Notes under the pieces: generated by a model
Database searches by the model: none
Told to the model about the DNA's origin: nothing
What the model saw: only the letters and a program-made list of their open reading frames with translations
Shown: piece by piece, positions 1 through 64,000 of the stretch
Position numbering within the stretch: position 1 is the stretch's first letter
Layout of the letters: each line of letters starts with the position of its first letter
Translations under genes and position numbers: made by a program
Source of the DNA: Clostridia bacterium
GTDB lineage: Bacteria; Bacillota; Clostridia; Oscillospirales; RGIG577
Assembly: GCA_017513095.1 (NCBI GenBank)
Contig: JAFWDJ010000022.1
Coordinates: 44,755-108,754, forward strand
Length of the DNA stretch: 64,000 bases
Direction: 5' to 3'

Positions 1-25
1 AATACTTCACAAGGGATAAAAAATT

Positions 26-946
26 ATGTCAACCGATCCGAAGGCCGTAACGGGCACTGTGTTCAATATTCAAAGGATGTCTGTAAACGACGGGCCGGGC
101 ATTCGCACGATCGTCTTTTTAAAGGGATGTCCGCTTCGCTGTCTGTGGTGCCATAACCCCGAATCGCAGTCGGCGCGCCCTGAGCTTTTCTACGTGCCGG
201 CGCGCTGCATCGGCTGCGGCGAATGCGTAAAGGTATGTCCCTCGGGCGTCCACGTTATGAGAGACGGCATACACGAGCTCGACCGCACGAACTGCACCGT
301 ATGCTTTAAATGCGTCGACGCCTGCGTGGGCGCGCTTGAGATAAGCGGCCGCACGATGAGCGCGGGCGAGGCCGTGGACGAGGTAAAAAAAGACAGGCTT
401 TTTTACGAAAAATCGGGCGGCGGCCTTACCGTTTCGGGCGGGGAGCCGACGTTTCAGGCGGATTTTACGCGGGCGCTTCTGTCGCTTGCCCGCGCGGAGG
501 GAATAAACACCTGCATCGAGACCGCCGGATTCTGCCCGGAGGATACGATAAAGAGCCTTGTGCCGCTCGTCGATCTCTTTTTATACGACATAAAGGAGAC
601 CGACTCCGCGCGCCACAGAGAGTATACGGGCGCGCCGCTTGAGCCGATTTTGCGAAATCTTAAGGTGATAGACGATATGGGCGCAAAAACGGTCATACGC
701 TGCCCCGTTATACCCGGATTTAACGACCGCGAGGAGCATTTCGCGGCCGTGGGAGAGCTTGCGTCGGGCCTTACGAACGTTATGGGCATAGACGTTATGG
801 CCTATCATCCGCTCGGAGAGAGCAAGGCCGCTTCCGTTGGGAAAAAGTACCCCCTTTCGGACGTTGCCATGCCCGCCGACGAGACGATCGCGCGCTGGAT
901 ATCGTCGATAGCCGCGCACACCGACGTACCCGTCAAACGCGGATAA
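26..946 (+). CDS. glycyl-radical enzyme activating protein (radical SAM activase, PflA/CutD-like)
   Basis: 306-aa ORF. Radical-SAM CxxxCxxC cluster in CPLRCLWCHNPES, two ferredoxin-type clusters (CIGCGECVKVCP; CTVCFKCVDAC), and a GGEPT motif. AAGGGA RBS lies upstream of the ATG. Confidence 0.9.
   Translation: MSTDPKAVTGTVFNIQRMSVNDGPGIRTIVFLKGCPLRCLWCHNPESQSARPELFYVPARCIGCGECVKVCPSGVHVMRDGIHELDRTNCTVCFKCVDACVGALEISGRTMSAGEAVDEVKKDRLFYEKSGGGLTVSGGEPTFQADFTRALLSLARAEGINTCIETAGFCPEDTIKSLVPLVDLFLYDIKETDSARHREYTGAPLEPILRNLKVIDDMGAKTVIRCPVIPGFNDREEHFAAVGELASGLTNVMGIDVMAYHPLGESKAASVGKKYPLSDVAMPADETIARWISSIAAHTDVPVKRG
524..946 (+). repeat. direct repeat copy 1 (last 423 nt of the activase gene, through its TAA)
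   Basis: Aligned by eye to 2151..2573: equal length, 8 substitutions in 423 nt. Homology begins at GCCGGATTCT and ends at the stop codon. Confidence 0.95.
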
Positions 947-953
947 CTTTTTG

Positions 954-993
954 CCGTGAAAGAGCCGAGAAAGGCTCTTTCACGGACTTTTTT
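954..993 (+). terminator. rho-independent terminator after the intact activase
   Basis: 13-bp stem CCGTGAAAGAGCC/GGCTCTTTCACGG with a 6-nt loop, followed by ACTTTTTTATTT. Confidence 0.75.
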
Positions 994-1297
994 ATTTGAT
1001 TTCCATTACATAAGAAGATTGGAGTGGCACGGGTTGTGATTTCACGCGGCATTATATCGTCTTTGCCAGCTTTGCTCTCAATCAGTCTTCTGCTTTTTTT
1101 ATAATGCCGCCAGTTTTCCTCGGATGATTGCCTATCTCATTCATTACTACTTCAACACATTCTTCATTTGTGAAAATACATCGATTAAGAGAAACTCTTT
1201 CAAAGTTATTGAGAAGCTCGGCTCTAAACTCAGCCTTAGATAGATTTAAATAATCCTTCAATTAAGACATCCATCCAACTATCGCTGTTTGTCTTAT

Positions 1298-1963
1298 TCA
1301 GATATTTTCACTCTTAGTAGTTATTTCTTCGTTACCATCAAAGGCTTGCGCACTTGCCTGTGCAATCATAACGTCATAATTCTGCACAATGAATTCCCGT
1401 TGTGCAGGAAGCTTCACCTTTGACATTCCTGCCTGATTAAGCTTTCCTTCACTATAAGTCATAATATAATCAATAGATTTCAGCAACTCATCCAAGGCAT
1501 GTCCAACTGCTCGCGGGTCAGAAGATGTATTTGCTATATCCTTGTAAATATCTATGCGTTCCAAATGGATATGTAACGCCTCAATTTCTTCTTGCGAAAG
1601 AATTCGTATTTCTTTTTCATGTTCTTTTGAAGAAGTACGTTCATGAAGCGTGTCGTGCCCGGCAATATGTGATTCTTTTTCTATAATAGTTGGCGATAGA
1701 TGATTCAAACGGGTATTTAAACTTCTAATTTCATTTTTTCGGCCTGCTGTGCTATTTTTTGCTTTTGTTTTCTTTTTACTTGCCGTTTTTTTCTTTCGTT
1801 TTTTTGATGGACCCATAAGAAATGCGTCTACAAGCTGCGAGCTGGCCTTGAGTAATCCTCCTATATCGGATCCTTTACGGCTCCGGTTTTTTGCCCTATA
1901 TAAATCTGACGCAGATATGAATTTCTTAGCCACTTTGTAAATCCCCCCTATCAACCGCTTCAT
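1298..1963 (-). CDS. hypothetical protein, Lys-rich N-terminal half, no recognisable family
   Basis: 221-aa ORF, the only long ORF in the AT-rich insert. It has a basic tract (KKRKKKTASKKKTKAK) and a helical acidic C-terminal half. No obvious Shine-Dalgarno precedes the ATG. Confidence 0.5.
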   Translation of the reverse strand: MKRLIGGIYKVAKKFISASDLYRAKNRSRKGSDIGGLLKASSQLVDAFLMGPSKKRKKKTASKKKTKAKNSTAGRKNEIRSLNTRLNHLSPTIIEKESHIAGHDTLHERTSSKEHEKEIRILSQEEIEALHIHLERIDIYKDIANTSSDPRAVGHALDELLKSIDYIMTYSEGKLNQAGMSKVKLPAQREFIVQNYDVMIAQASAQAFDGNEEITTKSENI

Positions 1964-2150
1964 TTTAGTTAGCTATCTATATGTATTTCGCCATGTATTT
2001 CGTCGCAACCGCGTAGGCATTCATTATATAAGATTATTATAAAAGTATATAATTCATATAACCTTATGCTTTATATTTAAAATACCATATGGCTACTGCA
2101 TTTTCAACTTTTTTTAAAAGTCGTCTCCCCCTTGACATGGGCCGTTTGAA

Positions 2151-2573
2151 GCCGGATTCTGCCCGGAGGATACGATAAAGAGCCTTGTGCCGCTCGTCGA
2201 TCTCTTTTTATACGACGTAAAGGAGACCGACTCCGCGCGCCACAGAGAGTATACGGGCGCGCCGCTTGAGCCGATTTTGCGAAGTCTTAAGGTGATAGAC
2301 GATATGGGCGCAAAAACGGTCATACGCTGCCCCGTTATACCCGGATTTAACGACCGCGAGGAGCATTTCGCGGCCGTGGGCAAGCTTGCGTCGGGCCTTA
2401 AGAACGTTATGGGCATAGACGTTATGGCGTATCATCCGCTCGGAGAGAGCAAGGCCGCCTCCGTGGGGAAAAAGTACCCCCTTTCGGACGTTGCCATGCC
2501 CGCCGACGAGACGATCGCGCGCTGGATATCGTCGATAGCCGCGCACACCGACGTACCCGTCAAACGCGGATAA
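2151..2573 (+). pseudogene. 5'-truncated duplicate of the activase gene (last ~141 codons only)
   Basis: 98% identical to 524..946. It lacks the radical-SAM N-terminus. The longest in-frame ORF (2187..2573, 128 aa) begins at a GTG with no RBS. Confidence 0.85.
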
Positions 2574-2590
2574 TAAAAGCCAATAATCAA

Positions 2591-2630
2591 AGAGATGCTT
2601 TGCAAATTTTGCAAAGCGTCTCTTTTTTCT
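2591..2630 (+). terminator. rho-independent terminator after the truncated activase copy
   Basis: 13-bp stem AGAGATGCTTTGC/GCAAAGCGTCTCT (one G-U pair) with a 7-nt loop, then TTTTTTCTCTTTTT. Confidence 0.75.
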
Positions 2631-2701
2631 CTTTTTCATTGAAAAAAGCGAGAAAAAAGAATATAATAATAAAGTTAAATAAAATTTTTACGGAGGCTGT
2701 T

Positions 2702-4093
2702 ATGGATTGCGCCTATAAGGAATATTTTGAAGGCTTAAAAGGGAAAAAGGTGGCGGTAATAGGTATCGGAATCTCGAACCTGCCGCTTATATATATGCTT
2801 CTGTCGTACGGCGCCGACGTCTGCGCGCGCGACAAAAAGTCGAAGGAGGCGCTTGGCGAAACGTATAACGAGCTTATACGCCGCGGCGCGCGCGTAGTTG
2901 CGGGCGACGATTATCTTTCGGACTTAAACGAGGAGATAATCTTTAAAACGCCCGGAATGCGCTACGACGTAAAGGAGCTTGTGCAGGCGCGAAAGAGAGG
3001 AAGCGCCGTGACGAGCGAGATGGAGGTCTTTATGGAGCTCTGCCCCGCGCGCGTTTTCGCGGTCACCGGCTCCGACGGAAAGACGACGACGACCACGCTC
3101 ATTTACGAAATGCTCAAAAAAGAGGGCTATACCTGCCATCTTGGCGGCAACATCGGCGCGCCGCTGCTTCCTAAGATAGCCGAGATAAAAAAAGAAGACA
3201 TGGTCGTTTTGGAGCTTTCGAGCTTTCAGCTTCAGACGATGAAAAAAAGCCCCGAGGCGGCGCTGATTACGAATATCACGCCTAATCATCTCGATTATCA
3301 CAAATCAATGGAGGAATACGTCGAGGCGAAGAAGCACGTGTATCTTTATCAGAAAGCCGGCGCGCGCCTCGTTTTGAACCGCGACAACAGTATAACCGAC
3401 GCGCTTTACGGCGAGATAGGCGAAGAATGCGAAAAGCTCGGCTTTTCGAAGAAGCTGCGCGGCGCGGACGGCGCGTATCTCGACGACGGCGATATCTATA
3501 TGATAAAAGACGGCAAAAAAACGCGCGTAATGAGCCGCGAAGACATATACCTTCCCGGTATGCACAACGTTGAGAATTACCTTGCGGCCATCGCCATGGT
3601 ATGGGGATACGTAACGCCGGAGAATATCGTTTACACGGCGCGAAACTTTACGGGCGTGCAGCACAGGATAGAGCCCGTAAGGGAGCTTCACGGCGTGCGC
3701 TATTACAACGATTCGATAGCCTCGAGCCCCACGAGAACGCTTGCGGGCCTCAATTCGTTCGACCAAAAGCTCATTCTTATCGCGGGCGGCTACGACAAGA
3801 ACCTCGATTACACCGTTATGGGCGACGTGCTTATTGAAAAGGTAAAGACGCTTGTGCTCACGGGAGCCACGGCGGGAAAAATAGAGGCGGCCGTAAGGGA
3901 GAACAAAAACTACAAAGGAAAGCCCGAAATAATCCGCGCGCAGAGCTTTAAGGACGCCGTGCTTGCGGCGCGGGACGCAGCAAAAGAGGGCGATATAGTC
4001 ATACTTTCGCCCGCTTCGGCAAGCTTTGATCTCTTTAAAAACTTTGAGGAAAGAGGAAACGAGTTTAAGCGTATCGTAAACGAATTAAACTGA
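2702..4093 (+). CDS. murD: UDP-N-acetylmuramoylalanine--D-glutamate ligase
   Basis: Same frame as track ORF 2600..4093, but 2600-2630 is the upstream terminator. The first ATG with an RBS (ACGGAGG) is 2702 (MDCAYKEYFEG). N-terminal GIGISN Rossmann motif and Mur-ligase P-loop VTGSDGKTTTT. Confidence 0.9.
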   Translation: MDCAYKEYFEGLKGKKVAVIGIGISNLPLIYMLLSYGADVCARDKKSKEALGETYNELIRRGARVVAGDDYLSDLNEEIIFKTPGMRYDVKELVQARKRGSAVTSEMEVFMELCPARVFAVTGSDGKTTTTTLIYEMLKKEGYTCHLGGNIGAPLLPKIAEIKKEDMVVLELSSFQLQTMKKSPEAALITNITPNHLDYHKSMEEYVEAKKHVYLYQKAGARLVLNRDNSITDALYGEIGEECEKLGFSKKLRGADGAYLDDGDIYMIKDGKKTRVMSREDIYLPGMHNVENYLAAIAMVWGYVTPENIVYTARNFTGVQHRIEPVRELHGVRYYNDSIASSPTRTLAGLNSFDQKLILIAGGYDKNLDYTVMGDVLIEKVKTLVLTGATAGKIEAAVRENKNYKGKPEIIRAQSFKDAVLAARDAAKEGDIVILSPASASFDLFKNFEERGNEFKRIVNELN

Positions 4094-4105
4094 CGCATAA
4101 CTGAT

Positions 4106-5143
4106 ATGAAAACAGACGAACTTCTTAAAATATTATGCAGTGCCGACGGCATATCGGGCTTTGAGGACGATACGGCCGCGCTTGCATCGGAGCTTCTTCG
4201 TGACGCGGGCGCGGACAGTGTTTACACCGACGCGCTCGGAAGCGTGCACGCCGTATTCGAGCCGCAGGGCGAGCCTGTGCGCACCGTGCTCCTTGACGCG
4301 CATATGGACGAGGTGGGCCTCATGGTCAGCGGCATATGCGACAACGGAATGCTGAAATTTGTAAGCATCGGCGGCATCGACGCGCGCGTTCTGCCCGCCA
4401 TGCGAGTGAAAATTCACGGCAGGCGCGACTATTTCGGCGTCATCACGAATCTGCCGCCGCATATCACAAGCTCGGCCGATTATAAAAAGGCCGTCCCGCC
4501 GGACGAGATGTTCATAGACGCGGGGCTTTCGCACGATGAGGCGTGCGAAAATATCGCCGTAGGCGACGCCGTAAGCTTTTTTACGCCCGCGGGTATGCTT
4601 TTAAACGAGCGGTATCTTTCAAAGGCGCTCGACGACCGTTCGGGCATGGCGGCGATAATGTACGCGTCGGAAAGGCTTCGCGGAAAGCTCGGGAGCACGC
4701 GCGTTCACGTGCTTTTTTCAACGCAGGAGGAGTTCTCGCTCTCCGGCGCGAGCGCGGGAGCGTACGCATCCGGGGCCGATATGTGCGTCTGCGTCGACGT
4801 GGGACACGCGAAAACGCCCGACTCAAAATCCGACGACACGTTCGAGCTTGCGGGCGGGCCGATGATCGGCGTCGCGCCGAGCCTTAAAAAAAGCATGTCG
4901 GACGAGCTTCGCGCGCTTGCCGAAACGCTTGGCATCGAGCATCAGATCGAGGTGATGGGCGGCTCGTCGGGCACGAACGCCTGGAGCATCGCCATCGCGG
5001 GGCGCGGCATACCGTGCGCTTTGATATCAATACCGCTTCGGTATATGCACACGGGCGCGGAAGCGGCCGCCGTTTCTGATATAACGGCCGTGGGCGAGCT
5101 TCTTTCAGAGTACGTTATGTCAAAGGATAAGGAGGGATCATGA
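4106..5143 (+). CDS. M42 family metallopeptidase (glutamyl aminopeptidase/TET/FrvX-like), paralog 1
   Basis: 345 aa. Motifs HMDEVG, ALDDRSG, TQEEF and RYMHT are typical of M42. Confidence 0.88.
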   Translation: MKTDELLKILCSADGISGFEDDTAALASELLRDAGADSVYTDALGSVHAVFEPQGEPVRTVLLDAHMDEVGLMVSGICDNGMLKFVSIGGIDARVLPAMRVKIHGRRDYFGVITNLPPHITSSADYKKAVPPDEMFIDAGLSHDEACENIAVGDAVSFFTPAGMLLNERYLSKALDDRSGMAAIMYASERLRGKLGSTRVHVLFSTQEEFSLSGASAGAYASGADMCVCVDVGHAKTPDSKSDDTFELAGGPMIGVAPSLKKSMSDELRALAETLGIEHQIEVMGGSSGTNAWSIAIAGRGIPCALISIPLRYMHTGAEAAAVSDITAVGELLSEYVMSKDKEGS

Positions 5144-6177
5144 CCGTGGAGCTTATAGAAACGCTGTGCCGCATCCCAGGGGTCACGGGAGACGAGGCGG
5201 CCGTTGCGGCTGAGATTGAGTGCCGCATGAGTACTGCGGGATGCGAGACCTCATATGATAAAATGGGCAATCTCATCGTAAAAAAGAAGGGAAAAATGCG
5301 CCCGAAAACGCCCGTGACGCTGTACGCGCACATGGACGAGGTAGGGCTTATCATATCGAAGATAGATAAGGACGGCTTTCTTCGCTTCAAGACCGTCGGG
5401 GGCATAGACCCGCGCGTGCTTTTATCAAAGACCGTGTTCGTAGGCGAAAAGCGCGTGCGCGGCGTTATCGGCGTAAAGGCCGTGCACCTTCAGACGAAGG
5501 AGGCGCGCGAAAAGGCGCCCGAGACGGATAAAATGTATATCGACATAGGCGCGCGCGACGAAGAGGACGCAAAAAACCACGTAAGATTGGGCGACTTTGC
5601 GTCCTTCGACGACGACATTGTATATTTCGGGCAGCGGCGCGTATGCGCGAAGGCGCTTGACGACCGCGCGGGCTGCGCCGCGATAATCGAGACGCTCTCG
5701 GGAGAGCTTTTATACGACGCGAAGGCCGTATTCACCGTGGGCGAGGAGATAGGCACGCGCGGCGCGCGCGTCGGCGCGGCAGAAGCCGACGGCGGCGTGG
5801 CTGTGATAATAGAGACGACGACGTGCGCCGATTTCGACGGCGTGCCGGAGAATAAAAAGGTCACGCGGCTGGGTGAGGGCCCCGCGATATCGTTTATCGA
5901 CAACTCAACGTTCTACGACCCGGCTCTCGTAAGATTCGCGCTCTCGTGCGCGACGGAGAACGATATTACGCATCAGGTGAAAAAGAGCGGCGCGGGCGGC
6001 AACGACGCGGGCGCGGTGTCGCAGGGCTTCGGCGGGCACAAGGTCTTAAGCGTGTCCATGCCGTGCCGGTATCTTCATTCGCCGTCGAGCGTTATATCGC
6101 TTGACGATTACGACAATACGAAGCGGCTCATCGCCGCGCTCATAATTAAATTGGGGGAACAGGGCTATGAATATTGA
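5140..6177 (+). CDS. M42 family metallopeptidase, paralog 2
   Basis: 345 aa. Motifs HMDEVG, ALDDRAG, GEEIG and RYLHSP. There is a 4-nt ATGA overlap with paralog 1. Confidence 0.88.
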   Translation: MTVELIETLCRIPGVTGDEAAVAAEIECRMSTAGCETSYDKMGNLIVKKKGKMRPKTPVTLYAHMDEVGLIISKIDKDGFLRFKTVGGIDPRVLLSKTVFVGEKRVRGVIGVKAVHLQTKEAREKAPETDKMYIDIGARDEEDAKNHVRLGDFASFDDDIVYFGQRRVCAKALDDRAGCAAIIETLSGELLYDAKAVFTVGEEIGTRGARVGAAEADGGVAVIIETTTCADFDGVPENKKVTRLGEGPAISFIDNSTFYDPALVRFALSCATENDITHQVKKSGAGGNDAGAVSQGFGGHKVLSVSMPCRYLHSPSSVISLDDYDNTKRLIAALIIKLGEQGYEY

Positions 6178-7156
6178 TACTTCGCTTTTATTAAAACTTT
6201 GCTCTGCCTTCGGCCCGTCGGGACATGAGGGCGGAATATCGGAGCTTATAGCGTCCGAGCTTCGCGGCCTTGCCGACGAGATTTATACGGACGCGCTCGG
6301 CAATCTCGTTGCAAGAAGGAAGGGCGCGGGAAAGCGCGTCATGCTGGCCGCTCATATGGACTCCGTGGGGCTTATCGTAACGAATATTACCGAGGACGGC
6401 TTTTTATACTGCGCGCCGGTTGGCGGCGTGTCGCCGTTTTACGCGCTTTCGGGATACGTCCGCTTCGAGTCGGGCGTGCGCGGCGTTATAATGTGCGGCA
6501 CAAAGACGAAGCGCGCGGAGCTGAAGCTTTCCGACATGTTCATAGACGTAGGCGCGCGCGACGAAAAGGAAGCGGCAGCTTTGGTAAACGTGGGCGACGC
6601 CTGCATTATAGAGCACGAGGGCTTTATACAGAACGGGCGCGTTTTTTCGAATTTTTTAGATGACCGCATCGGCTGCTTCGTGCTCATAGAGGCGTTCAAA
6701 CGCCTTAAAGAGACCGAAAACGACGTATATTTCGTATTCACCGTTCAGGAGGAGCTGGGGCTTCGCGGCGCGCGTGCCGTTTCGTATGCGATAGCGCCCG
6801 ACCTTGCGCTGAGCGTGGACGTTATGACGGCGCCCGATACGCCCGATTCGTCGGGGCACGGCCTTGTAATAGGCGGCGGCGTCGGAATAAAGGTAAAGGA
6901 CGGCTCCGTCATCACTCACAGAGAGGTGCGCATGAAACTTACCGACATAGCGCGCGAGTGCGGCATAAAGCATCAGCTGGAGGTGGCGCCCTCGGGCGGC
7001 ACGGACGCGGGCGCGATCCATGTAAGCCGCGCCGGAGTTAAAACGGGCGGCCTTTCCGTACCGTCGCGCTACACGCATTCGGCGGGCGAGTGCATAGACC
7101 TTGCGGACGCCGAGGCGGCGATAAGCCTTCTTTCCGAGTTTGCGGCAAGACAGTAA
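6167..7156 (+). CDS. M42 family metallopeptidase, paralog 3
   Basis: 329 aa. Motifs HMDSVG, FLDDRIG, VQEELG and RYTHS. There is an 11-nt overlap with paralog 2. Confidence 0.88.
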   Translation: MNIDTSLLLKLCSAFGPSGHEGGISELIASELRGLADEIYTDALGNLVARRKGAGKRVMLAAHMDSVGLIVTNITEDGFLYCAPVGGVSPFYALSGYVRFESGVRGVIMCGTKTKRAELKLSDMFIDVGARDEKEAAALVNVGDACIIEHEGFIQNGRVFSNFLDDRIGCFVLIEAFKRLKETENDVYFVFTVQEELGLRGARAVSYAIAPDLALSVDVMTAPDTPDSSGHGLVIGGGVGIKVKDGSVITHREVRMKLTDIARECGIKHQLEVAPSGGTDAGAIHVSRAGVKTGGLSVPSRYTHSAGECIDLADAEAAISLLSEFAARQ

Positions 7157-7209
7157 AAAATACAATAAAAATTCCGCGGCGGCGGGATTTTTATTTAAGG
7201 AGACCTTAC

Positions 7210-8472
7210 ATGTTTGAAATAGACGAAAAAGTAAAAAAGCTCTGCCGCGAAGCCGAGGAGAGCCTAAGTGAGCAGTTTTCGCGCATAGACGCGATTTGTA
7301 AATACAACACCGAAAAGGTGCATCACGCCTTTTATAAGAACCGCGTGAGCGAAACGCATTTCATCGGCACGACGGGATACGGATACTCGGACCGCGGCCG
7401 CGACGACCTTGACCGCGTTTACGCCGACGCCTTCGAATGTGAGGACGCGCTCGTGCGCCATTCGATAGTTTCGGGCACGCACGCGCTCGACGTTGCGCTT
7501 TTCGGCCTTCTTCGGCCCGGGAAAACGCTCCTTTCGATAACGGGAAAGCCCTACGACACGCTCGACGAGATAATAGGCATTGCGGGGAAAAAGGGGCAGG
7601 GCTCGCTTATAGACTTCGGCGTAAATTACAGGCAGGTGGAGCTTAAAGACGGCCGCATAGACACAGACGCGGCCATAGCCGCGATGGACGACTCCGTGAG
7701 CGTCGTATTCGTGCAGCGCTCGAAGGGCTACGCCTCCGACCGCCGGACGCTTACGTCTTGGGAAATAGGCGAAGCGGCGCGAAAAATAAAGGAAAAATAC
7801 CCGAACGCGGCCGTTTTAGTCGACAACTGCTACGGCGAATTCGTCGAGGAGCACGAGCCCGTTTATTACGGCGCGGACGTTATCGTAGGCTCGCTTATAA
7901 AGAACCCCGGCGGAAGCCTTGCGAAGGGCGGCGGATATATGGCGGGACGCGCCGATCTTATCGAGCTTATCTCGTACAGACTCACGTCGCCCGGAATCGG
8001 GCGCGAGGTGGGCGCGTCGATGGGTCAGAATCTCGATATGTACCGCGGCTTTTACATGGCGCCGCACATAACGGCGCAGGCGCTTAAAACGAGCGTATTC
8101 TGCGCCGAGGTTTACAGGCGGCTCGGCTTTTCGGTAAGTCCCGCGCCCGACGAAATAAGAAGCGACATAATCCTTGCGATAACGCTGGGAAGCGCCGAGC
8201 TTCTCTGCGCGTTCTGTCAGGGGATACAGATGGGCGCGCCCGTCGATTCGTTCGTAAGGCCCGAGCCGTGGGATATGCCCGGTTATCAGGATAAGGTCAT
8301 AATGGCGGCCGGCGCGTTCATACAGGGCGCGTCCATTGAGCTTTCCGCAGACGGCCCGATGAGGGAGCCGTTTATAGCGTACGTTCAGGGCGGCATAACG
8401 TGGGAGAGCGGGTATCTCGGCGTCATGCTTTCGGTCGAGAAGCTTTACTCCGAGGGACTTATAAAAATTTAA
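7210..8472 (+). CDS. methionine gamma-lyase family / aluminium-resistance (YnbB-like) PLP protein
   Basis: Track ORF 7090..8472 overlaps the preceding gene. The ATG at 7210 follows AAGGAGA (MFEIDEKVKKL). Its position just upstream of hflX matches the ynbB-hflX context known from Bacillus. Family assignment is from overall similarity recalled by eye. Confidence 0.75.
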   Translation: MFEIDEKVKKLCREAEESLSEQFSRIDAICKYNTEKVHHAFYKNRVSETHFIGTTGYGYSDRGRDDLDRVYADAFECEDALVRHSIVSGTHALDVALFGLLRPGKTLLSITGKPYDTLDEIIGIAGKKGQGSLIDFGVNYRQVELKDGRIDTDAAIAAMDDSVSVVFVQRSKGYASDRRTLTSWEIGEAARKIKEKYPNAAVLVDNCYGEFVEEHEPVYYGADVIVGSLIKNPGGSLAKGGGYMAGRADLIELISYRLTSPGIGREVGASMGQNLDMYRGFYMAPHITAQALKTSVFCAEVYRRLGFSVSPAPDEIRSDIILAITLGSAELLCAFCQGIQMGAPVDSFVRPEPWDMPGYQDKVIMAAGAFIQGASIELSADGPMREPFIAYVQGGITWESGYLGVMLSVEKLYSEGLIKI

Positions 8473-8561
8473 CGCGCGAAAAAAGTGTTTTTTGAGTGAA
8501 GCGGAGTATTAAATATATAGACGGGTATTTTTTAAGAGAATTTTTGATTTGAATTTATTTT

Positions 8562-9830
8562 ATGGACGAAAAAAATACGCACGAACGCGAAAAAGCCGTA
8601 TTGGTCGGCGTTGAATTTACGACGGCGGGATTTAAGGGCAGCAGCCCCGAGAGCTTAACGGAGCTTTCGAGGCTTCTTGATACGGCGGGCGGAGAGACGG
8701 TGTTCACCGTTTTTCAGAAGCGTCCCGCACCCGACCCCGCAACCTTCGTGGGCGAAGGAAAGACCGAGGAGATAAAGCGCGCCGCGGAAGAGCTCGACGC
8801 TTCGCTCGTCGTTTTCGACGCGGAGCTTAAGCCCACGCATATTAAGAACCTTTCGGATGAGCTCGGACGCATGGTTATAGACAAAAGCACGCTCATACTC
8901 GACATATTCGCGCTTCACGCGACGACGCGCGAGGGAAAGATAGGCGTTGAGCTTGCGCAGCTTAAATATCAGCTGCCGAGGCTTCTCGGCATGGGACGCG
9001 ACCTTTCGCGCCTCGGCGGCGGCATAGGCACGCGCGGCCCCGGCGAAACGAAGCTTGAGACGGACCGGCGCCATATCCGCGCGCGCATAGAGATGCTCGA
9101 ACGCGAGCTTTCTGACATCGAGCGCACGCGCGCCGTACAAAGAAAGGCGCGCGCGAAGAGCACGACGCCGAAAATCGCCATAATAGGCTACACGAACGCC
9201 GGCAAATCGACGCTTTTAAACTACCTAACTGACGCGGGCGTGCTTGCGGAGGACAAGCTCTTCGCAACGCTTTCCACAACGACGAGGCGCTTAAAAATTT
9301 CCGACACGTGCGAGGCGCTCGTCTCCGACACGGTAGGCTTTATAAACGACCTGCCGCGCCACCTTTTCGAGGCGTTCGCCTCGACGTTCGACGAGCTTCG
9401 TCACGCCGATCTTTTCTGGCACATAGTCGACGTGTCCGACGAGAACCACAAAGACCAGATGAAGGCCGTGCATGAGCTTATCGCGCGCATGGACGCGGAG
9501 GCGACGGATATTATAACCGTTTACAATAAGTGCGACCGAAATCCCTGCGAACGGCTCGATTTTTCGGGCGACGCCGTATATATTTCGGCACTTACGGGCG
9601 AGGGCGTGCCGGCGCTTTTGGGGCTTACAGAAAAGAAGCTTCAAAGCCGAAAAAAAGAAGTAAGCCTTCTTATTCCGTACGACAGGGGCGGCCTTTTAAA
9701 TCTGCTGCACGAAAAGTCGAGGATTAAATCCCTGGAATACCGGGACACGGGCGCTGCGGTAACGGCGATAGTCGACGCCGAGACATACGGTAAGGTAAGG
9801 GACTGCGAGGTATCTTACGATGGAGTATAA
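8562..9830 (+). CDS. hflX: GTPase HflX
   Basis: 422 aa with an HflX N-terminal domain. G1 is GYTNAGKST, G3 is DTVGF, G4 is NKCD. Confidence 0.92.
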   Translation: MDEKNTHEREKAVLVGVEFTTAGFKGSSPESLTELSRLLDTAGGETVFTVFQKRPAPDPATFVGEGKTEEIKRAAEELDASLVVFDAELKPTHIKNLSDELGRMVIDKSTLILDIFALHATTREGKIGVELAQLKYQLPRLLGMGRDLSRLGGGIGTRGPGETKLETDRRHIRARIEMLERELSDIERTRAVQRKARAKSTTPKIAIIGYTNAGKSTLLNYLTDAGVLAEDKLFATLSTTTRRLKISDTCEALVSDTVGFINDLPRHLFEAFASTFDELRHADLFWHIVDVSDENHKDQMKAVHELIARMDAEATDIITVYNKCDRNPCERLDFSGDAVYISALTGEGVPALLGLTEKKLQSRKKEVSLLIPYDRGGLLNLLHEKSRIKSLEYRDTGAAVTAIVDAETYGKVRDCEVSYDGV

Positions 9831-10437
9831 AACGGTAAAAAGCGAGGCTACGGGCGAATTCATAGAAAAGCGTTCGCGCTTTTTATGCCACGTAAAGCCC
9901 GTCTCAACGTCCGAGGAGGCCGTCGCGTTCATAAACGAAAAAAAGTCGAAATACTGGGACGCGACGCATAACGTCTATGCGTATATACTGCGCGAGGGCG
10001 GCATAATGCGCTACTCCGACGACGGCGAGCCGCAGGGCACTGCGGGACAGCCCGCGCTTGAGGTCTTGCGCCGCGAGGAGCTTTACGACCTCGTCGTAGT
10101 CATAACGCGCTATTTCGGCGGCATAATGCTCGGCGCGGGCGGCCTTGTGCGCGCTTACGCGAGAGGCGCAAAGGAGGCCGTTGCGGCCGGAGGCATTGCC
10201 CTTATGTGCCTCTGCGACGAATGCGAGCTTACCGTGGGGTACGCGCAGTACGAGCAGACGAAGAACCTTCTTTCGGACATGGGCGCCGTCGTTACGGATA
10301 CGGGATACGCGGACAACGTAAAGATTTCGTTTTATATAAAGAAAAGCGACACAGAAAAATTTGCGGCCGCTCTTACCGAGCAAACGAACGGTACGGCCGC
10401 CCCAAAGGTTTTGGGGGAAAGATTTATGCCTATCTGA
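9820..10437 (+). CDS. yigZ: YigZ/IMPACT family protein (UPF0029)
   Basis: 205 aa. Contains KSRFL...HNVYAY...DDGEPQGTAG...RYFGG, characteristic of the IMPACT N-terminal domain. It overlaps the hflX stop by 11 nt. Confidence 0.85.
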   Translation: MEYKTVKSEATGEFIEKRSRFLCHVKPVSTSEEAVAFINEKKSKYWDATHNVYAYILREGGIMRYSDDGEPQGTAGQPALEVLRREELYDLVVVITRYFGGIMLGAGGLVRAYARGAKEAVAAGGIALMCLCDECELTVGYAQYEQTKNLLSDMGAVVTDTGYADNVKISFYIKKSDTEKFAAALTEQTNGTAAPKVLGERFMPI

Positions 10438-10449
10438 GGAGGCGCCTCT

Positions 10450-11466
10450 ATGACGATAAAGGACAGGATAGAGCTTACGGAGGAGCAAATTCTTTCGCCG
10501 TACGCGGCGAAGAGCAAAAGCGCGACGCGAAGCGCGCCCGACACGCCAAACGATATGCGCGGCGAGTTTCAGCGCGACCGCGACAGGATAATACACTCAA
10601 AGGCATTCAGACGCCTTATGCATAAAACGCAGGTCTTCATCTCGCCGCAGGCTGACCATTACCGCACGCGGCTTACGCATACGTTCGAGGTAATGCAGAT
10701 AGCGCGCTCGATAGCGCGGGCGCTTATGTTAAACGAGGACCTGACCGAGGCGATATCGCTCGGCCATGATCTCGGCCACACGCCGTTCGGCCATGCGGGG
10801 GAGCGCGCGCTGTCGGAGCTTTTTCGTGACGAGGGACGCTTCGACCACGCCGACCAGAGCGTGCGAGTCGTGCGCATCCTTGAAAAGGACGGGCGCGGGC
10901 TCAATCTTACGGAGGAGGTCTGCGACGGGATACAGAATCATTCGACGGGACGGCGGGCCAAAACGCTCGAGGGACGCATTGTAAATCTTGCGGACAAGAT
11001 AGCCTATATAAATCACGACATAGACGACGCGATAAGCGCGGGCGTGCTGTCCGCCGACGCGCTGCCCGGGGAGCTCACTGCGGTATTCGGCAATACGGGG
11101 CGCGCGCGCATCGACACGATGATACGCTCGGTCGTGGACCACAGCACGGGCCGTGACGACGTACAGATGGAGCCGTCGGCGCTTCACGCCATGTATGAAT
11201 TAAGACGGTTCCTCTTTGAAAACGTATACAACAACCCGAAGGTGCGCGGCGAGGAGCCGAAGGTCCATTCGCTCATCATACAGCTTTTCGAGTATTTCAC
11301 GTCGCATCCCGAAAGGCTTCCCAAGGATTACACCTTCGTTATCGAGCGCGACGGCGTGCGCACGGCCGTGCGCGACTATATCGCCGGCATGACCGACAGA
11401 TACGCGCTTGAGATGTATAAATCGCTGTTTTTGCCGAAGTCGTTTACCATGAAGGGAAACGAATAA
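10450..11466 (+). CDS. dgt: dGTP triphosphohydrolase-like HD-domain protein
   Basis: 338 aa. Motifs RTRLTHTFEV, HDLGHTPFGH and NHDIDDA. It sits upstream of dnaG, as in many Firmicutes. Confidence 0.88.
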   Translation: MTIKDRIELTEEQILSPYAAKSKSATRSAPDTPNDMRGEFQRDRDRIIHSKAFRRLMHKTQVFISPQADHYRTRLTHTFEVMQIARSIARALMLNEDLTEAISLGHDLGHTPFGHAGERALSELFRDEGRFDHADQSVRVVRILEKDGRGLNLTEEVCDGIQNHSTGRRAKTLEGRIVNLADKIAYINHDIDDAISAGVLSADALPGELTAVFGNTGRARIDTMIRSVVDHSTGRDDVQMEPSALHAMYELRRFLFENVYNNPKVRGEEPKVHSLIIQLFEYFTSHPERLPKDYTFVIERDGVRTAVRDYIAGMTDRYALEMYKSLFLPKSFTMKGNE

Positions 11467-11489
11467 AAAAAGAAAAATAAAGGCGGGAG

Positions 11490-13253
11490 GTGAACGGCGT
11501 GGATACGATTGGACGCGAGACCCTGGCCGACATACGCGCGGCCTGCGATATCGCGGATATAGTTTCGCAGTATGTGACGCTTACGAAAAGCGGCAGCGGA
11601 TATTTAAAGGGGCTTTGCCCTTTTCATTCCGAGAAAACGCCGTCGTTTACCGTAACGCCCGCGAAGGGCATATACAAATGCTTCGGCTGCGGCGAAAGCG
11701 GCGACGTTATAACGTTTATAATGAAAATAGAGGGCCTTGAATTTGTCGAGGCCGTGAAATTTTTGGCGCAGAAGGCCAATATTGAAATAAAAGTGAGCGG
11801 CGAGGACGAGGCGCGCATGAAACGACGGCGCACCCTTTACGATATTAACCGCGACGCGGCGAGATATTACTACTCGGTACTGACGCGCGACGACAAAAAC
11901 GACGGTATCGCGTACCTGAGACGCCGCGGGCTTGGCGACAAGCTCATCCGCACCTACGGCCTCGGGTTTGCCCAAAACGCGTGGGACGGACTTACGAAGC
12001 ACCTTTTGGGGCTCGGATACGCGCCCGATATGCTTACGGAGCTCGGCCTTGCGGTCAAAAACAAGTCGGGCGGACTTTACGACCGTTTCCGAAACCGCGT
12101 GATGTTTCCGATAATCGACATATCGGGCAACGTGATAGGCTTCGGCGGGCGCACGGTGTCCGGCGAGGGCGCGAAATACTTGAATTCGCCGGAAAGCCCG
12201 ATATTTAAAAAGAGCGAGAACCTGTTCTCCTTAAATTTCGCCAAGGCCCAAAAGAGCGACACGCTCATATTGGCGGAGGGGTACATGGACGTTATATCGC
12301 TTTACGGCGCGGGCTTTAAGAATGCCGCGGCGTCGCTCGGAACGTCCCTTACGGCGCAGCAGGCGCGTCTTGCGGCGCGGTACTTTAAAAAGATAGCCAT
12401 CGCCTACGATTCCGACAGCGCGGGACGCGCGGCCTCAGTAAAGGCGCTGAACCTTTTTTCCGATTTGAGCGTCGAGGTAAAGGTACTCGACTTAGGCGAC
12501 AAGAAGGACCCCGACGAATTTATCCGCGCGTACGGCGCGGGCGCGTTCTCAAAGCTTTTCGACTCGTCAAAGGGGTACATAGATTACGCGCTTTACGAGC
12601 TTGCCCAAAAGAACGACATAAGAGAGCCGCAGGGCAAGGTGGGCTTTCTTCGCGGCGCGGCGCGCATACTTGCCGAGGTGCAAAGCTCGCTCGAACGCGA
12701 CGTGTACACGGCGAAGATCGCGAACGAGTACGAGGTTTCGCGCGAGGCGCTCGAGGGCGAAATCCGGCGCATTGCCAAACTGAACAGGCGGCAGGCCGAA
12801 ACGAAGCGAAAGCGCGAGCTTATATCGCCGGGGCCGAAAAAAACGGCTCCGCCGACGCCCGAACAGCTTATCCTTTCGATACTCTACGACGAGCCGACGC
12901 TCTGCGGCGAGATCGAGGGAAGGCTTTCGCCCGGGGACTTAAAAAGCGAGACGGACGCAAAGATACTTAAATATATCATTAAGGCTTACGAAGGCGGCCG
13001 CCTTCCCGATATATCGGAGGCGCACGGCGAGCTTTCGGCGGATGAGGTGTCATACCTCGCCTCGATTGTCGGGAACAGCTTTTCCGACAGAAAGGGAACG
13101 CTTTTCGACCTTGTATCAAAGCTTGAGGAGGAGCGCCTAAAGGCGCAGAGCGCCGAAGGCGGCGGAAGCGAGGCCGAATGGGTTAAGCATCTTAAAAAGA
13201 AAAAAGCAGGCAACTCTGAAAAGAAGGATGGAGATAAATATGGCAGAAGATAA
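11490..13253 (+). CDS. dnaG: DNA primase
   Basis: 587 aa. Zinc-ribbon [11 protein letters not shown]...CFGCGESGD and TOPRIM EGYMDV...DSDSAG. The start is a GTG at 11490; 11499 is also possible. GGGAGGTG lies just upstream. Confidence 0.92.
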
Positions 13254-14319
13254 GACCAATATTTTAAAGGACCTGATGGAAACGGCGAAAAAGCGCGGCA
13301 GCATGTCCAATAAAGAGATACTCGACATGCTGGAGGACGTCGATATCGACGTCGAGGTCATGGAAAAGCTCTACGAGACTTTTGAAAGTCTCGGCATAGA
13401 GATAATACCCGACGTTGAGGAGATATCGCCGGAGGATCTGGCGATACCCGACCTGCAGAGCGATTCGTCGCAGGCCTCGGGCGACGCATTGGCGATAGAC
13501 GACCCCGTCAGGATGTACTTAAAGGAGATAGGCAAGGTAAACCTTTTGTCGGGCGATGAGGAGATAGAGCTTGCAAAGCGCATGGCCGAGGGCGACGAGG
13601 AGGCCAAAAAGAGGCTGGCTGAGGCGAATCTCAGGCTCGTCGTAAGCATCGCGAAGCGCTACGTCGGCCGCGGAATGCTCTTTTTGGACCTTATCCAGGA
13701 GGGCAACATGGGCCTTATAAAGGCCGTGGAGAAATTCGACTATACGCGCGGCTATAAGTTCTCCACGTACGCGACGTGGTGGATACGCCAGGCGATAACG
13801 CGCGCTATTGCCGACCAGGCGCGCACGATACGCATACCCGTGCACATGGTCGAAACGATAAACAAGATAATAAGAGTATCGCGTCAGCTTCTTCAGGAGC
13901 TCGGTCACGACCCGCAGCCGGAGGAGATAGCAAAAGAGATGAACATGCCGGTCGAGAAGGTGCGCGAGATAATGAAGATAGCCCAGGAGCCGGTGTCGCT
14001 TGAGACGCCGATAGGCGAGGAGGAGGACAGCCATCTCGGTGACTTTATACAGGACAACGACTCGCCCGAGCCCGCGATAGCCGCGGCGGAAACGCTTTTA
14101 AAGGAGCAGCTTGCCGAGGTATTAAAGACGCTTACCGAGCGTGAGGCCACCGTGCTTCAGCGCAGATTCGGCCTTATCGACGGCCGCGCGCGCACGCTCG
14201 AGGAGGTAGGAAAGGAATTTAACGTAACGCGCGAGCGCATACGCCAGATAGAGGCAAAGGCTTTAAGAAAGCTTCGTCATCCCAGCCGCTCCAAACGGCT
14301 CAAGGACTTTTTGGATTAG
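13240..14319 (+). CDS. rpoD: RNA polymerase primary-type sigma factor (RpoD/SigA), copy 1
   Basis: ATG at 13240 follows AAGGATGGAG. RpoD box [27 protein letters not shown], and regions 1.2, 2, 3 and 4.2 ([24 protein letters not shown]). Confidence 0.93.
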
Positions 14320-14341
14320 AATGTGATTTTCGGAGGAAAGC

Positions 14342-15469
14342 ATGGCTGACGATAAGAATATAATCCTAAGCAGAATAATGTCCCTTGTCAAAGAAAAGGG
14401 CAGCATAACGAATAAGGATATGCTCGACATTCTTGACGAGGTCGATATAGACGTTGACGCCGTCGAAAAGCTCTACGATACGCTCGAGAGCATGGGCATA
14501 AAGATAACGGGCGATTTCGACGAGCCTTTTGATTTGGGCGAGGACGATTTTTCCGAGGAAGGCGGGGAGGGCGAGGAAGGCGGAGAGCCTTCGCCCCGCG
14601 CGGGCGTATCCGACGCGGACCGCCTCGTATACGATCCCGTGAAAATGTATCTTCGCGAGATAGGCAGCATACCGCTTCTGTCGGCGACGGACGAAACGAC
14701 GCTCGCCGAGCGCATGGCACAGGGCGACGCGGAGGCGCGAAACGAGCTCATAGAGGCAAACTTAAGGCTTGTCGTAAGCATTGCAAAGCGCTACGTCGGC
14801 CGCGGAATGCCGTTTTTGGACCTCATACAGGAGGGCAACATAGGCCTTATGAAGGCCGTTGAAAAATTCGATTATACGCGCGGCTACAAATTCTCCACGT
14901 ACGCGACGTGGTGGATACGCCAGTCGGTCTCGCGCGCGATAGCCGATCAGGCGCGCACGATACGCATACCCGTACATATGGTGGAGTCGATAAACAAGAT
15001 AAACCGCGTTTCGCGCCGCCTTACTCAGGAGCTTGGACACGAGCCCACGCCCGAGGAGATAGCGCACGAGCTTTCGATGAGCCCCGAAAGAGTGAGCGAC
15101 ATTATGAAGCTTGCGCAGGAGCCTGTGTCTTTGGATATGCCGATAGGCGAGGAGGACGACGGTACCTTGGGCGACTTTATAAAGGATTCCGATTCGCCCG
15201 ACCCCGAGTATCTCGCCGCGCTTCAGATGCTCAAGGCTCAGATAGAGGACGTGCTTACGAAGCTTACGCCCAGGGAGGCGGAGGTAATACGCATGAGATT
15301 CGGGCTTATGCCCGACGGACGCATACGCACGCTTGAGGAAACGGGAATATACTTCAACGTGACGCGTGAGCGCGTGCGCCAGATTGAGGCAAAGGCATTA
15401 AGAAAGCTTCGCCATCCGAGCCGTTCAAAGCAGCTTCGCGACTTTTACGTCTATCAAAAGGGCTTTTAG
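14342..15469 (+). CDS. RNA polymerase primary-type sigma factor, tandem paralog
   Basis: 375 aa, 22 nt downstream of copy 1, with a GGAGGA RBS. It has the same region 2-4 signatures ([27 protein letters not shown]; [24 protein letters not shown]). There is an extra Gly/Glu-rich segment in the N-terminal region. Confidence 0.92.
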
Positions 15470-15484
15470 TTGATATTGGGGTAT

Positions 15485-15512
15485 TGCAAACCACGGCGGT
15501 ATAGGATATAAT
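15485..15512 (+). promoter_or_regulatory. sigma-70-type promoter for the SRP RNA
   Basis: TTGCAA (15485-15490), a 16-nt spacer, then TATAAT (15507-15512). It lies 5-8 nt upstream of the predicted RNA 5' end. Confidence 0.65.
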
Positions 15513-15517
15513 AATCT

Positions 15518-15826
15518 AAGTTGTGGCTTTAAGTATGGCTGCGCTAACCGGGGAGGCAGCGGCCCCCTGTCGCCTGCAATCCGCTATAGCAGGGGTGAAT
15601 CCCCGTTTGAGGGGCGCGTCGGTGTGGCCGGTCTTTTGTAAGTGGTTATGACGAATTGGTCTTGTGCAACAGAAACCTGTGAACCTTGTCAGGCGGGGGA
15701 CCGAGCAGCAATAAGCAGTGATTTTTGTGTGCCGCAAGGCAGCCTGTTCCGAGCTAACTGCAAAATCAACGCATGTCGTCGCCGTTTCGAGAACGGGTGC
15801 GCAGTCTTACTTAGAGCCGCAGCTTT
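15518..15826 (+). ncRNA. ffs: signal recognition particle RNA, long Bacillus-type (with Alu domain)
   Basis: Alu-domain sequence GGGGAGGCAGCGG...CCUGCAAUCCGCUAUAGCAGGGGUGAAUCCCC and domain IV GUGAACCUUGUCAGG-CGG-GGGA-CCG-AGCAGC closely parallel B. subtilis scRNA. The 5' AAGUUGUGGCUUUAAG pairs with the 3' CUUAGAGCCGCAGCUU. Location directly upstream of dnaX is conserved synteny. Ends are approximate. Confidence 0.93.
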
Positions 15827-15850
15827 TTTATTGGAGAAAGGATACAAAAA

Positions 15851-17659
15851 ATGTATCAGGCATTATACCGCAGATACCGTCCCAAGGTATTTGCGGACGT
15901 GGTAGGTCAGGATCATATAACGACTACGCTGAAAAACGAAATAAAAGAGGGGCGCATAGCCCACGCGTATCTCTTTACGGGCACGCGCGGCACGGGAAAA
16001 ACGACGTGCGCTAAAATTTTCGCGAAGGCCGTAAACTGCCTTTCGCCCCGCGACGGGGAGCCGTGCGGCGAGTGCAGCGTCTGCCGCGCCATAGAAAACG
16101 AGAGCATACTCGACGTTATAGAGATGGACGCCGCCTCTAATTCGGGCGTCGACAACATACGCGACCTTATCGACGATATAAGCGTTTCGCCGATGACGGC
16201 GAAGTATAAGGTTTACATAATCGACGAAGTGCACGCGCTTTCGGCGAACGCGTTCAACGCGCTTTTAAAAACGCTCGAGGAGCCGCCCGCCCACGCCATA
16301 TTCATATTGGCCACGACGGAGGTGCACAAGCTGTCGGCAACGATACTTTCGCGCTGCCAGCGATTCGATTTCAGGCGCGTGTCGGCTGATACGACAGCGG
16401 GCGTGCTTTCGCGCGCGCTTACGTCATCGGGCATACCGTTCGACGACGAAGCCGTGCTGGAGGTGGCGAGACTCGGAAACGGCTCCGTGCGCGACGCGCT
16501 GTCCGTGCTCGAACGCTGCATCTCCGCGAATGAGCGCCTGACGCGCGAACACGTTCTTTCGACGCTCGGAATGGCGAGCGACGAGATGCTTATGACCTTC
16601 ATGGACTGCTTTTATAAGAAGGATCTAACGCGCGCCCTCTCGCTTTCTGAGGAGGCGTACAACGAGGGCAAGAATATAAGCGTCATCTGTGAGCGCCTTA
16701 TCTGGATGTGCCGCTGCGTACTTGTGGCAAAGTCCGAAAAAGAGGGCGCGGCGCTTATAAAGAACACCGAAAGCAGCGCGGACGCGATAATCGCGTTTTC
16801 GAAGCGTGCCGTACTGACCGACGTGCTCCGGTGGGCGAAGGAGCTTTCGGAAACGCTCGACAGGCTGCCGAGAAGCATATCGGAGCGCATCGCGTTTGAA
16901 ATGTGCCTGATACGCCTCTGCGAAAGGCGCTTATCCGGGGACGAGGAAACGCTCGGTGAGCGAGTGGCAAGACTCGAGGACATGATAGCCTCGGGCAGCA
17001 TTGCGTTTGCCGCCGACGATACGCCGAAGGCGGAAACACCCGCGTCGAAGGCGGATAAACCAGCACAGAAGGCGGAAACACCCGCACCGAAGGCGGAAAC
17101 ACCCGCGTCGAAGGCGGAAAGACCCGCGCCGAAGGCGGAAACACCCGCGCCGGAGGCGGATAAATCAGCGCCGAAGGCTGACCCCCCCGCGCCGAAGGCG
17201 GAAACTCCTGCGCCGGAGCCCGAAAAAGAGGCGCCGGAGCCCGAAAAAGAGGCGCAGGCCGACGTTCAGCCGGCCGAGGAGCCCGACCCCGACGAAAAGC
17301 CCGCCGACGATACGGCGGAGGACGGCCTTCCCTTCGGAAGGTACGCAAAAACGATAGCCGAGGTCATGAAAAAAGACCCGATGACGGGCAGCATGCTTAA
17401 AAACACGGCCGCGTATGCGTATAAGACGCATATAGAGATAGTCTGCCCCAACGGCTTTACGAGGGACATGGTAAACGACGCAAAGAAGCTCATTGAGAGC
17501 GTCATATCGGCGCAGCTCGGCAAAAAGATGAAGATGGAGGCCGTGACGGGGGAAATAAAGCCCCGCGCCCGCGCAAAAAAGACGCCGGAGCCCGACCCGC
17601 TCGATTTAATAATTGAGTACGACGAGGAAAGAAACGTAAGCTTAGACGATTTAAAATAA
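15851..17659 (+). CDS. dnaX: DNA polymerase III subunit gamma/tau
   Basis: 602 aa. Walker A GTRGTGKTT, DEVH box, zinc module CGECSVC, and a Pro/Ala/Lys/Glu-rich repeat linker. Confidence 0.94.
   Translation: MYQALYRRYRPKVFADVVGQDHITTTLKNEIKEGRIAHAYLFTGTRGTGKTTCAKIFAKAVNCLSPRDGEPCGECSVCRAIENESILDVIEMDAASNSGVDNIRDLIDDISVSPMTAKYKVYIIDEVHALSANAFNALLKTLEEPPAHAIFILATTEVHKLSATILSRCQRFDFRRVSADTTAGVLSRALTSSGIPFDDEAVLEVARLGNGSVRDALSVLERCISANERLTREHVLSTLGMASDEMLMTFMDCFYKKDLTRALSLSEEAYNEGKNISVICERLIWMCRCVLVAKSEKEGAALIKNTESSADAIIAFSKRAVLTDVLRWAKELSETLDRLPRSISERIAFEMCLIRLCERRLSGDEETLGERVARLEDMIASGSIAFAADDTPKAETPASKADKPAQKAETPAPKAETPASKAERPAPKAETPAPEADKSAPKADPPAPKAETPAPEPEKEAPEPEKEAQADVQPAEEPDPDEKPADDTAEDGLPFGRYAKTIAEVMKKDPMTGSMLKNTAAYAYKTHIEIVCPNGFTRDMVNDAKKLIESVISAQLGKKMKMEAVTGEIKPRARAKKTPEPDPLDLIIEYDEERNVSLDDLK
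17026..17256 (+). repeat. in-frame tandem 21-bp repeats (11 units) inside dnaX
   Basis: Nine contiguous units of GAAGGCGGAAACACCCGCGCC-like sequence (KAETPAP heptads) plus two units of GGAGCCCGAAAAAGAGGCGCC, in exact 21-nt register from 17026. Confidence 0.9.
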
Positions 17660-17689
17660 TAAATTATTATCATAAAAGGAGAGAACAAC

Positions 17690-18040
17690 ATGGCAAAAAT
17701 GCCCAGAGGAGCAATGCCCAGAGGCGGTATGCCCAACATGAACAATATGATAAAGCAGGCGCAGAAGATGCAGGCCGAGATGCAGAAGATCCAGGAAGAG
17801 TTCGACACGAAGGAGTTTGAAGTATCTTCGGGCGGCGGCGCCGTAAACGTAAAGATAAACGGAAAGCTTGAAATACTTGCGCTCGACATAAAGCCCGACG
17901 TAGTTGATCCCGAGGATATCGACATGCTTTCGGACCTTATCACCGCCGCAGTGAACGAGGCGATAAGAAAGGCTAACGGCGAAAGAGAAGCGGCCCTCGG
18001 AAAGATAACGGGCGGCATGGGCATGGGCGGCCTTATTTAA
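17690..18040 (+). CDS. ybaB: nucleoid-associated protein YbaB/EbfC
   Basis: 116 aa with a conserved dnaX-ybaB-recR context. AAAGGAGAG RBS. Confidence 0.9.
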   Translation: MAKMPRGAMPRGGMPNMNNMIKQAQKMQAEMQKIQEEFDTKEFEVSSGGGAVNVKINGKLEILALDIKPDVVDPEDIDMLSDLITAAVNEAIRKANGEREAALGKITGGMGMGGLI

Positions 18041-18043
18041 GAT

Positions 18044-18643
18044 ATGAGCTATTACATCGCGCCCGTCGCAAGGCTCATCGAGCAGTTTGAGCGGCTGCCC
18101 GGCATAGGACACAAGAACGCGCAGAGGCTTGCTTTTCATGTGCTGCGCATGGAGGAAAGCGAGGCCGAGGCTTTCGCCGCGGCCATAATCGACGCGCGCA
18201 AAAACGTGACCTACTGCCGCATTTGCCAGAATATTTCGCAAAATGAGGTGTGCAAGCTCTGCGCCGACTCCGCGCGCGACAAAAAGACGATATGCGTAGT
18301 CGAGCAGCCAAAGGACGTGGCCGCGATAGAGCGCACGCACCGCTACCGCGGCAGCTATCACGTGCTGCACGGCGTAATATCGCCCATAGACAACATAGGC
18401 CCGAACGACATTCGCGCGCGCGAGCTTTTAATGAGGCTCGGCGAGGAGGACGTATCCGAGGTCATTATGGCGACGAACCCCACGGTGGAGGGCGACGCCA
18501 CGGCGATGTATCTGTCGCGCCTTATAAAGCAGCTCGGCGTGAAGGTCACGCGCATAGCCTACGGCATACCAGTGGGCGGCGACCTTGAATATGCCGACGA
18601 TATAACGCTGATGCGCGCGCTCGAGGGACGAAGAGAAATATAG
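18044..18643 (+). CDS. recR: recombination protein RecR
   Basis: 199 aa. HhH LPGIGHKNAQRLAFH, C4 zinc finger CRICQNISQNEVCKLC, and a Toprim domain. Confidence 0.94.
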   Translation: MSYYIAPVARLIEQFERLPGIGHKNAQRLAFHVLRMEESEAEAFAAAIIDARKNVTYCRICQNISQNEVCKLCADSARDKKTICVVEQPKDVAAIERTHRYRGSYHVLHGVISPIDNIGPNDIRARELLMRLGEEDVSEVIMATNPTVEGDATAMYLSRLIKQLGVKVTRIAYGIPVGGDLEYADDITLMRALEGRREI

Positions 18644-18654
18644 TGCTTCAGGCC

Positions 18655-18870
18655 GTCAAAAAAGGGCCAGACCGCCGAAAAAAGAGAATATTAAGTGCGA
18701 AATACCTTGTGCAGATGTTTTTCGCGGCAAGATTTTCTGCTCGCCGCTTCAAAGAAGCTTTTGCGCCGTAACCTTGCGGTTACGGCGTTTTCGGCTATAT
18801 GCCGATTGCCTTCTCTACCGTATAACATACGCCGACGCTCGGCAATCGACAATTCTGACCTCTTTTTTGC
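18655..18870 (+). repeat. ~217-bp intergenic repeat element, copy A (MITE/PATE-like, structured)
   Basis: It shares its first ~45 nt and last ~115 nt at about 95% identity with 33111..33327. Imperfect terminal inverted repeats are GTCAAAAAAGGGCCAGA and TCTGACCTCTTTTTTG(A/C)C. There are internal conserved hairpins. Confidence 0.85.
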
Positions 18871-18910
18871 CGCCCCGTCGGAGTTTGTTTAGAAAAAAGG
18901 AGGAGCATTC

Positions 18911-19927
18911 ATGCCCTTACTGTTTGTACGCAACGACATAACGAAAATGAAATGCGACGCCATTGTAAACGCCGTTGACAACGATATGCACCCGGGCGGC
19001 GGCACGGACGCCGCGATACATAAGGCGGCGGGCCCCGGATTATTGGAGGAATGCATGAGTCTCGGCGGATGCCCCTCGGGCATGGCGAAGATAACGGGCG
19101 CCTACGACCTTAAATGCAAGTATGTCATACATACGGCGGGACCGCGCTGGCGCGGCGGAAGCGCGGGCGAGGAGGAGACGCTTGTTTCGTGCTGCCGCAA
19201 TTCCCTGCGGCTCGCGAGTGAGAACGGCTGTATGTCCGTCGCCTTCCCGCTCATATCGACGGGAACGTTCGGCTATCCGAAGGATTTGGCGCTTAAAACG
19301 ATGCAAAACGCGATCGCAGACTTCCTTACGGAAAACGACATGACCGTATACATCGTCGTTTACGATAAAGAGGGCTTTCTTGCAAGCAAAAAGCTTTCGG
19401 GCGAGATACGGGAGTACATAGACGAGAACTACGTTGAAAAGCATTTGGAGAAGCGCTCATATCATCAGCGCCGCAATCCTTTCGGGGCCCTTCCGGGGTT
19501 TTTCTCCTCGAAGTCAAGGGAGACTTTCGAGGCGGAGGACGCCGCGTTCTCCGTGGCGGGCAGCCTTGACGATATCGTGGACGAGCTCGACGAGAGCTTT
19601 TCGCAGATGCTGCTTCGCAAGATAACCGAGAAGGGCATGACGGACCCCGAATGCTACAAGCGCGCGAACGTCGACAGAAAGCTCTTCTCGAAGATAAGAA
19701 ACGACGTAAATTACAGGCCGAAGAAAACTACGGCAGTCGCGTTCGCCGTCGCGCTCAGGCTTTCTCTTGACGAGACGCGCGAGCTTCTTATGAAGGCGGG
19801 CTTCGCGCTTTCGCACAGCAGCAAATTCGACGTGATCGTGGAATACTTCATAAGCCGCGGCATTTACGATATCTTTACGATAAACGAGGCGCTTTTCGAG
19901 TACGATCAGGCGCTTTTAGGCGCGTGA
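18911..19927 (+). CDS. macro domain protein (ADP-ribose/O-acetyl-ADP-ribose hydrolase-like) with C-terminal HTH-like domain
   Basis: 338 aa. N-terminal macro signature DAIVNAVDN...GGGTDAAIHKAAG...VIHTAGP...SVAFPLISTGTFGYP. The C-terminal ~110 aa resemble an XRE-type HTH. Strong AAGGAGGAG RBS. Confidence 0.85.
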   Translation: MPLLFVRNDITKMKCDAIVNAVDNDMHPGGGTDAAIHKAAGPGLLEECMSLGGCPSGMAKITGAYDLKCKYVIHTAGPRWRGGSAGEEETLVSCCRNSLRLASENGCMSVAFPLISTGTFGYPKDLALKTMQNAIADFLTENDMTVYIVVYDKEGFLASKKLSGEIREYIDENYVEKHLEKRSYHQRRNPFGALPGFFSSKSRETFEAEDAAFSVAGSLDDIVDELDESFSQMLLRKITEKGMTDPECYKRANVDRKLFSKIRNDVNYRPKKTTAVAFAVALRLSLDETRELLMKAGFALSHSSKFDVIVEYFISRGIYDIFTINEALFEYDQALLGA

Positions 19928-19972
19928 ATTTGTCGCATGGCAGGCGACCTTTGATATTATTTTAAAAGCTAT

Positions 19973-20015
19973 AATGTGACTGCAAGGTAAAAAAACGCAG
20001 TCACATTATTATTTT
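19973..20015 (+). terminator. rho-independent terminator
   Basis: 11-bp stem AATGTGACTGC/GCAGTCACATT with a 13-nt loop, followed by ATTATTTT. Confidence 0.65.
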
Positions 20016-20029
20016 GGGAGGTAATATCA

Positions 20030-20680
20030 ATGAAAAACAATCTTACAGAACTCGTATTCATTCTTGACCGCAGCGGCTCCATGGCGGGGCTTGAGGACGA
20101 CACGATAGGGGGATTTAATTCGCTTATCGAGAAGCAGAAGAGAGAGACCGGCGAATGCTACGTTTCCACGGTGCTCTTCTCGAACAGAAGCAAGGTCATC
20201 CACGACCGCGTGAAGCTTGAAGAAGTAAAGCCGATGACGCGCGACGATTACGTTGCCGGCGGCTGCACCGCGCTTATCGACGCGATAGGCGGCGCAGTCA
20301 CGCATATCGGCAACATCCATAAGTACGCGCGCCCCGAGGACGTGCCCGAGCGCACGGTGTTCGTGATAACGACCGACGGCATGGAGAACGCGAGCCGCAT
20401 CTATTCGAGCGACGAGGTAAAGCTCATGATAGAGCGTCAGAAGGAGGGATACGGCTGGGAGTTTCTCTTCATCGGCGCGAATATCGACTCCGTTGAGACG
20501 GCGGGACGCTTCGGCATAGACGCAGACCGCGCCGTAAACTACCACGCCGACAGAAAGGGCACGTCCGTCGTGTTCGAGGCCGTAGCCGAGGCCGTAGGCG
20601 CCGCAAGACGCGAAGGCAGCGCAGGCGCAGATTGGAGAAAGAAGATAGACGCGGACTTTAAGGGAAGAAAGAAGAAGTAA
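20030..20680 (+). CDS. von Willebrand factor A (vWA) domain protein
   Basis: 216 aa. MIDAS motif in LVFILDRSGSM, plus GGCTAL and ITTDGMEN. GGGAGG RBS. Confidence 0.85.
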   Translation: MKNNLTELVFILDRSGSMAGLEDDTIGGFNSLIEKQKRETGECYVSTVLFSNRSKVIHDRVKLEEVKPMTRDDYVAGGCTALIDAIGGAVTHIGNIHKYARPEDVPERTVFVITTDGMENASRIYSSDEVKLMIERQKEGYGWEFLFIGANIDSVETAGRFGIDADRAVNYHADRKGTSVVFEAVAEAVGAARREGSAGADWRKKIDADFKGRKKK

Positions 20681-20690
20681 ATATTTCATT

Positions 20691-20722
20691 AAAAACGCGC
20701 GGACGCCCGTCCGCGCGTTTTT
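20691..20722 (+). terminator. rho-independent terminator
   Basis: GC-rich hairpin ACGCGCGGACG/CGTCCGCGCGT flanked by AAAAA and TTTTT. Confidence 0.75.
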
Positions 20723-20855
20723 CGGTTATGCGGCTTCCGTACGGAAAAGCTTATGCTATTAAATATAATAGTACTTGAAAAATTATAATATGTATGATAA
20801 ATTAAAAGTACAGATGCCGCGGTTAAGAATAATATATAATAAGGGGTGCATATAA

Positions 20856-21962
20856 ATGTCAGGCTTATTCTCTGAGATCACTATCAACAAAACGAAGCTT
20901 AAAAACAGAATTGTATTTCCGGCAATGCTTGTATGCGACATCAACACTCCCGGGGGATTTGTAAACGAGTCCCACTTAAAGCATTATCAATGGCTCTGCG
21001 ACAGAGGCGTTGCCATGATAGTGGCGGGCGCGTCGTACGTAAGCGAGAACGGCAAAATGACTCCTGTGTCCCAGCTTGGCGTGTCCTCCGACGAGCATAT
21101 CCCCGGACTTTCCAAGATACCCGAGGTATGCCATAAGAATGGTGTTCCGGTGCTCATGCTCATAAACCATGCCGGAGTAAACGCACAGGGTACCAACGAT
21201 CTTGTGGCCTCATCGGTAATCAAGGTCGAATCAAAAATTTTCGGCACGTCAATATCGAGAGAGATGACGAAGGAAGAGATAAAGAAGTATCAAAAGGATT
21301 ATGTAGACGCTGCATTAAGATGCGAAAAGGCCGGTTTCGACGGCGTACAGGTGCAGTGTGCGCATAATTATCTTTTCGACACCTTCCTTTCTAGCGAAAA
21401 GAATAAGCGTACCGACGAATACGGCGGAAGCCGCGAGAACCGCGCAAGGATAGCCGTTGAAACGATAAAAGAGATAAAGAAGCGCGTTCGTCCCGATTTC
21501 ATCGTGGCAGTAAGAATGCCCTACAATGCTCCGACGATAGAGGACGCGGTAGAGTTCGCAAAGCTGTTTGAGGCAGCGGGCGCAGATTATATTGAGGTAT
21601 CGTGGGGAACGATGAGCTTCGTTGATATAACGCTCGGCGAGGGCCCCAAGGCTCCCGAAGGCTTCAAATTTGACAACATTCCTTACGGCGCATCGCAGAT
21701 AAAGAAGGCCGTATCCATTCCCGTAGGCGGCGTATGGATGATGCGTTCGGAAAGCGCCCACGAAATGATAGAGAACGGTTACAGCGATACCGTTGACGTG
21801 CTTCGCGGCATACTTATAGACCCCGATTGGGTAGAGAAGGCAAAAGAGAAGAAGCCGTCCAATAAGTGCTTTAACTGCAAGCCCATCTGCCGCTGGTACA
21901 TGGACAGAACGAAGTGCCCGCAGTGGAACAAGCTTCCCGAGGATGTTCGCCTGAATATTTAA
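20856..21962 (+). CDS. NADH:flavin oxidoreductase (Old Yellow Enzyme family)
   Basis: 368 aa. Motifs LINHAGV and AHNYLFDTFLSSEKNKRTDEYGGSRENRARI. The gene is noticeably more AT-rich than its neighbours. Confidence 0.85.
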   Translation: MSGLFSEITINKTKLKNRIVFPAMLVCDINTPGGFVNESHLKHYQWLCDRGVAMIVAGASYVSENGKMTPVSQLGVSSDEHIPGLSKIPEVCHKNGVPVLMLINHAGVNAQGTNDLVASSVIKVESKIFGTSISREMTKEEIKKYQKDYVDAALRCEKAGFDGVQVQCAHNYLFDTFLSSEKNKRTDEYGGSRENRARIAVETIKEIKKRVRPDFIVAVRMPYNAPTIEDAVEFAKLFEAAGADYIEVSWGTMSFVDITLGEGPKAPEGFKFDNIPYGASQIKKAVSIPVGGVWMMRSESAHEMIENGYSDTVDVLRGILIDPDWVEKAKEKKPSNKCFNCKPICRWYMDRTKCPQWNKLPEDVRLNI

Positions 21963-22002
21963 TTAAGATAAAGATTCCCATTATACTTTTTCTCTCAAAA
22001 GG

Positions 22003-22045
22003 AGCGAAGCGCCAAGGCTGTGCCAAAATGGCGCTTCGCTTTTTT
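22003..22045 (+). terminator. rho-independent terminator
   Basis: 11-bp stem AGCGAAGCGCC/GGCGCTTCGCT with a 16-nt loop, then TTTTT. Confidence 0.7.
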
Positions 22046-22126
22046 AATTGACAACCCGGCACGGTGCGATATAGAATGAAAGGAGAAAAGCCGCAGGGAC
22101 GCGGCGCGAAAAAAGGAGGCGGGACA

Positions 22127-22948
22127 ATGTTTGAGGATATCATAAAAAACGTAAGGGCAAAAACGCCGCTCGTTCACTGCATCACGAATTACGTTACGGT
22201 AAACGACGTGGCGAACATACTTCTTGCCTGCGGCGGCTCTCCCATAATGGCGCAGGACGCACAGGAGACCGCACAGATAACGGCGCTTGCCGACGCGCTG
22301 TATTTAAACATCGGCACGCTCAGCGAGCAATCGGTTAAAAGTATGCTCATATCGGCGCGCGCGGCCGAAAAGAAGGGCATACCCGTCGTACTCGATCCGG
22401 TGGGCGCGGGCGCGTCGGAATTTAGGACACGCGCCGCGCAAAGCATACTCGACGCCGCGTCGATGGCGATTATACGCGGCAACGTCTCCGAAATAATGAC
22501 GCTCGCGGGCGTTCGGGCCAACACGAAGGGCGTCGATGCGGGCGCGGACGATACGTCGCGCTTCTCGGTCGATTTTCTCATTGAAGCGGCAAAAAGCCTT
22601 TCGCGCACATCGGGCGCGGTCGTCGGCATTTCGGGAAAGACCGATATCGTGACCGACGGCAGGCAGGTCATTCTGATTAAGAACGGACACAGCGATATGA
22701 CTAAGATTACGGGCACGGGATGTATGCTTACGGCAGTAGCCGCCGCATACGCCGGCGCGAACCCCGACAATCTTACGGAAGCCCTGGCGGCAGCGTTCTG
22801 CGCGGTGGGAATAGCGGGAGAGCGTGCGCGCGAGCGCATGACCCTCGAAGACGCCGGAAACGCTTCGCTGCGCACGTGGTTCATTGATAATATGTATAAA
22901 ATTGGTTACTATGATTTGAGAGGCGGAGCAAAATATGAAATTTACTAA
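22127..22948 (+). CDS. thiM: hydroxyethylthiazole kinase
   Basis: The ATG at 22127 follows AAAAGGAGG; the track ORF 22064 start lacks an RBS. Contains PLVHCITNYVTVNDVANILLACGGSP. Confidence 0.92.
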   Translation: MFEDIIKNVRAKTPLVHCITNYVTVNDVANILLACGGSPIMAQDAQETAQITALADALYLNIGTLSEQSVKSMLISARAAEKKGIPVVLDPVGAGASEFRTRAAQSILDAASMAIIRGNVSEIMTLAGVRANTKGVDAGADDTSRFSVDFLIEAAKSLSRTSGAVVGISGKTDIVTDGRQVILIKNGHSDMTKITGTGCMLTAVAAAYAGANPDNLTEALAAAFCAVGIAGERARERMTLEDAGNASLRTWFIDNMYKIGYYDLRGGAKYEIY

Positions 22949-23597
22949 AACACCGGACGCATTAAGAAAGTCCATGCACCTTTACGCGATAACCGACCGC
23001 AAATTCCTGAAAGACGGGCAGACGCTTGCCGACCAGGTAAGAGAAGCCATTGAGGGCGGCGCGACCTTTATCCAGATAAGAGAGAAGAACATATCGTTTG
23101 ACGAATACGTGCGCCTTTCAAAGGAGGTAAAGGCCGTCACCGACGAATACGGCGTGCCGTTCGTCGTAAACGACGACGTGGACGTGGCGCTTGCCTGCGG
23201 CGCGGACGGCGCGCACGTCGGTCAGGAGGACCTTGACAGCGGCGAGGCGCGTCGAAAGCTCGGTCCGAACGCAATATTGGGCGTGTCGGCCTCGAGTGTT
23301 GAGGAGCTTTTGGCGGCCGTAGAAAGCGGCGCGGATTATCTCGGCGTCGGCGCGATATTCCCCACGGGAACGAAGCTCGACGCGGACCCCGTGACGTACG
23401 ATATGCTTAAAAAGATATGCGACGCGTCGACCGTGCCTATTGTGGCGATAGGCGGCATTTCGAAGGACAATATACTTAAATTAAAGGGAAGCGGCATTGA
23501 CGGCGTGGCCATAGTTTCGGCCATCTTCGGCGCGGACGACATAAAGGCGAGCGCAGCCGAGCTTTCAAGGCTTGCGGATGAGGTAAAGGGGAAGTAA
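22935..23597 (+). CDS. thiE: thiamine-phosphate synthase
   Basis: 220 aa. Motifs LYAITDR, IQIREK, GAHVGQEDL and IVAIGGI. It overlaps the thiM stop by 14 nt. Confidence 0.92.
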   Translation: MKFTKTPDALRKSMHLYAITDRKFLKDGQTLADQVREAIEGGATFIQIREKNISFDEYVRLSKEVKAVTDEYGVPFVVNDDVDVALACGADGAHVGQEDLDSGEARRKLGPNAILGVSASSVEELLAAVESGADYLGVGAIFPTGTKLDADPVTYDMLKKICDASTVPIVAIGGISKDNILKLKGSGIDGVAIVSAIFGADDIKASAAELSRLADEVKGK

Positions 23598-23604
23598 AGC
23601 TTAT

Positions 23605-23640
23605 AAAAACCGCCCGAATCGTGCGTTCGGGCGGTTTTTT
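23605..23640 (+). terminator. rho-independent terminator
   Basis: Stem CCGCCCGAA/TTCGGGCGG with a 7-nt loop, flanked by AAAAA and TTTTTT. Confidence 0.8.
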
Positions 23641-23653
23641 CTGCCCAAAACGC

Positions 23654-23682
23654 TTTACATGCGCGATTTTGAGTGATATAAT
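23654..23682 (+). promoter_or_regulatory. sigma-70-type promoter for the DUF134/NifX-mrp unit
   Basis: TTTACA, a 17-nt spacer, then TATAAT. Confidence 0.55.
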
Positions 23683-23721
23683 CGACATATGACGGAAATA
23701 ACATGAAGGGAGGCCGATAGT

Positions 23722-24510
23722 ATGGCAAGGCCGCAAAGGTGCCGCAGGATATGCAGGGAGCCCGATTTCGACTCTTTTCTGCCCGACGGCAGGGACGGAT
23801 GCGAGTCCGTCGTATTGTCGGTCGACGAATATGAAGTCATACGGCTCGTCGATTACGAAAAGTATACTCACGAGCAGTGCGCGGCGCGCATGGACATTTC
23901 CCGCACCACCGTGACCGAGATATACGAAAGCGCACGTTTCAAGCTTTCGGATACTATCGTAAACGGAAAGCGGCTCGTCATCGGCGGCGGCAATTACCGT
24001 CTGTGCGGCGGCGAGGACAATACGGCGTGCGGAAGCGTATGTCATGCGGCGCCGTCCCACGAGCAAAAAAATATATTAAAAAAGGGAGAGAATATAATGA
24101 GAGTAGCGGTAACTTACGAGAACGGACAGGTATTTCAGCATTACGGCCATACGAAACAGTTCAAGGTGTTTGACTTTTCGGACGGCGATATAGTATCGTC
24201 CGAGATTATCGACGCGACGGGAAGCGGACACGGCGCGCTGGCCGGATTTCTTTCGGCCAACAAGGTGGACGCGCTTATCTGCGGCGGCATAGGCGGCGGC
24301 GCAAAGACGGCGCTTACCGAGGCGGGCATTAAATTCTACGGCGGAGTAAAGGGCAGTGCGGACAAGGCGGCTTCGGACTTCTCGAAGGGCTCGCTTTTAT
24401 ACGACCCGTTCGCAAGCTGCAGCGACAGTCACGGCCATCATCACCACCATCACGACAAGGATCACGACTGCAATGATCACGCCTGCGGCGAGCACGGCTG
24501 TCATGACTGA
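23722..24510 (+). CDS. DUF134 (UPF0251, predicted DNA-binding) fused to a NifX/NifB-type dinitrogenase FeMo-cofactor-binding-like domain, with His-rich tail
   Basis: 262-aa single ORF. The N-terminus MARPQRCRRICREP...EYEVIRLVD...MDISRTTV is typical of DUF134. The C-terminal MRVAVTYENGQVFQHYGHTKQFKVFD...ICGGIGGGA is typical of the NifX/NifB family. The tail is HGHHHHHHDKDHDCNDHACGEHGCHD. An in-frame ATG at 24097 has its own AAGGGAGAG RBS. Confidence 0.8.
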   Translation: MARPQRCRRICREPDFDSFLPDGRDGCESVVLSVDEYEVIRLVDYEKYTHEQCAARMDISRTTVTEIYESARFKLSDTIVNGKRLVIGGGNYRLCGGEDNTACGSVCHAAPSHEQKNILKKGENIMRVAVTYENGQVFQHYGHTKQFKVFDFSDGDIVSSEIIDATGSGHGALAGFLSANKVDALICGGIGGGAKTALTEAGIKFYGGVKGSADKAASDFSKGSLLYDPFASCSDSHGHHHHHHDKDHDCNDHACGEHGCHD

Positions 24511-24534
24511 TAAAATTTAAAAGGAGATTTTAAA

Positions 24535-25401
24535 ATGAGCGATAAATGCAATAACAACTGCGCGGAGTGCGGCGAGGACTGCGCGGAAAGAAGAGAAAAG
24601 CAGAGCTTTCTTGAAGCGCCCAACGCTTCCACTCACGTGGGCAAAATGATAGGCGTAGTAAGCGGCAAGGGCGGCGTGGGAAAATCACTCGTGACGTCGC
24701 TTTTGGCCTCCGCGATGAGAAAGCAGGGCTTTGAGACGGCCGTGCTCGACGCCGATATAACGGGCCCGTCGATACCGAAGATACTCGGCATAAAAAACAG
24801 GGCGTATTCCGACGGCGAGGGCATATATCCCGTTTCGAGCCAAAGCGAAATAAAGGTCATGTCTATAAATCTGCTGCTTGAAAGCGAGACCGATCCCGTC
24901 GTATGGCGCGGCCCGATAATCGCGGGCGCGGTAAAGCAGTTCTGGACCGATATCATATGGGGCGACGTCGATTATATGTTCGTCGATATGCCTCCCGGAA
25001 CGGGCGACGTGCCGCTTACGGTATTCCAGTCGCTGCCCGTCGACGGCATAATCATCGTGGCGTCTCCGCAGCAGCTCGTTGAAATGATCGTGAGCAAGGC
25101 ATTCAAAATGGCCGAGACGATGAACATCCCCGTGTTGGGACTCGTTGAGAATATGTCGTATTACGTGTGCCCTAACTGCGGCGAAAAGCATTACATTTTC
25201 GGCGACAGCAAGATAGAAGAGCTGGCCGAAAAGTTCGGCGTTGCGGCGACGGCAAGGATACCGATTGACGAAAAGCTTGCCGCGCTGTGCGACAGCGGCA
25301 ATATTGAGTCGCTCGAGCAGAGCTGGACGGACGCGATAATAAGTGCCGTAAAGGAAGCGCCCGCAAGATTCTCGGGAACGGAGAGCGCGACGCTGTCATA
25401 A
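24535..25401 (+). CDS. Mrp/NBP35/ApbC family Fe-S cluster carrier ATPase
   Basis: 288 aa. Deviant Walker A SGKGGVGKS, CPNCG motif, and an N-terminal Cys-rich segment CNNNCAECGEDC. Confidence 0.9.
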   Translation: MSDKCNNNCAECGEDCAERREKQSFLEAPNASTHVGKMIGVVSGKGGVGKSLVTSLLASAMRKQGFETAVLDADITGPSIPKILGIKNRAYSDGEGIYPVSSQSEIKVMSINLLLESETDPVVWRGPIIAGAVKQFWTDIIWGDVDYMFVDMPPGTGDVPLTVFQSLPVDGIIIVASPQQLVEMIVSKAFKMAETMNIPVLGLVENMSYYVCPNCGEKHYIFGDSKIEELAEKFGVAATARIPIDEKLAALCDSGNIESLEQSWTDAIISAVKEAPARFSGTESATLS

Positions 25402-25410
25402 CCCAAAAAT

Positions 25411-25440
25411 AACTGCCGAAGGGATGTCCCTTCGGCAGTT
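25411..25440. terminator. bidirectional terminator hairpin between convergent genes
   Basis: Near-perfect palindrome AACTGCCGAAGGGA/TCCCTTCGGCAGTT. Confidence 0.6.
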
Positions 25441-25442
25441 CT

Positions 25443-25877
25443 CTATTCAAGTATCATATTTATATGCGGTATGCCGTCTATCGAATACTCGTCCGATATC
25501 TTAACAAAGCCGAGCCGTTCGTAGAACTCCCGTGTATACGTCTGCGCGGCAATTTTTATTTTATCTGCGCCGAATTCGCTCTTCGCAAGCCTTATGCCCT
25601 CGCGAACGAGCGCGCTGCCGGTGCCCGAGCGGCGCTTTTTCGCTATGACGCGCCCTATCGAGACCTCATCGAAGTTCACGCCCTTTTTAAGAATGCGAAG
25701 ATAGGCCGCAAGCTCTCCGCCGTCCGTGTAAAAGACGTGAAGCGCGTCCCGGTCCTTTCCGTCCGTATCGAGATAGCGGCTCTGCTGCTCGACTACGAAC
25801 ACGGCGGAGCGAAGCCGCAGTATCTCGTAAAGCTCGCGCGGCGTAAGCTCGTCAAAATATTTAACGTGTAATTCCAT
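25443..25877 (-). CDS. GNAT family N-acetyltransferase (ElaA-like)
   Basis: 144 aa. Acetyl-CoA motif RRSGTGSALV and an ElaA-like N-terminus LTPRELYEILRLRSAVFVVEQ. Confidence 0.85.
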   Translation of the reverse strand: MELHVKYFDELTPRELYEILRLRSAVFVVEQQSRYLDTDGKDRDALHVFYTDGGELAAYLRILKKGVNFDEVSIGRVIAKKRRSGTGSALVREGIRLAKSEFGADKIKIAAQTYTREFYERLGFVKISDEYSIDGIPHINMILE

Positions 25878-25899
25878 AAAAATCCCACCGTTTTTCTTA

Positions 25900-26229
25900 T
25901 CAGGTGTTCTTGTCCACCTTTTTCATTTTCTTTAAATTGCCGGACTTTTTGCGGCGTTCGCGCAGGTTATCCTCGACCTCGCGCACGTCTATATCGAGCT
26001 CGGCAAGCATAACGTTCAGGTGATACAGTAAATCCGCCGTTTCGTTTATGATCGGCTCCTTTTCGCCGTTCTTCGCGGCGATTATCGTTTCGGCGCATTC
26101 CTCGCCGACCTTTTTAAGTATCTTGTCGATGCCTTCCCTGAAAAGATAGGCCGTGTACGAGCCCTCTTCCTTTGATTCTCTGCGCGAGATGACAACGTCG
26201 TACATCTCGGCTAAAATGCTGTCGTTCAT
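25900..26229 (-). CDS. hisE: phosphoribosyl-ATP pyrophosphatase
   Basis: 109 aa. Contains SYTAYLF..G.DKILKKVGEECAETIIAAKN....ETADLLYHLNVML. Confidence 0.9.
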   Translation of the reverse strand: MNDSILAEMYDVVISRRESKEEGSYTAYLFREGIDKILKKVGEECAETIIAAKNGEKEPIINETADLLYHLNVMLAELDIDVREVEDNLRERRKKSGNLKKMKKVDKNT

Positions 26230-26243
26230 AGTTTTTTCCTCCG

Positions 26244-27296
26244 TCAGAATTTTTTAAGCGTTCTGTAAAAGCACGAGCGGTTCCCCGTATGGCACGCCGC
26301 GCCTATCTGCTCGACCGTGATAAGAAGCGTGTCGCAGTCACAGTCGTAGAATATTTCCGATACGTTCTGGATATGGCCGCTTGTAGCGCCCTTGTTCCAA
26401 AGCTCGCTGCGCGAACGCGACCAGAACCACGTCTGACCTGTAAGAAGGGTGCGCCGCAGCGATTCGCGGTTCATATACGCGAGCATGAGCGTCTTATTGG
26501 TTATCTTATCCGCGACAACGGCGGGGATAAGGTCGCTCTTTTCAAAGAACGGCTCAAGGTCGCAGGGAAACGGGGGCGCGCCGTTTAGCTTTACGTTTAT
26601 CGCGTCGGTAAGCTTTAAGCTTCCCGAATATATAGCCTTTCCGGCTATAACGCCGTAAAGCCCCATTTGGGCCACGGTATTTATATCCTCTATGTCTCTT
26701 ACGCCGCCGCTTGCAATGATATTGCACGACACCGCGTCGGACAGCGCCCAAAGCTGCGAGAAGTTGGGACGCATGAGCGTGCCGTCGCGGCCTATATCGG
26801 TAAAGACTATCGTTTTTACGCCGATGTCCTCCATTGCGCGGGCAAGCTCGATATAAGTGACGCGGCTGTCCGAAAGCCAGCCCTCGGTGCTCACATATCC
26901 GTCCTTTGCGTCAATGCCCACGGTTATTCTGTCGCCGTAAGACTTTACGGCCTCTTCGACGAGCGGCTTGTTTTTTAAAGCCACGCTGCCTAAGATCACG
27001 CGGCTTGCGCCCGCTTTAAGCACCGCCTCTATCGTAGCCATATCCCTTACGCCGCCGCCGAACTCGATCTCGAGCGGCGCGGCCGCCTTTATCTCTGCGA
27101 GTACGTCGAGGTTCTGCGGCTTTCCCGCCTTCGCGCCGTCGAGATCGACGACGTGAAGATGGCGCGCGCCGTCTGAGTAGAATTTTTTTGCAGTCTCGGC
27201 CGCGCTGTCGGCCACCGTGTGCGCCGTGTCGTAGCGCCCCTTGTAAAGGCGCACGGGCGTCTTGTTTATTAGGTCAATCGCGGGAAGTATTATCAT
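26244..27296 (-). CDS. hisA: bifunctional HisA (ProFAR isomerase) / HisI (phosphoribosyl-AMP cyclohydrolase) fusion
   Basis: 350 aa. Residues ~1-240 are HisA (IILPAIDL...VVDLDGAK...GGGVR...ASGGV). Residues ~245-350 are HisI (LIPAVVAD...[10 protein letters not shown]...[16 protein letters not shown]...DCDCDTLL...[11 protein letters not shown]). Confidence 0.88.
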
Positions 27297-27310
27297 GTTA
27301 TTACTCCCCC

Positions 27311-27880
27311 TTAAAGCACGCCCTTGCTTGAAAGCGCGGCGCCGCCGTTTTTCTTTACGGCCTCGCGCAATGCGCGCGCGAGCGCCTTATAGAGCGCCTC
27401 CGTAGAGTGGTGCGCGTTGTCGCCGTATAAAAGCTTCGCGTGGAGCGTTATCCCTGCGTTTACGGCGAAGGCGCGGAAGAACTCGACGGTCATCTGCGTA
27501 TCGTAGTCGCCGCACATGGGCGCCTTGAACTCGGCGTCGAACACAAGGAACGGACGGTTCGAGATGTCGAGCGAAACGAAGGCCAGCGCCTCGTCCATCG
27601 GCACGTACGCCGTGCCGAAGCGCGCGATGCCCGACTTGTCGCCGAGCGCCTCTCGAAAAGCCTTGCCTATAACGATGCCGCAGTCCTCTATCGTGTGGTG
27701 GCAGTCGACATTTAAGTCGCCATTGCACGAAAGCGTCATATCGAAGCCGCCGTGAACGCACATCGCCGTGAGCATGTGGTCGAAAAAGCCAACGCCCGTC
27801 TCTGCGGAGCATTTGCCGCCGCCGTAGATATCAAGCGACAGTGAAATATCGGTCTCTTTCGTTTTTCTTTTTATGTCCAT
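27311..27880 (-). CDS. hisB: imidazoleglycerol-phosphate dehydratase
   Basis: 189 aa. Contains RKTKETDI...GVGFFDHML...DCHHTIED...NAHH.EA. Confidence 0.93.
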
Positions 27881-27881
27881 G

Positions 27882-28940
27882 TTAAATCTCCTTTAACACC
27901 TTTATAAATGCCGCAAGGAATTCATCGTTCTCCTCGCGGGTGCCGGCCGTAACGCGAAGGTATTCGCTACTCAGGCATCTTATTGCGATGCTCTCTTTTT
28001 TGAGCGCCGTAAATACCTTTACGGCATTTTCGCCGCGCATGAGCGCGAAGTTTGATACTGTGGGTATAAGCTCAAAGCCGCCCGCGGCGCAAAGCCCCGC
28101 AAGCTTCGATTCGAGATACTTTCTTTCGTTTACGATCGTCTCGGTCGTGGATTTGAGCTTCTCCGGGTCGGAGAGCACAACGCACGCCGCCGCCTGCGTG
28201 AGCGAATTTACGTTAAACGGCGACTTTACCTTGCGGATGACCGAGGTAAGCTCCGCGTTCGTCACGGCAAAGCCGAGACGCGCCGCCGCGAAGCCCGCCG
28301 CCTTCGAGGCCGTGCGAAGCACGATGAGATTGTCAAAGCTCCGGGTGTCGCGCACGACGGAATCGCCGTAAAAGTCCATGTAAGCCTCGTCTATGATGCA
28401 GAGCGCCGAAACGCTTTTTACGAGCTTTAATATCTCGTCGCGGCTGTACGCCTGTCCCAGCGGATTGCAGGGGTTTGAGAACATCACGGCGCGCGGCTTC
28501 TTTTCGTTTATATCGGCGATGAGCGCGTCGCACGGTATCTTATACATGCGCTCGGCGCGGTCGAACGATACAATTTCAAGCTCTTTAAGCTGCGCGTAGA
28601 ACTCGTACATCGAAAAATCGGGCGGAGTGATGTAAAGCCTGTCGCCGTGGGAGAAAAAGCCCTGTATTATCACGTTTATAAGCTCGTCCGAGCCGTTTCC
28701 GGGGGTGATAAGTTCGGGAGAAACGTCGATATACGCGGCGTATTTTTTTACCGCCTCCGTCGCGAGCGGGTCGGGATAGCGGTTAAAGCTTACCGCCGCG
28801 ACTGCCTCGGATATTTTTCTTTTCGTCTCCGCGTCGGGCAGAAACGGACTTTCGTTCGCGTCGAGGCGTATTTTATATACGTCCGTATTCGGCACGTATT
28901 CCTTCATTGCCGCCATGCGCGGCGAGATGTATTTATTCAA
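27882..28940 (-). CDS. hisC: histidinol-phosphate aminotransferase
   Basis: 352 aa class II aminotransferase. Contains LDANESP, NPCNPLG and RTASKA (PLP Lys). Confidence 0.9.
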   Translation of the reverse strand: MNKYISPRMAAMKEYVPNTDVYKIRLDANESPFLPDAETKRKISEAVAAVSFNRYPDPLATEAVKKYAAYIDVSPELITPGNGSDELINVIIQGFFSHGDRLYITPPDFSMYEFYAQLKELEIVSFDRAERMYKIPCDALIADINEKKPRAVMFSNPCNPLGQAYSRDEILKLVKSVSALCIIDEAYMDFYGDSVVRDTRSFDNLIVLRTASKAAGFAAARLGFAVTNAELTSVIRKVKSPFNVNSLTQAAACVVLSDPEKLKSTTETIVNERKYLESKLAGLCAAGGFELIPTVSNFALMRGENAVKVFTALKKESIAIRCLSSEYLRVTAGTREENDEFLAAFIKVLKEI

Positions 28941-30229
28941 AGACCTTTGTCCTCCTTCATTCTTATGGAAACGGAGCCCGCGTGGGCGTCGAAGCCCTCC
29001 GCCATGGCGAACGTTACCGTGTCGCGCGCGGCTTTTAAAAACGCCGCGTCGGAAAATTCGATATAATTTATCTTTTTTATAAAGCTGTCGACGTTTAAGC
29101 CCGAGAAAAAGCGCGCGCTGCCGCCCGTGGGCAGTACGTGGCTCGGTCCGGCGATGTAGTCGCCTATCGGCTCGGGCGTCATGGGGCCTAAGAACACCGC
29201 GCCCGCGTTTCTTATTCTGTCAAGGTATTTCGCGGCGTCCGAAAGCATGATTTCAAGATGCTCCGGCGCTATCTCGTTCGCAAGGTCTATGCAGTCGTCT
29301 ATGCTTTCGCATACGACTATGCGCGAATAATCGGAAAGCGAACGCTCTATCGTTTCCCTTCGGCTAAGGCGCGCCGTCTGGGCTTTTAGCTCACGCTTTA
29401 CCTTTTTTGCGAAATCCTCCGACAGGCACAAAAGTATGGCCGAGGCCATAACGTCGTGCTCCGCCTGCGAAAGCATATCCGCCGCGGCGTGCGCGGGATT
29501 CGCGCCGTCGTCGGCTATTACCATGACCTCCGACGGACCGGCTATCATATCAATGTCGACTACGCCGTATAAAAGGCGCTTGGCCGTTGCGACGTAGATG
29601 TTGCCGGGGCCCACTATCTTGTCGGCGCGCGGTATCGACTCTGTGCCGTACGCGGCCGCAGCCACGCCCTGCGCGCCGCCCGCCTTGTATATCTTTTTTA
29701 CGCCGGCGATTTTCGCCGCCGCGAGGATATTCGGATTTAACGTGCCGTCCTTTCCGGGCGGCGTGATTATGAACACCTCGGATACGCCCGCAACGAGCGC
29801 GGGCACCGCGTTCATGAGCACCGACGAGGGATACGCCGCGCGTCCGCCGGGAACGTAGAGCGCCGCTCTTTTAAGCGGGATTATCCGCTGTCCCATGCGT
29901 GCGCCGTCCTTTTCGGACTCCCACGATGCGCGAAGCTGCTTTTTATGAAAGTCGTAAATGTTTCGCGCCGACTTTTCCATCGCGCGTATAAGCGCGGGAT
30001 CGGCCGACTTATACGCCGCCTCGATCTCTTCCTCAGAGACCTCGAAATCGTCCACCGAAACGCCGTCGAACTTTTTTGTATAATGTCTTACGGCCTCGTC
30101 GCCGCCGTTTTTTACGTCCTCTGTTATCTTTGCGACCGCGGCCGTTATTTGTTCGTCGGCCTGTGCGTTTCGTCCGCGCACAAGCATTATTATCTCGTCT
30201 TCGTTCGAGCTGTCTATTATCCTTATCAT
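28937..30229 (-). CDS. hisD: histidinol dehydrogenase
   Basis: 430 aa. Contains GGAQGVAA, IDMIAGPSEV and QAEHD. Confidence 0.93.
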   Translation of the reverse strand: MIRIIDSSNEDEIIMLVRGRNAQADEQITAAVAKITEDVKNGGDEAVRHYTKKFDGVSVDDFEVSEEEIEAAYKSADPALIRAMEKSARNIYDFHKKQLRASWESEKDGARMGQRIIPLKRAALYVPGGRAAYPSSVLMNAVPALVAGVSEVFIITPPGKDGTLNPNILAAAKIAGVKKIYKAGGAQGVAAAAYGTESIPRADKIVGPGNIYVATAKRLLYGVVDIDMIAGPSEVMVIADDGANPAHAAADMLSQAEHDVMASAILLCLSEDFAKKVKRELKAQTARLSRRETIERSLSDYSRIVVCESIDDCIDLANEIAPEHLEIMLSDAAKYLDRIRNAGAVFLGPMTPEPIGDYIAGPSHVLPTGGSARFFSGLNVDSFIKKINYIEFSDAAFLKAARDTVTFAMAEGFDAHAGSVSIRMKEDKGL

Positions 30230-30244
30230 AGGAAAGTTCTCCTT

Positions 30245-30865
30245 TTAAAGCGCGGTCTTGACAAGCGACGTAAGCTCCGTCACTTCGTCCTTTTTAAGCT
30301 TCATGCTTACGGTGTTCACGATAAGGCGCGCGGAAATGTCGTACATGCGCTCAAGCACGACAAGCCCGTTCTCCTTTAAGGTGGAGCCCGTTTCCACGAT
30401 ATCGACTATCGCGTCTGAAAGCTCCAAAAGGGGAGCAAGCTCAACGGAGCCTTCTATCTTTATTATATCGACGTCCAGGTTTCGCTCGTTGAAATAGCGC
30501 TTTGCCACGTTGGGATATTTCGACGCTATTTTTATCTGGCGGTAGTCGGAGTAAAGCTGGGTGTCAGGCAGGCCCGCAACGCAGAAGGAGCATACGCCCG
30601 TCTTAAAGTCGAGCACCTCGTAAAACGAGCCGCCGTTCTCCATTATCGTATCCTTGCCCACGATGCCCGCGTCGCATACGCCGTGCTCGACGTACGTGAT
30701 GACGTCGGGAGCCTTCGCCAGCACGAATTCATAATCGCCCGCCTGTATGATGAGCTTTCGGCCTTTTTCGATAAGCGGGGTCATATCGAGCCCCGCGCGG
30801 GACAGAAGCTTTACTATATCCTTTTCAACGCGCCCCTTCGTAAGGGCGATACGCAGCTTACTCAT
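30245..30865 (-). CDS. hisG: ATP phosphoribosyltransferase, short form
   Basis: The second ATG (30865) follows GGAGG and gives MSKLRIALTKGR. The short form is consistent with the adjacent hisZ. It overlaps the hisZ stop. Confidence 0.9.
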   Translation of the reverse strand: MSKLRIALTKGRVEKDIVKLLSRAGLDMTPLIEKGRKLIIQAGDYEFVLAKAPDVITYVEHGVCDAGIVGKDTIMENGGSFYEVLDFKTGVCSFCVAGLPDTQLYSDYRQIKIASKYPNVAKRYFNERNLDVDIIKIEGSVELAPLLELSDAIVDIVETGSTLKENGLVVLERMYDISARLIVNTVSMKLKKDEVTELTSLVKTAL

Positions 30866-32060
30866 CCTTGCCGCCTCCGAATTCATAGATTTCCGACTTG
30901 CCGTCGGATATAAACACCACGCGGGAAAACGCGCCGCTCTTTGCCTTATTTATAGCCTCGGAAAGTGAATCAAAAAGGCTCATTTCGGCGGGAACGCCCG
31001 CCTCGAAGAGAGAAGAGAGCTCCTCTTCGCCGCGCTTAAAATCCTCAGCCGCGTGACAGTGCACCAAAACGCGCCCCGCGCTCTTTTGGGGAGCGTTCTT
31101 CTTTAAGGCTATGGCTATGCTGTCAACGTCTATCGCAAATCCCGTGGAGGGAAGACCCGCGCCGAACGCCTCCGAAAGCGTATCGTATCGTCCGCCCGAG
31201 AGCACGACGTCGCCGAGCCCCTTTAGGTATCCTCTGAACACAAGACCCGTGTAGTAATCTATCGCGTGCACGAGACCCAAATCTATCGAAAGATATTTTT
31301 CATAGCCGAGCGAGCATAAAAGGTCGTATACCTCCTTTAAATGGAGGATTACAGCCTTCGCGTCGCTGTTGGGCGCGAGACTTAAGGCCTCGTCGAGCAC
31401 TTCCTTGCCGCCGAAGAGCGTGGGCAGACTGCCCATCGCGCGCCTGTCGCCTATGGCGTGGCGCTCCACAAGGTCCGAAAGCTGGGCGAAATCCTTACGC
31501 TCAACGAGCGTGCGCGCGCGGTCGGAAAGCTCCTTTGAATCAAACGAGCATTCGGCGAGCGCCTTGAAGTATCCTATGTGGCCGAGCTCGATTTTAAAGC
31601 CGTCGAGCCCGAGCGCAAGAAAGCTTTCGATGGCCGTTACAATGACCTCAACGTCGGCGCGGAAGCCGCCCGCGCCCACTATCTCAACGCCGCACTGCGT
31701 TATCTCGTCGCGGCGCGCGTTTAGGGCCTTGTTTCGCCTGAATACCTGCTGGCAGTACCAAAGGCGGTACGGCATGAGCTGCGGATCGAGCTTGCCCGCG
31801 CATACGCGCAGTATAGGCGCGGTAACGTCGGGACGAAGAGACAGTATGCGTCCCTGCGCGTCGAACAGGTTGTACATCGACTCCTGCGGCAGCTGCGACG
31901 CGGAAAATACGTCGTAAAACTCGAGCGTCGGAGTTGTTATCTCGCAAAAACCGCGCCTTGTAAAGGCGGTCTTTAGCTGTTCTTCTATGTTTCGTTTCAA
32001 TGACGCCTCGCCGGGAAGCATATCGAACATTCCCACGGGCGTTATCTTGTTGTTTCTCAT
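30858..32060 (-). CDS. hisZ: ATP phosphoribosyltransferase regulatory subunit (HisRS paralog)
   Basis: 400 aa, class II aaRS-like core (GMFDMLP...RLWYCQQVFR...GGRYD), first gene of the his operon. Confidence 0.88.
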   Translation of the reverse strand: MRNNKITPVGMFDMLPGEASLKRNIEEQLKTAFTRRGFCEITTPTLEFYDVFSASQLPQESMYNLFDAQGRILSLRPDVTAPILRVCAGKLDPQLMPYRLWYCQQVFRRNKALNARRDEITQCGVEIVGAGGFRADVEVIVTAIESFLALGLDGFKIELGHIGYFKALAECSFDSKELSDRARTLVERKDFAQLSDLVERHAIGDRRAMGSLPTLFGGKEVLDEALSLAPNSDAKAVILHLKEVYDLLCSLGYEKYLSIDLGLVHAIDYYTGLVFRGYLKGLGDVVLSGGRYDTLSEAFGAGLPSTGFAIDVDSIAIALKKNAPQKSAGRVLVHCHAAEDFKRGEEELSSLFEAGVPAEMSLFDSLSEAINKAKSGAFSRVVFISDGKSEIYEFGGGKDE

Positions 32061-32165
32061 AATGGCATTCCTTCCCTGCTTTATTACTTTACTATATTAC
32101 AGTAATAAAACAACCGTGTCAAGACCCGAATTTATAAATATCGCCGTATTTATAAAAGGCTTTCC

Positions 32166-32194
32166 TTGACATCGGTCAAAGTCATTCATATACT
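32166..32194 (+). promoter_or_regulatory. sigma-70-type promoter for coaX
   Basis: TTGACA, a 17-nt spacer, then TATACT, in the divergent hisZ/coaX intergenic region. Confidence 0.55.
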
Positions 32195-32274
32195 TAATAT
32201 ATAATAATGTATAATTATGAATATTGCAAATCTTTTTATTGCAAAGCATATACTTGAAAGGGGGCAGCGCGTCA

Positions 32275-33075
32275 ATGGTTTTAGCTATCGATATAGGCAA
32301 TACGAATATTGTTATGGGCGCCATCTCCGAGGAAAACGGGCGGCGCAGGATTCATTTCACGTCGCGCATATCTACCGACAAAAGCAAGACCGCGGATCAG
32401 CACGCGGTTGAGGTAAAGGATATATTTCATATGTACGGGCTCGACGTTTCCGCGCTCGACGGCGCGATAATCGCGTCCGTTGTGCCGTCCCTGTCCTTTG
32501 TTTTCGCAAGCGCGATAGAGCGCGTTATAGGAATTAAGCCCATGATGGTGGAGCCGGGCATGAAAACGGGCCTCGATATAAAAATAGACAACCCCGCCCA
32601 GCTCGGAAGCGACATCGTTGTGTCGTGCGTCGCCGCGATAGAAAAATACCCAACGCCGATGTGCGTTATAGACCTGGGCACGGCCACTACGATGACGGTT
32701 GTGGACAACAAGAACGCGATACTCGGCTGCCTTATTATCCCCGGTATAAGGATATCGCTCGAGGCGCTTCGCACGAACACGTCGCAGCTTCAGGACATAA
32801 GCCTCGACGCGCCTAAGAACCTCATAGGAAAGAATACGACGGACAGCATGAAGTCGGGGCTTATCATCGGAAACGCGGTCATGTTCGACGGCGTGCTCGA
32901 CCGCATAGAAAAACAGCTCGGGCGCGAGCTTACGGCCGTTGCGACGGGCGACCCGGCGCAGTTCGTCATCCCGCACTGCATGAGGGACATAAAGATAGAC
33001 GATAATCTGATGATGGACGGGTTATATATACTATATAAGAAGAACGCCGACATAAAAGCAGGTAAGCACAAATAA
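32275..33075 (+). CDS. coaX: type III pantothenate kinase
   Basis: The ATG at 32275 follows AAAGGGGG. Contains MVLAIDIGNTN and DLGTATT. Confidence 0.9.
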   Translation: MVLAIDIGNTNIVMGAISEENGRRRIHFTSRISTDKSKTADQHAVEVKDIFHMYGLDVSALDGAIIASVVPSLSFVFASAIERVIGIKPMMVEPGMKTGLDIKIDNPAQLGSDIVVSCVAAIEKYPTPMCVIDLGTATTMTVVDNKNAILGCLIIPGIRISLEALRTNTSQLQDISLDAPKNLIGKNTTDSMKSGLIIGNAVMFDGVLDRIEKQLGRELTAVATGDPAQFVIPHCMRDIKIDDNLMMDGLYILYKKNADIKAGKHK

Positions 33076-33076
33076 T

Positions 33077-33104
33077 AAAAAACGCCGGAAAATCCGGCGT
33101 TTTT
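33077..33104 (+). terminator. rho-independent terminator after coaX
   Basis: Stem ACGCCGGA/TCCGGCGT flanked by AAAAA and TTTT. Confidence 0.7.
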
Positions 33105-33110
33105 AAGTCT

Positions 33111-33327
33111 GTCAAAAAAGGGCCAGACCGCCGAAAAGAGTACAATAATAAAGCGAAAGAAGTCAGAAAGCAATTTATAGGCATGAGTTTTTCATACTCA
33201 CTGTTACAAATCGGCTTTTGCGCCGTAACCTTTGGTTTACGGCGTTTTCGGCTATGTGCCGATTGCCTCGCTACCGTATTTAATACGCCGACGCTCGGCA
33301 ATCGACAATTCTGACCTCTTTTTTGAC
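33111..33327 (+). repeat. ~217-bp intergenic repeat element, copy B
   Basis: See copy A. It has the same orientation, the same length, and conserved ends and hairpins. Confidence 0.85.
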
Positions 33328-33340
33328 ACCCTGTCGCCCC

Positions 33341-33700
33341 CTACGACGTATAATCCTCCGCGAAGCGGGCGGCCTCCTCCTTTGAGTAGAGCGCGACGCC
33401 CGAGGCGAACATCTCGCGGTCGGCGGGCGGCAGCGTTCTTACGTTCACGTCGAGCACGCGCGCCACCTCGCCCGTTTCGGGCCATATGAGGCAGAGCCTG
33501 CCGTCCCTTATAACGGCGGTCTGATAAGCCGCCGACGCGTCCGCGTCCGACGAGACCGAAACTACGCTCTCAGACGGCGCGCTTTCGTATACGCGGCGCG
33601 TATCGGGCGATGAGGGCGCGCCGCCTGATACGGGAAAGAGCGCCCAGATAAGCGAAAGGCATAAAACTGCGGGCAGGATGAGCATAAGCGGTCTGTTCAT
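33341..33700 (-). CDS. small secreted/membrane-anchored hypothetical protein
   Basis: The ATG at 33700 follows GAGGTG. It has an N-terminal signal/anchor MNRPLMLILPAVLCLSLIWALFP. No family recognised. Confidence 0.6.
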   Translation of the reverse strand: MNRPLMLILPAVLCLSLIWALFPVSGGAPSSPDTRRVYESAPSESVVSVSSDADASAAYQTAVIRDGRLCLIWPETGEVARVLDVNVRTLPPADREMFASGVALYSKEEAARFAEDYTS

Positions 33701-33747
33701 TGGCGGCACCTCGCGTTTCTATTTTATACGGATATTGTGACGCCGAT

Positions 33748-33776
33748 TTGACAAAATTATTCCCGGGTAATATAAT
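33748..33776 (+). promoter_or_regulatory. consensus sigma-70 promoter upstream of the PBP gene
   Basis: Perfect TTGACA, a 17-nt spacer, then a perfect TATAAT. Confidence 0.7.
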
Positions 33777-33893
33777 AAACTATAAATATATTTTTACCTA
33801 AAAGGGCGGCGGAACGAAACCGCCGCAGGGACAGTCTAATCAACGTCCGAAACGATATCTTTTTTTGCGTTTTTTAAAATGCGGAGGAAGCAA

Positions 33894-36230
33894 ATGAAAA
33901 AATTTCTTAGATTTCTTATCAACGTGGCGATCGTGCTCATATTGGTTATAGTGATATGCGTGGTCGCTCTGTTTGTGTACGCAAACAATTTCAAGGACGA
34001 CGCGTTTATCGACGACATCGACAATCTCACGATGAATCTTGCCACGGTAATATACGCCTACGACGACAATCTGGGGGATTACGTCGAGATAGAGCGTCTT
34101 CACAGCGGCGAGAACCGCATCTGGGTCGACTACGACGAGATACCGAAAGACCTTGTCGACGCTTTTGTCGCGATAGAGGACAAGCGCTTCTGGAAGCATC
34201 ACGGCGTTGACTGGAAGCGCACGATAGGCGCCGTTGCGGGCTTTGTATCCGGCAACGACAATTACGGCGGCTCCACGATAACCCAGCAGTTCATAAAGAA
34301 TATAACGGGCGACAACTCGCACAAGCCAAGCAGAAAGATACGCGAGATAGTGCGGGCGACGCAGCTTGAGAACAGGCTTGAAAAAGAACAGATAATGGAG
34401 CTGTATTTAAACACGCTCTACGTCGGACAGAATTATTACGGCGTTCAGGCCGCCTCACAGGGGTATTTCGGCAAGGACGTAAGTGAGCTTACGCTGGCCG
34501 AATGCGCCTCCATCGCGGGCATTACGAACAAGCCGACAAAGTACAATCCGTTCTTAAATTACGACAACAACGTCGAGCGCCAGAGAATAATTCTGGGCGA
34601 GATGTACGACCAGGGCATGATAACGAGGGAGGAGTACGACGCCGCGCTTGCCGAGCCGCTCGTTTTAAGCTCCGGCACGCAGGAGACGCAAGCCTCGAGC
34701 TATCAGTCGTACTACGTCGATCAGGTCATAGCCTCCGTGCTTGAGGACCTTCAGGAGCAGAAGGGCTATTCGCGCGCCGCGGCCACGAATCTTCTCTATT
34801 CCGGCGGTCTTAAGATTTACTGCATGATGGACTTCAACGTTCAGGCGGCCGTTGACTCCGTTTTCGCGGACACCTCGAACTTCCCCAACTTAGGCGGCGA
34901 GGTGCAGCCCGAGGCTGCGATTGCGATAATCGATCCGACGAACGGCGACGTAGTTGCGATGTACGGCGGCAGAGGCCCCAAGACGGCCGACCGCGTACTT
35001 AACCGCGCCGTGCAGACGACGCGTTCACCCGGCTCGTCGATAAAGCCGATAGCCGTATACGCTCCCGCAATAGAGAGCAGGGCGATAACCGAGGCGTCCG
35101 TATTTGACGACACGCCGCTTTACGAGGAGTATCCGAAGAACTACTACGACCATTACAAGGGCCTCGTTACAGTAAAATACGCGGTGGAGCAGTCGATAAA
35201 CACCGTTCCGATAAAGATAGTAAATCAGATGGGCGCGGAGGTATCGTGGAACTTCCTTAGAAACAATCTCCACGTGACGAGCATAGTCGACGCCGACAAG
35301 GACTTAGCTCCCATGGCGCTCGGCGGCCTTACAAAGGGCATATCCGTGCTTGAGCTTGCGGCGGCCTACGTTCCGTTCGACAACGACGGCATATACAACA
35401 AGCCGAGGATATATTCGCAGGTAGTCGACGCGAAGGACAACGTGATACTCGAATGCGCGAAGGAATCGTCCGTTGCGATGAGCTCCGAAACGGCGTTCAT
35501 AATGAACGATATGCTTCAGGGCGTCGTTACCTCGGGTACCGGCGCGGCCGCGAGACTTAAGGGCGGCGCGCAGCCCGTGGCCGGCAAGACGGGCACCACC
35601 GACGACGACTTCGACCGCTGGTTCGTCGGATATACGCCGTATTACGTCGGCGCCGTGTGGTTCGGCTACGACCAGCCGAAATCCGTATCGGGCGTTACGT
35701 CCAATCCGGCGCTGCAGCTCTGGCGCAAGGTAATGGAGAACGTTCACGCAAATCTTGAGGTGAGATACTTCCCGACCGAGCATCCGAAGGTCGTATCGGG
35801 CTATTACTGCAAGGACAGCGGACTTGCGCCCGGCTCCTACTGCAAGCTCGATTACCGCGGCGGCCGCGTGGGAACTGCACTTTATATAGAGGGCACGCAG
35901 CCCACTCAGACGTGCGACGTTCATTATCTCGTAACTATGGACAAGATGACGCATCAGATAGCAACGCCGTACTGCCCGAGCGGAAACCTCATATCGGTGT
36001 CGCTTCTCAATATATCGCGCCCGACTTACGTAAATACGCTTGACAGCGCGTACGTCGTAAGGGTCGGCTCGGGAGGCAAGATAATCTACGCCTCGTCGGG
36101 ACTTTCCTCGCTGTGCAGCGCCCACTCGTATCACGAGCCGGAGCCCGTGCCGAACGAGCCCGTCACGGATTACCCGGAGACGAGCGGCGACGATTATTCA
36201 GCCGACATATCGGAGTATATACTTGATTAA
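33894..36230 (+). CDS. class A penicillin-binding protein (transglycosylase + transpeptidase, PBP1A-type)
   Basis: The ATG at 33894 follows GGAGGA. It has an N-terminal TM segment. GT51 motifs are EDKRFWKHHG, GGSTITQQ and RKIRE. Transpeptidase motifs are SPGSSIKP (SxxK), SIN and KTGTT. Confidence 0.93.
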   Translation: MKKFLRFLINVAIVLILVIVICVVALFVYANNFKDDAFIDDIDNLTMNLATVIYAYDDNLGDYVEIERLHSGENRIWVDYDEIPKDLVDAFVAIEDKRFWKHHGVDWKRTIGAVAGFVSGNDNYGGSTITQQFIKNITGDNSHKPSRKIREIVRATQLENRLEKEQIMELYLNTLYVGQNYYGVQAASQGYFGKDVSELTLAECASIAGITNKPTKYNPFLNYDNNVERQRIILGEMYDQGMITREEYDAALAEPLVLSSGTQETQASSYQSYYVDQVIASVLEDLQEQKGYSRAAATNLLYSGGLKIYCMMDFNVQAAVDSVFADTSNFPNLGGEVQPEAAIAIIDPTNGDVVAMYGGRGPKTADRVLNRAVQTTRSPGSSIKPIAVYAPAIESRAITEASVFDDTPLYEEYPKNYYDHYKGLVTVKYAVEQSINTVPIKIVNQMGAEVSWNFLRNNLHVTSIVDADKDLAPMALGGLTKGISVLELAAAYVPFDNDGIYNKPRIYSQVVDAKDNVILECAKESSVAMSSETAFIMNDMLQGVVTSGTGAAARLKGGAQPVAGKTGTTDDDFDRWFVGYTPYYVGAVWFGYDQPKSVSGVTSNPALQLWRKVMENVHANLEVRYFPTEHPKVVSGYYCKDSGLAPGSYCKLDYRGGRVGTALYIEGTQPTQTCDVHYLVTMDKMTHQIATPYCPSGNLISVSLLNISRPTYVNTLDSAYVVRVGSGGKIIYASSGLSSLCSAHSYHEPEPVPNEPVTDYPETSGDDYSADISEYILD

Positions 36231-36232
36231 AC

Positions 36233-36270
36233 AAAAAGCGGACGCGAAGAAAACCTTCGCGTCCGCTTTG
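36233..36270. terminator. bidirectional terminator between convergent genes
   Basis: 12-bp stem GCGGACGCGAAG/CTTCGCGTCCGC with a 5-nt loop, flanked by an A-run upstream and a T-run downstream. Confidence 0.75.
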
Positions 36271-36282
36271 ATATCGCGTGAT

Positions 36283-37035
36283 TTATACGTATCTCGTTTC
36301 GGGAGCGGGACGAATTATCTTGTTTACGTACGCCTCGTTGCCCCTGTAGCCTACCGACATCATCATGTACATCTTTTCGTCGGGCGCAAGGCCAACTATC
36401 TCCTTCATTTCGTCGGAAACGAAGTAGAGGCTTACGAGTATGCCGTTATAGCATGCGCCGAGTCCCAGCGGCTCTGCCGCAAGGTCGAGCGCACATGCCG
36501 CGATGGCCGCGTTGTGGCCGCCCAGGTTCTTATTTCCCACGATGCAGATAACGTGCGGCGCGCCCATCGTTATGCCCTCGCGCTTGTTCGGAGCCGACTT
36601 CTTTATGTAGTCGTTTGAAAGCGGCACGGCGCGCTGAGCCGCGGCTTCAAGCTTCGCAGTCGTTTCGGGATTTGTGATTATGTACTTCACACCCTGCTGG
36701 TTCGAGCCGGTGGGAGCCTGATTTGCAAGGAAAACAAGGCGTTCGAGCGTCTTATGGTCAACGGGATCGCTCTTGTAATGTCTTATGCTGCGTCTTGAAT
36801 AGATGAGCTTTTCGTAATCCTTTTCCGTGGCAAATTCTATTTTGTCGCCGATGGACGCCTTCTTCCAGTCGTACTCTATCGCGCCGAACGCACATGCGCC
36901 CCCGCAGTGTCCGCATTCAAAGCAGTCGCTGTCGTCGCATTCGGCAACGCCGTCCTTTAAGGTGAACAGATACTTCGTGCAGGCCTGTACGCACATGCCG
37001 CACCCCACGCATTTGTCCTTGTTTACTTTTGTCAT
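36283..37035 (-). CDS. nitroreductase family protein with N-terminal 2x[4Fe-4S] ferredoxin domain
   Basis: 250 aa. Contains CVGCGMCVQACT and CFECGHCGGACAFGAI, followed by a nitroreductase fold (RRSIRHY). Confidence 0.85.
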   Translation of the reverse strand: MTKVNKDKCVGCGMCVQACTKYLFTLKDGVAECDDSDCFECGHCGGACAFGAIEYDWKKASIGDKIEFATEKDYEKLIYSRRSIRHYKSDPVDHKTLERLVFLANQAPTGSNQQGVKYIITNPETTAKLEAAAQRAVPLSNDYIKKSAPNKREGITMGAPHVICIVGNKNLGGHNAAIAACALDLAAEPLGLGACYNGILVSLYFVSDEMKEIVGLAPDEKMYMMMSVGYRGNEAYVNKIIRPAPETRYV

Positions 37036-37252
37036 GGTGATATACCCCCCTGAAGCGTTATATAAATATGGTTTGCAGTTATTTTACCATGAAATTTTTA
37101 GCATTTAAATACTTTTCATAAGAATTATACAAAAAAGAATTTGAGAAGAGAAAAATATTTCTTATTATTTTTTAAAATTTTTTGTCAACGCGTGTAAAAA
37201 TACATAGATATGTGTTATAATAATCTTTAAATAAAGTGAGGTATTGTGACAA

Positions 37253-38035
37253 ATGAGAGCCCCGAAAGCAGAAAATAACAGCGATTACTCAAACTGGGTG
37301 GTTTTCGGACGCAACCCCGTAATGGAAATATTAAAAAGCGGACGCGCGGTCGATAAGCTGTTTGTTCAGAAGGGCTCGCGCGAAGGATCGATACAGAAGA
37401 TAATCTCGCTCGCCCGTGAGCGGCGTATCGTGATAAGCGAGGCCGAAAAGCCGAAGCTTGACTCACTTTGTCAAAACGGCGCGCATCAGGGCGTTGTGTG
37501 CTTTTGCGCGGCCAAGGAGTATTCGACTGTTTCCGACATGCTGGATGCGGCGAAACAGCGGGGCGAGGACGCCTTTTTAATACTCTGTGACGAGATAAAC
37601 GACCCGTATAACCTGGGCGCGATAATCCGCACGGCAAACGCCGTGGGCGCGCACGGCGTTATAATACCCAAGCGGCGAAGCGTGGGCCTTTCGGGTGCCG
37701 TCGTAAAGGCGGCGGCGGGCGCGCTTGAATACGTTTCTGTCGCGCGCGTTACTAATCTCGCTTCTACGATAGACGAATTAAAGGACGCGGGCGTATGGAT
37801 CTACGGCTCCGACGCCGACGGCGAGTCTATCCTTACAAAAAAACGCATCACCGGCCCCGCGGCACTCGTAATAGGAAGCGAGGGCGCGGGAATATCGCAG
37901 CTCATACGTAAAAAGTGCGATTATATGCTGTCCATTCCCATGCGGGGGCAGATAAATTCGCTTAACGCGTCCGTTGCGGGCGGCATACTTATGTATGAGA
38001 TTTTAAGAGACAGAATGATTACCGATAAGGAATAA
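37253..38035 (+). CDS. rlmB: 23S rRNA (guanosine-2'-O)-methyltransferase, SpoU/TrmH family (RlmB-like)
   Basis: 260 aa. Contains NDPYNLGAIIRTA, GSEGAGIS and SLNASVA. Confidence 0.88.
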   Translation: MRAPKAENNSDYSNWVVFGRNPVMEILKSGRAVDKLFVQKGSREGSIQKIISLARERRIVISEAEKPKLDSLCQNGAHQGVVCFCAAKEYSTVSDMLDAAKQRGEDAFLILCDEINDPYNLGAIIRTANAVGAHGVIIPKRRSVGLSGAVVKAAAGALEYVSVARVTNLASTIDELKDAGVWIYGSDADGESILTKKRITGPAALVIGSEGAGISQLIRKKCDYMLSIPMRGQINSLNASVAGGILMYEILRDRMITDKE

Positions 38036-38063
38036 AGAAATAACCAAAGGGTGGAATTTTTAT

Positions 38064-41000
38064 ATGGATAAAAAGAAGAACCTCGAGGAAAAGCAGGAAT
38101 TCAGGAATTTAAAGCGTTACGCGGACGCTATAATAAGCCATAACGACGACGATGAGTTTGAAGCCATATTAAAGGAGTTTTCAAGCGACCGCGAGCGTTA
38201 CGAGCGTACCGCGCCGAAGAAGTCGCAGCCGAAGGACGAAAAGCCGCCCGCGGAGCCCAGGCCCGCACGGGAGGAGAAAAGAAGCGCGCCCGAGCCGAGA
38301 GAGACCGTGCGCGAGGAAAGAAGAAGTGCGCCCGTGCCCAAGGCGGAGCCGAAGATTCCCGAAAAGAGCGTGCCCTTCGTTTACGAAAAGCGTCTTGACA
38401 AGAGCGACGTTTACAGTAACGAAATAAAGGAGCATAAGATATCCTTTGAAAACGCGCCGGAGGCCGTGAAGGATTTCGTCGATGAATCCGAGGCGGAGGC
38501 TCAGGACAGAAAGGCCAAGCTTCTCGATATGGCGTTCGGTCCCGCGAGCGCGGACGAGTTCGACGAGGACGCATCCACGGATATCGTGGCTTTTATAGAG
38601 AAAAAGAGCAAAAAGGACCCCTCCGACTACTATGCCGAGATTCTTGCCGAATCCGCAAAGGAGAAGGCGAAGAACGCCGCAAAGGAAAAGGCCATGAGAG
38701 CAAAGGAGGAGGCGGCAGAACATAAGTCCGTTATAGATATAGACATTGACGCGGACGTAAAGACAGCGCCCCCGCTTAAAAAAGAGCCCGCAGCGCCGCC
38801 GCCCGCGCCCGCCGCGTCCCCCGAGGATTTCCCGGAGGGTGTCATAGAAGAAAACGAGTCCGATCTCGTTAAGATGGGTCTTATCGTGGGCGTGAAGAAG
38901 AAGGCTCGGGAGGAAGTGCCCGAGGATACGGCGAATGACGAAGCCGAAGCCGTGCCGGAGAGCGAGGCGCCCGCACCCGAGGAGACGCCCGCAGCCGAAG
39001 AAGCGGCGCCCGAGGAGCCCATGGCCGAAGAAGAGACCGCGCCGACCGAAGAGGAAGGCGAGGCTTTGGCCGCAGAGGAAACGGCCGTGTTCGAGCCGAA
39101 GGCCGACGCACAGGATGCGCAGTCGGGCGAGACGCCTGAAGAGGCGCCGTCCGAAGAAGCCGAAGGCGCAGATGAGGCGCCCGAGACGGAAGGCGTAACC
39201 GACAAGACGATAAGAATAGAGCGTCCCGCCGAGCCCGGACGCGTAAAGAGCGACTGGGACGAGGACGAAGAAGACGAGGACGAATGGGAAGAGTGGGGCG
39301 AGCCCGAGGAGGACCTCGCCGGTGAATTAAAGAAGAAGTTTGAAGACAAGATAGGCTTTATAAAGAAGATACGTCCCGGCTCCGACGCTGAAGCCGGAGG
39401 CGAAGAGGGCGAAGAAGAGACCACGGACGAGGAAGAGGTCGACAGTCAGCAGAGCGAAGTAAACGAAGTTCTCGAGACGTTCGACGACCCCGAACAGGTA
39501 AACGTACAGGCCGACGAATACGACGAGGTCTACGACGTACTTACGGACGACAGCTCACGGTCATGGGTACGCATAATCGTATCGGCCATCGCCTTTGCGC
39601 TGCTTGCGCTCATTGACATATTCGATTTCGCCGGCATCGTTCCGCCCGGCGCGATGGGCACGAACGGCGACAAGATATACGCCGGAGTTGCGATAATCAT
39701 TTTGGCGATAGTTATCATAATGAACATAGACGTTATGAAAAACGGCGCGCGCACGCTGTTTTCAAACGGAAAGCAGCAGGGCGTAAGCTTTGTGTTCCTG
39801 TCTTCCGTTATCGTATCGGCGCACGCGGTCTATTCGTTCATAAGATGCCTTATGGTGGGAGAGGCGTTCACGTCCTACGCATCCGTAGTGGCTCTTGCGA
39901 TGCTTCTTTACGGCATAGGACGAAGGGTATACGACAGTACGCACATCAAGAACTTTGAAGCGATTTATGAAGCCGGAAGCGGCATAATGGAAGTTAAGAG
40001 CGTGGCCGACGGAGAGCTTACGAAGATCACGAGCAAATTCTCAACGCTGGGCAAAAACTTCTATTATAAGAATAACGCCCTTACGACCGGCGGATTTTTG
40101 GAGTACGCAAGAGGCGGCGAACGCGAGACGTCGCTTGGCAGCCGCATGACGAGCATAATACTTGCCGTTTCGGTGGTATGCTTCATCTTCGTTGCGGTAA
40201 TCTTAGGTCAGCGCGGCGGATTTGAAAGATGGTTCGGCCTTCTCGCCGCGGTATTCGCGATGGTGCTGCCCTCGATGTTCGAGTTTACGGGCGCGCTCGT
40301 ATTTGCGCGCTCCACGTCAAACGCGCGCAAGCAGGGCGCCGTAATAAGCGGCTCGGTCTGCGCGTCGAAGTACAGCGAGATGGAAGCGGTGCTGCTTGAC
40401 GACAGCGATATTTTCAGACGCGGCACCGTGCTCATAAAGAGCTTAAAGATTGTCGACAAGGACGTTATAACGAACATCCTGCCCGACGTTGCAAGCATTT
40501 TCGTAACGATAGACAGCCCCGCAAAGTATGCCTTTATGGACATAATCGACCATAAGGAGGAAATGCTCAAGCCCGTAAGCTTCTATGAGAGGATAGACGG
40601 CGAGGGACTTTTGGCGCTCGTTGACGGCGCGAAGATACTTCTCGGCAACCGTGACTTTATGGTAAGCCAGGGCGTAATACCCGCGTCGTATCCGGAGAAG
40701 TTCTTTAAAGAGGGCAAGGCGCGCTTCAATATGTACGTTGCGCTCGACGGAAAGCTCGTATGCGTATTCTCGATGGCGTATCTTCTCGATATCCACGCGG
40801 GCGAGGCGCTTATGAAGCTTGAAAGAGAGGACGTAAAGAGCGTTATAGCGACGTTCGACCCGAATCTTACGGAGCACGGCCTTAAGAATCTTTTCGACAT
40901 AACCGAGGGCGACAGCTTAAAGCTCATGCATCCGCAGGATATAATGAAGTTCAAGGAGCTTTTGTCCACGTCCGACCAGATAGGCAGAAGCGGCATGTAT

Positions 41001-41234
41001 CTTACGAAGCAGAGCGTGCTTTCGTTCACCGCGCTTGTGGGCGCGCTCAAGTCGATAAGATTTGCAACGCATATGAACAAGGTGTTTATGATGGCGGCTA
41101 TGATAGGCGCGCCGATACTGCTTACGCTCATCGCGATGTTCAACGGCATGACGCACATATCGCCGTTTATAATCATCCTGCTTCAGCTTTTGTGGAATAT
41201 CCCCGTATGGATAAATTCCGCGTTCGCAAAATAA
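38064..41234 (+). CDS. large membrane protein: ~500-aa acidic disordered N-terminus + degenerate P1B-type ATPase-like core
   Basis: 1056 aa. The N-terminal half is Glu/Asp/Lys/Pro/Ala-rich. From ~aa 505 there are multiple TM helices and a cytoplasmic region colinear with heavy-metal P-type ATPases, but with the catalytic motifs replaced (see finding). Confidence 0.7.
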   Translation: MDKKKNLEEKQEFRNLKRYADAIISHNDDDEFEAILKEFSSDRERYERTAPKKSQPKDEKPPAEPRPAREEKRSAPEPRETVREERRSAPVPKAEPKIPEKSVPFVYEKRLDKSDVYSNEIKEHKISFENAPEAVKDFVDESEAEAQDRKAKLLDMAFGPASADEFDEDASTDIVAFIEKKSKKDPSDYYAEILAESAKEKAKNAAKEKAMRAKEEAAEHKSVIDIDIDADVKTAPPLKKEPAAPPPAPAASPEDFPEGVIEENESDLVKMGLIVGVKKKAREEVPEDTANDEAEAVPESEAPAPEETPAAEEAAPEEPMAEEETAPTEEEGEALAAEETAVFEPKADAQDAQSGETPEEAPSEEAEGADEAPETEGVTDKTIRIERPAEPGRVKSDWDEDEEDEDEWEEWGEPEEDLAGELKKKFEDKIGFIKKIRPGSDAEAGGEEGEEETTDEEEVDSQQSEVNEVLETFDDPEQVNVQADEYDEVYDVLTDDSSRSWVRIIVSAIAFALLALIDIFDFAGIVPPGAMGTNGDKIYAGVAIIILAIVIIMNIDVMKNGARTLFSNGKQQGVSFVFLSSVIVSAHAVYSFIRCLMVGEAFTSYASVVALAMLLYGIGRRVYDSTHIKNFEAIYEAGSGIMEVKSVADGELTKITSKFSTLGKNFYYKNNALTTGGFLEYARGGERETSLGSRMTSIILAVSVVCFIFVAVILGQRGGFERWFGLLAAVFAMVLPSMFEFTGALVFARSTSNARKQGAVISGSVCASKYSEMEAVLLDDSDIFRRGTVLIKSLKIVDKDVITNILPDVASIFVTIDSPAKYAFMDIIDHKEEMLKPVSFYERIDGEGLLALVDGAKILLGNRDFMVSQGVIPASYPEKFFKEGKARFNMYVALDGKLVCVFSMAYLLDIHAGEALMKLEREDVKSVIATFDPNLTEHGLKNLFDITEGDSLKLMHPQDIMKFKELLSTSDQIGRSGMYLTKQSVLSFTALVGALKSIRFATHMNKVFMMAAMIGAPILLTLIAMFNGMTHISPFIIILLQLLWNIPVWINSAFAK

Positions 41235-41252
41235 AATATTAAAAGCACACAA

Positions 41253-41285
41253 GGAAAGCAGGGCATGCCCTGCTTTCGCTTTTAC
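41253..41285 (+). terminator. rho-independent terminator
   Basis: Palindrome GAAAGCAGGGC/GCCCTGCTTTC followed by GCTTTT. Confidence 0.6.
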
Positions 41286-41315
41286 ATAAGTAAAAATATA
41301 AAGGAGGAAAAAAGC

Positions 41316-41906
41316 ATGGACGCATTTGAGCTTATGAGAACGCGAAGAAGCACGAGAAAATATAAGGCCGCGCCCCTTGAAGATGCGCTTCTTGAAAAAA
41401 TCATCGAGGCGGGACGCTACGCGCCCAGCGGCAGCAACAGCCAGAGCACGCATTTTATCGTGATAAAGGACCGCACCGTAAGGGGGGAGCTTTCGCGGCT
41501 CGTAAGAGAGCAGTTTTCCCTGTGGGAGACGAAGCCCGGCATGTACCGCGCCATGGCGCACGCCATAACCGCCTCGAAGAGCGGCGATTATACGTTCCAT
41601 TACAATGCGCCGGTGCTTGTCGTTCTGGCCAATAAAAAGGATTACACGAACAACCTTGCCGACTGCGTGCTTGCGGCCGAGAACATGATGCTCATGGCAA
41701 ATGAGCTCGATTTGGGAAGCTGCTATATAAATCAATTAAAGTGGCTGGGTGAGAACGACGTTATAAACGAATATCTGATATCCATAGGCATGAAGCCCGA
41801 CGAGCGCGTATACGTCGCCGTCGCGCTGGGATATGCCGATACCGAAGACGGCCTGCCCGTGCGCGAGCCGCTGCCCCGCAAGGGCAATCCCGTAACGGTA
41901 GTCTGA
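41316..41906 (+). CDS. nitroreductase family protein
   Basis: The ATG at 41316 follows AAGGAGGA. Contains RRSTRKY and APSGSNSQ. Confidence 0.88.
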   Translation: MDAFELMRTRRSTRKYKAAPLEDALLEKIIEAGRYAPSGSNSQSTHFIVIKDRTVRGELSRLVREQFSLWETKPGMYRAMAHAITASKSGDYTFHYNAPVLVVLANKKDYTNNLADCVLAAENMMLMANELDLGSCYINQLKWLGENDVINEYLISIGMKPDERVYVAVALGYADTEDGLPVREPLPRKGNPVTVV

Positions 41907-41934
41907 CGCAAAAATAAGTTTAAGGAGAATTACT

Positions 41935-42672
41935 ATGGCAGACAGCAGAGCAGCTATAAAAAAGACGAAAAAGCTCTACGACGAGGTGCTGGAGCTTCTT
42001 TTGGAGCGCGACAGGATGACGTATTTTGACAGCAAGGCGCTTCAGCTTCGCTATAACGAGGCTACGGAGGGTCTCTCGCTTAAGCTTCAGCGGCTTCAGA
42101 TAGATATGATAAAGCTTCAATACGTCCTTGCCGCCGTACAGGAGGGCACCGATCGCGGGGAGGCCGAAAGACGCGCCGACGAGGAGCTTTTGCAGGACGA
42201 GCTTTTCTATGAGATGCAAAGGCAGCTCAAAAATCCGCGCGATCTCCTTTCCGAGGACGAGTGCGAGGAGCTTGACGAGATTTACTCGGAGCTTCTTACG
42301 ATACTTAACCCCGATTTAAACCCCTGTCAGACGCTCGACACGGCAAGCCTGTTTATCTCGGCCTCGTCGGCGTATGAATACTGCAGAAAGGACGACCTTA
42401 GAGCCATTCTTGACGAGGCGCGAAAGTTCAAAACGCCCGATTATGAAGCCATGAGCGACTCCGAGCATGCACAGCGGCAGAAGGACCTTAAAACGGCGCG
42501 CGGTCAGATACGCACGATGATAGAGGAGATAGAGGACGAGTTCCCGTTCGATAAGGAGGAAATCTTAGACGACGAGGACGAGCTTGCCGCGGAAAAAGAG
42601 CGCCTTTTAAAGTCCGTTGAAACGGTTGGCGATATGATAGAGACGTGCCGCCGGATGCTTGAAGAGGCGTAA
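41935..42672 (+). CDS. acidic coiled-coil protein with a degenerate J-like domain (NPD instead of HPD)
   Basis: 245 aa with a TAAGGAGA RBS. The central segment ELDEIYSELLTILNPDLNP...FISASSAYEYCRKDDLRAIL parallels J-domain helices II-III. Confidence 0.6.
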   Translation: MADSRAAIKKTKKLYDEVLELLLERDRMTYFDSKALQLRYNEATEGLSLKLQRLQIDMIKLQYVLAAVQEGTDRGEAERRADEELLQDELFYEMQRQLKNPRDLLSEDECEELDEIYSELLTILNPDLNPCQTLDTASLFISASSAYEYCRKDDLRAILDEARKFKTPDYEAMSDSEHAQRQKDLKTARGQIRTMIEEIEDEFPFDKEEILDDEDELAAEKERLLKSVETVGDMIETCRRMLEEA

Positions 42673-43222
42673 GCCGGATTTGGAGGAGGATACTTTGGAA
42701 GTAAAGCTTGTTTCACTTTCGCCGGACGACAGGGAGCGCTTCATCCGCGACAATCAGGATGCCTTCAACTACGGCGCGCTTGTGGAGTTCGGAAAAAGAG
42801 ACGATCACTTTGAAGAGGACGGCGAGATAATATCGAGGGAGACGATAGACGCGGCCATTCGCGGCGGCGAGGCGTACCGCATCGTTCGTGACGGCAAAAA
42901 GGTCGGAGGCGCGGTGATAAGGACGGACGGCGAACGCGGCGACCTTGAGCTTCTGTTCGTTTCGCCCGAGGTCCACGGCGAGGGCATAGGATACGCGGCA
43001 TGGCGCGAAATAGAGCGGCTTCACCCCGAGGTGAAGGTTTGGGAGACCGTCACGCCGTATTTTGAGAAGCGCAACATTCATTTTTATGTAAACCGATGCG
43101 GATTTCACATCGTCGAGTTCTTCTGCAGCCGTCATCCCGATCCAAACGACCGCGACGGGACAAACCCCGACGCGGACGGACTTTTCGAGGACGGTATGTT
43201 CAGATTTGAAAAAAGGATATAG
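42659..43222 (+). CDS. GNAT family N-acetyltransferase
   Basis: The acetyltransferase core is LELLFVSPEVHGEGIGYAAW. The start is uncertain: the track uses TTG at 42659, while a TTG at 42695 lies downstream of GGAGGAGGA. Confidence 0.75.
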   Translation: MKRRKPDLEEDTLEVKLVSLSPDDRERFIRDNQDAFNYGALVEFGKRDDHFEEDGEIISRETIDAAIRGGEAYRIVRDGKKVGGAVIRTDGERGDLELLFVSPEVHGEGIGYAAWREIERLHPEVKVWETVTPYFEKRNIHFYVNRCGFHIVEFFCSRHPDPNDRDGTNPDADGLFEDGMFRFEKRI

Positions 43223-43381
43223 AAAAGTCTGCATATAAATACTGACTTTTTGACAAAAACATAGCAAATTTGTATTTTTATAAAATGTTTCATTGTAATT
43301 ATCGATGAAATACGATATATTCAAAATAGAGTTGAGATATATCGTTTAGGCTTGGTTTAATCTAATAAGAGGAGGACGAAA

Positions 43382-44527
43382 ATGGAAATCTTTAATACAC
43401 CAGCTGATTTTGTTCAGAAGCTCATTGATAGAATTCATGAAGAAGATGTAGAGCTTGAAACGCTTAACGTGATGATTTTAGGCAAAACCGGGGTTGGAAA
43501 AAGCACGCTCGTCAATAATATGTTCAGAGAGAAAGTGGCGGAAATCGGAGTCGGAAAACCTGTTACGGATAAAATCCGCCAATATGTAAAGCCGGATTTC
43601 CCTTTAACGATTTATGATACTCCAGGATTGGAACTGGGCGGCGAAAACACCATAGAAAAGCTTCTTGAAGAAGCCATCGGCGTAATAAAGCAAGGAATAA
43701 AAAGCGGTGAAATCGGTAAAGCCATTCATTGCATCTGGTATTGCGTCAGCACTCCGTCACATAGGTTTGAGCAATCAGAGGTGGAATTCCTTAAACGATT
43801 TCTTGATGAAACCGAATACTTTAATGTTCCCGTTATAGTTGTCTTGACGCAGTCATATAGCAAGAAGGATGCTGATGAACTGAAAAAAGAGATTGAAAAA
43901 GAAAACTTAAAGATTGTCAACGTTGTTCCGGTACTTGCCGAGGATTATTACTTTGATGATGAAGACCCGCCGAAAAAAGCATTTGGCCTTGACACATTAT
44001 CTGAGATAATGTGTTCCGTCATCCCTGAAGCAGTCCAAAAAACTTTTGTTGCCGTACAGTGTGTCAGTTTAGAACTAAAAAAATCAAAGGCGCGGGCCGC
44101 GGTCAAAGCAGCCGTAGCGGGAAGTTTCGCTGAGGGGTTTGCCCCGCTCCCTTTTGCCGACGCAGCAATGTTGATTCCGACTCAGGTGGGAATGATAGCC
44201 GGAATAACAGTGATCTTCGGTCTGGATATTAATAAGAGTTTCTTGACTTCATTTGTTACTGCAACAATAGGAAGCGCCGGGGCCACTGTGCTCGGAAGGA
44301 CAATCGTTTCAAATCTTGTGAAGCTGATTCCCGGCGTAGGAACTGCGGCAGGCGGCGTTATTTCCGGTGCTACAGCAGGTTTGCTGACCATCGCATTGGG
44401 CGAAGCATACATAAGAATAATGGAGATGGTCTATAAAGGAGAGATCAGAAAAGAAGAACTTTACTCAGAAGAGGGTAAAGATATAATGAAGCAGCTTTTC
44501 CAAAATGAACTAAAAAAGAAAAGATAA
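43382..44527 (+). CDS. P-loop GTPase fused to a DUF697-like Gly/Ala-rich membrane-associated C-terminal domain
   Basis: 381 aa with an AAGAGGAGG RBS. G1 is GKTGVGKST and G3 is DTPG. There is no canonical NKxD (LTQSY sits at that position). The C-terminus is AAVAGSFAEGFAPLPFADAAMLIPTQVGMIAGI...GAAGGVISGATAG. The gene is AT-rich relative to its flanks. Confidence 0.75.
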   Translation: MEIFNTPADFVQKLIDRIHEEDVELETLNVMILGKTGVGKSTLVNNMFREKVAEIGVGKPVTDKIRQYVKPDFPLTIYDTPGLELGGENTIEKLLEEAIGVIKQGIKSGEIGKAIHCIWYCVSTPSHRFEQSEVEFLKRFLDETEYFNVPVIVVLTQSYSKKDADELKKEIEKENLKIVNVVPVLAEDYYFDDEDPPKKAFGLDTLSEIMCSVIPEAVQKTFVAVQCVSLELKKSKARAAVKAAVAGSFAEGFAPLPFADAAMLIPTQVGMIAGITVIFGLDINKSFLTSFVTATIGSAGATVLGRTIVSNLVKLIPGVGTAAGGVISGATAGLLTIALGEAYIRIMEMVYKGEIRKEELYSEEGKDIMKQLFQNELKKKR

Positions 44528-44534
44528 CAAAAAG

Positions 44535-44576
44535 GCTCCCGGCCACCGGTGACAAACCGATGCTCGGGAGCTTTCT
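44535..44576 (+). terminator. possible terminator hairpin
   Basis: Stem GCTCCCG/CGGGAGC with a long 23-nt loop, then TTTCT. Confidence 0.4.
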
Positions 44577-44614
44577 CATTGTCCGGTTACGCCTTCAAAC
44601 GCGGCGTCCGTTTT

Positions 44615-45307
44615 TTATCTCAATATAAGAGTGATTATCCCCACCATCACGGGCTGGTGAATAAGATAAATAATCAGTGCGTGGCGGCCGACGAAGTCGA
44701 GCGGGCGCGCGTGCACGCGCATTAAAAACGTCGAGACCTTCTCGCCGCCAAGATACGGCGTAAGCGACGTGCCGAACAGGAAAAGAAACAGATTCGGCAG
44801 AAGCGGATAATAGTCGCTCGATACGAAGGCCGCATCGGTAAATCCGAATGCGTAAAGATGCGGCACGCTCACCGTGGGAAGCTTTATGACGAGCAGTATT
44901 ACAAACGCCGCCATGAATACAAACGGCGCGTACGGCACGCGGTCGATGTATTTTTTAAATACCGCGTAAATGAGCGCCGAAAAGCCAAGGCAGTGGAGCA
45001 CGCCGAACACGACGTATTCGTGCGGGTCGAAAAAGTACGTTGCGGCCGTGACAAGGTACGCCGCCGCTACGGTTATTAGCGCGCGCCGCAGTCTGTTTTT
45101 GCTTAAGTTCTGCGATATGCCGCTCACCGTAAGAAACACCGTCACGATGCTCATGCGCCAGACCTCGAACGGCAGTGTGCCAATCCCTAACGGATATATC
45201 CCGAAGTCGTATATATCGAAGGCGAGATGATAAAATATCATCGAGATCACGGAAAAGCCGCGCAGCGAATCAAGAAACAAAAGGCGCTCTTTATTGTTTT
45301 CAGCCAT
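44615..45307 (-). CDS. DUF1624 (heparan-alpha-glucosaminide N-acetyltransferase-like) membrane acyltransferase
   Basis: 230 aa polytopic membrane protein. The N-terminus is FLDSLRGFSVISMIFYHLAFD. Confidence 0.75.
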   Translation of the reverse strand: MAENNKERLLFLDSLRGFSVISMIFYHLAFDIYDFGIYPLGIGTLPFEVWRMSIVTVFLTVSGISQNLSKNRLRRALITVAAAYLVTAATYFFDPHEYVVFGVLHCLGFSALIYAVFKKYIDRVPYAPFVFMAAFVILLVIKLPTVSVPHLYAFGFTDAAFVSSDYYPLLPNLFLFLFGTSLTPYLGGEKVSTFLMRVHARPLDFVGRHALIIYLIHQPVMVGIITLILR

Positions 45308-45308
45308 A

Positions 45309-46403
45309 TTATACGTTGAACCTGAAAAGGATAACGTCGCCGTCTTTTACCTCGTATTCCTTGCCCTCGCTTCGAACGAGGCCCTTTTCCTTCGCGGCGG
45401 CGCTTCCGCCCAGGGTCACAAGGTCATCGTAGGAGACCACCTCGGCGCGGATGAAGCCGCGCTCAAAGTCGCTGTGTATCTTGCCTGCGGCCTGCGGCGC
45501 CTTCGTGCCGCGCTTTATAGTCCACGCCCTCGTTTCGTCGGGACCCGTCGTAAGGAAGCTTATAAGCCCCAAAAGCGAATAGCACGCGCGAACGAGCGCG
45601 TCAAGGCCCGATTCCTTTATGCCGAGCTCTTCAAGGAACATCATGCGCTCGTCGGGCTCAAGCCCCTGTATTTCCTCCTCGAGGCGGGCGCAGACGGGCA
45701 GAACTATCGTATGCTCGCTTTCCGCAAGCGCCTTTACCTTCTGAAAATGCGGATTATTCGTATATCCGCCCTTGAAGTCGTCCTCGCTCATGTTCGCGGC
45801 GTAGATGACGGGCTTTAAGCTGAGAAGCGGGATATTCCTCATTATCTCCCACTCCTTTTCGGAAAAATCGATGCTCTTTGCCGATCTGCCCTCGTTTAGC
45901 ACGCCGTTCACGCGCTCCAAAAGGTCAAGCTCGAACTGAAGGCTCTTGTCGCCCTTCATAGCTTTTTTCGTGCGGTCGATGCGGCGGTCTATCATCTCGA
46001 TGTCGGAGAATATAAGCTCCAGGTTTATCGTTTCTATATCGCGAAGCGGGTCGATGCTGCCGTCGACGTGGACGATATTAGTATCCTCAAAGCAGCGCAC
46101 GACGTGAACTATCGCGTCCACCTCGCGTATGTGCGACAAAAACTTGTTTCCCAGTCCCTCGCCGCGGCTCGCGCCCTTAACGAGGCCCGCGATGTCGACG
46201 AATTCTATCGTCGCGGGCACGGTCTTTTTCGAGGCGTACATTTTCGTAAGCACCGAGAGGCGCTCGTCGGGCACGGCCACTATGCCCACGTTCGGGTCGA
46301 TGGTGCAGAAGGGGTAATTTGCCGACTGCGCGCCCGCGTTCGTTATCGCGTTGAAAAGCGTTGACTTTCCCACGTTGGGAAGGCCTACTATGCCTAATTT
46401 CAT
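45309..46403 (-). CDS. ychF: redox-regulated ribosome-binding ATPase YchF
   Basis: 364 aa. Contains GIVGLPNVGKSTLFNA, DIAGLV and a C-terminal TGS domain. Confidence 0.94.
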   Translation of the reverse strand: MKLGIVGLPNVGKSTLFNAITNAGAQSANYPFCTIDPNVGIVAVPDERLSVLTKMYASKKTVPATIEFVDIAGLVKGASRGEGLGNKFLSHIREVDAIVHVVRCFEDTNIVHVDGSIDPLRDIETINLELIFSDIEMIDRRIDRTKKAMKGDKSLQFELDLLERVNGVLNEGRSAKSIDFSEKEWEIMRNIPLLSLKPVIYAANMSEDDFKGGYTNNPHFQKVKALAESEHTIVLPVCARLEEEIQGLEPDERMMFLEELGIKESGLDALVRACYSLLGLISFLTTGPDETRAWTIKRGTKAPQAAGKIHSDFERGFIRAEVVSYDDLVTLGGSAAAKEKGLVRSEGKEYEVKDGDVILFRFNV

Positions 46404-46577
46404 ATATCATCATTTCCTTTTTCGGTATTTTATCGTTTGATGTATATTATAATTGCAAATCGCGAAGTTGGCAACCGAAAATTTTTCGTAAAAGCTGTTA
46501 TGCGCGGCGGATTTGTGGTACAATTATCTTGCGGCAGTGTTTTTTATCATCATGGACAAAGGAGGCAGCGATACGAT

Positions 46578-47264
46578 ATGCCGATCAAGGTTTTAGTAAT
46601 AGACGACGACGTAAATATATGCGAGCTTTTGAGGCTCTATCTTGAAAAAGAGGGCTACAGCGTAAAGATGGGACACGACGGCGAGGAGGCCGTGGCGCTT
46701 TTTGAGTCGTTTCATCCCGATCTTATGATCCTCGACATAATGCTTCCCAAAACGGACGGACTGAGCGTTTTGAAGGAGCTTAGAAAAAAGCACAACGTTC
46801 CCGTTATAATGCTCACCGCGAAGGGCGAGACGTTCGACAAGATCATAGCGCTCGAGCTGGGCGCCGACGACTACGTCGTAAAGCCGTTCGACGCGAAGGA
46901 GGTCATGGCGAGAGTCAAGGCGGTGCTGCGCCGTTTCAGGGGCGATTCCGACGAGCAGAAGGCCGTTTCGTTCGATAAGCTCTACATAAACATCGCAAAT
47001 TACGAGCTTAAAATAAACGACAAAAAGACCGACGTGCCGCCCAAGGAGCTTGAGCTTTTATATCATCTCGCGTCGAACCCGAACCGCGTGTTCACGCGCG
47101 ATCAGCTTCTCGACGCGGTGTGGGGCTTTGAATACTTCGGCGACAGCCGCACGGTCGACGTCCACGTAAAGAGGCTTCGCGACAAGCTCGAGGGCGTAAG
47201 CGACAAGTGGCGTCTTAAAACTGTCTGGGGAGTGGGATATAAATTTGAAGTCGACTCGGATTAA
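46578..47264 (+). CDS. OmpR/PhoB-family response regulator
   Basis: The ATG at 46578 follows AAAGGAGG. The receiver has VLVIDDD, ILDIMLP and LTAK. A winged-helix output domain follows. Confidence 0.92.
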   Translation: MPIKVLVIDDDVNICELLRLYLEKEGYSVKMGHDGEEAVALFESFHPDLMILDIMLPKTDGLSVLKELRKKHNVPVIMLTAKGETFDKIIALELGADDYVVKPFDAKEVMARVKAVLRRFRGDSDEQKAVSFDKLYINIANYELKINDKKTDVPPKELELLYHLASNPNRVFTRDQLLDAVWGFEYFGDSRTVDVHVKRLRDKLEGVSDKWRLKTVWGVGYKFEVDSD

Positions 47265-48744
47265 ACCGCCCGAAACGGAATACGGATACAACAAGTCGGC
47301 GGGCGAACGCGGCTCGGGGAGCCTTTATCTTCGGCTGTTCTTCTCCACGGTAATAATACTTATCGTGTGCCTTGTGGCGTTCGGCGCGATACTTTTCAAT
47401 ATGCTCTCAAGCTACGTTGAAACGGAGAAGCAAAATCAGCTCTCCTCCGCGGCGGCGAAGGTGAGCGACATGACCACGGTGCTTATGGACAATTATTCGC
47501 CCTCGGCGGAGTATTCATACGTCACCTTCCTCAATATATTCAACGAGAGCTTCAACGCCGACACAATAGTTACGGACGAGGACGGAAACATCCTCTACGC
47601 GGCGTACAAGGGCAGCGCCCCGATTTCGGGTACCGTCGTGCCGAAGGAATATATGGAAACGATACTTTCGGGCGAGACGTTCACCGAGAGCGCGGGCGAC
47701 GCGGGCTTCTATCCGAAGAACGCCTACGTCGTGGGCGTTCCCGTCTACGGCTCGAACTCGAAGATCGTGGGCGCGGTCTTCGTCTCGACCGTCGATCCGC
47801 TCAATTACTTTATAAACAACATAAAGGGCTATTACATCATCGCGGTGCTTATAATTCTCATACTGTGCTGTATCGCAACGTACATAATGTCGCTGCGCAT
47901 GATAAAGCCCCTGCAGCGCATGAGCGGCGCGGTAAGGCAGTTCGCGAAGGGCAACTTCGACGTTTACGTGCCCGTAACGAGCAACGACGAGATAGGCGAC
48001 CTTGCGATGGCGTTCAACAATATGGCGGCGTCGCTTCGAAACATCGACAAGATGCGAAACGACTTCATCGCGAACGTGTCGCACGACCTAAGAACGCCGA
48101 TGACGGTCATCGCCGGATTTATCGACGGCATCCTCGACAACACGATAAAGCCCGAGGAGCACAGAAAGTATCTCATCATCGTGCGAAACGAGGTACTGCG
48201 CCTGTCGCGCCTCGTTAAGAACCTTCTTGACATTGCGAAGATTGAGGCGGGGGAGCTTAAGCTCAATTTAGTGGACTTCAACATCTGCGAGATGATGTCG
48301 AATATACTTTTGAGCTTCGAGGCGGCCATATCGAGCAAGGAAATTGAAGTGGACGTCGATTTTCTGTCCCCGACTATAAACGTAACGGCGGACTACGACT
48401 CCATATTCCAGGTAATATACAATCTCTGCGACAACGCTGTAAAGTTCACAAATCAGGGCGGAAGCCTCAAGATAATGATAATGGAGCAGGGCAAAAAGGC
48501 GCATATTTCGGTGAAGAATTCGGGCGAGGGCATAACGCCCGACGAGCTTCCGCGCCTTTTCGAGAAGTTCTACAAGTCCGACCGCTCGCGAAGCCTCGAT
48601 AAGCGCGGCACGGGTCTGGGGCTTTACATCTGCAAGACGATAATAAACCGCCACGGCGAGGACATAACGGTAAAAAGCGTCGTGGGCGAATATACGGAAT
48701 TCGCCTTCGATCTGCCGCTCGCCGCTCCGAAAAAGAAGGCGTAA
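47245..48744 (+). CDS. sensor histidine kinase (2 TM, HAMP, HisKA, HATPase_c)
   Basis: 499 aa. H-box SHDLRTP, N-box DNAVKFT, G-box GTGLGL. A TTG start overlaps the end of the RR gene. Confidence 0.9.
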   Translation: MKSTRIKPPETEYGYNKSAGERGSGSLYLRLFFSTVIILIVCLVAFGAILFNMLSSYVETEKQNQLSSAAAKVSDMTTVLMDNYSPSAEYSYVTFLNIFNESFNADTIVTDEDGNILYAAYKGSAPISGTVVPKEYMETILSGETFTESAGDAGFYPKNAYVVGVPVYGSNSKIVGAVFVSTVDPLNYFINNIKGYYIIAVLIILILCCIATYIMSLRMIKPLQRMSGAVRQFAKGNFDVYVPVTSNDEIGDLAMAFNNMAASLRNIDKMRNDFIANVSHDLRTPMTVIAGFIDGILDNTIKPEEHRKYLIIVRNEVLRLSRLVKNLLDIAKIEAGELKLNLVDFNICEMMSNILLSFEAAISSKEIEVDVDFLSPTINVTADYDSIFQVIYNLCDNAVKFTNQGGSLKIMIMEQGKKAHISVKNSGEGITPDELPRLFEKFYKSDRSRSLDKRGTGLGLYICKTIINRHGEDITVKSVVGEYTEFAFDLPLAAPKKKA

Positions 48745-48780
48745 GCGCACCCGCGAAAAAAGAATACGCACAGCAAAAGA

Positions 48781-48806
48781 GAACGGACTATTATCCGTTC
48801 TTTTTT
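48781..48806 (+). terminator. rho-independent terminator
   Basis: Stem GAACGGA/TCCGTTC with a 6-nt loop, then TTTTTT. Confidence 0.7.
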
Positions 48807-48891
48807 GCATAAAATCCGCCTCACGGGGCAAAAGTATATATTATCGGAGGTGGGACGTGTGCAAAAAAGCCGAAAAAAGCCGGGAGGCAAT

Positions 48892-50031
48892 ATGCGCCGC
48901 GCGCTTTTTGCGGCCGCGGCGGCGGCCGTTTTCGCCGCGCTGTCGCTCGGGGCGTATTTTGCCCTTTCGGGATTTTGGCGCACGGCGCCGGCGCAGGACG
49001 CCGAAACGAGCGAAGCGGCATTTCAAAGCGAAGCAAAATACGAGGCCGAAACGGATGCCGTGCCTTTGGAGGACGAGAGCACCTATCCGGTGATCGCGGC
49101 GGCCGCGGACGAAGGCGCGCTTTCGATAAAGGATATAATACGCAAAAACAAGCCCGCCGTGGTCGGCGTCGTATCGAGCCTTTACCGCGGCACGACGCTC
49201 GTCGGGAAGAACACGGGCACGGGCATAATAATGACGCCCGACGGATATATCGTTACTAACGCGCACGTCGTCGAGGACTCGTTCGACCCGTCCGTCGTGC
49301 TCTATGACGGGCGCGAATTTACGGCAAGCGTCGTGGGACGCGACGCGCGAAGCGACCTTGCGGTGCTGAAAATAGAGGCCGGGGCGCTGCCGTGCGCCGA
49401 GTTCGGCAATTCCGACACGGTGGAGGAGGGCGACCTCGCCGTGGCGATAGGAAACCCGATGGGGCTTGAGCTTTCGGGCACGGTCACGGCGGGCATTATC
49501 TCCGCCGTGAACCGCGATCTTACGATAAACGACAGGATAATGACGCTGATACAGACGGACGCGTCGATAAATCCCGGAAACTCCGGCGGCCCGCTCATAA
49601 ACCAATACGGAAAGGTGATAGGCATAAACTCCGTAAAGGTCGCCTCGTCAGATACGGAGGGGCTGGGATTCGCAATCCCGATAAACACGGCAAAGCCGAT
49701 AATAGACGACCTTATAGATACGGGATACGTAAAGAACAGGCCCGTCATAGGCATATCGGGGCACGACATATCAAAGAGCGCGGCCGATTTTTACGGTATG
49801 CCGCAGGGCGTCTACGTCGATTACGTGAGCCCGAGCGGATACGCGCTCGAGGCAGGCTTAAAGGAGGGCGACGTTATAACGGCCATAAACGGCAAGGCCG
49901 TTTATGGCATGTCGGAGCTCAATTTCGAGAAGGAGCGGTTCAGGGCGGGCGACGAGGTGACGATAGACGTATGGCGCGCGGGGATCACGATAAAAATAAG
50001 CGTAAGACTTGCGATGGAGCAGAACGGATAA
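48892..50031 (+). CDS. HtrA/DegP-family serine protease with PDZ domain
   Basis: N-terminal anchor MRRALFAAAAAAVFAAL. Catalytic residues are in TNAHVV, DLAVLK and GNSGGPL, and a C-terminal PDZ domain follows. An alternative GTG start at 48859 follows GGAGG. Confidence 0.9.
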   Translation: MRRALFAAAAAAVFAALSLGAYFALSGFWRTAPAQDAETSEAAFQSEAKYEAETDAVPLEDESTYPVIAAAADEGALSIKDIIRKNKPAVVGVVSSLYRGTTLVGKNTGTGIIMTPDGYIVTNAHVVEDSFDPSVVLYDGREFTASVVGRDARSDLAVLKIEAGALPCAEFGNSDTVEEGDLAVAIGNPMGLELSGTVTAGIISAVNRDLTINDRIMTLIQTDASINPGNSGGPLINQYGKVIGINSVKVASSDTEGLGFAIPINTAKPIIDDLIDTGYVKNRPVIGISGHDISKSAADFYGMPQGVYVDYVSPSGYALEAGLKEGDVITAINGKAVYGMSELNFEKERFRAGDEVTIDVWRAGITIKISVRLAMEQNG

Positions 50032-50035
50032 GCAC

Positions 50036-50068
50036 AAAAACGAGGGTGAAAAACCCTCGTTTTTGTTT
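50036..50068 (+). terminator. rho-independent terminator
   Basis: Stem ACGAGGGT/ACCCTCGT with a 5-nt loop, flanked by AAAAA and TTTT. Confidence 0.8.
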
Positions 50069-50209
50069 GTGTGAAATCCCGAAACTACGTTTTATTTTTA
50101 ACTATTTTACCGAAAAGGGGGCCAAAAACAGTCCCCCAATGCAAAAAAACATACAAAACAGACAAACAAACGCCCTCGATGAAAAACAAAAATACTGCAT
50201 ATTGATTAA

Positions 50210-50238
50210 TTGAATTTATTCCCGAAAAATGATACAAT
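50210..50238 (+). promoter_or_regulatory. sigma-70-type promoter for the rnf operon
   Basis: TTGAAT, a 17-nt spacer ending in TGA, then TACAAT. Confidence 0.5.
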
Positions 50239-50303
50239 TTTATAGGTTAAATTAAGATGCGATACGTATCAGTGTTAAAGTTTAGGTTAAGAGGTGATTT
50301 GCA

Positions 50304-51668
50304 TTGAAAAAAACCTTTAAGGGTGGCGCTCATCCTCACGATTTCAAGGAATTGTCGAAGGACAAGTCAATCGTGACAATCGACGCGCCTGATAAGGTGA
50401 TTATCCCGCTGTCTCAGCACATCGGCGCACCGTGCGAGCCGCTTGTGGCGGTGGGGGACCATGTAAAAATGGGACAGAAGATCGGCGATTCAAAGGCCTT
50501 TATTTCATCTCCGGTGCATTCGAGCGTTTCGGGTACCGTCGTTGATATAAAGCCGTGTCCCAATCCGAGAGGCGTTGAGGTCATGTCGGTAATTATCGAG
50601 AACGACCATCAGGACGAGCCGGTCGAGGATTTTTCGTTCAACGACAGGCTTTCGGACATAACCCGCGACGAGCTCGTTTCGCTTATCCGCGAGGCCGGCA
50701 TAGTCGGCATGGGCGGCGCGGGCTTCCCGACTGCGGCAAAGATTATCTCCTGCGCGGAGACGAAGATCGATTACGTAATCATAAACGCGGCAGAGTGCGA
50801 GCCGTATCTTACGAACGACTACCGCCTTATGATGGAGTATCCCAATGAGATAATCGACGGACTTACCGCCATAACGAAGATATTTGACTCGAAGATATAC
50901 TTCGCCGTGGAGGACAATAAGCCCGACGTTATCGACAGATATCAGGACATGGTCAAGAACCGCAGCGATATCGAGATAGTGCCGCTTAAAACTAAGTATC
51001 CGCAGGGCGGCGAGAAGCAGCTCGTTTACGCCGTATCGGGACGCGTTATCCCGACGGGCAAGCTGCCCAGCGAGGTAGGCGCGATAATCATGAACGCGGG
51101 CACGGTATACGCGATCTATGAGATGATCCAGAGAAGGAAGCCGCTCTTCGAGCGCGTAGTTACCATAACGGGCGACGCCGTATTCTCGACCGGCAACTTC
51201 AGGGTAAGAGTCGGCTCCACCTTCGATTACGTGCTTGAAAAGGTCGGCGGCTTTAAGGAAGAGCCCGCGAAGGTAATAATGGGCGGCCCCATGATGGGCA
51301 TAACCCAGTACCGCACGGACGTGCCGGTCGTAAAGACAACGTCGGGCATACTCTGCCTTACCGAAAAGAGCGTTGACCGGCCCAAGCGCACATACTGCAT
51401 AAGATGCGGCAAGTGCATAGCCGCATGTCCGATGAATCTTCTTCCCGCGATGCTTTCGATGTACGCCGAAAAGAAGGAGTACGACAAGCTTGAAAAGTTT
51501 GACGTAATGTCCTGCATCGAATGCGGAACGTGCAGCTTTACCTGCCCGGGCAAGAAGTATCTCGTACAGAACATACGCGACGCGAAGGCGAAAGTTGGGG
51601 AAATACGCCGCCGCCGCGCACAGGAAGAAAAGGAGAAAAAGGAAGCCGAGGCTAAAAAGGCGTCGTAG
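50304..51668 (+). CDS. rnfC: Rnf electron transport complex subunit C
   Basis: 454 aa. A TTG start follows AAGAGGTG. Contains GMGGAGFPT and two [4Fe-4S] motifs (CIRCGKCIAACP, CIECGTCSFTCP). Confidence 0.93.
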   Translation: MKKTFKGGAHPHDFKELSKDKSIVTIDAPDKVIIPLSQHIGAPCEPLVAVGDHVKMGQKIGDSKAFISSPVHSSVSGTVVDIKPCPNPRGVEVMSVIIENDHQDEPVEDFSFNDRLSDITRDELVSLIREAGIVGMGGAGFPTAAKIISCAETKIDYVIINAAECEPYLTNDYRLMMEYPNEIIDGLTAITKIFDSKIYFAVEDNKPDVIDRYQDMVKNRSDIEIVPLKTKYPQGGEKQLVYAVSGRVIPTGKLPSEVGAIIMNAGTVYAIYEMIQRRKPLFERVVTITGDAVFSTGNFRVRVGSTFDYVLEKVGGFKEEPAKVIMGGPMMGITQYRTDVPVVKTTSGILCLTEKSVDRPKRTYCIRCGKCIAACPMNLLPAMLSMYAEKKEYDKLEKFDVMSCIECGTCSFTCPGKKYLVQNIRDAKAKVGEIRRRRAQEEKEKKEAEAKKAS

Positions 51669-51761
51669 CTTACTCGCAATATCAAAAGCGGCCGCCACGG
51701 CCGTAATATACGAAAGGACGCTTGCCTCTCGTATAAAAAAATCAACAGGAGGCGTGAACAT

Positions 51762-52736
51762 TTGAATACAAGCTATGTCATGTCATCATCGCCGCATATG
51801 AGGTCGGATGAGACCGTAACAAAGATAATGCGCGACGTTATCATCGCGCTTGTGCCCGCCGGCGTGATTGGAGTATACTTCTTCGGTCCGCGCGCGCTCA
51901 TGCACATTATCATAACGGTCGCGGCCTGCATTGCGTCGGAATGGGCATATAATAAGATAACAAAAAAAGGCTACAATACAATAGGCGATCTGTCCGCGGT
52001 AGTCACGGGCATATTGCTTGCGTATAACCTGCCCGTGGCCGCACCGCTCTGGATAGGACTTGTGGGCGGCGCGTTCGCGATAATCGTCGTAAAGCAGTTC
52101 TTCGGCGGTCTGGGACAGAACTTCATGAACCCCGCGCTGGCGGCGCGCGCGTTCTTATTCTCATGGGCGGTAATAATGACTACGTGGACGGCTCCGCACA
52201 CGGTACTGCCGATTTTCGCAACTCCGGCAACGGACGCGATAGCAACGGCAACTCCGCTCGTAGCGCTGAAGGCGGGTCAGATTCCCGACGCGGGACTGTT
52301 TAACCTGTTTATAGGCAACGTGGGAGGATGCATAGGCGAGACGAGCGCGCTCTGTCTTCTCATCGGCGGCGCGTATCTCGTTATAAGAAAGGTCATCTCC
52401 GTTCGCATCCCGCTCGCGTTCATACTTACGGTGGCTGTGCTCACGCTCATATTTGCAAGGGGCAACAACAACCTTGAATTCATGCTCTCGCACATATTGA
52501 GCGGCGGCCTTATGCTCGGCGCCATCTTCATGGCTACCGACTACGCAACTTCTCCCGTAACGAAAAAAGGACAGATAATATTCGGAATAGGCTGCGGCCT
52601 GCTCACGGTATTTATAAGATATTTCGGCTCGTATCCCGAGGGCGTATCGTATTCGATACTCCTCATGAACGCTTGCGTATGGCTCATCGACACCCATACG
52701 AAGCCCAAGGCATTCGGAGAGGGGGCTAAGAAATGA
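51762..52736 (+). CDS. rnfD: Rnf complex subunit D
   Basis: 324 aa polytopic protein with an SSPH motif near the N-terminus. The TTG start lies 9 nt after AGGAGG. Confidence 0.92.
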   Translation: MNTSYVMSSSPHMRSDETVTKIMRDVIIALVPAGVIGVYFFGPRALMHIIITVAACIASEWAYNKITKKGYNTIGDLSAVVTGILLAYNLPVAAPLWIGLVGGAFAIIVVKQFFGGLGQNFMNPALAARAFLFSWAVIMTTWTAPHTVLPIFATPATDAIATATPLVALKAGQIPDAGLFNLFIGNVGGCIGETSALCLLIGGAYLVIRKVISVRIPLAFILTVAVLTLIFARGNNNLEFMLSHILSGGLMLGAIFMATDYATSPVTKKGQIIFGIGCGLLTVFIRYFGSYPEGVSYSILLMNACVWLIDTHTKPKAFGEGAKK

Positions 52737-53335
52737 CGCAGGCAGTTAAAGCAAAGAAGAAGGAACCGAGCATAGCAAAGCTTGGCATAATCCTTTTTAT
52801 AATCACCTTCTGTGTCGCGCTCGTTTTAGGCTTTGTAAACTCCATCACCAAGGATCAGATTGCGTATCAGGCTCAGCTTGAGATACAGAACGCCATCGCG
52901 AGCATCTATCCCGACGCTTCCGAGACGACCGAGCTTGCGGTGCCCGCAGACGTTGACAAAAAGCGCATCTCCTCCGTATACGCCGCTTACGGCGCCGACG
53001 GTGAATTTTTGGGATTCGCCGTAGCATCCTCGCCCAACGGCTTCGGCGGAGCCATCGACCTCATGGTAGGCGTGCTTCCCGACGGCAGCGTAAAGAGCGT
53101 GCGCGTGCTCTCCACCAACTCGGAGACGCCCGGCCTCGGTACGCGGGTCGCAGAGGAAGGCTTCATCACCCAGTACGATAATAAACCGGCTCCCATAGCG
53201 GTAATAAAGAACGGCGAGCCCGGCGATTCGGAAATACTCGCAATTACGGGCGCTACGATTTCGTCCACCGCGGTTACGACGGGCGTAAACTTAGCCGTTG
53301 ACGTTGCAGCCGAGGTTGCTGCACAAATGAATTAG
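52733..53335 (+). CDS. rnfG: Rnf complex subunit G
   Basis: 200 aa with an N-terminal anchor and the FMN-attachment motif TGATISS. Confidence 0.9.
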   Translation: MTQAVKAKKKEPSIAKLGIILFIITFCVALVLGFVNSITKDQIAYQAQLEIQNAIASIYPDASETTELAVPADVDKKRISSVYAAYGADGEFLGFAVASSPNGFGGAIDLMVGVLPDGSVKSVRVLSTNSETPGLGTRVAEEGFITQYDNKPAPIAVIKNGEPGDSEILAITGATISSTAVTTGVNLAVDVAAEVAAQMN

Positions 53336-53351
53336 GAAGGAGGCGCAGGAT

Positions 53352-53978
53352 ATGGCTAAAAATTTCAAAGTCGGCGAGATGTTCAAATCGGGCATACTCA
53401 CTAATAACCCCGTACTCGTACAGACGCTCGGCATGTGCCCCACGCTTGCAACGACCTCGAGCGTGGAAAACGGACTCGGCATGGGCGTTTCGGCCATGGT
53501 CGTGCTCATAGCTTCAAACGTGGTTATCTCCCTTTTGAGAAGGGTGATACCGAAGAAGATAAGAATAGCGGCATATATCGTAATAATCGCGGGATTCGTT
53601 ACGATGATAGACCTGCTTTTAAAGGCGTACGTTCCGGCGCTTTCCAAGTCGCTCGGTCTTTTCATACCGCTTATAGTTGTTAACTGCATAATCCTCGGCC
53701 GTGCGGAAGCGTACGCTTCCAAGAAGACCGTGGGCGCGTCCTTCTTCGACGGCCTCACGATGGGACTCGGATTTACGTTCGCGCTGTTCATCATTGCGAC
53801 GGTGCGCGAGATATTCGGCTCCGGCACGTTCTTAGGCCACGAGGTATTCGGCCCCGCATTCGAGCCCGCCTCGATAATAGGCATGGCTCCCGGCGGATTC
53901 CTGGTGCTCGGAATTATCGTTGCGGTAATCCAGATCATCCAGAGAAAGAAGAAAGAGAAAAAGGAGGGTAACGCATAA
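53352..53978 (+). CDS. rnfE: Rnf complex subunit E
   Basis: 208 aa. Contains [13 protein letters not shown], typical of RnfE/NqrD. Confidence 0.92.
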
Positions 53979-54562
53979 TGCTGACTTCATTATTTTCGAT
54001 TGCCCTCGGCGCGGTACTCGTTGAAAACTTTATCTTCAACAAATTCTTAGGCATCTGCCCGTTCTTAGGCGTTTCCAAAAAGGTTGAAACGGCCAGCGGC
54101 ATGGGCATGGCGGTTACCTTCACCATGACGATAGCCTCGGCTATAACGTGGCTTATACAGCATTTCATCCTTGACCGCTTCGGACTCGGATTTATGCAGA
54201 CCGTCGTGTTTATACTCGTAATAGCATCGCTCGTACAGTTCATTGAGATGGCGCTTCAGAAGATGATGCCCGCGCTCTATTCGTCGCTCGGCATTTACCT
54301 GCCGCTCATCACGACGAACTGCGCCGTGCTCGGCGTTGCGCTGCTCAACATCCAGAACGATTACAACTTTATCCAGTCCATCGTATACGGATTCACGGCG
54401 GCGATAGGCTTTACGCTTGCCATCGTGCTGTTTGCATCCGTCCGCGAGAGACTTGAGTATTCCGATATCCCGAAGAGCTTCGAGGGCCTGCCGATAGCGC
54501 TCGTAAGCGCGTCGCTCATGGCTATCGCCTTCATGGGATTCTCGGGCCTCAAGGTTATTTAG
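53978..54562 (+). CDS. rnfA: Rnf complex subunit A
   Basis: 194 aa. Contains [18 protein letters not shown], typical of RnfA/NqrE. Confidence 0.92.
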
Positions 54563-54574
54563 GAGGCGTGAATT

Positions 54575-55441
54575 ATGAATATTGATTTTATGAGCATCGT
54601 ATACGCCGTTGGAACGCTCGCGATACTCGGCCTTATCTTCGGTATAATACTCGGCATAGCGTCAAAGGCGTTCGCGGTTGAAACGGACGAGCGCATAGGC
54701 GAGATACAGGATACGCTCCCCGGCGCGAACTGCGGCGGCTGCGGCTTTGCGGGCTGCAACGCGCTTGCTACCGCAATCGTCGAGGGCAAGGCGAAGCCCA
54801 ATTCCTGCCCCGTATCGTCCAATGAGACGGCAGACCGCATAGCCGAGATTATGGGCATGGCTCCGGCGTCCGGCGCCGTACGCTACGGCGCGCGCGTCGT
54901 ATGCTCGGGCAAGAGCAACATAGCCGCCCGCATGAAGTACGAATACGACGGCGTTACCGACTGCGTATCGGCAATGAGATTCGGCAACGGCACGAAGTAC
55001 TGCGAATACGGCTGCATAGGACTCGGCACCTGCGTGAAGGTGTGCAAGTTCGGCGCGATAAAGATAGACGACGGCGTGGCCGTTGTCGATAAGGAAAAGT
55101 GTGTGGCCTGCGGCATGTGCCGCGACGCCTGCCCGAAGAAGATAATTGAGATGGTGCCCTACGACAGCAGCATATTCGTAATGTGCCACTCGCACGACAA
55201 GGGCGCGGCGATGAAGGAAAAGTGCACGGCCGGCTGCATCGGCTGCCGCATGTGCACGAAGGTATGCGAGTCGGGCGCGATAACCGTTACCGACAACCTT
55301 GCCAAGATCGATTACTCGAAGTGCACCGAATGCGGCAAGTGCGTTGAAAAGTGCCCGAAGAAGATAATAAAGATAGACAAAAACAAGGCGATATTCTTCG
55401 ATAAGGAGAACGAGCCCGTTTCGGTCACCCCGAAGCAGTAA
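54575..55441 (+). CDS. rnfB: Rnf complex subunit B
   Basis: 288 aa with an N-terminal TM, a CGGCGFAGC cluster and several ferredoxin CxxCxxCxxxCP motifs. Confidence 0.92.
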   Translation: MNIDFMSIVYAVGTLAILGLIFGIILGIASKAFAVETDERIGEIQDTLPGANCGGCGFAGCNALATAIVEGKAKPNSCPVSSNETADRIAEIMGMAPASGAVRYGARVVCSGKSNIAARMKYEYDGVTDCVSAMRFGNGTKYCEYGCIGLGTCVKVCKFGAIKIDDGVAVVDKEKCVACGMCRDACPKKIIEMVPYDSSIFVMCHSHDKGAAMKEKCTAGCIGCRMCTKVCESGAITVTDNLAKIDYSKCTECGKCVEKCPKKIIKIDKNKAIFFDKENEPVSVTPKQ

Positions 55442-55451
55442 GGAAAGCCCG

Positions 55452-55486
55452 AAAGCGGCGGCGCAATTTTGCGCCGCCGCTTTTTT
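55452..55486 (+). terminator. rho-independent terminator after the rnf operon
   Basis: 10-bp GC stem GCGGCGGCGC/GCGCCGCCGC with a 6-nt loop, then TTTTTT. Confidence 0.85.
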
Positions 55487-55548
55487 GCATATTCTTTCTC
55501 ATCCTGCGAAAAATAATCCCGAAACACTTATCTGAAACGGAGAAGAAT

Positions 55549-58500
55549 ATGTTTGCGAGAGGTTTTGTTTGGGACGATGCGGCGGCTGAGTTTTTAATAA
55601 GGGAACGAACGGTCTCGTGCCGCGCGGCGTGCCGCCTTGCGAAAATGTCGCTTGCGGCGCTGCGCGAAGCGGCGGACTGCGGCACGCGGCCCGAGAGCGA
55701 GAGCCGCGCGTGGCTTTACGACAACATCGAAATGATAGCCGAAAGCGTTGAAGGCGCGCTGAAGACGGCCGCGTCGCTCGGGAAAATGCGCTCGGTGAAG
55801 GCGGCGGGCGGAAGGTACCCCGTTTCATTTGTGCTGTCGTATAAATATCTTTCGGAGAACGAAAACCTCATAGAGAAGGCGGGGCTTTCTGCGTATTTGA
55901 AGGCGGCGGCGCGCGAATACGAGCTTAAAAGCGGCGAAATAGGCTGCTTTGATACGATGCTCGTGCTTTCACTGGCCGTGAGGATGGCGCGCGAAGGCGA
56001 AAAGAGCGTCCTTCGCGTAAAAAACGCCGTAACGTCGCTTGCCGCGCTTTCCTCGACGGACTTTTCCGACGTATTTTTCGCGGCGAGTCCCGTTGAGGAA
56101 ATACTGTCGCGCGATCCCGCGGGCATATACGCCCGCATGGACAAAAAGACGCGCCTTTATTATCACAGCCGGGCGGAAAAGCTTTCCCGCATAAAAAGAA
56201 TAAGCGAACGCGAGGCCGCCCTGCTTTCGATTGAGGCCGCAGAGAATGAAACGGACGAACGAAAGCGCCACGTCGGCTTTTTTCTTTCAGAGGGAGCGCC
56301 CGGGCTTAACAGGGAGCGCGAGGACGCCGCTTCGGCGCACGTTTTTTATATCGCGTCGCTTACCGTTATAGGCGCGTTCTTCGCGGCTTTCTTTACGGGC
56401 GGCGCACTGCCCGCGATTTTTTCTTCGATTTTTCTTTTCGAGATACTTAAAAAAATAATAACGCGCCTCGGTCTTTCGCAGACTGCGCCGTCCGCGGTGC
56501 TGCGCATGGATTTTACCCGCGGGGTGCCCGACTCGCACCGCACGCTCGTCGTAATATCCGCGCTTCTCGATTCGCGCGCCTGTGTCGAGCGCTTTTCGTC
56601 TCTTTTGGAGGAATATTATCTTTCAAACCGCGACGACAACATATCCTTCGGCATCTTGGGCGACCTTCGCGACACCAAAAAGCCCGACGAAAAGGCCGAC
56701 GGCGAGCTTGTTTCGTATGCGCGTGAGGCGATAGCGCGTCTCAACGAAAAATACGCGCCGTCGCCCTTCTGTCTCTTCGTGCGCCGCCGTATCTACAATG
56801 AAAAGCACGGAAGGTATATGTCCTACGAGCGAAAGCGCGGCGCGCTTTTGGAGCTTTCGCGCCTCATCGACACGGGAGAGCGCGGCACATTCTGTGATAT
56901 CGTCTGCGCGCGCGCCCCGTCGTCGTTTGAACACGTCGTAACGCTCGATTTCGACACGCGCCCCGCGCCGTATTCCGTAATCCGCCTCATCGAGGCGGCG
57001 GCGCATCCCGTAAACGTGCCGAGGATATCGAAGGACGGCGCGCGCGTCGACTCGGGATACGGCATACTGCAGCCGAGAATTACGCCCGAGCTTACGGGCG
57101 CGGACGCGCCGCTCTTTCTTCGCGTCATTTCGGGCGCGGGCGGAGTATCGGCTTATTTAAACCTTTCGGGCGACAAATATCAGGACTTTTTCGGCGACGG
57201 TACGTATATCGGCAAGGGCCTTTTTTCACCGCGCATTTTTTCGCGCGTGCTCGGCGGCGCGATTGCCGACAACGCCGTTTTAAGCCACGATTTGCTCGAA
57301 GGGACGTACGTGCGCGTGCGTTTCGTGTCGGACGTTGAATGGACGGACAGTGAGCCGCCGACGTTCCGCGCGTTTTTTACGCGTCAGGCGCGCTGGACGC
57401 GCGGCGATTTTCAGCTTCTGCCGTGGCTTTTCTTCAGAGTGAGAGACCGCGCGGGGAAAAGAGTCAGAAACCCGATAGGGTGGCTTGGGCGCGTAAAAAT
57501 CGCGGAAACGCTCTTTCGTGCGCTCGTGCCCGCCTTTATGACGTTTACCGCGGCGGCGAGTGCCGTTGCCGCGCCGTCGTTTGGATATTTTCCGTTCGTC
57601 ATGATGATTGTAAATCTCCTTCTGCCGACGGCGGGAAGCGCCCTCTCACGTTTGCGCGGGCCGCGCAGGGCGCGCACGGTCTCGCAGGTGTTGAGCCCGA
57701 CGGCGGGAAGCCTTATCCGGGCGGCCGTGTCGTTTTCCATACTGCCGTTCGAGGCGGCGCAAAACGTCGGCTGCGCGCTTAAGAGCATATGGCGCATGGC
57801 GGTGACAAAGAAAAATCTTTTGGACTGGACGAGCGCGCAGTTTTTCGAAGCGTCCGGCGAGAGCGCGGGCGCGTATTACAGGTATATGTTCGCCTGTCCG
57901 CTTTTTTCGGCCGTACTTTTGTTCTTTTCACAAAACCCGCTCGCCGTGACGCTCGCCGCAATCTTCGCCGCGTCGCCCGCCGCCGCGTTTCTTTTAAGCC
58001 GAAGGCCGAAGCCGAAAGGCGGGCTTTCGAAGGAAGAAAGGGACGAGCTTTCGGCGCACGCGCGTCTTATGTGGGGGTATTTTAAGGATATGCTTACTGC
58101 GGGCGACAACTACCTTATTCCCGACAATTTTCAGACGGAGCCGTACAACGGCGCGGCGCACCGCACGTCGCCCACGAATATAGGGCTTTCGCTTCTTTGT
58201 ATGCTTGCGGCGTATGATTTTTCTCTAATCGAAAAAAAGGAGCTCTTTTCCTGCGTCGAAAATACGCTGAACACAGTTGAAAAGCTTGAAAAATACAGGG
58301 GACATCTCTATAACTGGTACGACACCGAGACGCTTTCGGTGCTTTCGCCGCGCTACGTGTCCACGGTGGACAGCGGAAACTTCACAGGCTGCCTTATCGC
58401 GCTTCGTGAAGGTCTCAGGGCGCTCGGCGCACCCGACGAGCTTACGGAAAGAATGTGGCGCCTTATCGACGGCACGGACTTTGCCGCGCTTTACTCGGAC

Positions 58501-61500
58501 GAACGCCGCCTTTTTTACGTTGGGTATAACGAAAGCGCGGGAAAGTACGACGCGGCGTATTACGACCTTCTCGCGTCCGAGGCGCGCCTTGCAAGCTTTG
58601 CAGCCTGTGCGCTTCGGCAGGTGCCTGTCGAGCACTGGAGGTCTCTTTCGCGCGCGCATCTTCGCGTCGGCCGATACGGGGGACTCGGCTCCTGGACGGG
58701 CACGATGTTTGAGTACTTTATGCCGTGCCTTCTGATGCCGCCGTACCATGATTCTTTGATCTGCGACGGCCTTAAATTCTCGCTTTTCGCCCAGCGGCGG
58801 CGCGTGGGAAGGAATAATATTTTCGGCATATCCGAAAGCGCGTACTGCGCCTTCGATCAGAGCTTTTCGTATCGGTATAAGGCGTTCGGCATACCCGCGC
58901 TTGCGAGAAAACGCGACGCTGACGGCGCGCTCGTCATCTCGCCGTATTCGTCGTATCTCGCCCTGACTGTCGACACGCGCGCGGCGTTTGACAATCTTAT
59001 GCGCTTAAAGGGCGTCTGCCCGATGGGCAAATACGGCTTTTATGAGGCGATGGACTTTGAAAACCGCTTAGGCGGTGAGGACTTTGCGATAGCAAAAACG
59101 TTTATGGCGCATCATATCGGCATGAGCATGATATCGTGCGCGAACGCGGTATTCGGCGGTATTATGCAGCAGCGCTTTATGAGTGACAGGCGGATGAGCG
59201 CGTTTTCGATGCTTTTAAAGGAGCGCGCCGGAGGAGCCGCCGTATCCCGCGAAAGGCATACGCGCGACGCAGGGCCGCTGCCGCCCAAAGCGGCCGACTC
59301 GTCCGCCTTTGAATATGAAACGGACGAGATTGACGCGTTCTCGCCGATTGCGCAGGCGACAGGCTCGCGCCGCTTTTCAAGCGTCACGACGGACGCGGGC
59401 GCGGGATACGCTCGCTTCGGGGGCATTTGCGCCACGCGCAGGGGCTTTCGCGCCGAGGACGAAAAGGGAATTTTCTTTTTCGCGGGCGATAAAAAAAGCG
59501 GCGAGTGCTTCGGGCTTACGTTTGCGCCCGCGTACGATAAGGGCGTAAAATACCGCGTGCGCTTTTTGGGGCACGCCGCCTCGTTTTTCGCCGAAGGGTA
59601 CGGATTATCGTCCCGGCTCGATATATTCTCGGGCGCAGGCAGACCGCTTGAAATAAGGCATGCCGCCCTCGAAAACACCTGTGCCTTCGAACGTGAAGCT
59701 TCGCTTTCTATATACTTTGAGCCGGTGCTCTCGCCGTTTTCCGAGGACGCCGCGCATCCGGCTTTTTCAAACCTTTTCATAGAGACAAGCTATAACGAGA
59801 GCGACAGGCTTCTTATTGTGAAGCGCCGCGCGCGCGACGGCTCGGGCGCGGCGGCGTATCTTGTCGCCGCCTTCTTCGGCGATACGGATGCGATTTTTGT
59901 CACGACGTCGAAGCGATGTGTGCGCACGCGCCTTTCGGGCGCGTGTGAGCTTCCCCATGAGGCGATGTGCGCCGAAGAAAGCGTGTTCGGCGGCGTTACC
60001 GAGCCGTGCGTTTTCGCACGCGCGGACAAAACTATAATAAAAGGCGAGAGGGTAACGCTCGGCGCGGTCATTGCGGCGGGGAAAAGCCTTTCGGAGCTTT
60101 TAACGCTCGCACGGAGCTGCCGCAGTAAATCGGAGGCCGATATAATTATAAAGGAGGCCGCGGCGCGCACGGCGGCCGAAAACGATATAGGCAGGCTTTC
60201 AGATGATATAAGACGGCGCGCGCTTTCTTTGCTTCCCTGCCTTTATAAGAACATGCCCGCGCGCGACGCGCTCGCGCCGCATATAGAGGCCAATACGCTT
60301 AAAAAAAGCGCGCTTTGGAAATACGGCGTATCGGGCGATCTTCCGATAATGCTCGTGCGTTACGGCGACGAGGACGACCGGGGTAAGCTTTGGGACGCCC
60401 TTAGGACCTTTCTTCTTTTCTATATGCGCGGCGAGGAGGCCGATCTCGTCGTCTTATACCGCGAAAGCGGCGAATATATGCGCCCCGTGGAGCGCCAAAT
60501 CCGCGCGGCAGCGCAAAAGTTAAGGCTCGGCGCGCTTATCGGCGCGCGCGGCGGCGTTCATTTGATAAACGCGCTTGCCATCCCGCCGGAGGATGAAACG
60601 CTGATACTTTCGTGCGCCGCCTTCGTTTTCGGGGAGGGAAGCGACGAACGCGTGAGCGGGCGCGCGCCGAAAACGTATAAAATAAACCGTGAGACGAAAA
60701 CGGCGTGCCCCAATCTTAAATTCTTTAACGGCTTCGGCGGATTTGCGTCTGACGGCTACGTCGTGTGCGGCGTTCCGCCCGCGCCGTATTCGCACGTTCT
60801 GTCGAACGGACGCGCGGGCGCGGTACTGTCGGGCGCGGGCGGCGGATATACGTTCATTGACAACGCGCGGGAATATAAGATAACGCCGATGACGTCCGAC
60901 GCGCTGTGCGAGCCCGCGACCGAGACCATGCGCCTTTTCTTCGGCGGCGAAGAGGTGTTTTTGGAGCGCCCCATAGGCGGCGGCGAAAGAGACGTAAAGT
61001 ACGAGGCGGGCGCGGCCGTATACACGCTTTCAAAGGACGGCGTTCGCGCAAGCGAGACGGTGTTCATTCCTATGGGCGTTAAGGCCGCGGCGCGCATTGT
61101 AACTGTAAATAACGACACGGGCGAAAATTTAACCGTGCGCGCGGTGTTCTGCGCGCCGCTCGTGCTCGGAGACGACGAAAACTCGACTTTTCGCCATATC
61201 GTCACGTCGTACGACGCCGAAAGAAAGCTTCTTACGGCGAGAAACGCCGCGAACAATGATTTCGGGGACTATACGGCCTTCGTTTACTGCGGCGCGCTCT
61301 CTGCGTATACGTGCGAATACGAGGACGCGCTGTCGGGACGCTGCGACACCGGGAAAACGGGATACGTGCGCCGCGCCTGCTTTTCGGTTTGCTGCGACCT
61401 TCAAATATCATCGGGAGACAGCGCGTCGTTCGTGATTATTATGGGCGCGTATTCAAACGAAGACGAGCTTTCGCGCGCGCTCGGCAGTACCGCGCCGCGG

Positions 61501-63060
61501 AAGATGCGCGATATCCTCTGCGGCGTCAAAAGAGACTTTAAAACGCTTCTTTCCAAAATAGAAATAAGCTCGCCCGACGAAAGGCTCAACGCGCTTTCAA
61601 ACGGCCCGCTTTTATATCAGACGCTCGTCTGCCGCATGACGGCGCGCACCTCGTTTTATCAGTGCGGCGGCGCGTGGGGCTTTCGAGACCAGCTTCAGGA
61701 CTGCCTGGCCGTTTTGTATATCGACCCCGCAGTAGTGCGGGAGCACATCATACGCGCCTGCTCGCACCAATTCACGGAGGGCGACGTACAGCACTGGTGG
61801 CACCCCATACCGCCCGCGCGCGAGGGCGACGCCCACCGCGGCGTGCGCAGCCGCTGCACGGACGACAGGCTGTGGCTCGTGTTTACGGCGATGCGATACG
61901 CCGAATTTACGGGCGATAGCGGGATTTTCTCACAAGACGCGCCCTTTATAACGCAGCCGCCGCTTAAACCGGACGAGCGCGAGAGCTACGGTGTGCCGAA
62001 AAAAACATGCGAACGCGCGAGCGTATTCGAGCACTGCGTGCGCGCCGTTGATTCGGCGCTGTCACAGGGCGCACACGGCCTTATAAAAATAGGCGGCGGC
62101 GATTGGAACGATGGCTTTAATAAAGTAGGAGAAGCGGGAGAGGGCGAAAGCGTATGGCTTTCGTGGTTTCTCTGCGGCATCCTCGCCGATTTTTCAAAGG
62201 TCTGCGAGGAGTTCGGCCGCTTTGAGCTGTCGATGCGCTATAACGGAGAGGCGAAGCGCCTTCTTTCGGCCATCGAACGGGAGGCGTGGGACGGCGACAG
62301 ATACGTTCGCGCCTTTTACGACGACGGCACGCCGCTCGGCGCGCGCGAATGCCGCGAATGTAAAATTGACTCTCTTTCGCAGAGCTTTTCGGTCATTTCC
62401 GGGCCCGACGATATAAGCGAAAGAAAGCTTACCGCGATTAAAACGGCGGTACGGGAGCTTTACGACAGGGAGCACGCTCTTGTGCGGCTTTTTTGGCCGC
62501 CGTTTGACGAGTGCGATAAAAATCCCGGCTACGTTAAGGGCTATATCCCGGGAGTCAGGGAAAACGGCGGCCAGTATACGCACGCCTCGCTGTGGCTCTG
62601 CCGCGCGCTCTTTTGGGCGGGCGAGCATGACACGGCCTATGAGCTTCTGTCGGCGCAAAATCCGATACGTCACGCCGATACGAAAAAGAAGGCGGAGCGC
62701 TACCGCACCGAGCCATACGCCGTCGCGGCGGACGTTTACTCGGTCGGAGAGAATGCGGGAGTTGGCGGCTGGAGCTGGTACACGGGCGCGGCCGCGTGGT
62801 ATTACGTCGTTGTAATCGAGGATTTGTTCGGCATAAGGATAAGAGGCGGCAGGCTTGAGATTTCGCCGCATCTTCCGGGCTTCTGGGACGGCGCGGCGCT
62901 CACTCTTCGCCATGACGGCTGCGAATACCGCATAAGATACGAAAACCGCGAAAAGAAAAACGGCGCGCCCGCGGTCACGCTTGACGGCGTACGCATGGCG
63001 TCAAACGAAATAGAGCTTAGAAGCGATAAAAATTTTTACGATGTGCTTGTTGAGGTTTGA
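55549..63060 (+). CDS. cyclic beta-1,2-glucan synthase-like giant protein (membrane GT84-type glycosyltransferase + glucan-processing middle domain + GH94 phosphorylase-like C-terminus)
   Basis: 2503-aa uninterrupted ORF with a GGAGAAG RBS. It has TM segments, the processive-GT motif QARWTRGD, the glucoamylase-like motif RTSPTNIGLSLL, and GH94-like C-terminal motifs (FRDQLQD, HWWHP, RSRCTDDRLWL, GGGDWND, NGGQYTH). Confidence 0.8.
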   Translation: MFARGFVWDDAAAEFLIRERTVSCRAACRLAKMSLAALREAADCGTRPESESRAWLYDNIEMIAESVEGALKTAASLGKMRSVKAAGGRYPVSFVLSYKYLSENENLIEKAGLSAYLKAAAREYELKSGEIGCFDTMLVLSLAVRMAREGEKSVLRVKNAVTSLAALSSTDFSDVFFAASPVEEILSRDPAGIYARMDKKTRLYYHSRAEKLSRIKRISEREAALLSIEAAENETDERKRHVGFFLSEGAPGLNREREDAASAHVFYIASLTVIGAFFAAFFTGGALPAIFSSIFLFEILKKIITRLGLSQTAPSAVLRMDFTRGVPDSHRTLVVISALLDSRACVERFSSLLEEYYLSNRDDNISFGILGDLRDTKKPDEKADGELVSYAREAIARLNEKYAPSPFCLFVRRRIYNEKHGRYMSYERKRGALLELSRLIDTGERGTFCDIVCARAPSSFEHVVTLDFDTRPAPYSVIRLIEAAAHPVNVPRISKDGARVDSGYGILQPRITPELTGADAPLFLRVISGAGGVSAYLNLSGDKYQDFFGDGTYIGKGLFSPRIFSRVLGGAIADNAVLSHDLLEGTYVRVRFVSDVEWTDSEPPTFRAFFTRQARWTRGDFQLLPWLFFRVRDRAGKRVRNPIGWLGRVKIAETLFRALVPAFMTFTAAASAVAAPSFGYFPFVMMIVNLLLPTAGSALSRLRGPRRARTVSQVLSPTAGSLIRAAVSFSILPFEAAQNVGCALKSIWRMAVTKKNLLDWTSAQFFEASGESAGAYYRYMFACPLFSAVLLFFSQNPLAVTLAAIFAASPAAAFLLSRRPKPKGGLSKEERDELSAHARLMWGYFKDMLTAGDNYLIPDNFQTEPYNGAAHRTSPTNIGLSLLCMLAAYDFSLIEKKELFSCVENTLNTVEKLEKYRGHLYNWYDTETLSVLSPRYVSTVDSGNFTGCLIALREGLRALGAPDELTERMWRLIDGTDFAALYSDERRLFYVGYNESAGKYDAAYYDLLASEARLASFAACALRQVPVEHWRSLSRAHLRVGRYGGLGSWTGTMFEYFMPCLLMPPYHDSLICDGLKFSLFAQRRRVGRNNIFGISESAYCAFDQSFSYRYKAFGIPALARKRDADGALVISPYSSYLALTVDTRAAFDNLMRLKGVCPMGKYGFYEAMDFENRLGGEDFAIAKTFMAHHIGMSMISCANAVFGGIMQQRFMSDRRMSAFSMLLKERAGGAAVSRERHTRDAGPLPPKAADSSAFEYETDEIDAFSPIAQATGSRRFSSVTTDAGAGYARFGGICATRRGFRAEDEKGIFFFAGDKKSGECFGLTFAPAYDKGVKYRVRFLGHAASFFAEGYGLSSRLDIFSGAGRPLEIRHAALENTCAFEREASLSIYFEPVLSPFSEDAAHPAFSNLFIETSYNESDRLLIVKRRARDGSGAAAYLVAAFFGDTDAIFVTTSKRCVRTRLSGACELPHEAMCAEESVFGGVTEPCVFARADKTIIKGERVTLGAVIAAGKSLSELLTLARSCRSKSEADIIIKEAAARTAAENDIGRLSDDIRRRALSLLPCLYKNMPARDALAPHIEANTLKKSALWKYGVSGDLPIMLVRYGDEDDRGKLWDALRTFLLFYMRGEEADLVVLYRESGEYMRPVERQIRAAAQKLRLGALIGARGGVHLINALAIPPEDETLILSCAAFVFGEGSDERVSGRAPKTYKINRETKTACPNLKFFNGFGGFASDGYVVCGVPPAPYSHVLSNGRAGAVLSGAGGGYTFIDNAREYKITPMTSDALCEPATETMRLFFGGEEVFLERPIGGGERDVKYEAGAAVYTLSKDGVRASETVFIPMGVKAAARIVTVNNDTGENLTVRAVFCAPLVLGDDENSTFRHIVTSYDAERKLLTARNAANNDFGDYTAFVYCGALSAYTCEYEDALSGRCDTGKTGYVRRACFSVCCDLQISSGDSASFVIIMGAYSNEDELSRALGSTAPRKMRDILCGVKRDFKTLLSKIEISSPDERLNALSNGPLLYQTLVCRMTARTSFYQCGGAWGFRDQLQDCLAVLYIDPAVVREHIIRACSHQFTEGDVQHWWHPIPPAREGDAHRGVRSRCTDDRLWLVFTAMRYAEFTGDSGIFSQDAPFITQPPLKPDERESYGVPKKTCERASVFEHCVRAVDSALSQGAHGLIKIGGGDWNDGFNKVGEAGEGESVWLSWFLCGILADFSKVCEEFGRFELSMRYNGEAKRLLSAIEREAWDGDRYVRAFYDDGTPLGARECRECKIDSLSQSFSVISGPDDISERKLTAIKTAVRELYDREHALVRLFWPPFDECDKNPGYVKGYIPGVRENGGQYTHASLWLCRALFWAGEHDTAYELLSAQNPIRHADTKKKAERYRTEPYAVAADVYSVGENAGVGGWSWYTGAAAWYYVVVIEDLFGIRIRGGRLEISPHLPGFWDGAALTLRHDGCEYRIRYENREKKNGAPAVTLDGVRMASNEIELRSDKNFYDVLVEV

Positions 63061-63159
63061 AAAAGCCGCGAATAATGATATACTATAATTTAAGATATTT
63101 TACGAGACGCCCGCCTTTGGCGGGCGGATGACGCAGAATACATTCCGGGAGTGAAATAA

Positions 63160-64000
63160 ATGGATTATAAACGTATAGAACTTAAAAACGGCGCGGGACT
63201 CAACATCATATCGACCGGTAAATTCAAGACGGGCTTTTTGAGTCTTAATTTCATAAGGCCGCTTTCTCGCGGAGAGAACGCGAAGAACGCGCTGCTCGTG
63301 CAGGTGCTGCGGCGCGGCTGCGAAGGCCTTGAAACGCAGCAAAAAATCAACGCGGAGCTTTCAAAAAATTACGGTATGCGCCTTGAGCCTATCGTAAGAA
63401 AACGCGGCGAATGCCAGGTCTTCGGCTTTTACTGCACGATGATAAACAACTCGTTCGCCTTTGAGGGCGAGAACATCTTTAAGAACGCCGTAACCATCAT
63501 GGAAAAGCTCATGTTCGAGCCGCTGATTGCGGACGGCGCTTTTTTGGAAGAATACGTCGAAAGCGAGAAGCGCAATCTTAAAAATTATATCGCGGCGCAG
63601 ATAAACGACAAGATATCGTATTCTATAAAGCGCGCCTCGGAGGAGATGTGTGCGTGCGAGCCCTACGCGCTTTCGGCCTACGGCGAGGCCGAGGATGTGG
63701 ACGGTATAACGCCGCGCGAGCTTTACGAGCATTACAGGCTCATCATAAAGGAAGCAAAAACGGAAGCCTTTTACGTCGGGAGCGAGGACGAGGATACTTT
63801 AAAGGCCGCGTTTGTGCATCTTCGGGCGCTTTCAAAGAGACCGGCCGATACGCTGCCGAAGCCCGTCGTAACAGGCGACGTAAAAGAGGTGCGCAGGGTA
63901 ACCGAGGAGCTTAAAGTTGCCCAGGGCAAGCTTGCCATAGGCTGCCGCACGGGCATTACGGAGGGCGACGCGCTTTATCCCGCGCTCGTGCTCGCGAACG
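63160..64000 (+). CDS. M16 (insulinase/pitrilysin) family protein, YfmF-like, 5' partial (runs off window)
   Basis: This ORF is absent from the track because it has no stop in the window. I translated it by hand from the ATG at 63160 (after GGGAGTG): MDYKRIELKNGAGLNIISTGKFKTGFLSLNFIRPL... It stays open to 64000. No HxxEH motif is visible in the part seen. Confidence 0.65.
   Translation, partial: MDYKRIELKNGAGLNIISTGKFKTGFLSLNFIRPLSRGENAKNALLVQVLRRGCEGLETQQKINAELSKNYGMRLEPIVRKRGECQVFGFYCTMINNSFAFEGENIFKNAVTIMEKLMFEPLIADGAFLEEYVESEKRNLKNYIAAQINDKISYSIKRASEEMCACEPYALSAYGEAEDVDGITPRELYEHYRLIIKEAKTEAFYVGSEDEDTLKAAFVHLRALSKRPADTLPKPVVTGDVKEVRRVTEELKVAQGKLAIGCRTGITEGDALYPALVLAN

Follow-up and report, generated by a model that had tools for sequence, protein, structure and literature searches.

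Direct repeats of an activase gene end around AT-rich DNA in a Clostridia bacterium: a probable natural insertion-duplication

How does a stretch of AT-rich DNA come to lie between two copies of the end of a host gene when it encodes no enzyme to put it there? The question is raised by a locus in a Clostridia bacterium (Oscillospirales, RGIG577; assembly GCA_017513095.1). The window, meaning the whole stretch of DNA that was analysed (64,000 nucleotides, positions 44,755 to 108,754 of contig JAFWDJ010000022.1), carries near its start the gene for a glycyl-radical-enzyme activase, which is preceded in the source contig (L001) by a PFL-like glycyl radical enzyme. The last part of this gene recurs ahead of murD, and the region is made up of the following features, in window coordinates.

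26..946, plus strand: intact glycyl-radical-enzyme activase, 306 aa (TIGR02494, E = 1.4e-103; Pfam Radical_SAM and Fer4)
524..946, plus strand: repeat R1, the last 140 codons and TAA of the intact activase (alleles at the eight variable sites AAAGCCTT)
947..1012, plus strand: native, non-foreign terminator of the activase (terminator 1, hairpin 954-985), recognised by nucleotide homology to the sister lineage L171
1052..1297, minus strand: pseudogene remnant of family B, last ~80 codons, recognised by translation and by homology to residues 238-311 of P0005 and to L003
1298..1963, minus strand: gene A, a 221-aa open reading frame whose start is probably the GTG at 1933 (211 aa)
1964..2150, minus strand: upstream region of gene A, 31.6% GC, its right end being the abrupt junction with R2
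2151..2573, plus strand: repeat R2, a 5'-truncated activase fragment (alleles at the eight variable sites GGCAAGCG)
2574..2621, plus strand: stem region of terminator 2 (hairpin 2589-2625), lineage-specific, which follows the single repeat in contig L177
2622..4093, plus strand: murD promoter region and murD (2702-4093)

A preliminary description of this DNA, made from its letters, had reported a duplicated activase end, and pairwise alignment reproduces it in detail. Positions 524-946 and 2151-2573 are gapless direct repeats of 423 nt with 98.1% identity, and the eight substitutions between them (A>G, A>G, A>C, G>A, C>A, C>G, T>C and T>G at 590, 657, 754, 755, 774, 802, 832 and 838) comprise four synonymous changes and four that alter the protein (I>V, N>S, E>K and T>K). 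The abrupt edges of the homology are likewise as described: the 5' boundary falls in codon phase 0, at GCCGGATTCT, with the preceding 40 nt of R1 and R2 unrelated, and at the 3' boundary the two sequences part immediately after a common TAA. R1 lies within the 306-aa activase and R2 is a fragment only, called as a 128-aa open reading frame by gene finders, which agrees with the view of the upstream copy as the intact gene and the downstream copy as 5'-truncated. Each copy is also followed by a different terminator-like hairpin, as had been seen (954-985 after R1, 2589-2625 after R2). The 1,204 nt between the repeats are AT-rich, as was claimed, with 37.3% GC at 947-2150 against 57.2% in the repeat, 54.1% in the whole window and 57% in the flanks. 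One part of the earlier account has to be amended, namely that all of the ~1.2 kb between the copies is inserted DNA, as its first 66 nt are the native activase terminator, common to the sister lineage L171.

The same arrangement is found in several public assemblies of the species. The integrated form is present on the window contig, on two other contigs of at least 50 kb and on L174; an NCBI MAG has the same gene order (MBR2743167 to MBR2743171), and one Logan unitig is identical to window positions 917-2180 and spans both inner junctions. The window was assembled with k=141, and because the longest exact match between R1 and R2 in the window is only 108 nt, a graph of that k separates the two copies. 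Metagenome contigs can duplicate or mis-join repeats, and the preliminary description had named an assembly artefact as one way in which its reading might fail. However, at least four long contigs, each from another assembly, carry the structure, the unitig matches exactly over both inner junctions, the k=141 graph resolves the copies and the MAG repeats the gene order, all of which makes an artefact in the window extremely improbable.

The integrated form is the sole form found on long contigs. The other three junction combinations are seen only on short contigs, and the evidence for an empty site and for a circle junction consists of metagenome contigs of 0.7-1.6 kb that cross the 423-nt repeat, which assemblers can mis-thread where a strain's copies are identical. 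An empty site, with a single activase followed directly by murD, had been proposed as a thing to look for, and one short contig has it: L177 (1,382 nt) runs from the 5' part of the activase through a single repeat into terminator 2 and the start of murD. In the flanks it matches the window at 100% identity, from repeat to murD it has the window's spacing of 129 nt, and one SNP is private to it. Excised circles and deletion variants had been suggested as a further check; three other short contigs (L175, L176 and L178) have the order insert-right, repeat, insert-left. L175 holds every base of a 1,627-bp unit, and L175 and L176 both end at window position 1733, with ends that show no k-length overlap closure. 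Judged from the letters, such contigs could be the junction of a 1,627-bp circle, of a tandem array or of a mis-threaded repeat, which would all look alike. Private SNPs in L177 and L178 mark them as separate strains.

The repeat copies also vary in the population. Over 18,760 compared bases, L174 differs from the window contig only at the eight R2 sites, and its own two copies are identical; R2 of L174 was probably converted to the R1 sequence by gene conversion, which would be an indirect hint of RecA-type recombination in the host; bubble collapse could give the same identity. Several repeat haplotypes (AAAGCCTT, GGCAAGCG, AACAACTT and AGCAACTT) are found in different positions, with variation along the whole length of the repeat. 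The ~2% divergence between the copies had been taken to imply a non-identical donor or an old event. It is not a clock, since the copies are identical in one strain and the alleles mosaic in others.

The cargo between the repeats has 38% GC versus 57% in the host gene, and the homologs of gene A in another host are likewise AT-rich. The preliminary description recognised one orphan minus-strand gene in it; this undercounts, as gene A is followed in the same frame by the stop-riddled remnant, ~80 codons long, of a second gene. The in-frame stops are the TGA at 1298-1300, which ends gene A, TAA at 1262-1264 and a further stop at 1082-1084. Intact members of this second family, B, are SAP-domain proteins of ~315 aa (structure model of low quality, pLDDT 61), and by homology the cargo is a two-gene module of A and a decayed SAP-domain partner. 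For gene A, the GTG at 1933 is the probable start: the 211-aa product begins MAKK as in homologs, and a GGGGGG run resembling a Shine-Dalgarno sequence lies upstream, as does a weak minus-strand site resembling a promoter, whose first hexamer starts at 2107 and whose second ends at 2079. The N-terminus of the product is Lys-rich and its C-terminal domain, a four-helix bundle, is conserved; it is without a ~40-residue hydrophobic stretch present in homologs, which is presumably membrane-spanning, and the other reading frames of gene A conceal no transmembrane segment.

The A domain is predicted to fold as a four-helix bundle (pLDDT 88), and a structure search with this model returned no PDB match with E < 0.5. 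Among 1.84 billion representatives, a profile of the domain picked out no more than 41 relatives, the informative ones being A-B fusions and one fusion with TM2, metallo-beta-lactamase and Ada zinc-binding domains. Searches of Pfam, PHROGs, NCBIfam and PADLOC gave no usable match for A or B; the sole matches were to PDC-S31 (E = 0.002) and, for B, to a PHROG of unknown function. Profile and structure searches had been recommended for the 221-aa protein, and they have brought relatives to light and no match that would give a function.

None of this DNA has the look of a mobility gene. Among the open reading frames there is no match to an integrase, transposase or Rep protein in Pfam, NCBIfam, PHROGs or PADLOC, the same databases give no recombinase match for either open reading frame, the intact homologs or the A-B fusions, and the insert ends have no terminal inverted repeats. 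The profile and repeat searches agree here with what had been said of the stretch from its letters. An insertion sequence or transposon was rejected (no transposase match, no inverted repeats at the ends and a duplication of 423 nt), as were a diversity-generating retroelement (no reverse transcriptase in the region, and differences not confined to the adenines of one copy), an autonomous small plasmid (no Rep family match, and no nucleotide or protein match in the 72,556 plasmid records of PLSDB) and a site-specific integrative element (no recombinase remnant, and repeats of 423 nt rather than short att cores). A search of IMG/VR gave no match that would point to a virus origin; the one weak phage match is a SAP-domain protein encoded between repressor and integrase in the Streptococcus prophage Javan617. 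The window contains no tRNA that could have served as a target. In the sister lineage, a tRNA-Arg lies just beyond the synteny break.

The locus is best explained, at a probability of roughly 0.6, as a natural insertion-duplication of the Campbell type, made and kept mobile by host homologous recombination, and the structure looks like a known kind rather than a new sort of mobile element. The unit of 1,627 bp would consist of the 423-bp 3' segment of the activase up to its stop codon, the native terminator and the AT-rich cargo, that is, gene A with its upstream region and the decayed remnant of its SAP-domain partner B. Its 423-bp homology would have let it recombine with a chromosomal activase at the 3' end, in a recipient with the order activase, terminator 2, murD. 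A single crossover of a circular molecule would then produce intact activase, terminator 1, cargo, truncated activase, terminator 2 and murD, and, with the stop codon lying inside the homology, the host activase would stay intact. The order observed is of this form: R1 continues the activase frame, R2 leads into terminator 2 and murD as in L177, and L177 itself reads as a single-copy empty site in the population. The single-crossover topology proposed in the preliminary description is thus supported by the order and by the empty-site and junction contigs; the circular intermediate, the dependence on RecA, the donor and which way the first event ran are what we infer. The unit encodes no recombinase, and its 423-bp repeats would still be substrates for host recombination, which may delete the unit to leave the empty site, release or amplify it to give the circle or tandem junction, or convert one copy to the other. 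Linear DNA, joined at one end by homologous recombination and at the other by an illegitimate join, would give the same product without a circle.

Homologous insertion has to be weighed against other histories. Elements that target and rebuild gene 3' ends are common, and the preliminary description had offered as an alternative an element that entered the activase 3' end with its own integrase, supplied the replacement end and has since lost its recombinase. The partial decay of the cargo, in which B is truncated and has in-frame stops, would suit such a past, as would the position of the module next to an activase in two species; but the 1.2 kb hold no recombinase remnant, the decayed gene being a SAP-domain protein and not an integrase, and the 423-nt repeat far exceeds the usual att duplications. 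Moreover, the A/B homologs at five other loci have no flanking direct repeats, and intact A and B, one repeat and the intergenic stretches would fill most of a ~2.3-kb unit, leaving little room for an integrase, so that we regard this origin as very unlikely. It is hardly credible, too, that R2 is what remains of a second GRE-activase locus before murD whose 5' part was destroyed by the AT-rich insertion. The abrupt 5' boundary of R2 does resemble a deletion or insertion endpoint. However, none of the relatives L179, L180 and L181 has an activase upstream of murD, a result that runs counter to the full second paralog envisaged at the outset: in relatives with MurD identities of 84% and 72%, L179 has DUF4013 in that place, and L180 and L181 have prophage-like genes together with a thioesterase. 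The R1 and R2 copies are, besides, 98-100% identical, and the empty-site contig joins a lone activase straight to murD. With the 128-aa fragment as the query, no comparable fragment turned up in another species, and a scan of genomes and metagenomes for the activase found no relative above 56% identity except L003.

This relative bears on an older history of the module, which we consider a real possibility, though one well short of an even chance. On this account, the A/B module has been resident after the activase and terminator 1 since before the split from the L003 lineage, R2 arose in situ when a 12-kb Feo/GRE/activase block joined the murD region by duplicative or illegitimate rearrangement, and the empty and circle or tandem junctions came later, with no insertion of a circle. 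The L003 activase (77% protein and 76% nucleotide identity to that of the window) is directly followed by a convergent gene B, which has 78.8% nucleotide identity to the window remnant, a value close to that of the activase, although the L003 contig is 2.4 kb long and stops within B, so only part of the arrangement is visible. Given this gene and a terminator 1 that is native and common to L171, the cargo may have been resident for long, with the empty site arising later by deletion. The duplication could likewise be a by-product of the block rearrangement: L179 has the order S18, DUF4013, murD, and compared with it ~12 kb of Feo/GRE/activase DNA, including the module and R2, stands in place of DUF4013 between S18 and murD, with synteny to the window resuming at ~2622. 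That long contigs show the integrated form only fits this account as well. Nevertheless, it calls for some unspecified event by which precisely the final 423 nt were copied, in frame to the stop, across the module, and the cargo is still 19 GC points under the host gene. The closer sister L171 (91% nucleotide identity) has homology to the window from position 1 to 1012, where it stops, and has no A/B module after terminator 1; comparison of its post-terminator spacer with the insert ends gave no homology above shuffled controls. A bolder proposal, which we hold to be rather unlikely, is that the A/B module is a recombinase-free selfish cassette, existing as a ~1.6-kb circle or amplifiable unit, that captured a host 3' end with stop codon and terminator as a homology arm for RecA-mediated insertion beside the activase without damage to the gene. 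If so, the presence of the module after the activase in two species would reflect repeated homology-guided targeting and not shared ancestry.

Read as a natural insertion-duplication, the locus has its nearest counterpart in laboratory insertion-duplication mutagenesis, in which a non-replicating plasmid with a gene fragment integrates by single crossover. In both, direct repeats that correspond to the homology segment flank the insert, a 3'-end fragment regenerates one intact gene and a 5'-truncated copy, and the event is reversible by recombination between the repeats, with tandem amplification possible. Unlike such integrants, the present one appears to have arisen in nature, in an uncultured member of the Clostridia from rumen or gut, and has no vector backbone, replicon or marker, its donor circle being deduced from contigs. 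Tandem amplification and deletion between direct repeats also underlie amplification-based heteroresistance in E. coli (PMC12892994). There, too, direct repeats of a few hundred bases flank the unit and the insert-right, repeat, insert-left order is the diagnostic junction; the process depends on host recombination genes, as it would here. In those cases, however, IS elements or rRNA genes usually serve as the repeats, and the selection acting on the amplified cargo is known, whereas the repeat of the present locus is a duplicated gene end. The microcin H47 island of E. coli is recombinase-less and flanked by extensive imperfect direct repeats (PMC3191183, PMC5426353). It shares with this locus a small size, the lack of its own integrase, long imperfect direct repeats and hybrid repeat sequences arising on excision and integration. 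It differs in that its mobility has been shown experimentally and is RecA-independent, and in that it is a 13-kb island of known function whose repeats are not a duplicated gene end. Integrase-driven islands and prophages at gene 3' ends (ICE review, PMC5812530) resemble it in the incoming copy of the 3' end that keeps the target intact and in the direct repeats at both borders, but they carry the gene for a tyrosine or serine recombinase and their duplications span only tens of bases; the present locus differs on both counts.

On this reading, the locus is a clear natural example of gene gain and loss through homologous recombination without a dedicated mobility enzyme, and public metagenomes yield contigs that read as each of its states: integrated, empty, looped-out or tandem, and converted. 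Events of this kind are missed by tools that seek integrases or transposases, and the signature found here, an in-frame duplicated gene 3' end around compositionally foreign DNA, could uncover more cases. The analysis also flags a rare, uncharacterised two-gene family, a helical-bundle protein that is presumably membrane-anchored and a SAP-domain protein, which are fused in some genomes.

The last 423 nt of the glycyl radical enzyme (GRE) activase gene occur twice, at 524-946 (R1) and 2151-2573 (R2), in a gapless alignment with eight substitutions, half of them synonymous and half nonsynonymous (I>V, N>S, E>K and T>K). R1 completes a 306-aa activase (TIGR02494, E = 1.4e-103), while R2 is a 5'-truncated copy followed by murD. 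The homology begins at GCCGGATTCT in codon phase 0, where the preceding sequences of the two copies are unrelated, and ends at the TAA common to both. GC content is 37% in the 1,204 nt between the repeats, 57% in the repeat and 54% in the window. The 423-nt repeat structure far exceeds chance expectation, and alignment, hairpin and GC computation bear out the preliminary description of direct repeats around AT-rich DNA, each with its own hairpin. The features between and after the repeats are:

954-985, terminator-like hairpin after R1 (terminator 1)
1052-1297, minus strand, family B remnant (last ~80 codons), directly downstream of gene A in the same frame
1298-1963, minus strand, gene A, a 221-aa ORF of a rare family
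2589-2625, terminator-like hairpin after R2 (terminator 2)

The duplication is found well beyond a single assembly. The window lies within a MEGAHIT contig of 275,674 bp (ENA ERZ28018703); an identical activase with the same neighbours lies in two further contigs, each of at least 50 kb, and the same gene order is found in L174, a 134-kb scaffold of another sample, and in an NCBI MAG (consecutive proteins MBR2743167 to MBR2743171). A Logan unitig (SRR12529301, 1,264 nt) matches window 917-2180 exactly, spanning the insert plus 30 nt (k-1) from each repeat. The longest exact stretch common to R1 and R2 is 108 nt, and a k=141 graph therefore separates the copies. Together these observations counter an assembly artefact, which had been named as a possible refutation.

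In a sister lineage (L171-L173) the activase has 91% nucleotide identity to that of the window and shares its upstream synteny (FeoAB, EamA, BlaI/M56, GRE, activase). Nucleotide homology reaches position 1012, terminator 1 included, and then breaks; past the break the sister lineage has tRNA-Arg(CCT) and a flavodoxin gene. Hence 947-1012 is the native activase terminator, and the AT-rich insertion first described between the repeats holds for 1013-2150 only, the compositionally foreign part.

The insert had been credited with one orphan minus-strand gene; gene A stands, and the cargo is instead a decayed two-gene pair. The true start of gene A is probably a GTG at 1933, giving a 211-aa product with a MAKK N-terminus as in homologs. 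In family A the N-terminus is rich in Lys and the C-terminal domain is conserved; this domain is modelled confidently as a four-helix bundle (pLDDT 88), for which the PDB gave no significant match. Homologs also carry a hydrophobic stretch of ~40 residues, presumably membrane-spanning, which is absent from the window copy. Searched with a profile, 1.84 billion representatives yielded only 41 relatives. One of these (among P0015, P0026, P0033, P0039 and P0020) has the A domain fused to TM2, metallo-beta-lactamase and Ada zinc-binding domains. Intact family B proteins are ~315 aa long with a SAP domain; the remnant here begins after the TGA ending gene A and is interrupted by two in-frame stops. 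Since A and B adjoin in the locus L167 and are fused in several proteins (P0015, P0026, P0033, P0039), they form one module, and the window copy has lost most of B. A distant SAP-domain relative lies between the repressor and integrase of Streptococcus prophage Javan617, a slot typical of lysogen-expressed accessory genes. Family libraries (Pfam, PHROGs, NCBIfam, PADLOC) assigned no function to A or B, and searches of the insert ORFs found no recombinase, transposase or replication protein, in agreement with the earlier observation on integrases and transposases.

Further same-species contigs were recovered by exact-protein look-ups, and alleles were read at the eight variable sites.

States of the site and alleles at the eight variable sites
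Window R1: AAAGCCTT
Window R2: GGCAAGCG
L174, both repeat copies: AAAGCCTT
L177 (1,382 nt), empty site (activase 5' part, repeat, terminator 2, murD start): AACAACTT
L175 (1,633 nt), insert-right, repeat, insert-left: AAAGCCTT
L176 (1,559 nt, k141), insert-right, repeat, insert-left: AAAGCCTT
L178 (727 nt, k141), insert-right, repeat, insert-left: AGCAACTT

The empty site sought in the preliminary description is present in one 1,382-nt contig (L177), where a single repeat leads into terminator 2 and murD. The order in L175, L176 and L178 reads as the point where a 1,627-bp circle (one repeat plus insert) closed on excision, or as the boundary between units of a tandem array. These empty-site and circle or tandem calls come from short contigs that cross the 423-nt repeat, where an assembler could pair the wrong in-edge and out-edge if a strain's copies are identical. 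L177 and L178 come from distinct strains, because each has a private SNP. L174 differs from the window contig only at the eight R2 sites over 18,760 bases compared, which points to gene conversion between copies or import into one copy, although bubble collapse could give the same apparent identity. With identical copies in L174, the ~2% repeat divergence is no clock, contrary to its first reading as a sign of a related donor or an old event.

L175 contains all bases of the unit. It and L176, from different assemblers, both end inside gene A at window 1733, just before a T6 run and a Lys-rich low-complexity stretch, where homologs switch to the hydrophobic stretch. L176 restarts at 1802 and L175 at 1728; the ends of L175 overlap by only 6 nt (ATTTCA), less than the k-mer length, so clean circle closure is not demonstrated. 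The shared endpoint may reflect variation in length, an inserted sequence that duplicated 6 bp of its target, or one set of reads that was assembled twice. Several of these assemblies are probably from the same ruminant study, and so may not all be independent.

We favour, at a probability of roughly 60%, homology-driven (Campbell-type) insertion-duplication, which keeps the single-crossover interpretation and corrects its terminator, cargo and clock. A unit made up of the 423-nt activase 3' end (stop codon included), the native terminator and the A/B cargo would have recombined with a chromosomal activase that preceded terminator 2 and murD, leaving one intact activase and one 5'-truncated copy. 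As the unit encodes no mobility of its own, we infer host homologous recombination as the engine; the empty site, the converted copy and the junction of a circle or tandem array would all follow from recombination between the same repeats. Linear DNA with one homologous end and an illegitimate join at the other would give the same product. It seems quite unlikely that the unit is a recombinase-free cassette, maintained as a small circle and homing by way of a gene end that it has captured.

The main rival, which we hold to be somewhat unlikely, makes the module an old resident after the activase, the duplication the result of a 12-kb rearrangement and the empty site a later deletion. In its favour, gene B also lies just past the activase in a more distantly related species (L003; activase protein identity 77%), with its 3' end convergent and the contig ending inside B; this B has 78.8% nucleotide identity to the window remnant, a divergence about equal to that of the activase. 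Insertion and old residence share the present-day behaviour of the repeats. A degenerate integrase element, a broken paralog and an artefact are each given a small probability. As to the paralog, a relative whose MurD shares 84% identity (L179) has the order S6, SSB, S18, DUF4013, murD, three M42 peptidases, and a 72% relative (L180, L181) has prophage-like genes (terminase, P22-type portal) and a thioesterase ahead of murD; neither has an activase there, which argues against R2 as the remnant of a full second copy. Synteny between the window lineage and L179 is lost 55 nt after S18 and regained at window 2622. DUF4013 is replaced by ~12 kb between rpsR (S18) and murD (527-12596 of the source contig, L001, to window 2621), holding the Feo/GRE/activase block with BlaI-M56, the module, R2 and the terminator 2 stem. 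L171 has the same 10-kb block in a different context, followed by tRNA-Arg(CCT). Within this clade, the stretch ahead of murD is variable.

Other features of the 64-kb window, which has no tRNA genes, include a 21-nt unit repeated in tandem at least 10 times (16980-17273) in a kilobase of unusually high AT skew (0.44), and the bacterial large SRP RNA (15539-15804; RF01854, 197 bits). A ~148-nt sequence recurs 14.5 kb apart (18733-18880 and 33190-33336) at 82-90% identity, with a GC-rich hairpin inside and no Rfam match. Two adjoining ~1.1-kb units (13297-15446) share 74-78% identity, suggestive of paralogous genes in tandem. In 43382-44527, which ranks second among the window's kilobases in AT content (GC 0.40), lies a 381-aa ORF that is P-loop GTPase-like at its N-terminus and hydrophobic and rich in glycine at its C-terminus; this gene too may have been acquired.

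Among the closest known systems is the insertion-duplication that non-replicating plasmids produce in the laboratory. Others are tandem amplification at direct repeats that depends on recombination (PMC12892994) and the microcin H47 island, whose repeats are long and imperfect and which is recombinase-less (PMC3191183, PMC5426353). The locus does not have the defining features of integrase-driven islands, of IS elements or transposons, of DGRs or of plasmids. It is a natural instance of an already-known type of structure, with cargo from a rare family.

Follow-up and report, generated by a model that had tools for sequence, protein, structure and literature searches.

Genes and features surrounding the repeat

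The window analysed here (the whole 64-kb stretch of DNA) carries two copies of a small repeat, which we refer to as copy A and copy B. Copy A follows the gene order SRP RNA, dnaX, ybaB, recR; recR, recognised by its Pfam RecR domains, ends at 18643, the copy begins 10-12 nt past the recR stop codon, and a gene encoding a Macro-domain protein starts at 18911, approximately 30 nt beyond the end of the copy. Copy B is located after a type III pantothenate kinase gene (coaX) that ends at 33075, and lies between convergent genes. Both copies are found 12-36 nt from the 3' end of a gene, and the first-pass annotation, which had placed them just downstream of recR and coaX, was correct in this respect. 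The GC skew is positive throughout the window, and so the two copies are oriented alike with respect to replication. When Pfam annotation was carried over 83 kb of the contig it returned only housekeeping genes, with no gene for a transposase, recombinase, reverse transcriptase, Cas protein, TnpA, TnpB or IscB.

A number of other features were noted in the window. The bacterial large SRP RNA is encoded at 15539-15804 (197 bits), directly upstream of dnaX, and is the only match of the window to Rfam 15. The dnaX gene (15851-17659) contains tandem 21-nt units at 16980-17273, present in at least 10 copies of 60-85% identity; the encoded DnaX has 602 aa, compared with 569-575 aa in relatives, and the repeat region therefore varies in length. 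Two tandem sigma-70 (rpoD-like) genes at ~13240-15470 share 74-78% DNA identity, and the pair is also present in sister taxa. A 300-nt direct repeat (524-823 and 2151-2450) is 98% identical, and part of a gene for a glycyl-radical-enzyme activase (26-946) has been duplicated into a 128-aa ORF that has no Pfam family. Two further ORFs, of 1056 aa (38064-41234) and 245 aa (41935-42672), have no Pfam family at E <= 0.001.

Two copies with conserved ends and a diverged centre

The first-pass annotation had described two + strand copies of a 217-nt element, and this was readily reproduced. A 27-mer from the left boundary has two exact matches in the window (18655-18681 and 33111-33137), as does a 34-mer from the right boundary (18836-18869 and 33292-33325), in each case on the + strand only, and no match to either string was found in 100 shuffles. 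An alignment by blastn (word size 7) that joins copy A to copy B spans 238 nt, of which 80% are identical (E = 5e-52); the search detected neither a third copy nor a fragment anywhere in the 64 kb. The ends that had been assigned to the copies were set 1-2 nt too far to the right. The unit measures 217-227 bp depending on where its edges are drawn, since similarity extends ~5 nt further left and ~10 nt further right than had been noted, albeit more weakly, and we take ~227 nt as its length. The positions of the features of both copies are listed in Table 1.

Table 1. Positions of the two repeat units, their component helices and adjoining features in the window
Feature	Copy A	Copy B	Strand	Remarks
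Whole repeat unit, including flanking 5-nt direct repeats	18653..18879	33109..33335	+	A: between recR and the Macro-domain gene; B: between the coaX terminator and the stop codon of the convergent 122-aa ORF
5-nt direct repeat	18653-18657 and 18875-18879	33109-33113 and 33331-33335	+	CCGTC (A), CTGTC (B); read from sequence
P1 left arm (terminal inverted repeat)	18657..18671	33113-33127		CAAAAAAGGGCCAGA (A)
P2 5' arm	18674..18681	33130-33137		GCCGAAAA; pairs with TTTTCGGC at 18788-18795 (A) and 33245-33252 (B)
Diverged centre	18682..18762	33138-33219		GC 0.41 (A), 0.34 (B)
P4 hairpin	18763..18795	33220-33252	+	GCGCCGTAACC-TTGC-GGTTACGGCG then TTTT
P3 long hairpin	18800..18851	33257-33307		TGCCGATTGCC (18800-18810) / GGCAATCGACA (18841-18851)
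P3 apical hairpin	18819-18831	33280-33282 (loop)		CGTAT-AAC-ATACG (A); loop TTA (B)
P1 right arm (terminal inverted repeat)	18854..18869	33310-33325		TCTGACCTCTTTTTTG (A)
coaX intrinsic terminator		33078..33104		Bidirectional; 4 nt left of copy B; context, outside the repeat
Convergent 122-aa ORF		33341-33709	minus	Stop codon 5 nt past the end of copy B

The window belongs to a 275-kb contig of an ENA metagenome assembly. Four further independent assemblies of this species contain identical or nearly identical copies. Copy A was seen again in a Logan contig of this species, and copy B in two further ENA assemblies, with one SNP that falls at an unpaired junction. Because the copies recur in independent assemblies, we conclude that the repeat is not an assembly artefact. 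The Logan contig (SRR12529301) is identical to the window and ends at window position 18807, inside copy A and in a part common to copy B, as would be expected where an assembler meets a repeat.

When the copies are aligned, it can be seen that the leftmost 27 nt are identical and that the right part, of ~113 nt, has 9 differences, while the centre is diverged. Conserved ends had been described previously and are fully borne out; the accompanying description of the centre as barely alignable was too strong. The centre comprises 82 and 83 nt in the two copies, or ~82 nt of alignment, over which the copies are 67% identical, with an alignment score six standard deviations above that of shuffled sequences (z = 6), indicating that the two centres are homologous and that one is not a swapped cassette. 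On this alignment we conclude that the centre is homologous but fast-diverging.

Helices and predicted fold

The three hairpins that had been described for the right part of the unit, the apical loop that reads AAC in one copy and TTA in the other on a stem that is kept, and the terminal inverted repeat were all found as reported. The inverted repeat CAAAAAAGGGCCAGA/TCTGACCTCTTTTTTG forms 15 pairs with one bulge and, on the + strand, one C.A mismatch. Taken at its widest it spans 15-19 bp, carries an A-run and a T-run (A6...T6) and can close the whole unit as helix P1; in copy B it reaches TGTCAAAAAAG/CTTTTTTGACA, with 11 perfect terminal pairs. The predicted common fold has P1 as the closing helix, within which lie P3, a long hairpin with an internal loop and the apical CGTAT-NNN-ATACG, and P2, which encloses P4 together with the diverged centre. 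The left 45 nt of the unit forms no hairpin of its own.

Both strands are predicted to fold far more stably than shuffled sequences, the minus strand even more so. For RNA, minimum free energies of the minus strand were -91.2 (copy A) and -84.1 (copy B) kcal/mol, with z values of -7.6 and -7.5, compared with -77.7 and -69.7 kcal/mol and z values of -5.7 and -5.0 for the plus strand. The consensus fold ranks the strands likewise (minus -68.6, plus -52.8 kcal/mol), as do DNA parameters applied to copy A (minus -57.1, plus -45.5 kcal/mol). The minus strand folds better because the mismatches in P1 and P3, which are C.A on the + strand, become U.G pairs on the minus strand.

Two structures in the unit resemble terminators and no others do. 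P4 (11 bp, stems at 18763-18787, -19.3 kcal/mol) followed by UUUU looks, as modelled, like an intrinsic terminator on the + strand only, and on both strands a U6 run comes after P1. No promoter-like site was found within or next to the conserved sequence, in either copy or on either strand.

We noticed that the variable apical loop of P3 and the adjacent stem arm are complementary to sequence flanking the unit. In copy A, 18824-18837 could pair with 18876-18889 (12 of 14 pairs), and in copy B 33279-33290 with 33095-33106 (10 of 12 pairs), the flank being on the opposite side from that in copy A. A guide-like role for this complementarity was rejected, as it was not significant against shuffled flanks except nominally in copy A (p = 0.013, one of four tests), and it is probably due to chance.

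The unit is flanked by a 5-nt direct repeat that differs at one position between the copies but is matched on both sides within each copy, and the right-hand repeat sits 6 nt beyond the inverted repeat. It is possible that this represents a target-site duplication, a reading for which a single co-varying position speaks. Alternatively, the same nucleotides could be an extension of P1 (TGTC...GACA in copy B) or part of a right-end hairpin, GACR-CCC-YGTC.

Differences between the copies avoid the helices

The 131 conserved columns comprise 98 that are paired and 33 that are unpaired in the consensus fold, and all nine differences are unpaired (Fisher 1.6e-6). The consensus structure derives from both sequences, and the count was therefore repeated with a single-copy fold; two of the nine differences then fell among 102 paired positions and seven among 29 unpaired ones (p = 3.6e-4). 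In the centre there was no paired or unpaired bias of the differences, and pairs predicted there are not kept between copies. The base of P1 has a single compensatory pair, C-G to U-A, and no change was seen in the other helices, bearing in mind that there are only two distinct sequences to compare.

To place these figures on a scale, the Jukes-Cantor distance between the two centres is 0.43, and divergence at four-fold degenerate sites from the nearest sequenced sister species is 0.41 raw and 0.60 after Jukes-Cantor correction. It follows that the helices have remained unchanged while unconstrained sequence has changed at about one site in three. Gene conversion was rejected as the source of the identical stems, as identities and differences alternate on a scale of 3-10 nt. 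Likewise the copies are not the template and variable repeats of a diversity-generating retroelement (DGR), as the differences are not limited to adenines.

The element has no coding capacity. Six-frame translation gave no ORF common to both copies, and a 1-nt indel shifts every frame. Copy A does contain, on the minus strand (18850-18680), a 57-aa ORF with a TTG start 6 nt after a Shine-Dalgarno-like AGAGG. A small-protein gene was nevertheless rejected, as this frame stops after 18 codons in copy B owing to the 1-nt indel. An origin from tRNA or tmRNA was also rejected, as ARAGORN found neither.

The element is a derived feature of the recR-macro spacer

RecR homologues at 92-96% identity are encoded by sister-taxon 'Clostridia bacterium' metagenome-assembled genomes from studies of the ruminant gut. 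The spacer between recR and the Macro-domain gene is 267 bp here and 72-78 bp in five sister-taxon contigs of this identity range, and the element was absent from the spacer in all five. What the sister-taxon spacers have in common instead is a conventional terminator, the hairpin ACGCGGC...GCCGCGT with a T-run behind it, which in a relative's spacer was calculated at -20.7 kcal/mol. Since these spacers are short and have an ordinary terminator, the ancestral state was a plain terminator and the presence of the element is derived in this lineage; judged from this comparison of spacers, the element is a derived insertion or replacement at the recR locus. A base-exact empty site was not found among the relatives, as the divergence of their spacers prevents an alignment with the sequence on either side of copy A. 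When the element and one flanking repeat are removed in silico, the local spacer that is left has 45 nt and no terminator-like fold (z = -0.04). More distant relatives (RecR 86-90%, CoaX 88%) also lack the element, and have different neighbouring genes.

Searches for further copies and for related families

Two copies are all that we were able to find. With nhmmer there were no extra copies in a further 20 kb of the same contig, which brought the coverage of this genome to 83 kb in all, and neither nhmmer nor a covariance model detected a copy in ~115 kb of the relatives' loci. A covariance model of the P3-P4 core, run over ~200 kb including the window, similarly gave no additional copy. The right end also resembles 13590-13614 weakly, but that stretch is part of a sigma-factor gene and the resemblance was dismissed as chance.

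Larger collections were then covered by string and pattern searches. Two strings, a 21-mer and a 20-mer taken from the two best-conserved blocks, had no exact match in GTDB representative genomes; JGI metagenomes had no match to the exact 21-mer or to a peptide pattern of the element's open frame, a scan that tolerates third-position changes; IMG/VR had none to the 21-mer, the 20-mer, the peptide pattern or a degenerate inverted repeat with a 170-200-nt gap; and plasmid and phage records had none by blastn (word size 11, copy A only). These results are to be read in the light of the fact that the host species is present only in ENA and Logan assemblies, outside the collections scanned by DNA. 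A concatenated six-frame translation, aimed at copies miscalled as genes, had no match among 5.8 billion predicted proteins.

With regard to RNA families, the first-pass annotation had stated that the element matched none that was known, and this is confirmed by the covariance-model search that was called for. Against Rfam 15, nothing on the element came near a gathering threshold. At E values up to 10, cmscan gave weak matches to unrelated families only, the best being glmS (13 bits, E = 0.8). Finally, no autonomous parent insertion sequence was found: neither end of the element recurs in the window or in the fetched loci, and there is no transposase domain in the 83 kb.

A proposed non-autonomous, MITE-like repeat

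What kind of element is this? The reading that we favour, which in our estimate has about an even chance of being right, is that it is a non-autonomous MITE-like or SPRITE/BOX-like interspersed repeat with a terminator-like architecture. We arrive at it because the unit has inverted-repeat ends and no coding capacity, is positioned behind genes, has a derived presence and a possible target duplication, and has no protein gene of its own nearby. A MITE was also the first of the identities proposed at first pass, and of the three it has the best support. The inverted repeat, the non-coding sequence, the 3' intergenic position, the absence from sister taxa and the possible 5-bp duplication agree with that proposal. 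Against it, only two copies and no parent insertion sequence were found, the outcome that the first-pass annotation had said would refute its proposal, though in data that cover 83 kb of the genome.

If this reading is correct, a transposase or recombinase supplied in trans would have placed the copies in 3' intergenic spacers, beside or in place of intrinsic terminators. The two copies would go back to active lineages that had diverged while keeping the cis-acting helices, and their insertion would be recent. Any present function would presumably be exerted in cis on transcripts. At the recR locus the element would have replaced the native terminator, leaving P4 with UUUU and P1 with U6 as the sole terminator-like structures. 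Given the loss of the native terminator, the predicted hairpins suggest that the element may now supply termination at recR.

Several observations weigh against a MITE. First, there are no changes in 98 paired positions, compared with 33% change in the centre, and this conservation is stronger than is usual for decaying MITE copies. It would also fit selection for a host function. Differences that spare the stems also fit two copies of active but diverged ancestry in which the cis-acting parts were kept. Second, only two copies were found in 83 kb and none in any other collection scanned, so that a multi-copy family is conjectural, and no parent insertion sequence or transposase was seen. Third, the putative target duplication depends on one co-varying position for which there are other readings, and the relatives offer no clean empty site.

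Among described small repeats, its nearest functional analogues are BOX and SPRITE of the pneumococcus. SPRITE, BOX and RUP elements have the same bias towards the 3' ends of genes (Croucher et al., PMC3049150). Like our element, the BOX repeats of Streptococcus pneumoniae (boxA-boxB(n)-boxC) are small, non-coding and intergenic and are enriched behind genes; they have conserved 5' and 3' modules with inverted repeats that hybridise to close the structure, and a variable middle module that makes few contacts to the ends (PMC3049150). No sequence relationship was seen, however, and whereas BOX varies in the number of boxB modules, the middle of the present element is a diverged homologue of constant length. 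In addition, its conserved 3' part is much longer (~115 nt, with three hairpins), and two copies are known here compared with ~125 for BOX (PMC3049150).

SPRITE resembles the element in having termini with A and T runs, in its stem followed by a U-rich tract, in its location near the 3' ends of (convergent) genes, for which co-option as a terminator has been suggested, and in that target duplication could not be established (PMC3049150). SPRITE nonetheless consists of one 18-bp duplex plus a long U tract and is AT-rich, at 28% GC (PMC3049150), whereas our element is a multi-helix domain whose terminator-like hairpin is in mid-unit and whose A and T runs are on the outer closing helix. MITEs such as Correia, ERIC and RUP share with it the size class, terminal inverted repeats, lack of coding capacity, a stable predicted fold, intergenic location and presence or absence between related genomes (PMC10969869), but our element departs from them in that only two copies were found, the target duplication is ambiguous and no parent insertion sequence with matching ends was detected.

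A possible structured RNA encoded on the minus strand

Another explanation takes copies A and B as a pair of paralogous genes, each for a structured non-coding RNA of ~225 nt transcribed from the minus strand. We regard this as the main competitor to the MITE-like reading, though a less likely one. The RNA would form a three-way junction of P1, P3 (with a variable apical loop) and P2, the last enclosing P4 and a fast-evolving module. Its conserved scaffold would serve for protein binding or fold into a functional core, and the paralogues would owe their individual specificities to the variable module. The stand-alone small RNA suggested by the first-pass annotation is close to this proposal, and it gains from the conservation of the stems, which are unchanged while the loops and centre vary, and from the markedly better fold of the minus strand by every measure used (MFE, z, consensus and DNA parameters), where the C.A mismatches of P1 and P3 become U.G pairs. 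In addition, the divergence of the centre (JC 0.43) is of the same order as the neutral divergence from the sister species (JC 0.60), and therefore the stems could be held by selection in place. The compensatory C-G to U-A change at the base of P1 points in the same direction.

This explanation is, however, weakened by what surrounds the copies. No conserved sequence or promoter-like site is found upstream on the minus strand in either copy, similarity ends ~10 nt outside P1, copy A has no minus-strand gene upstream of it, and the orthologous spacer of all relatives examined, the syntenic site, is without the element. There is also no Rfam match. Apart from the one compensatory pair, the helices show invariance and no covariation, and the strand preference depends on two mismatches, a result with a chance of about one in four.

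The closest analogy that we can offer is with OmrA and OmrB of enterobacteria, paralogous sRNAs of ~85 nt that share their ends and have different centres. They have known promoters and terminators, and a syntenic locus that is conserved across genera. The resemblance is that the two copies lie close together and point the same way, and that their 5' and 3' parts are almost identical and their centres divergent. The present element differs in having no detected promoter and no synteny in relatives, and any RNA made from it would be ~225 nt and highly structured.

Taken one step further, the copies might define a new class of ~225-nt minus-strand RNA, with a three-way-junction scaffold of 49 invariant base pairs in which an 80-nt module and two loops are free to vary, the copies being either genes in their own right or exapted insertions. 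We think this improbable. Were it so, the scaffold would serve as a catalytic or protein-binding core, with specificity set by the module, and the class would so far be confined to one uncultured lineage of ruminant-gut Clostridia.

Readings that fit poorly

Two further possibilities are, in our view, very unlikely. One, put forward at first pass and not sustained here, is that the element is a palindrome-associated element (PATE) derived from an IS200/IS605 insertion sequence, in which a TnpB encoded at another locus would use the right 115 nt as its omega/reRNA scaffold, with the flank past the right end as the guide. The conserved right part is indeed extensive and structured, the two copies run the same way with respect to replication, and the left flanks end in the similar pentanucleotides CCGTC and CTGTC, as a fixed target or TAM would. 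Yet the right pentanucleotide changes with the left one, which a fixed element end would not do. IS200/IS605 elements carry subterminal hairpins at both ends, which are not known to be inverted repeats that pair with each other, whereas the ends of the present element are true inverted repeats that do, and no separate hairpin forms within its left 45 nt. Furthermore, cmscan at E values up to 10 gave no HEARO, IS605-orfB or other transposon-associated RNA, no tnpA, tnpB or iscB gene is present in the 83 kb, and the strand that folds better is the opposite one.

The other, to which we attach equally little weight, is that each copy is a DNA recombination site, either an invertible phase-variable segment or an att-like site, served by a recombinase in trans. 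Such a site could have a 15-19-bp inverted repeat bounding ~185 bp, an AT-rich centre with -10-like hexamers, and conserved ends around a variable interior, all of which are seen here; but the orientation is the same in five of five independent assemblies, no recombinase gene lies in the 83 kb, conservation covers 115 nt of internal hairpins, far beyond the needs of a site, and a relative without the element keeps the gene order between the copies. Given this shared gene order, the 14 kb between the copies do not form an island, and the idea that the repeats are the att sites of one was rejected.

Significance

What the repeat signifies depends on the source of the stem conservation. If it reflects a host function, the element would be of greater importance, as either a structured RNA or a cis-acting 3' element that is new, from gut anaerobes in which almost no non-coding RNAs have been studied experimentally. 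If the MITE-like reading is correct, it would be one more lineage-specific small repeat, chiefly of use for marking strains, and would illustrate how a mobile element can take the terminator position behind an essential gene, recR.
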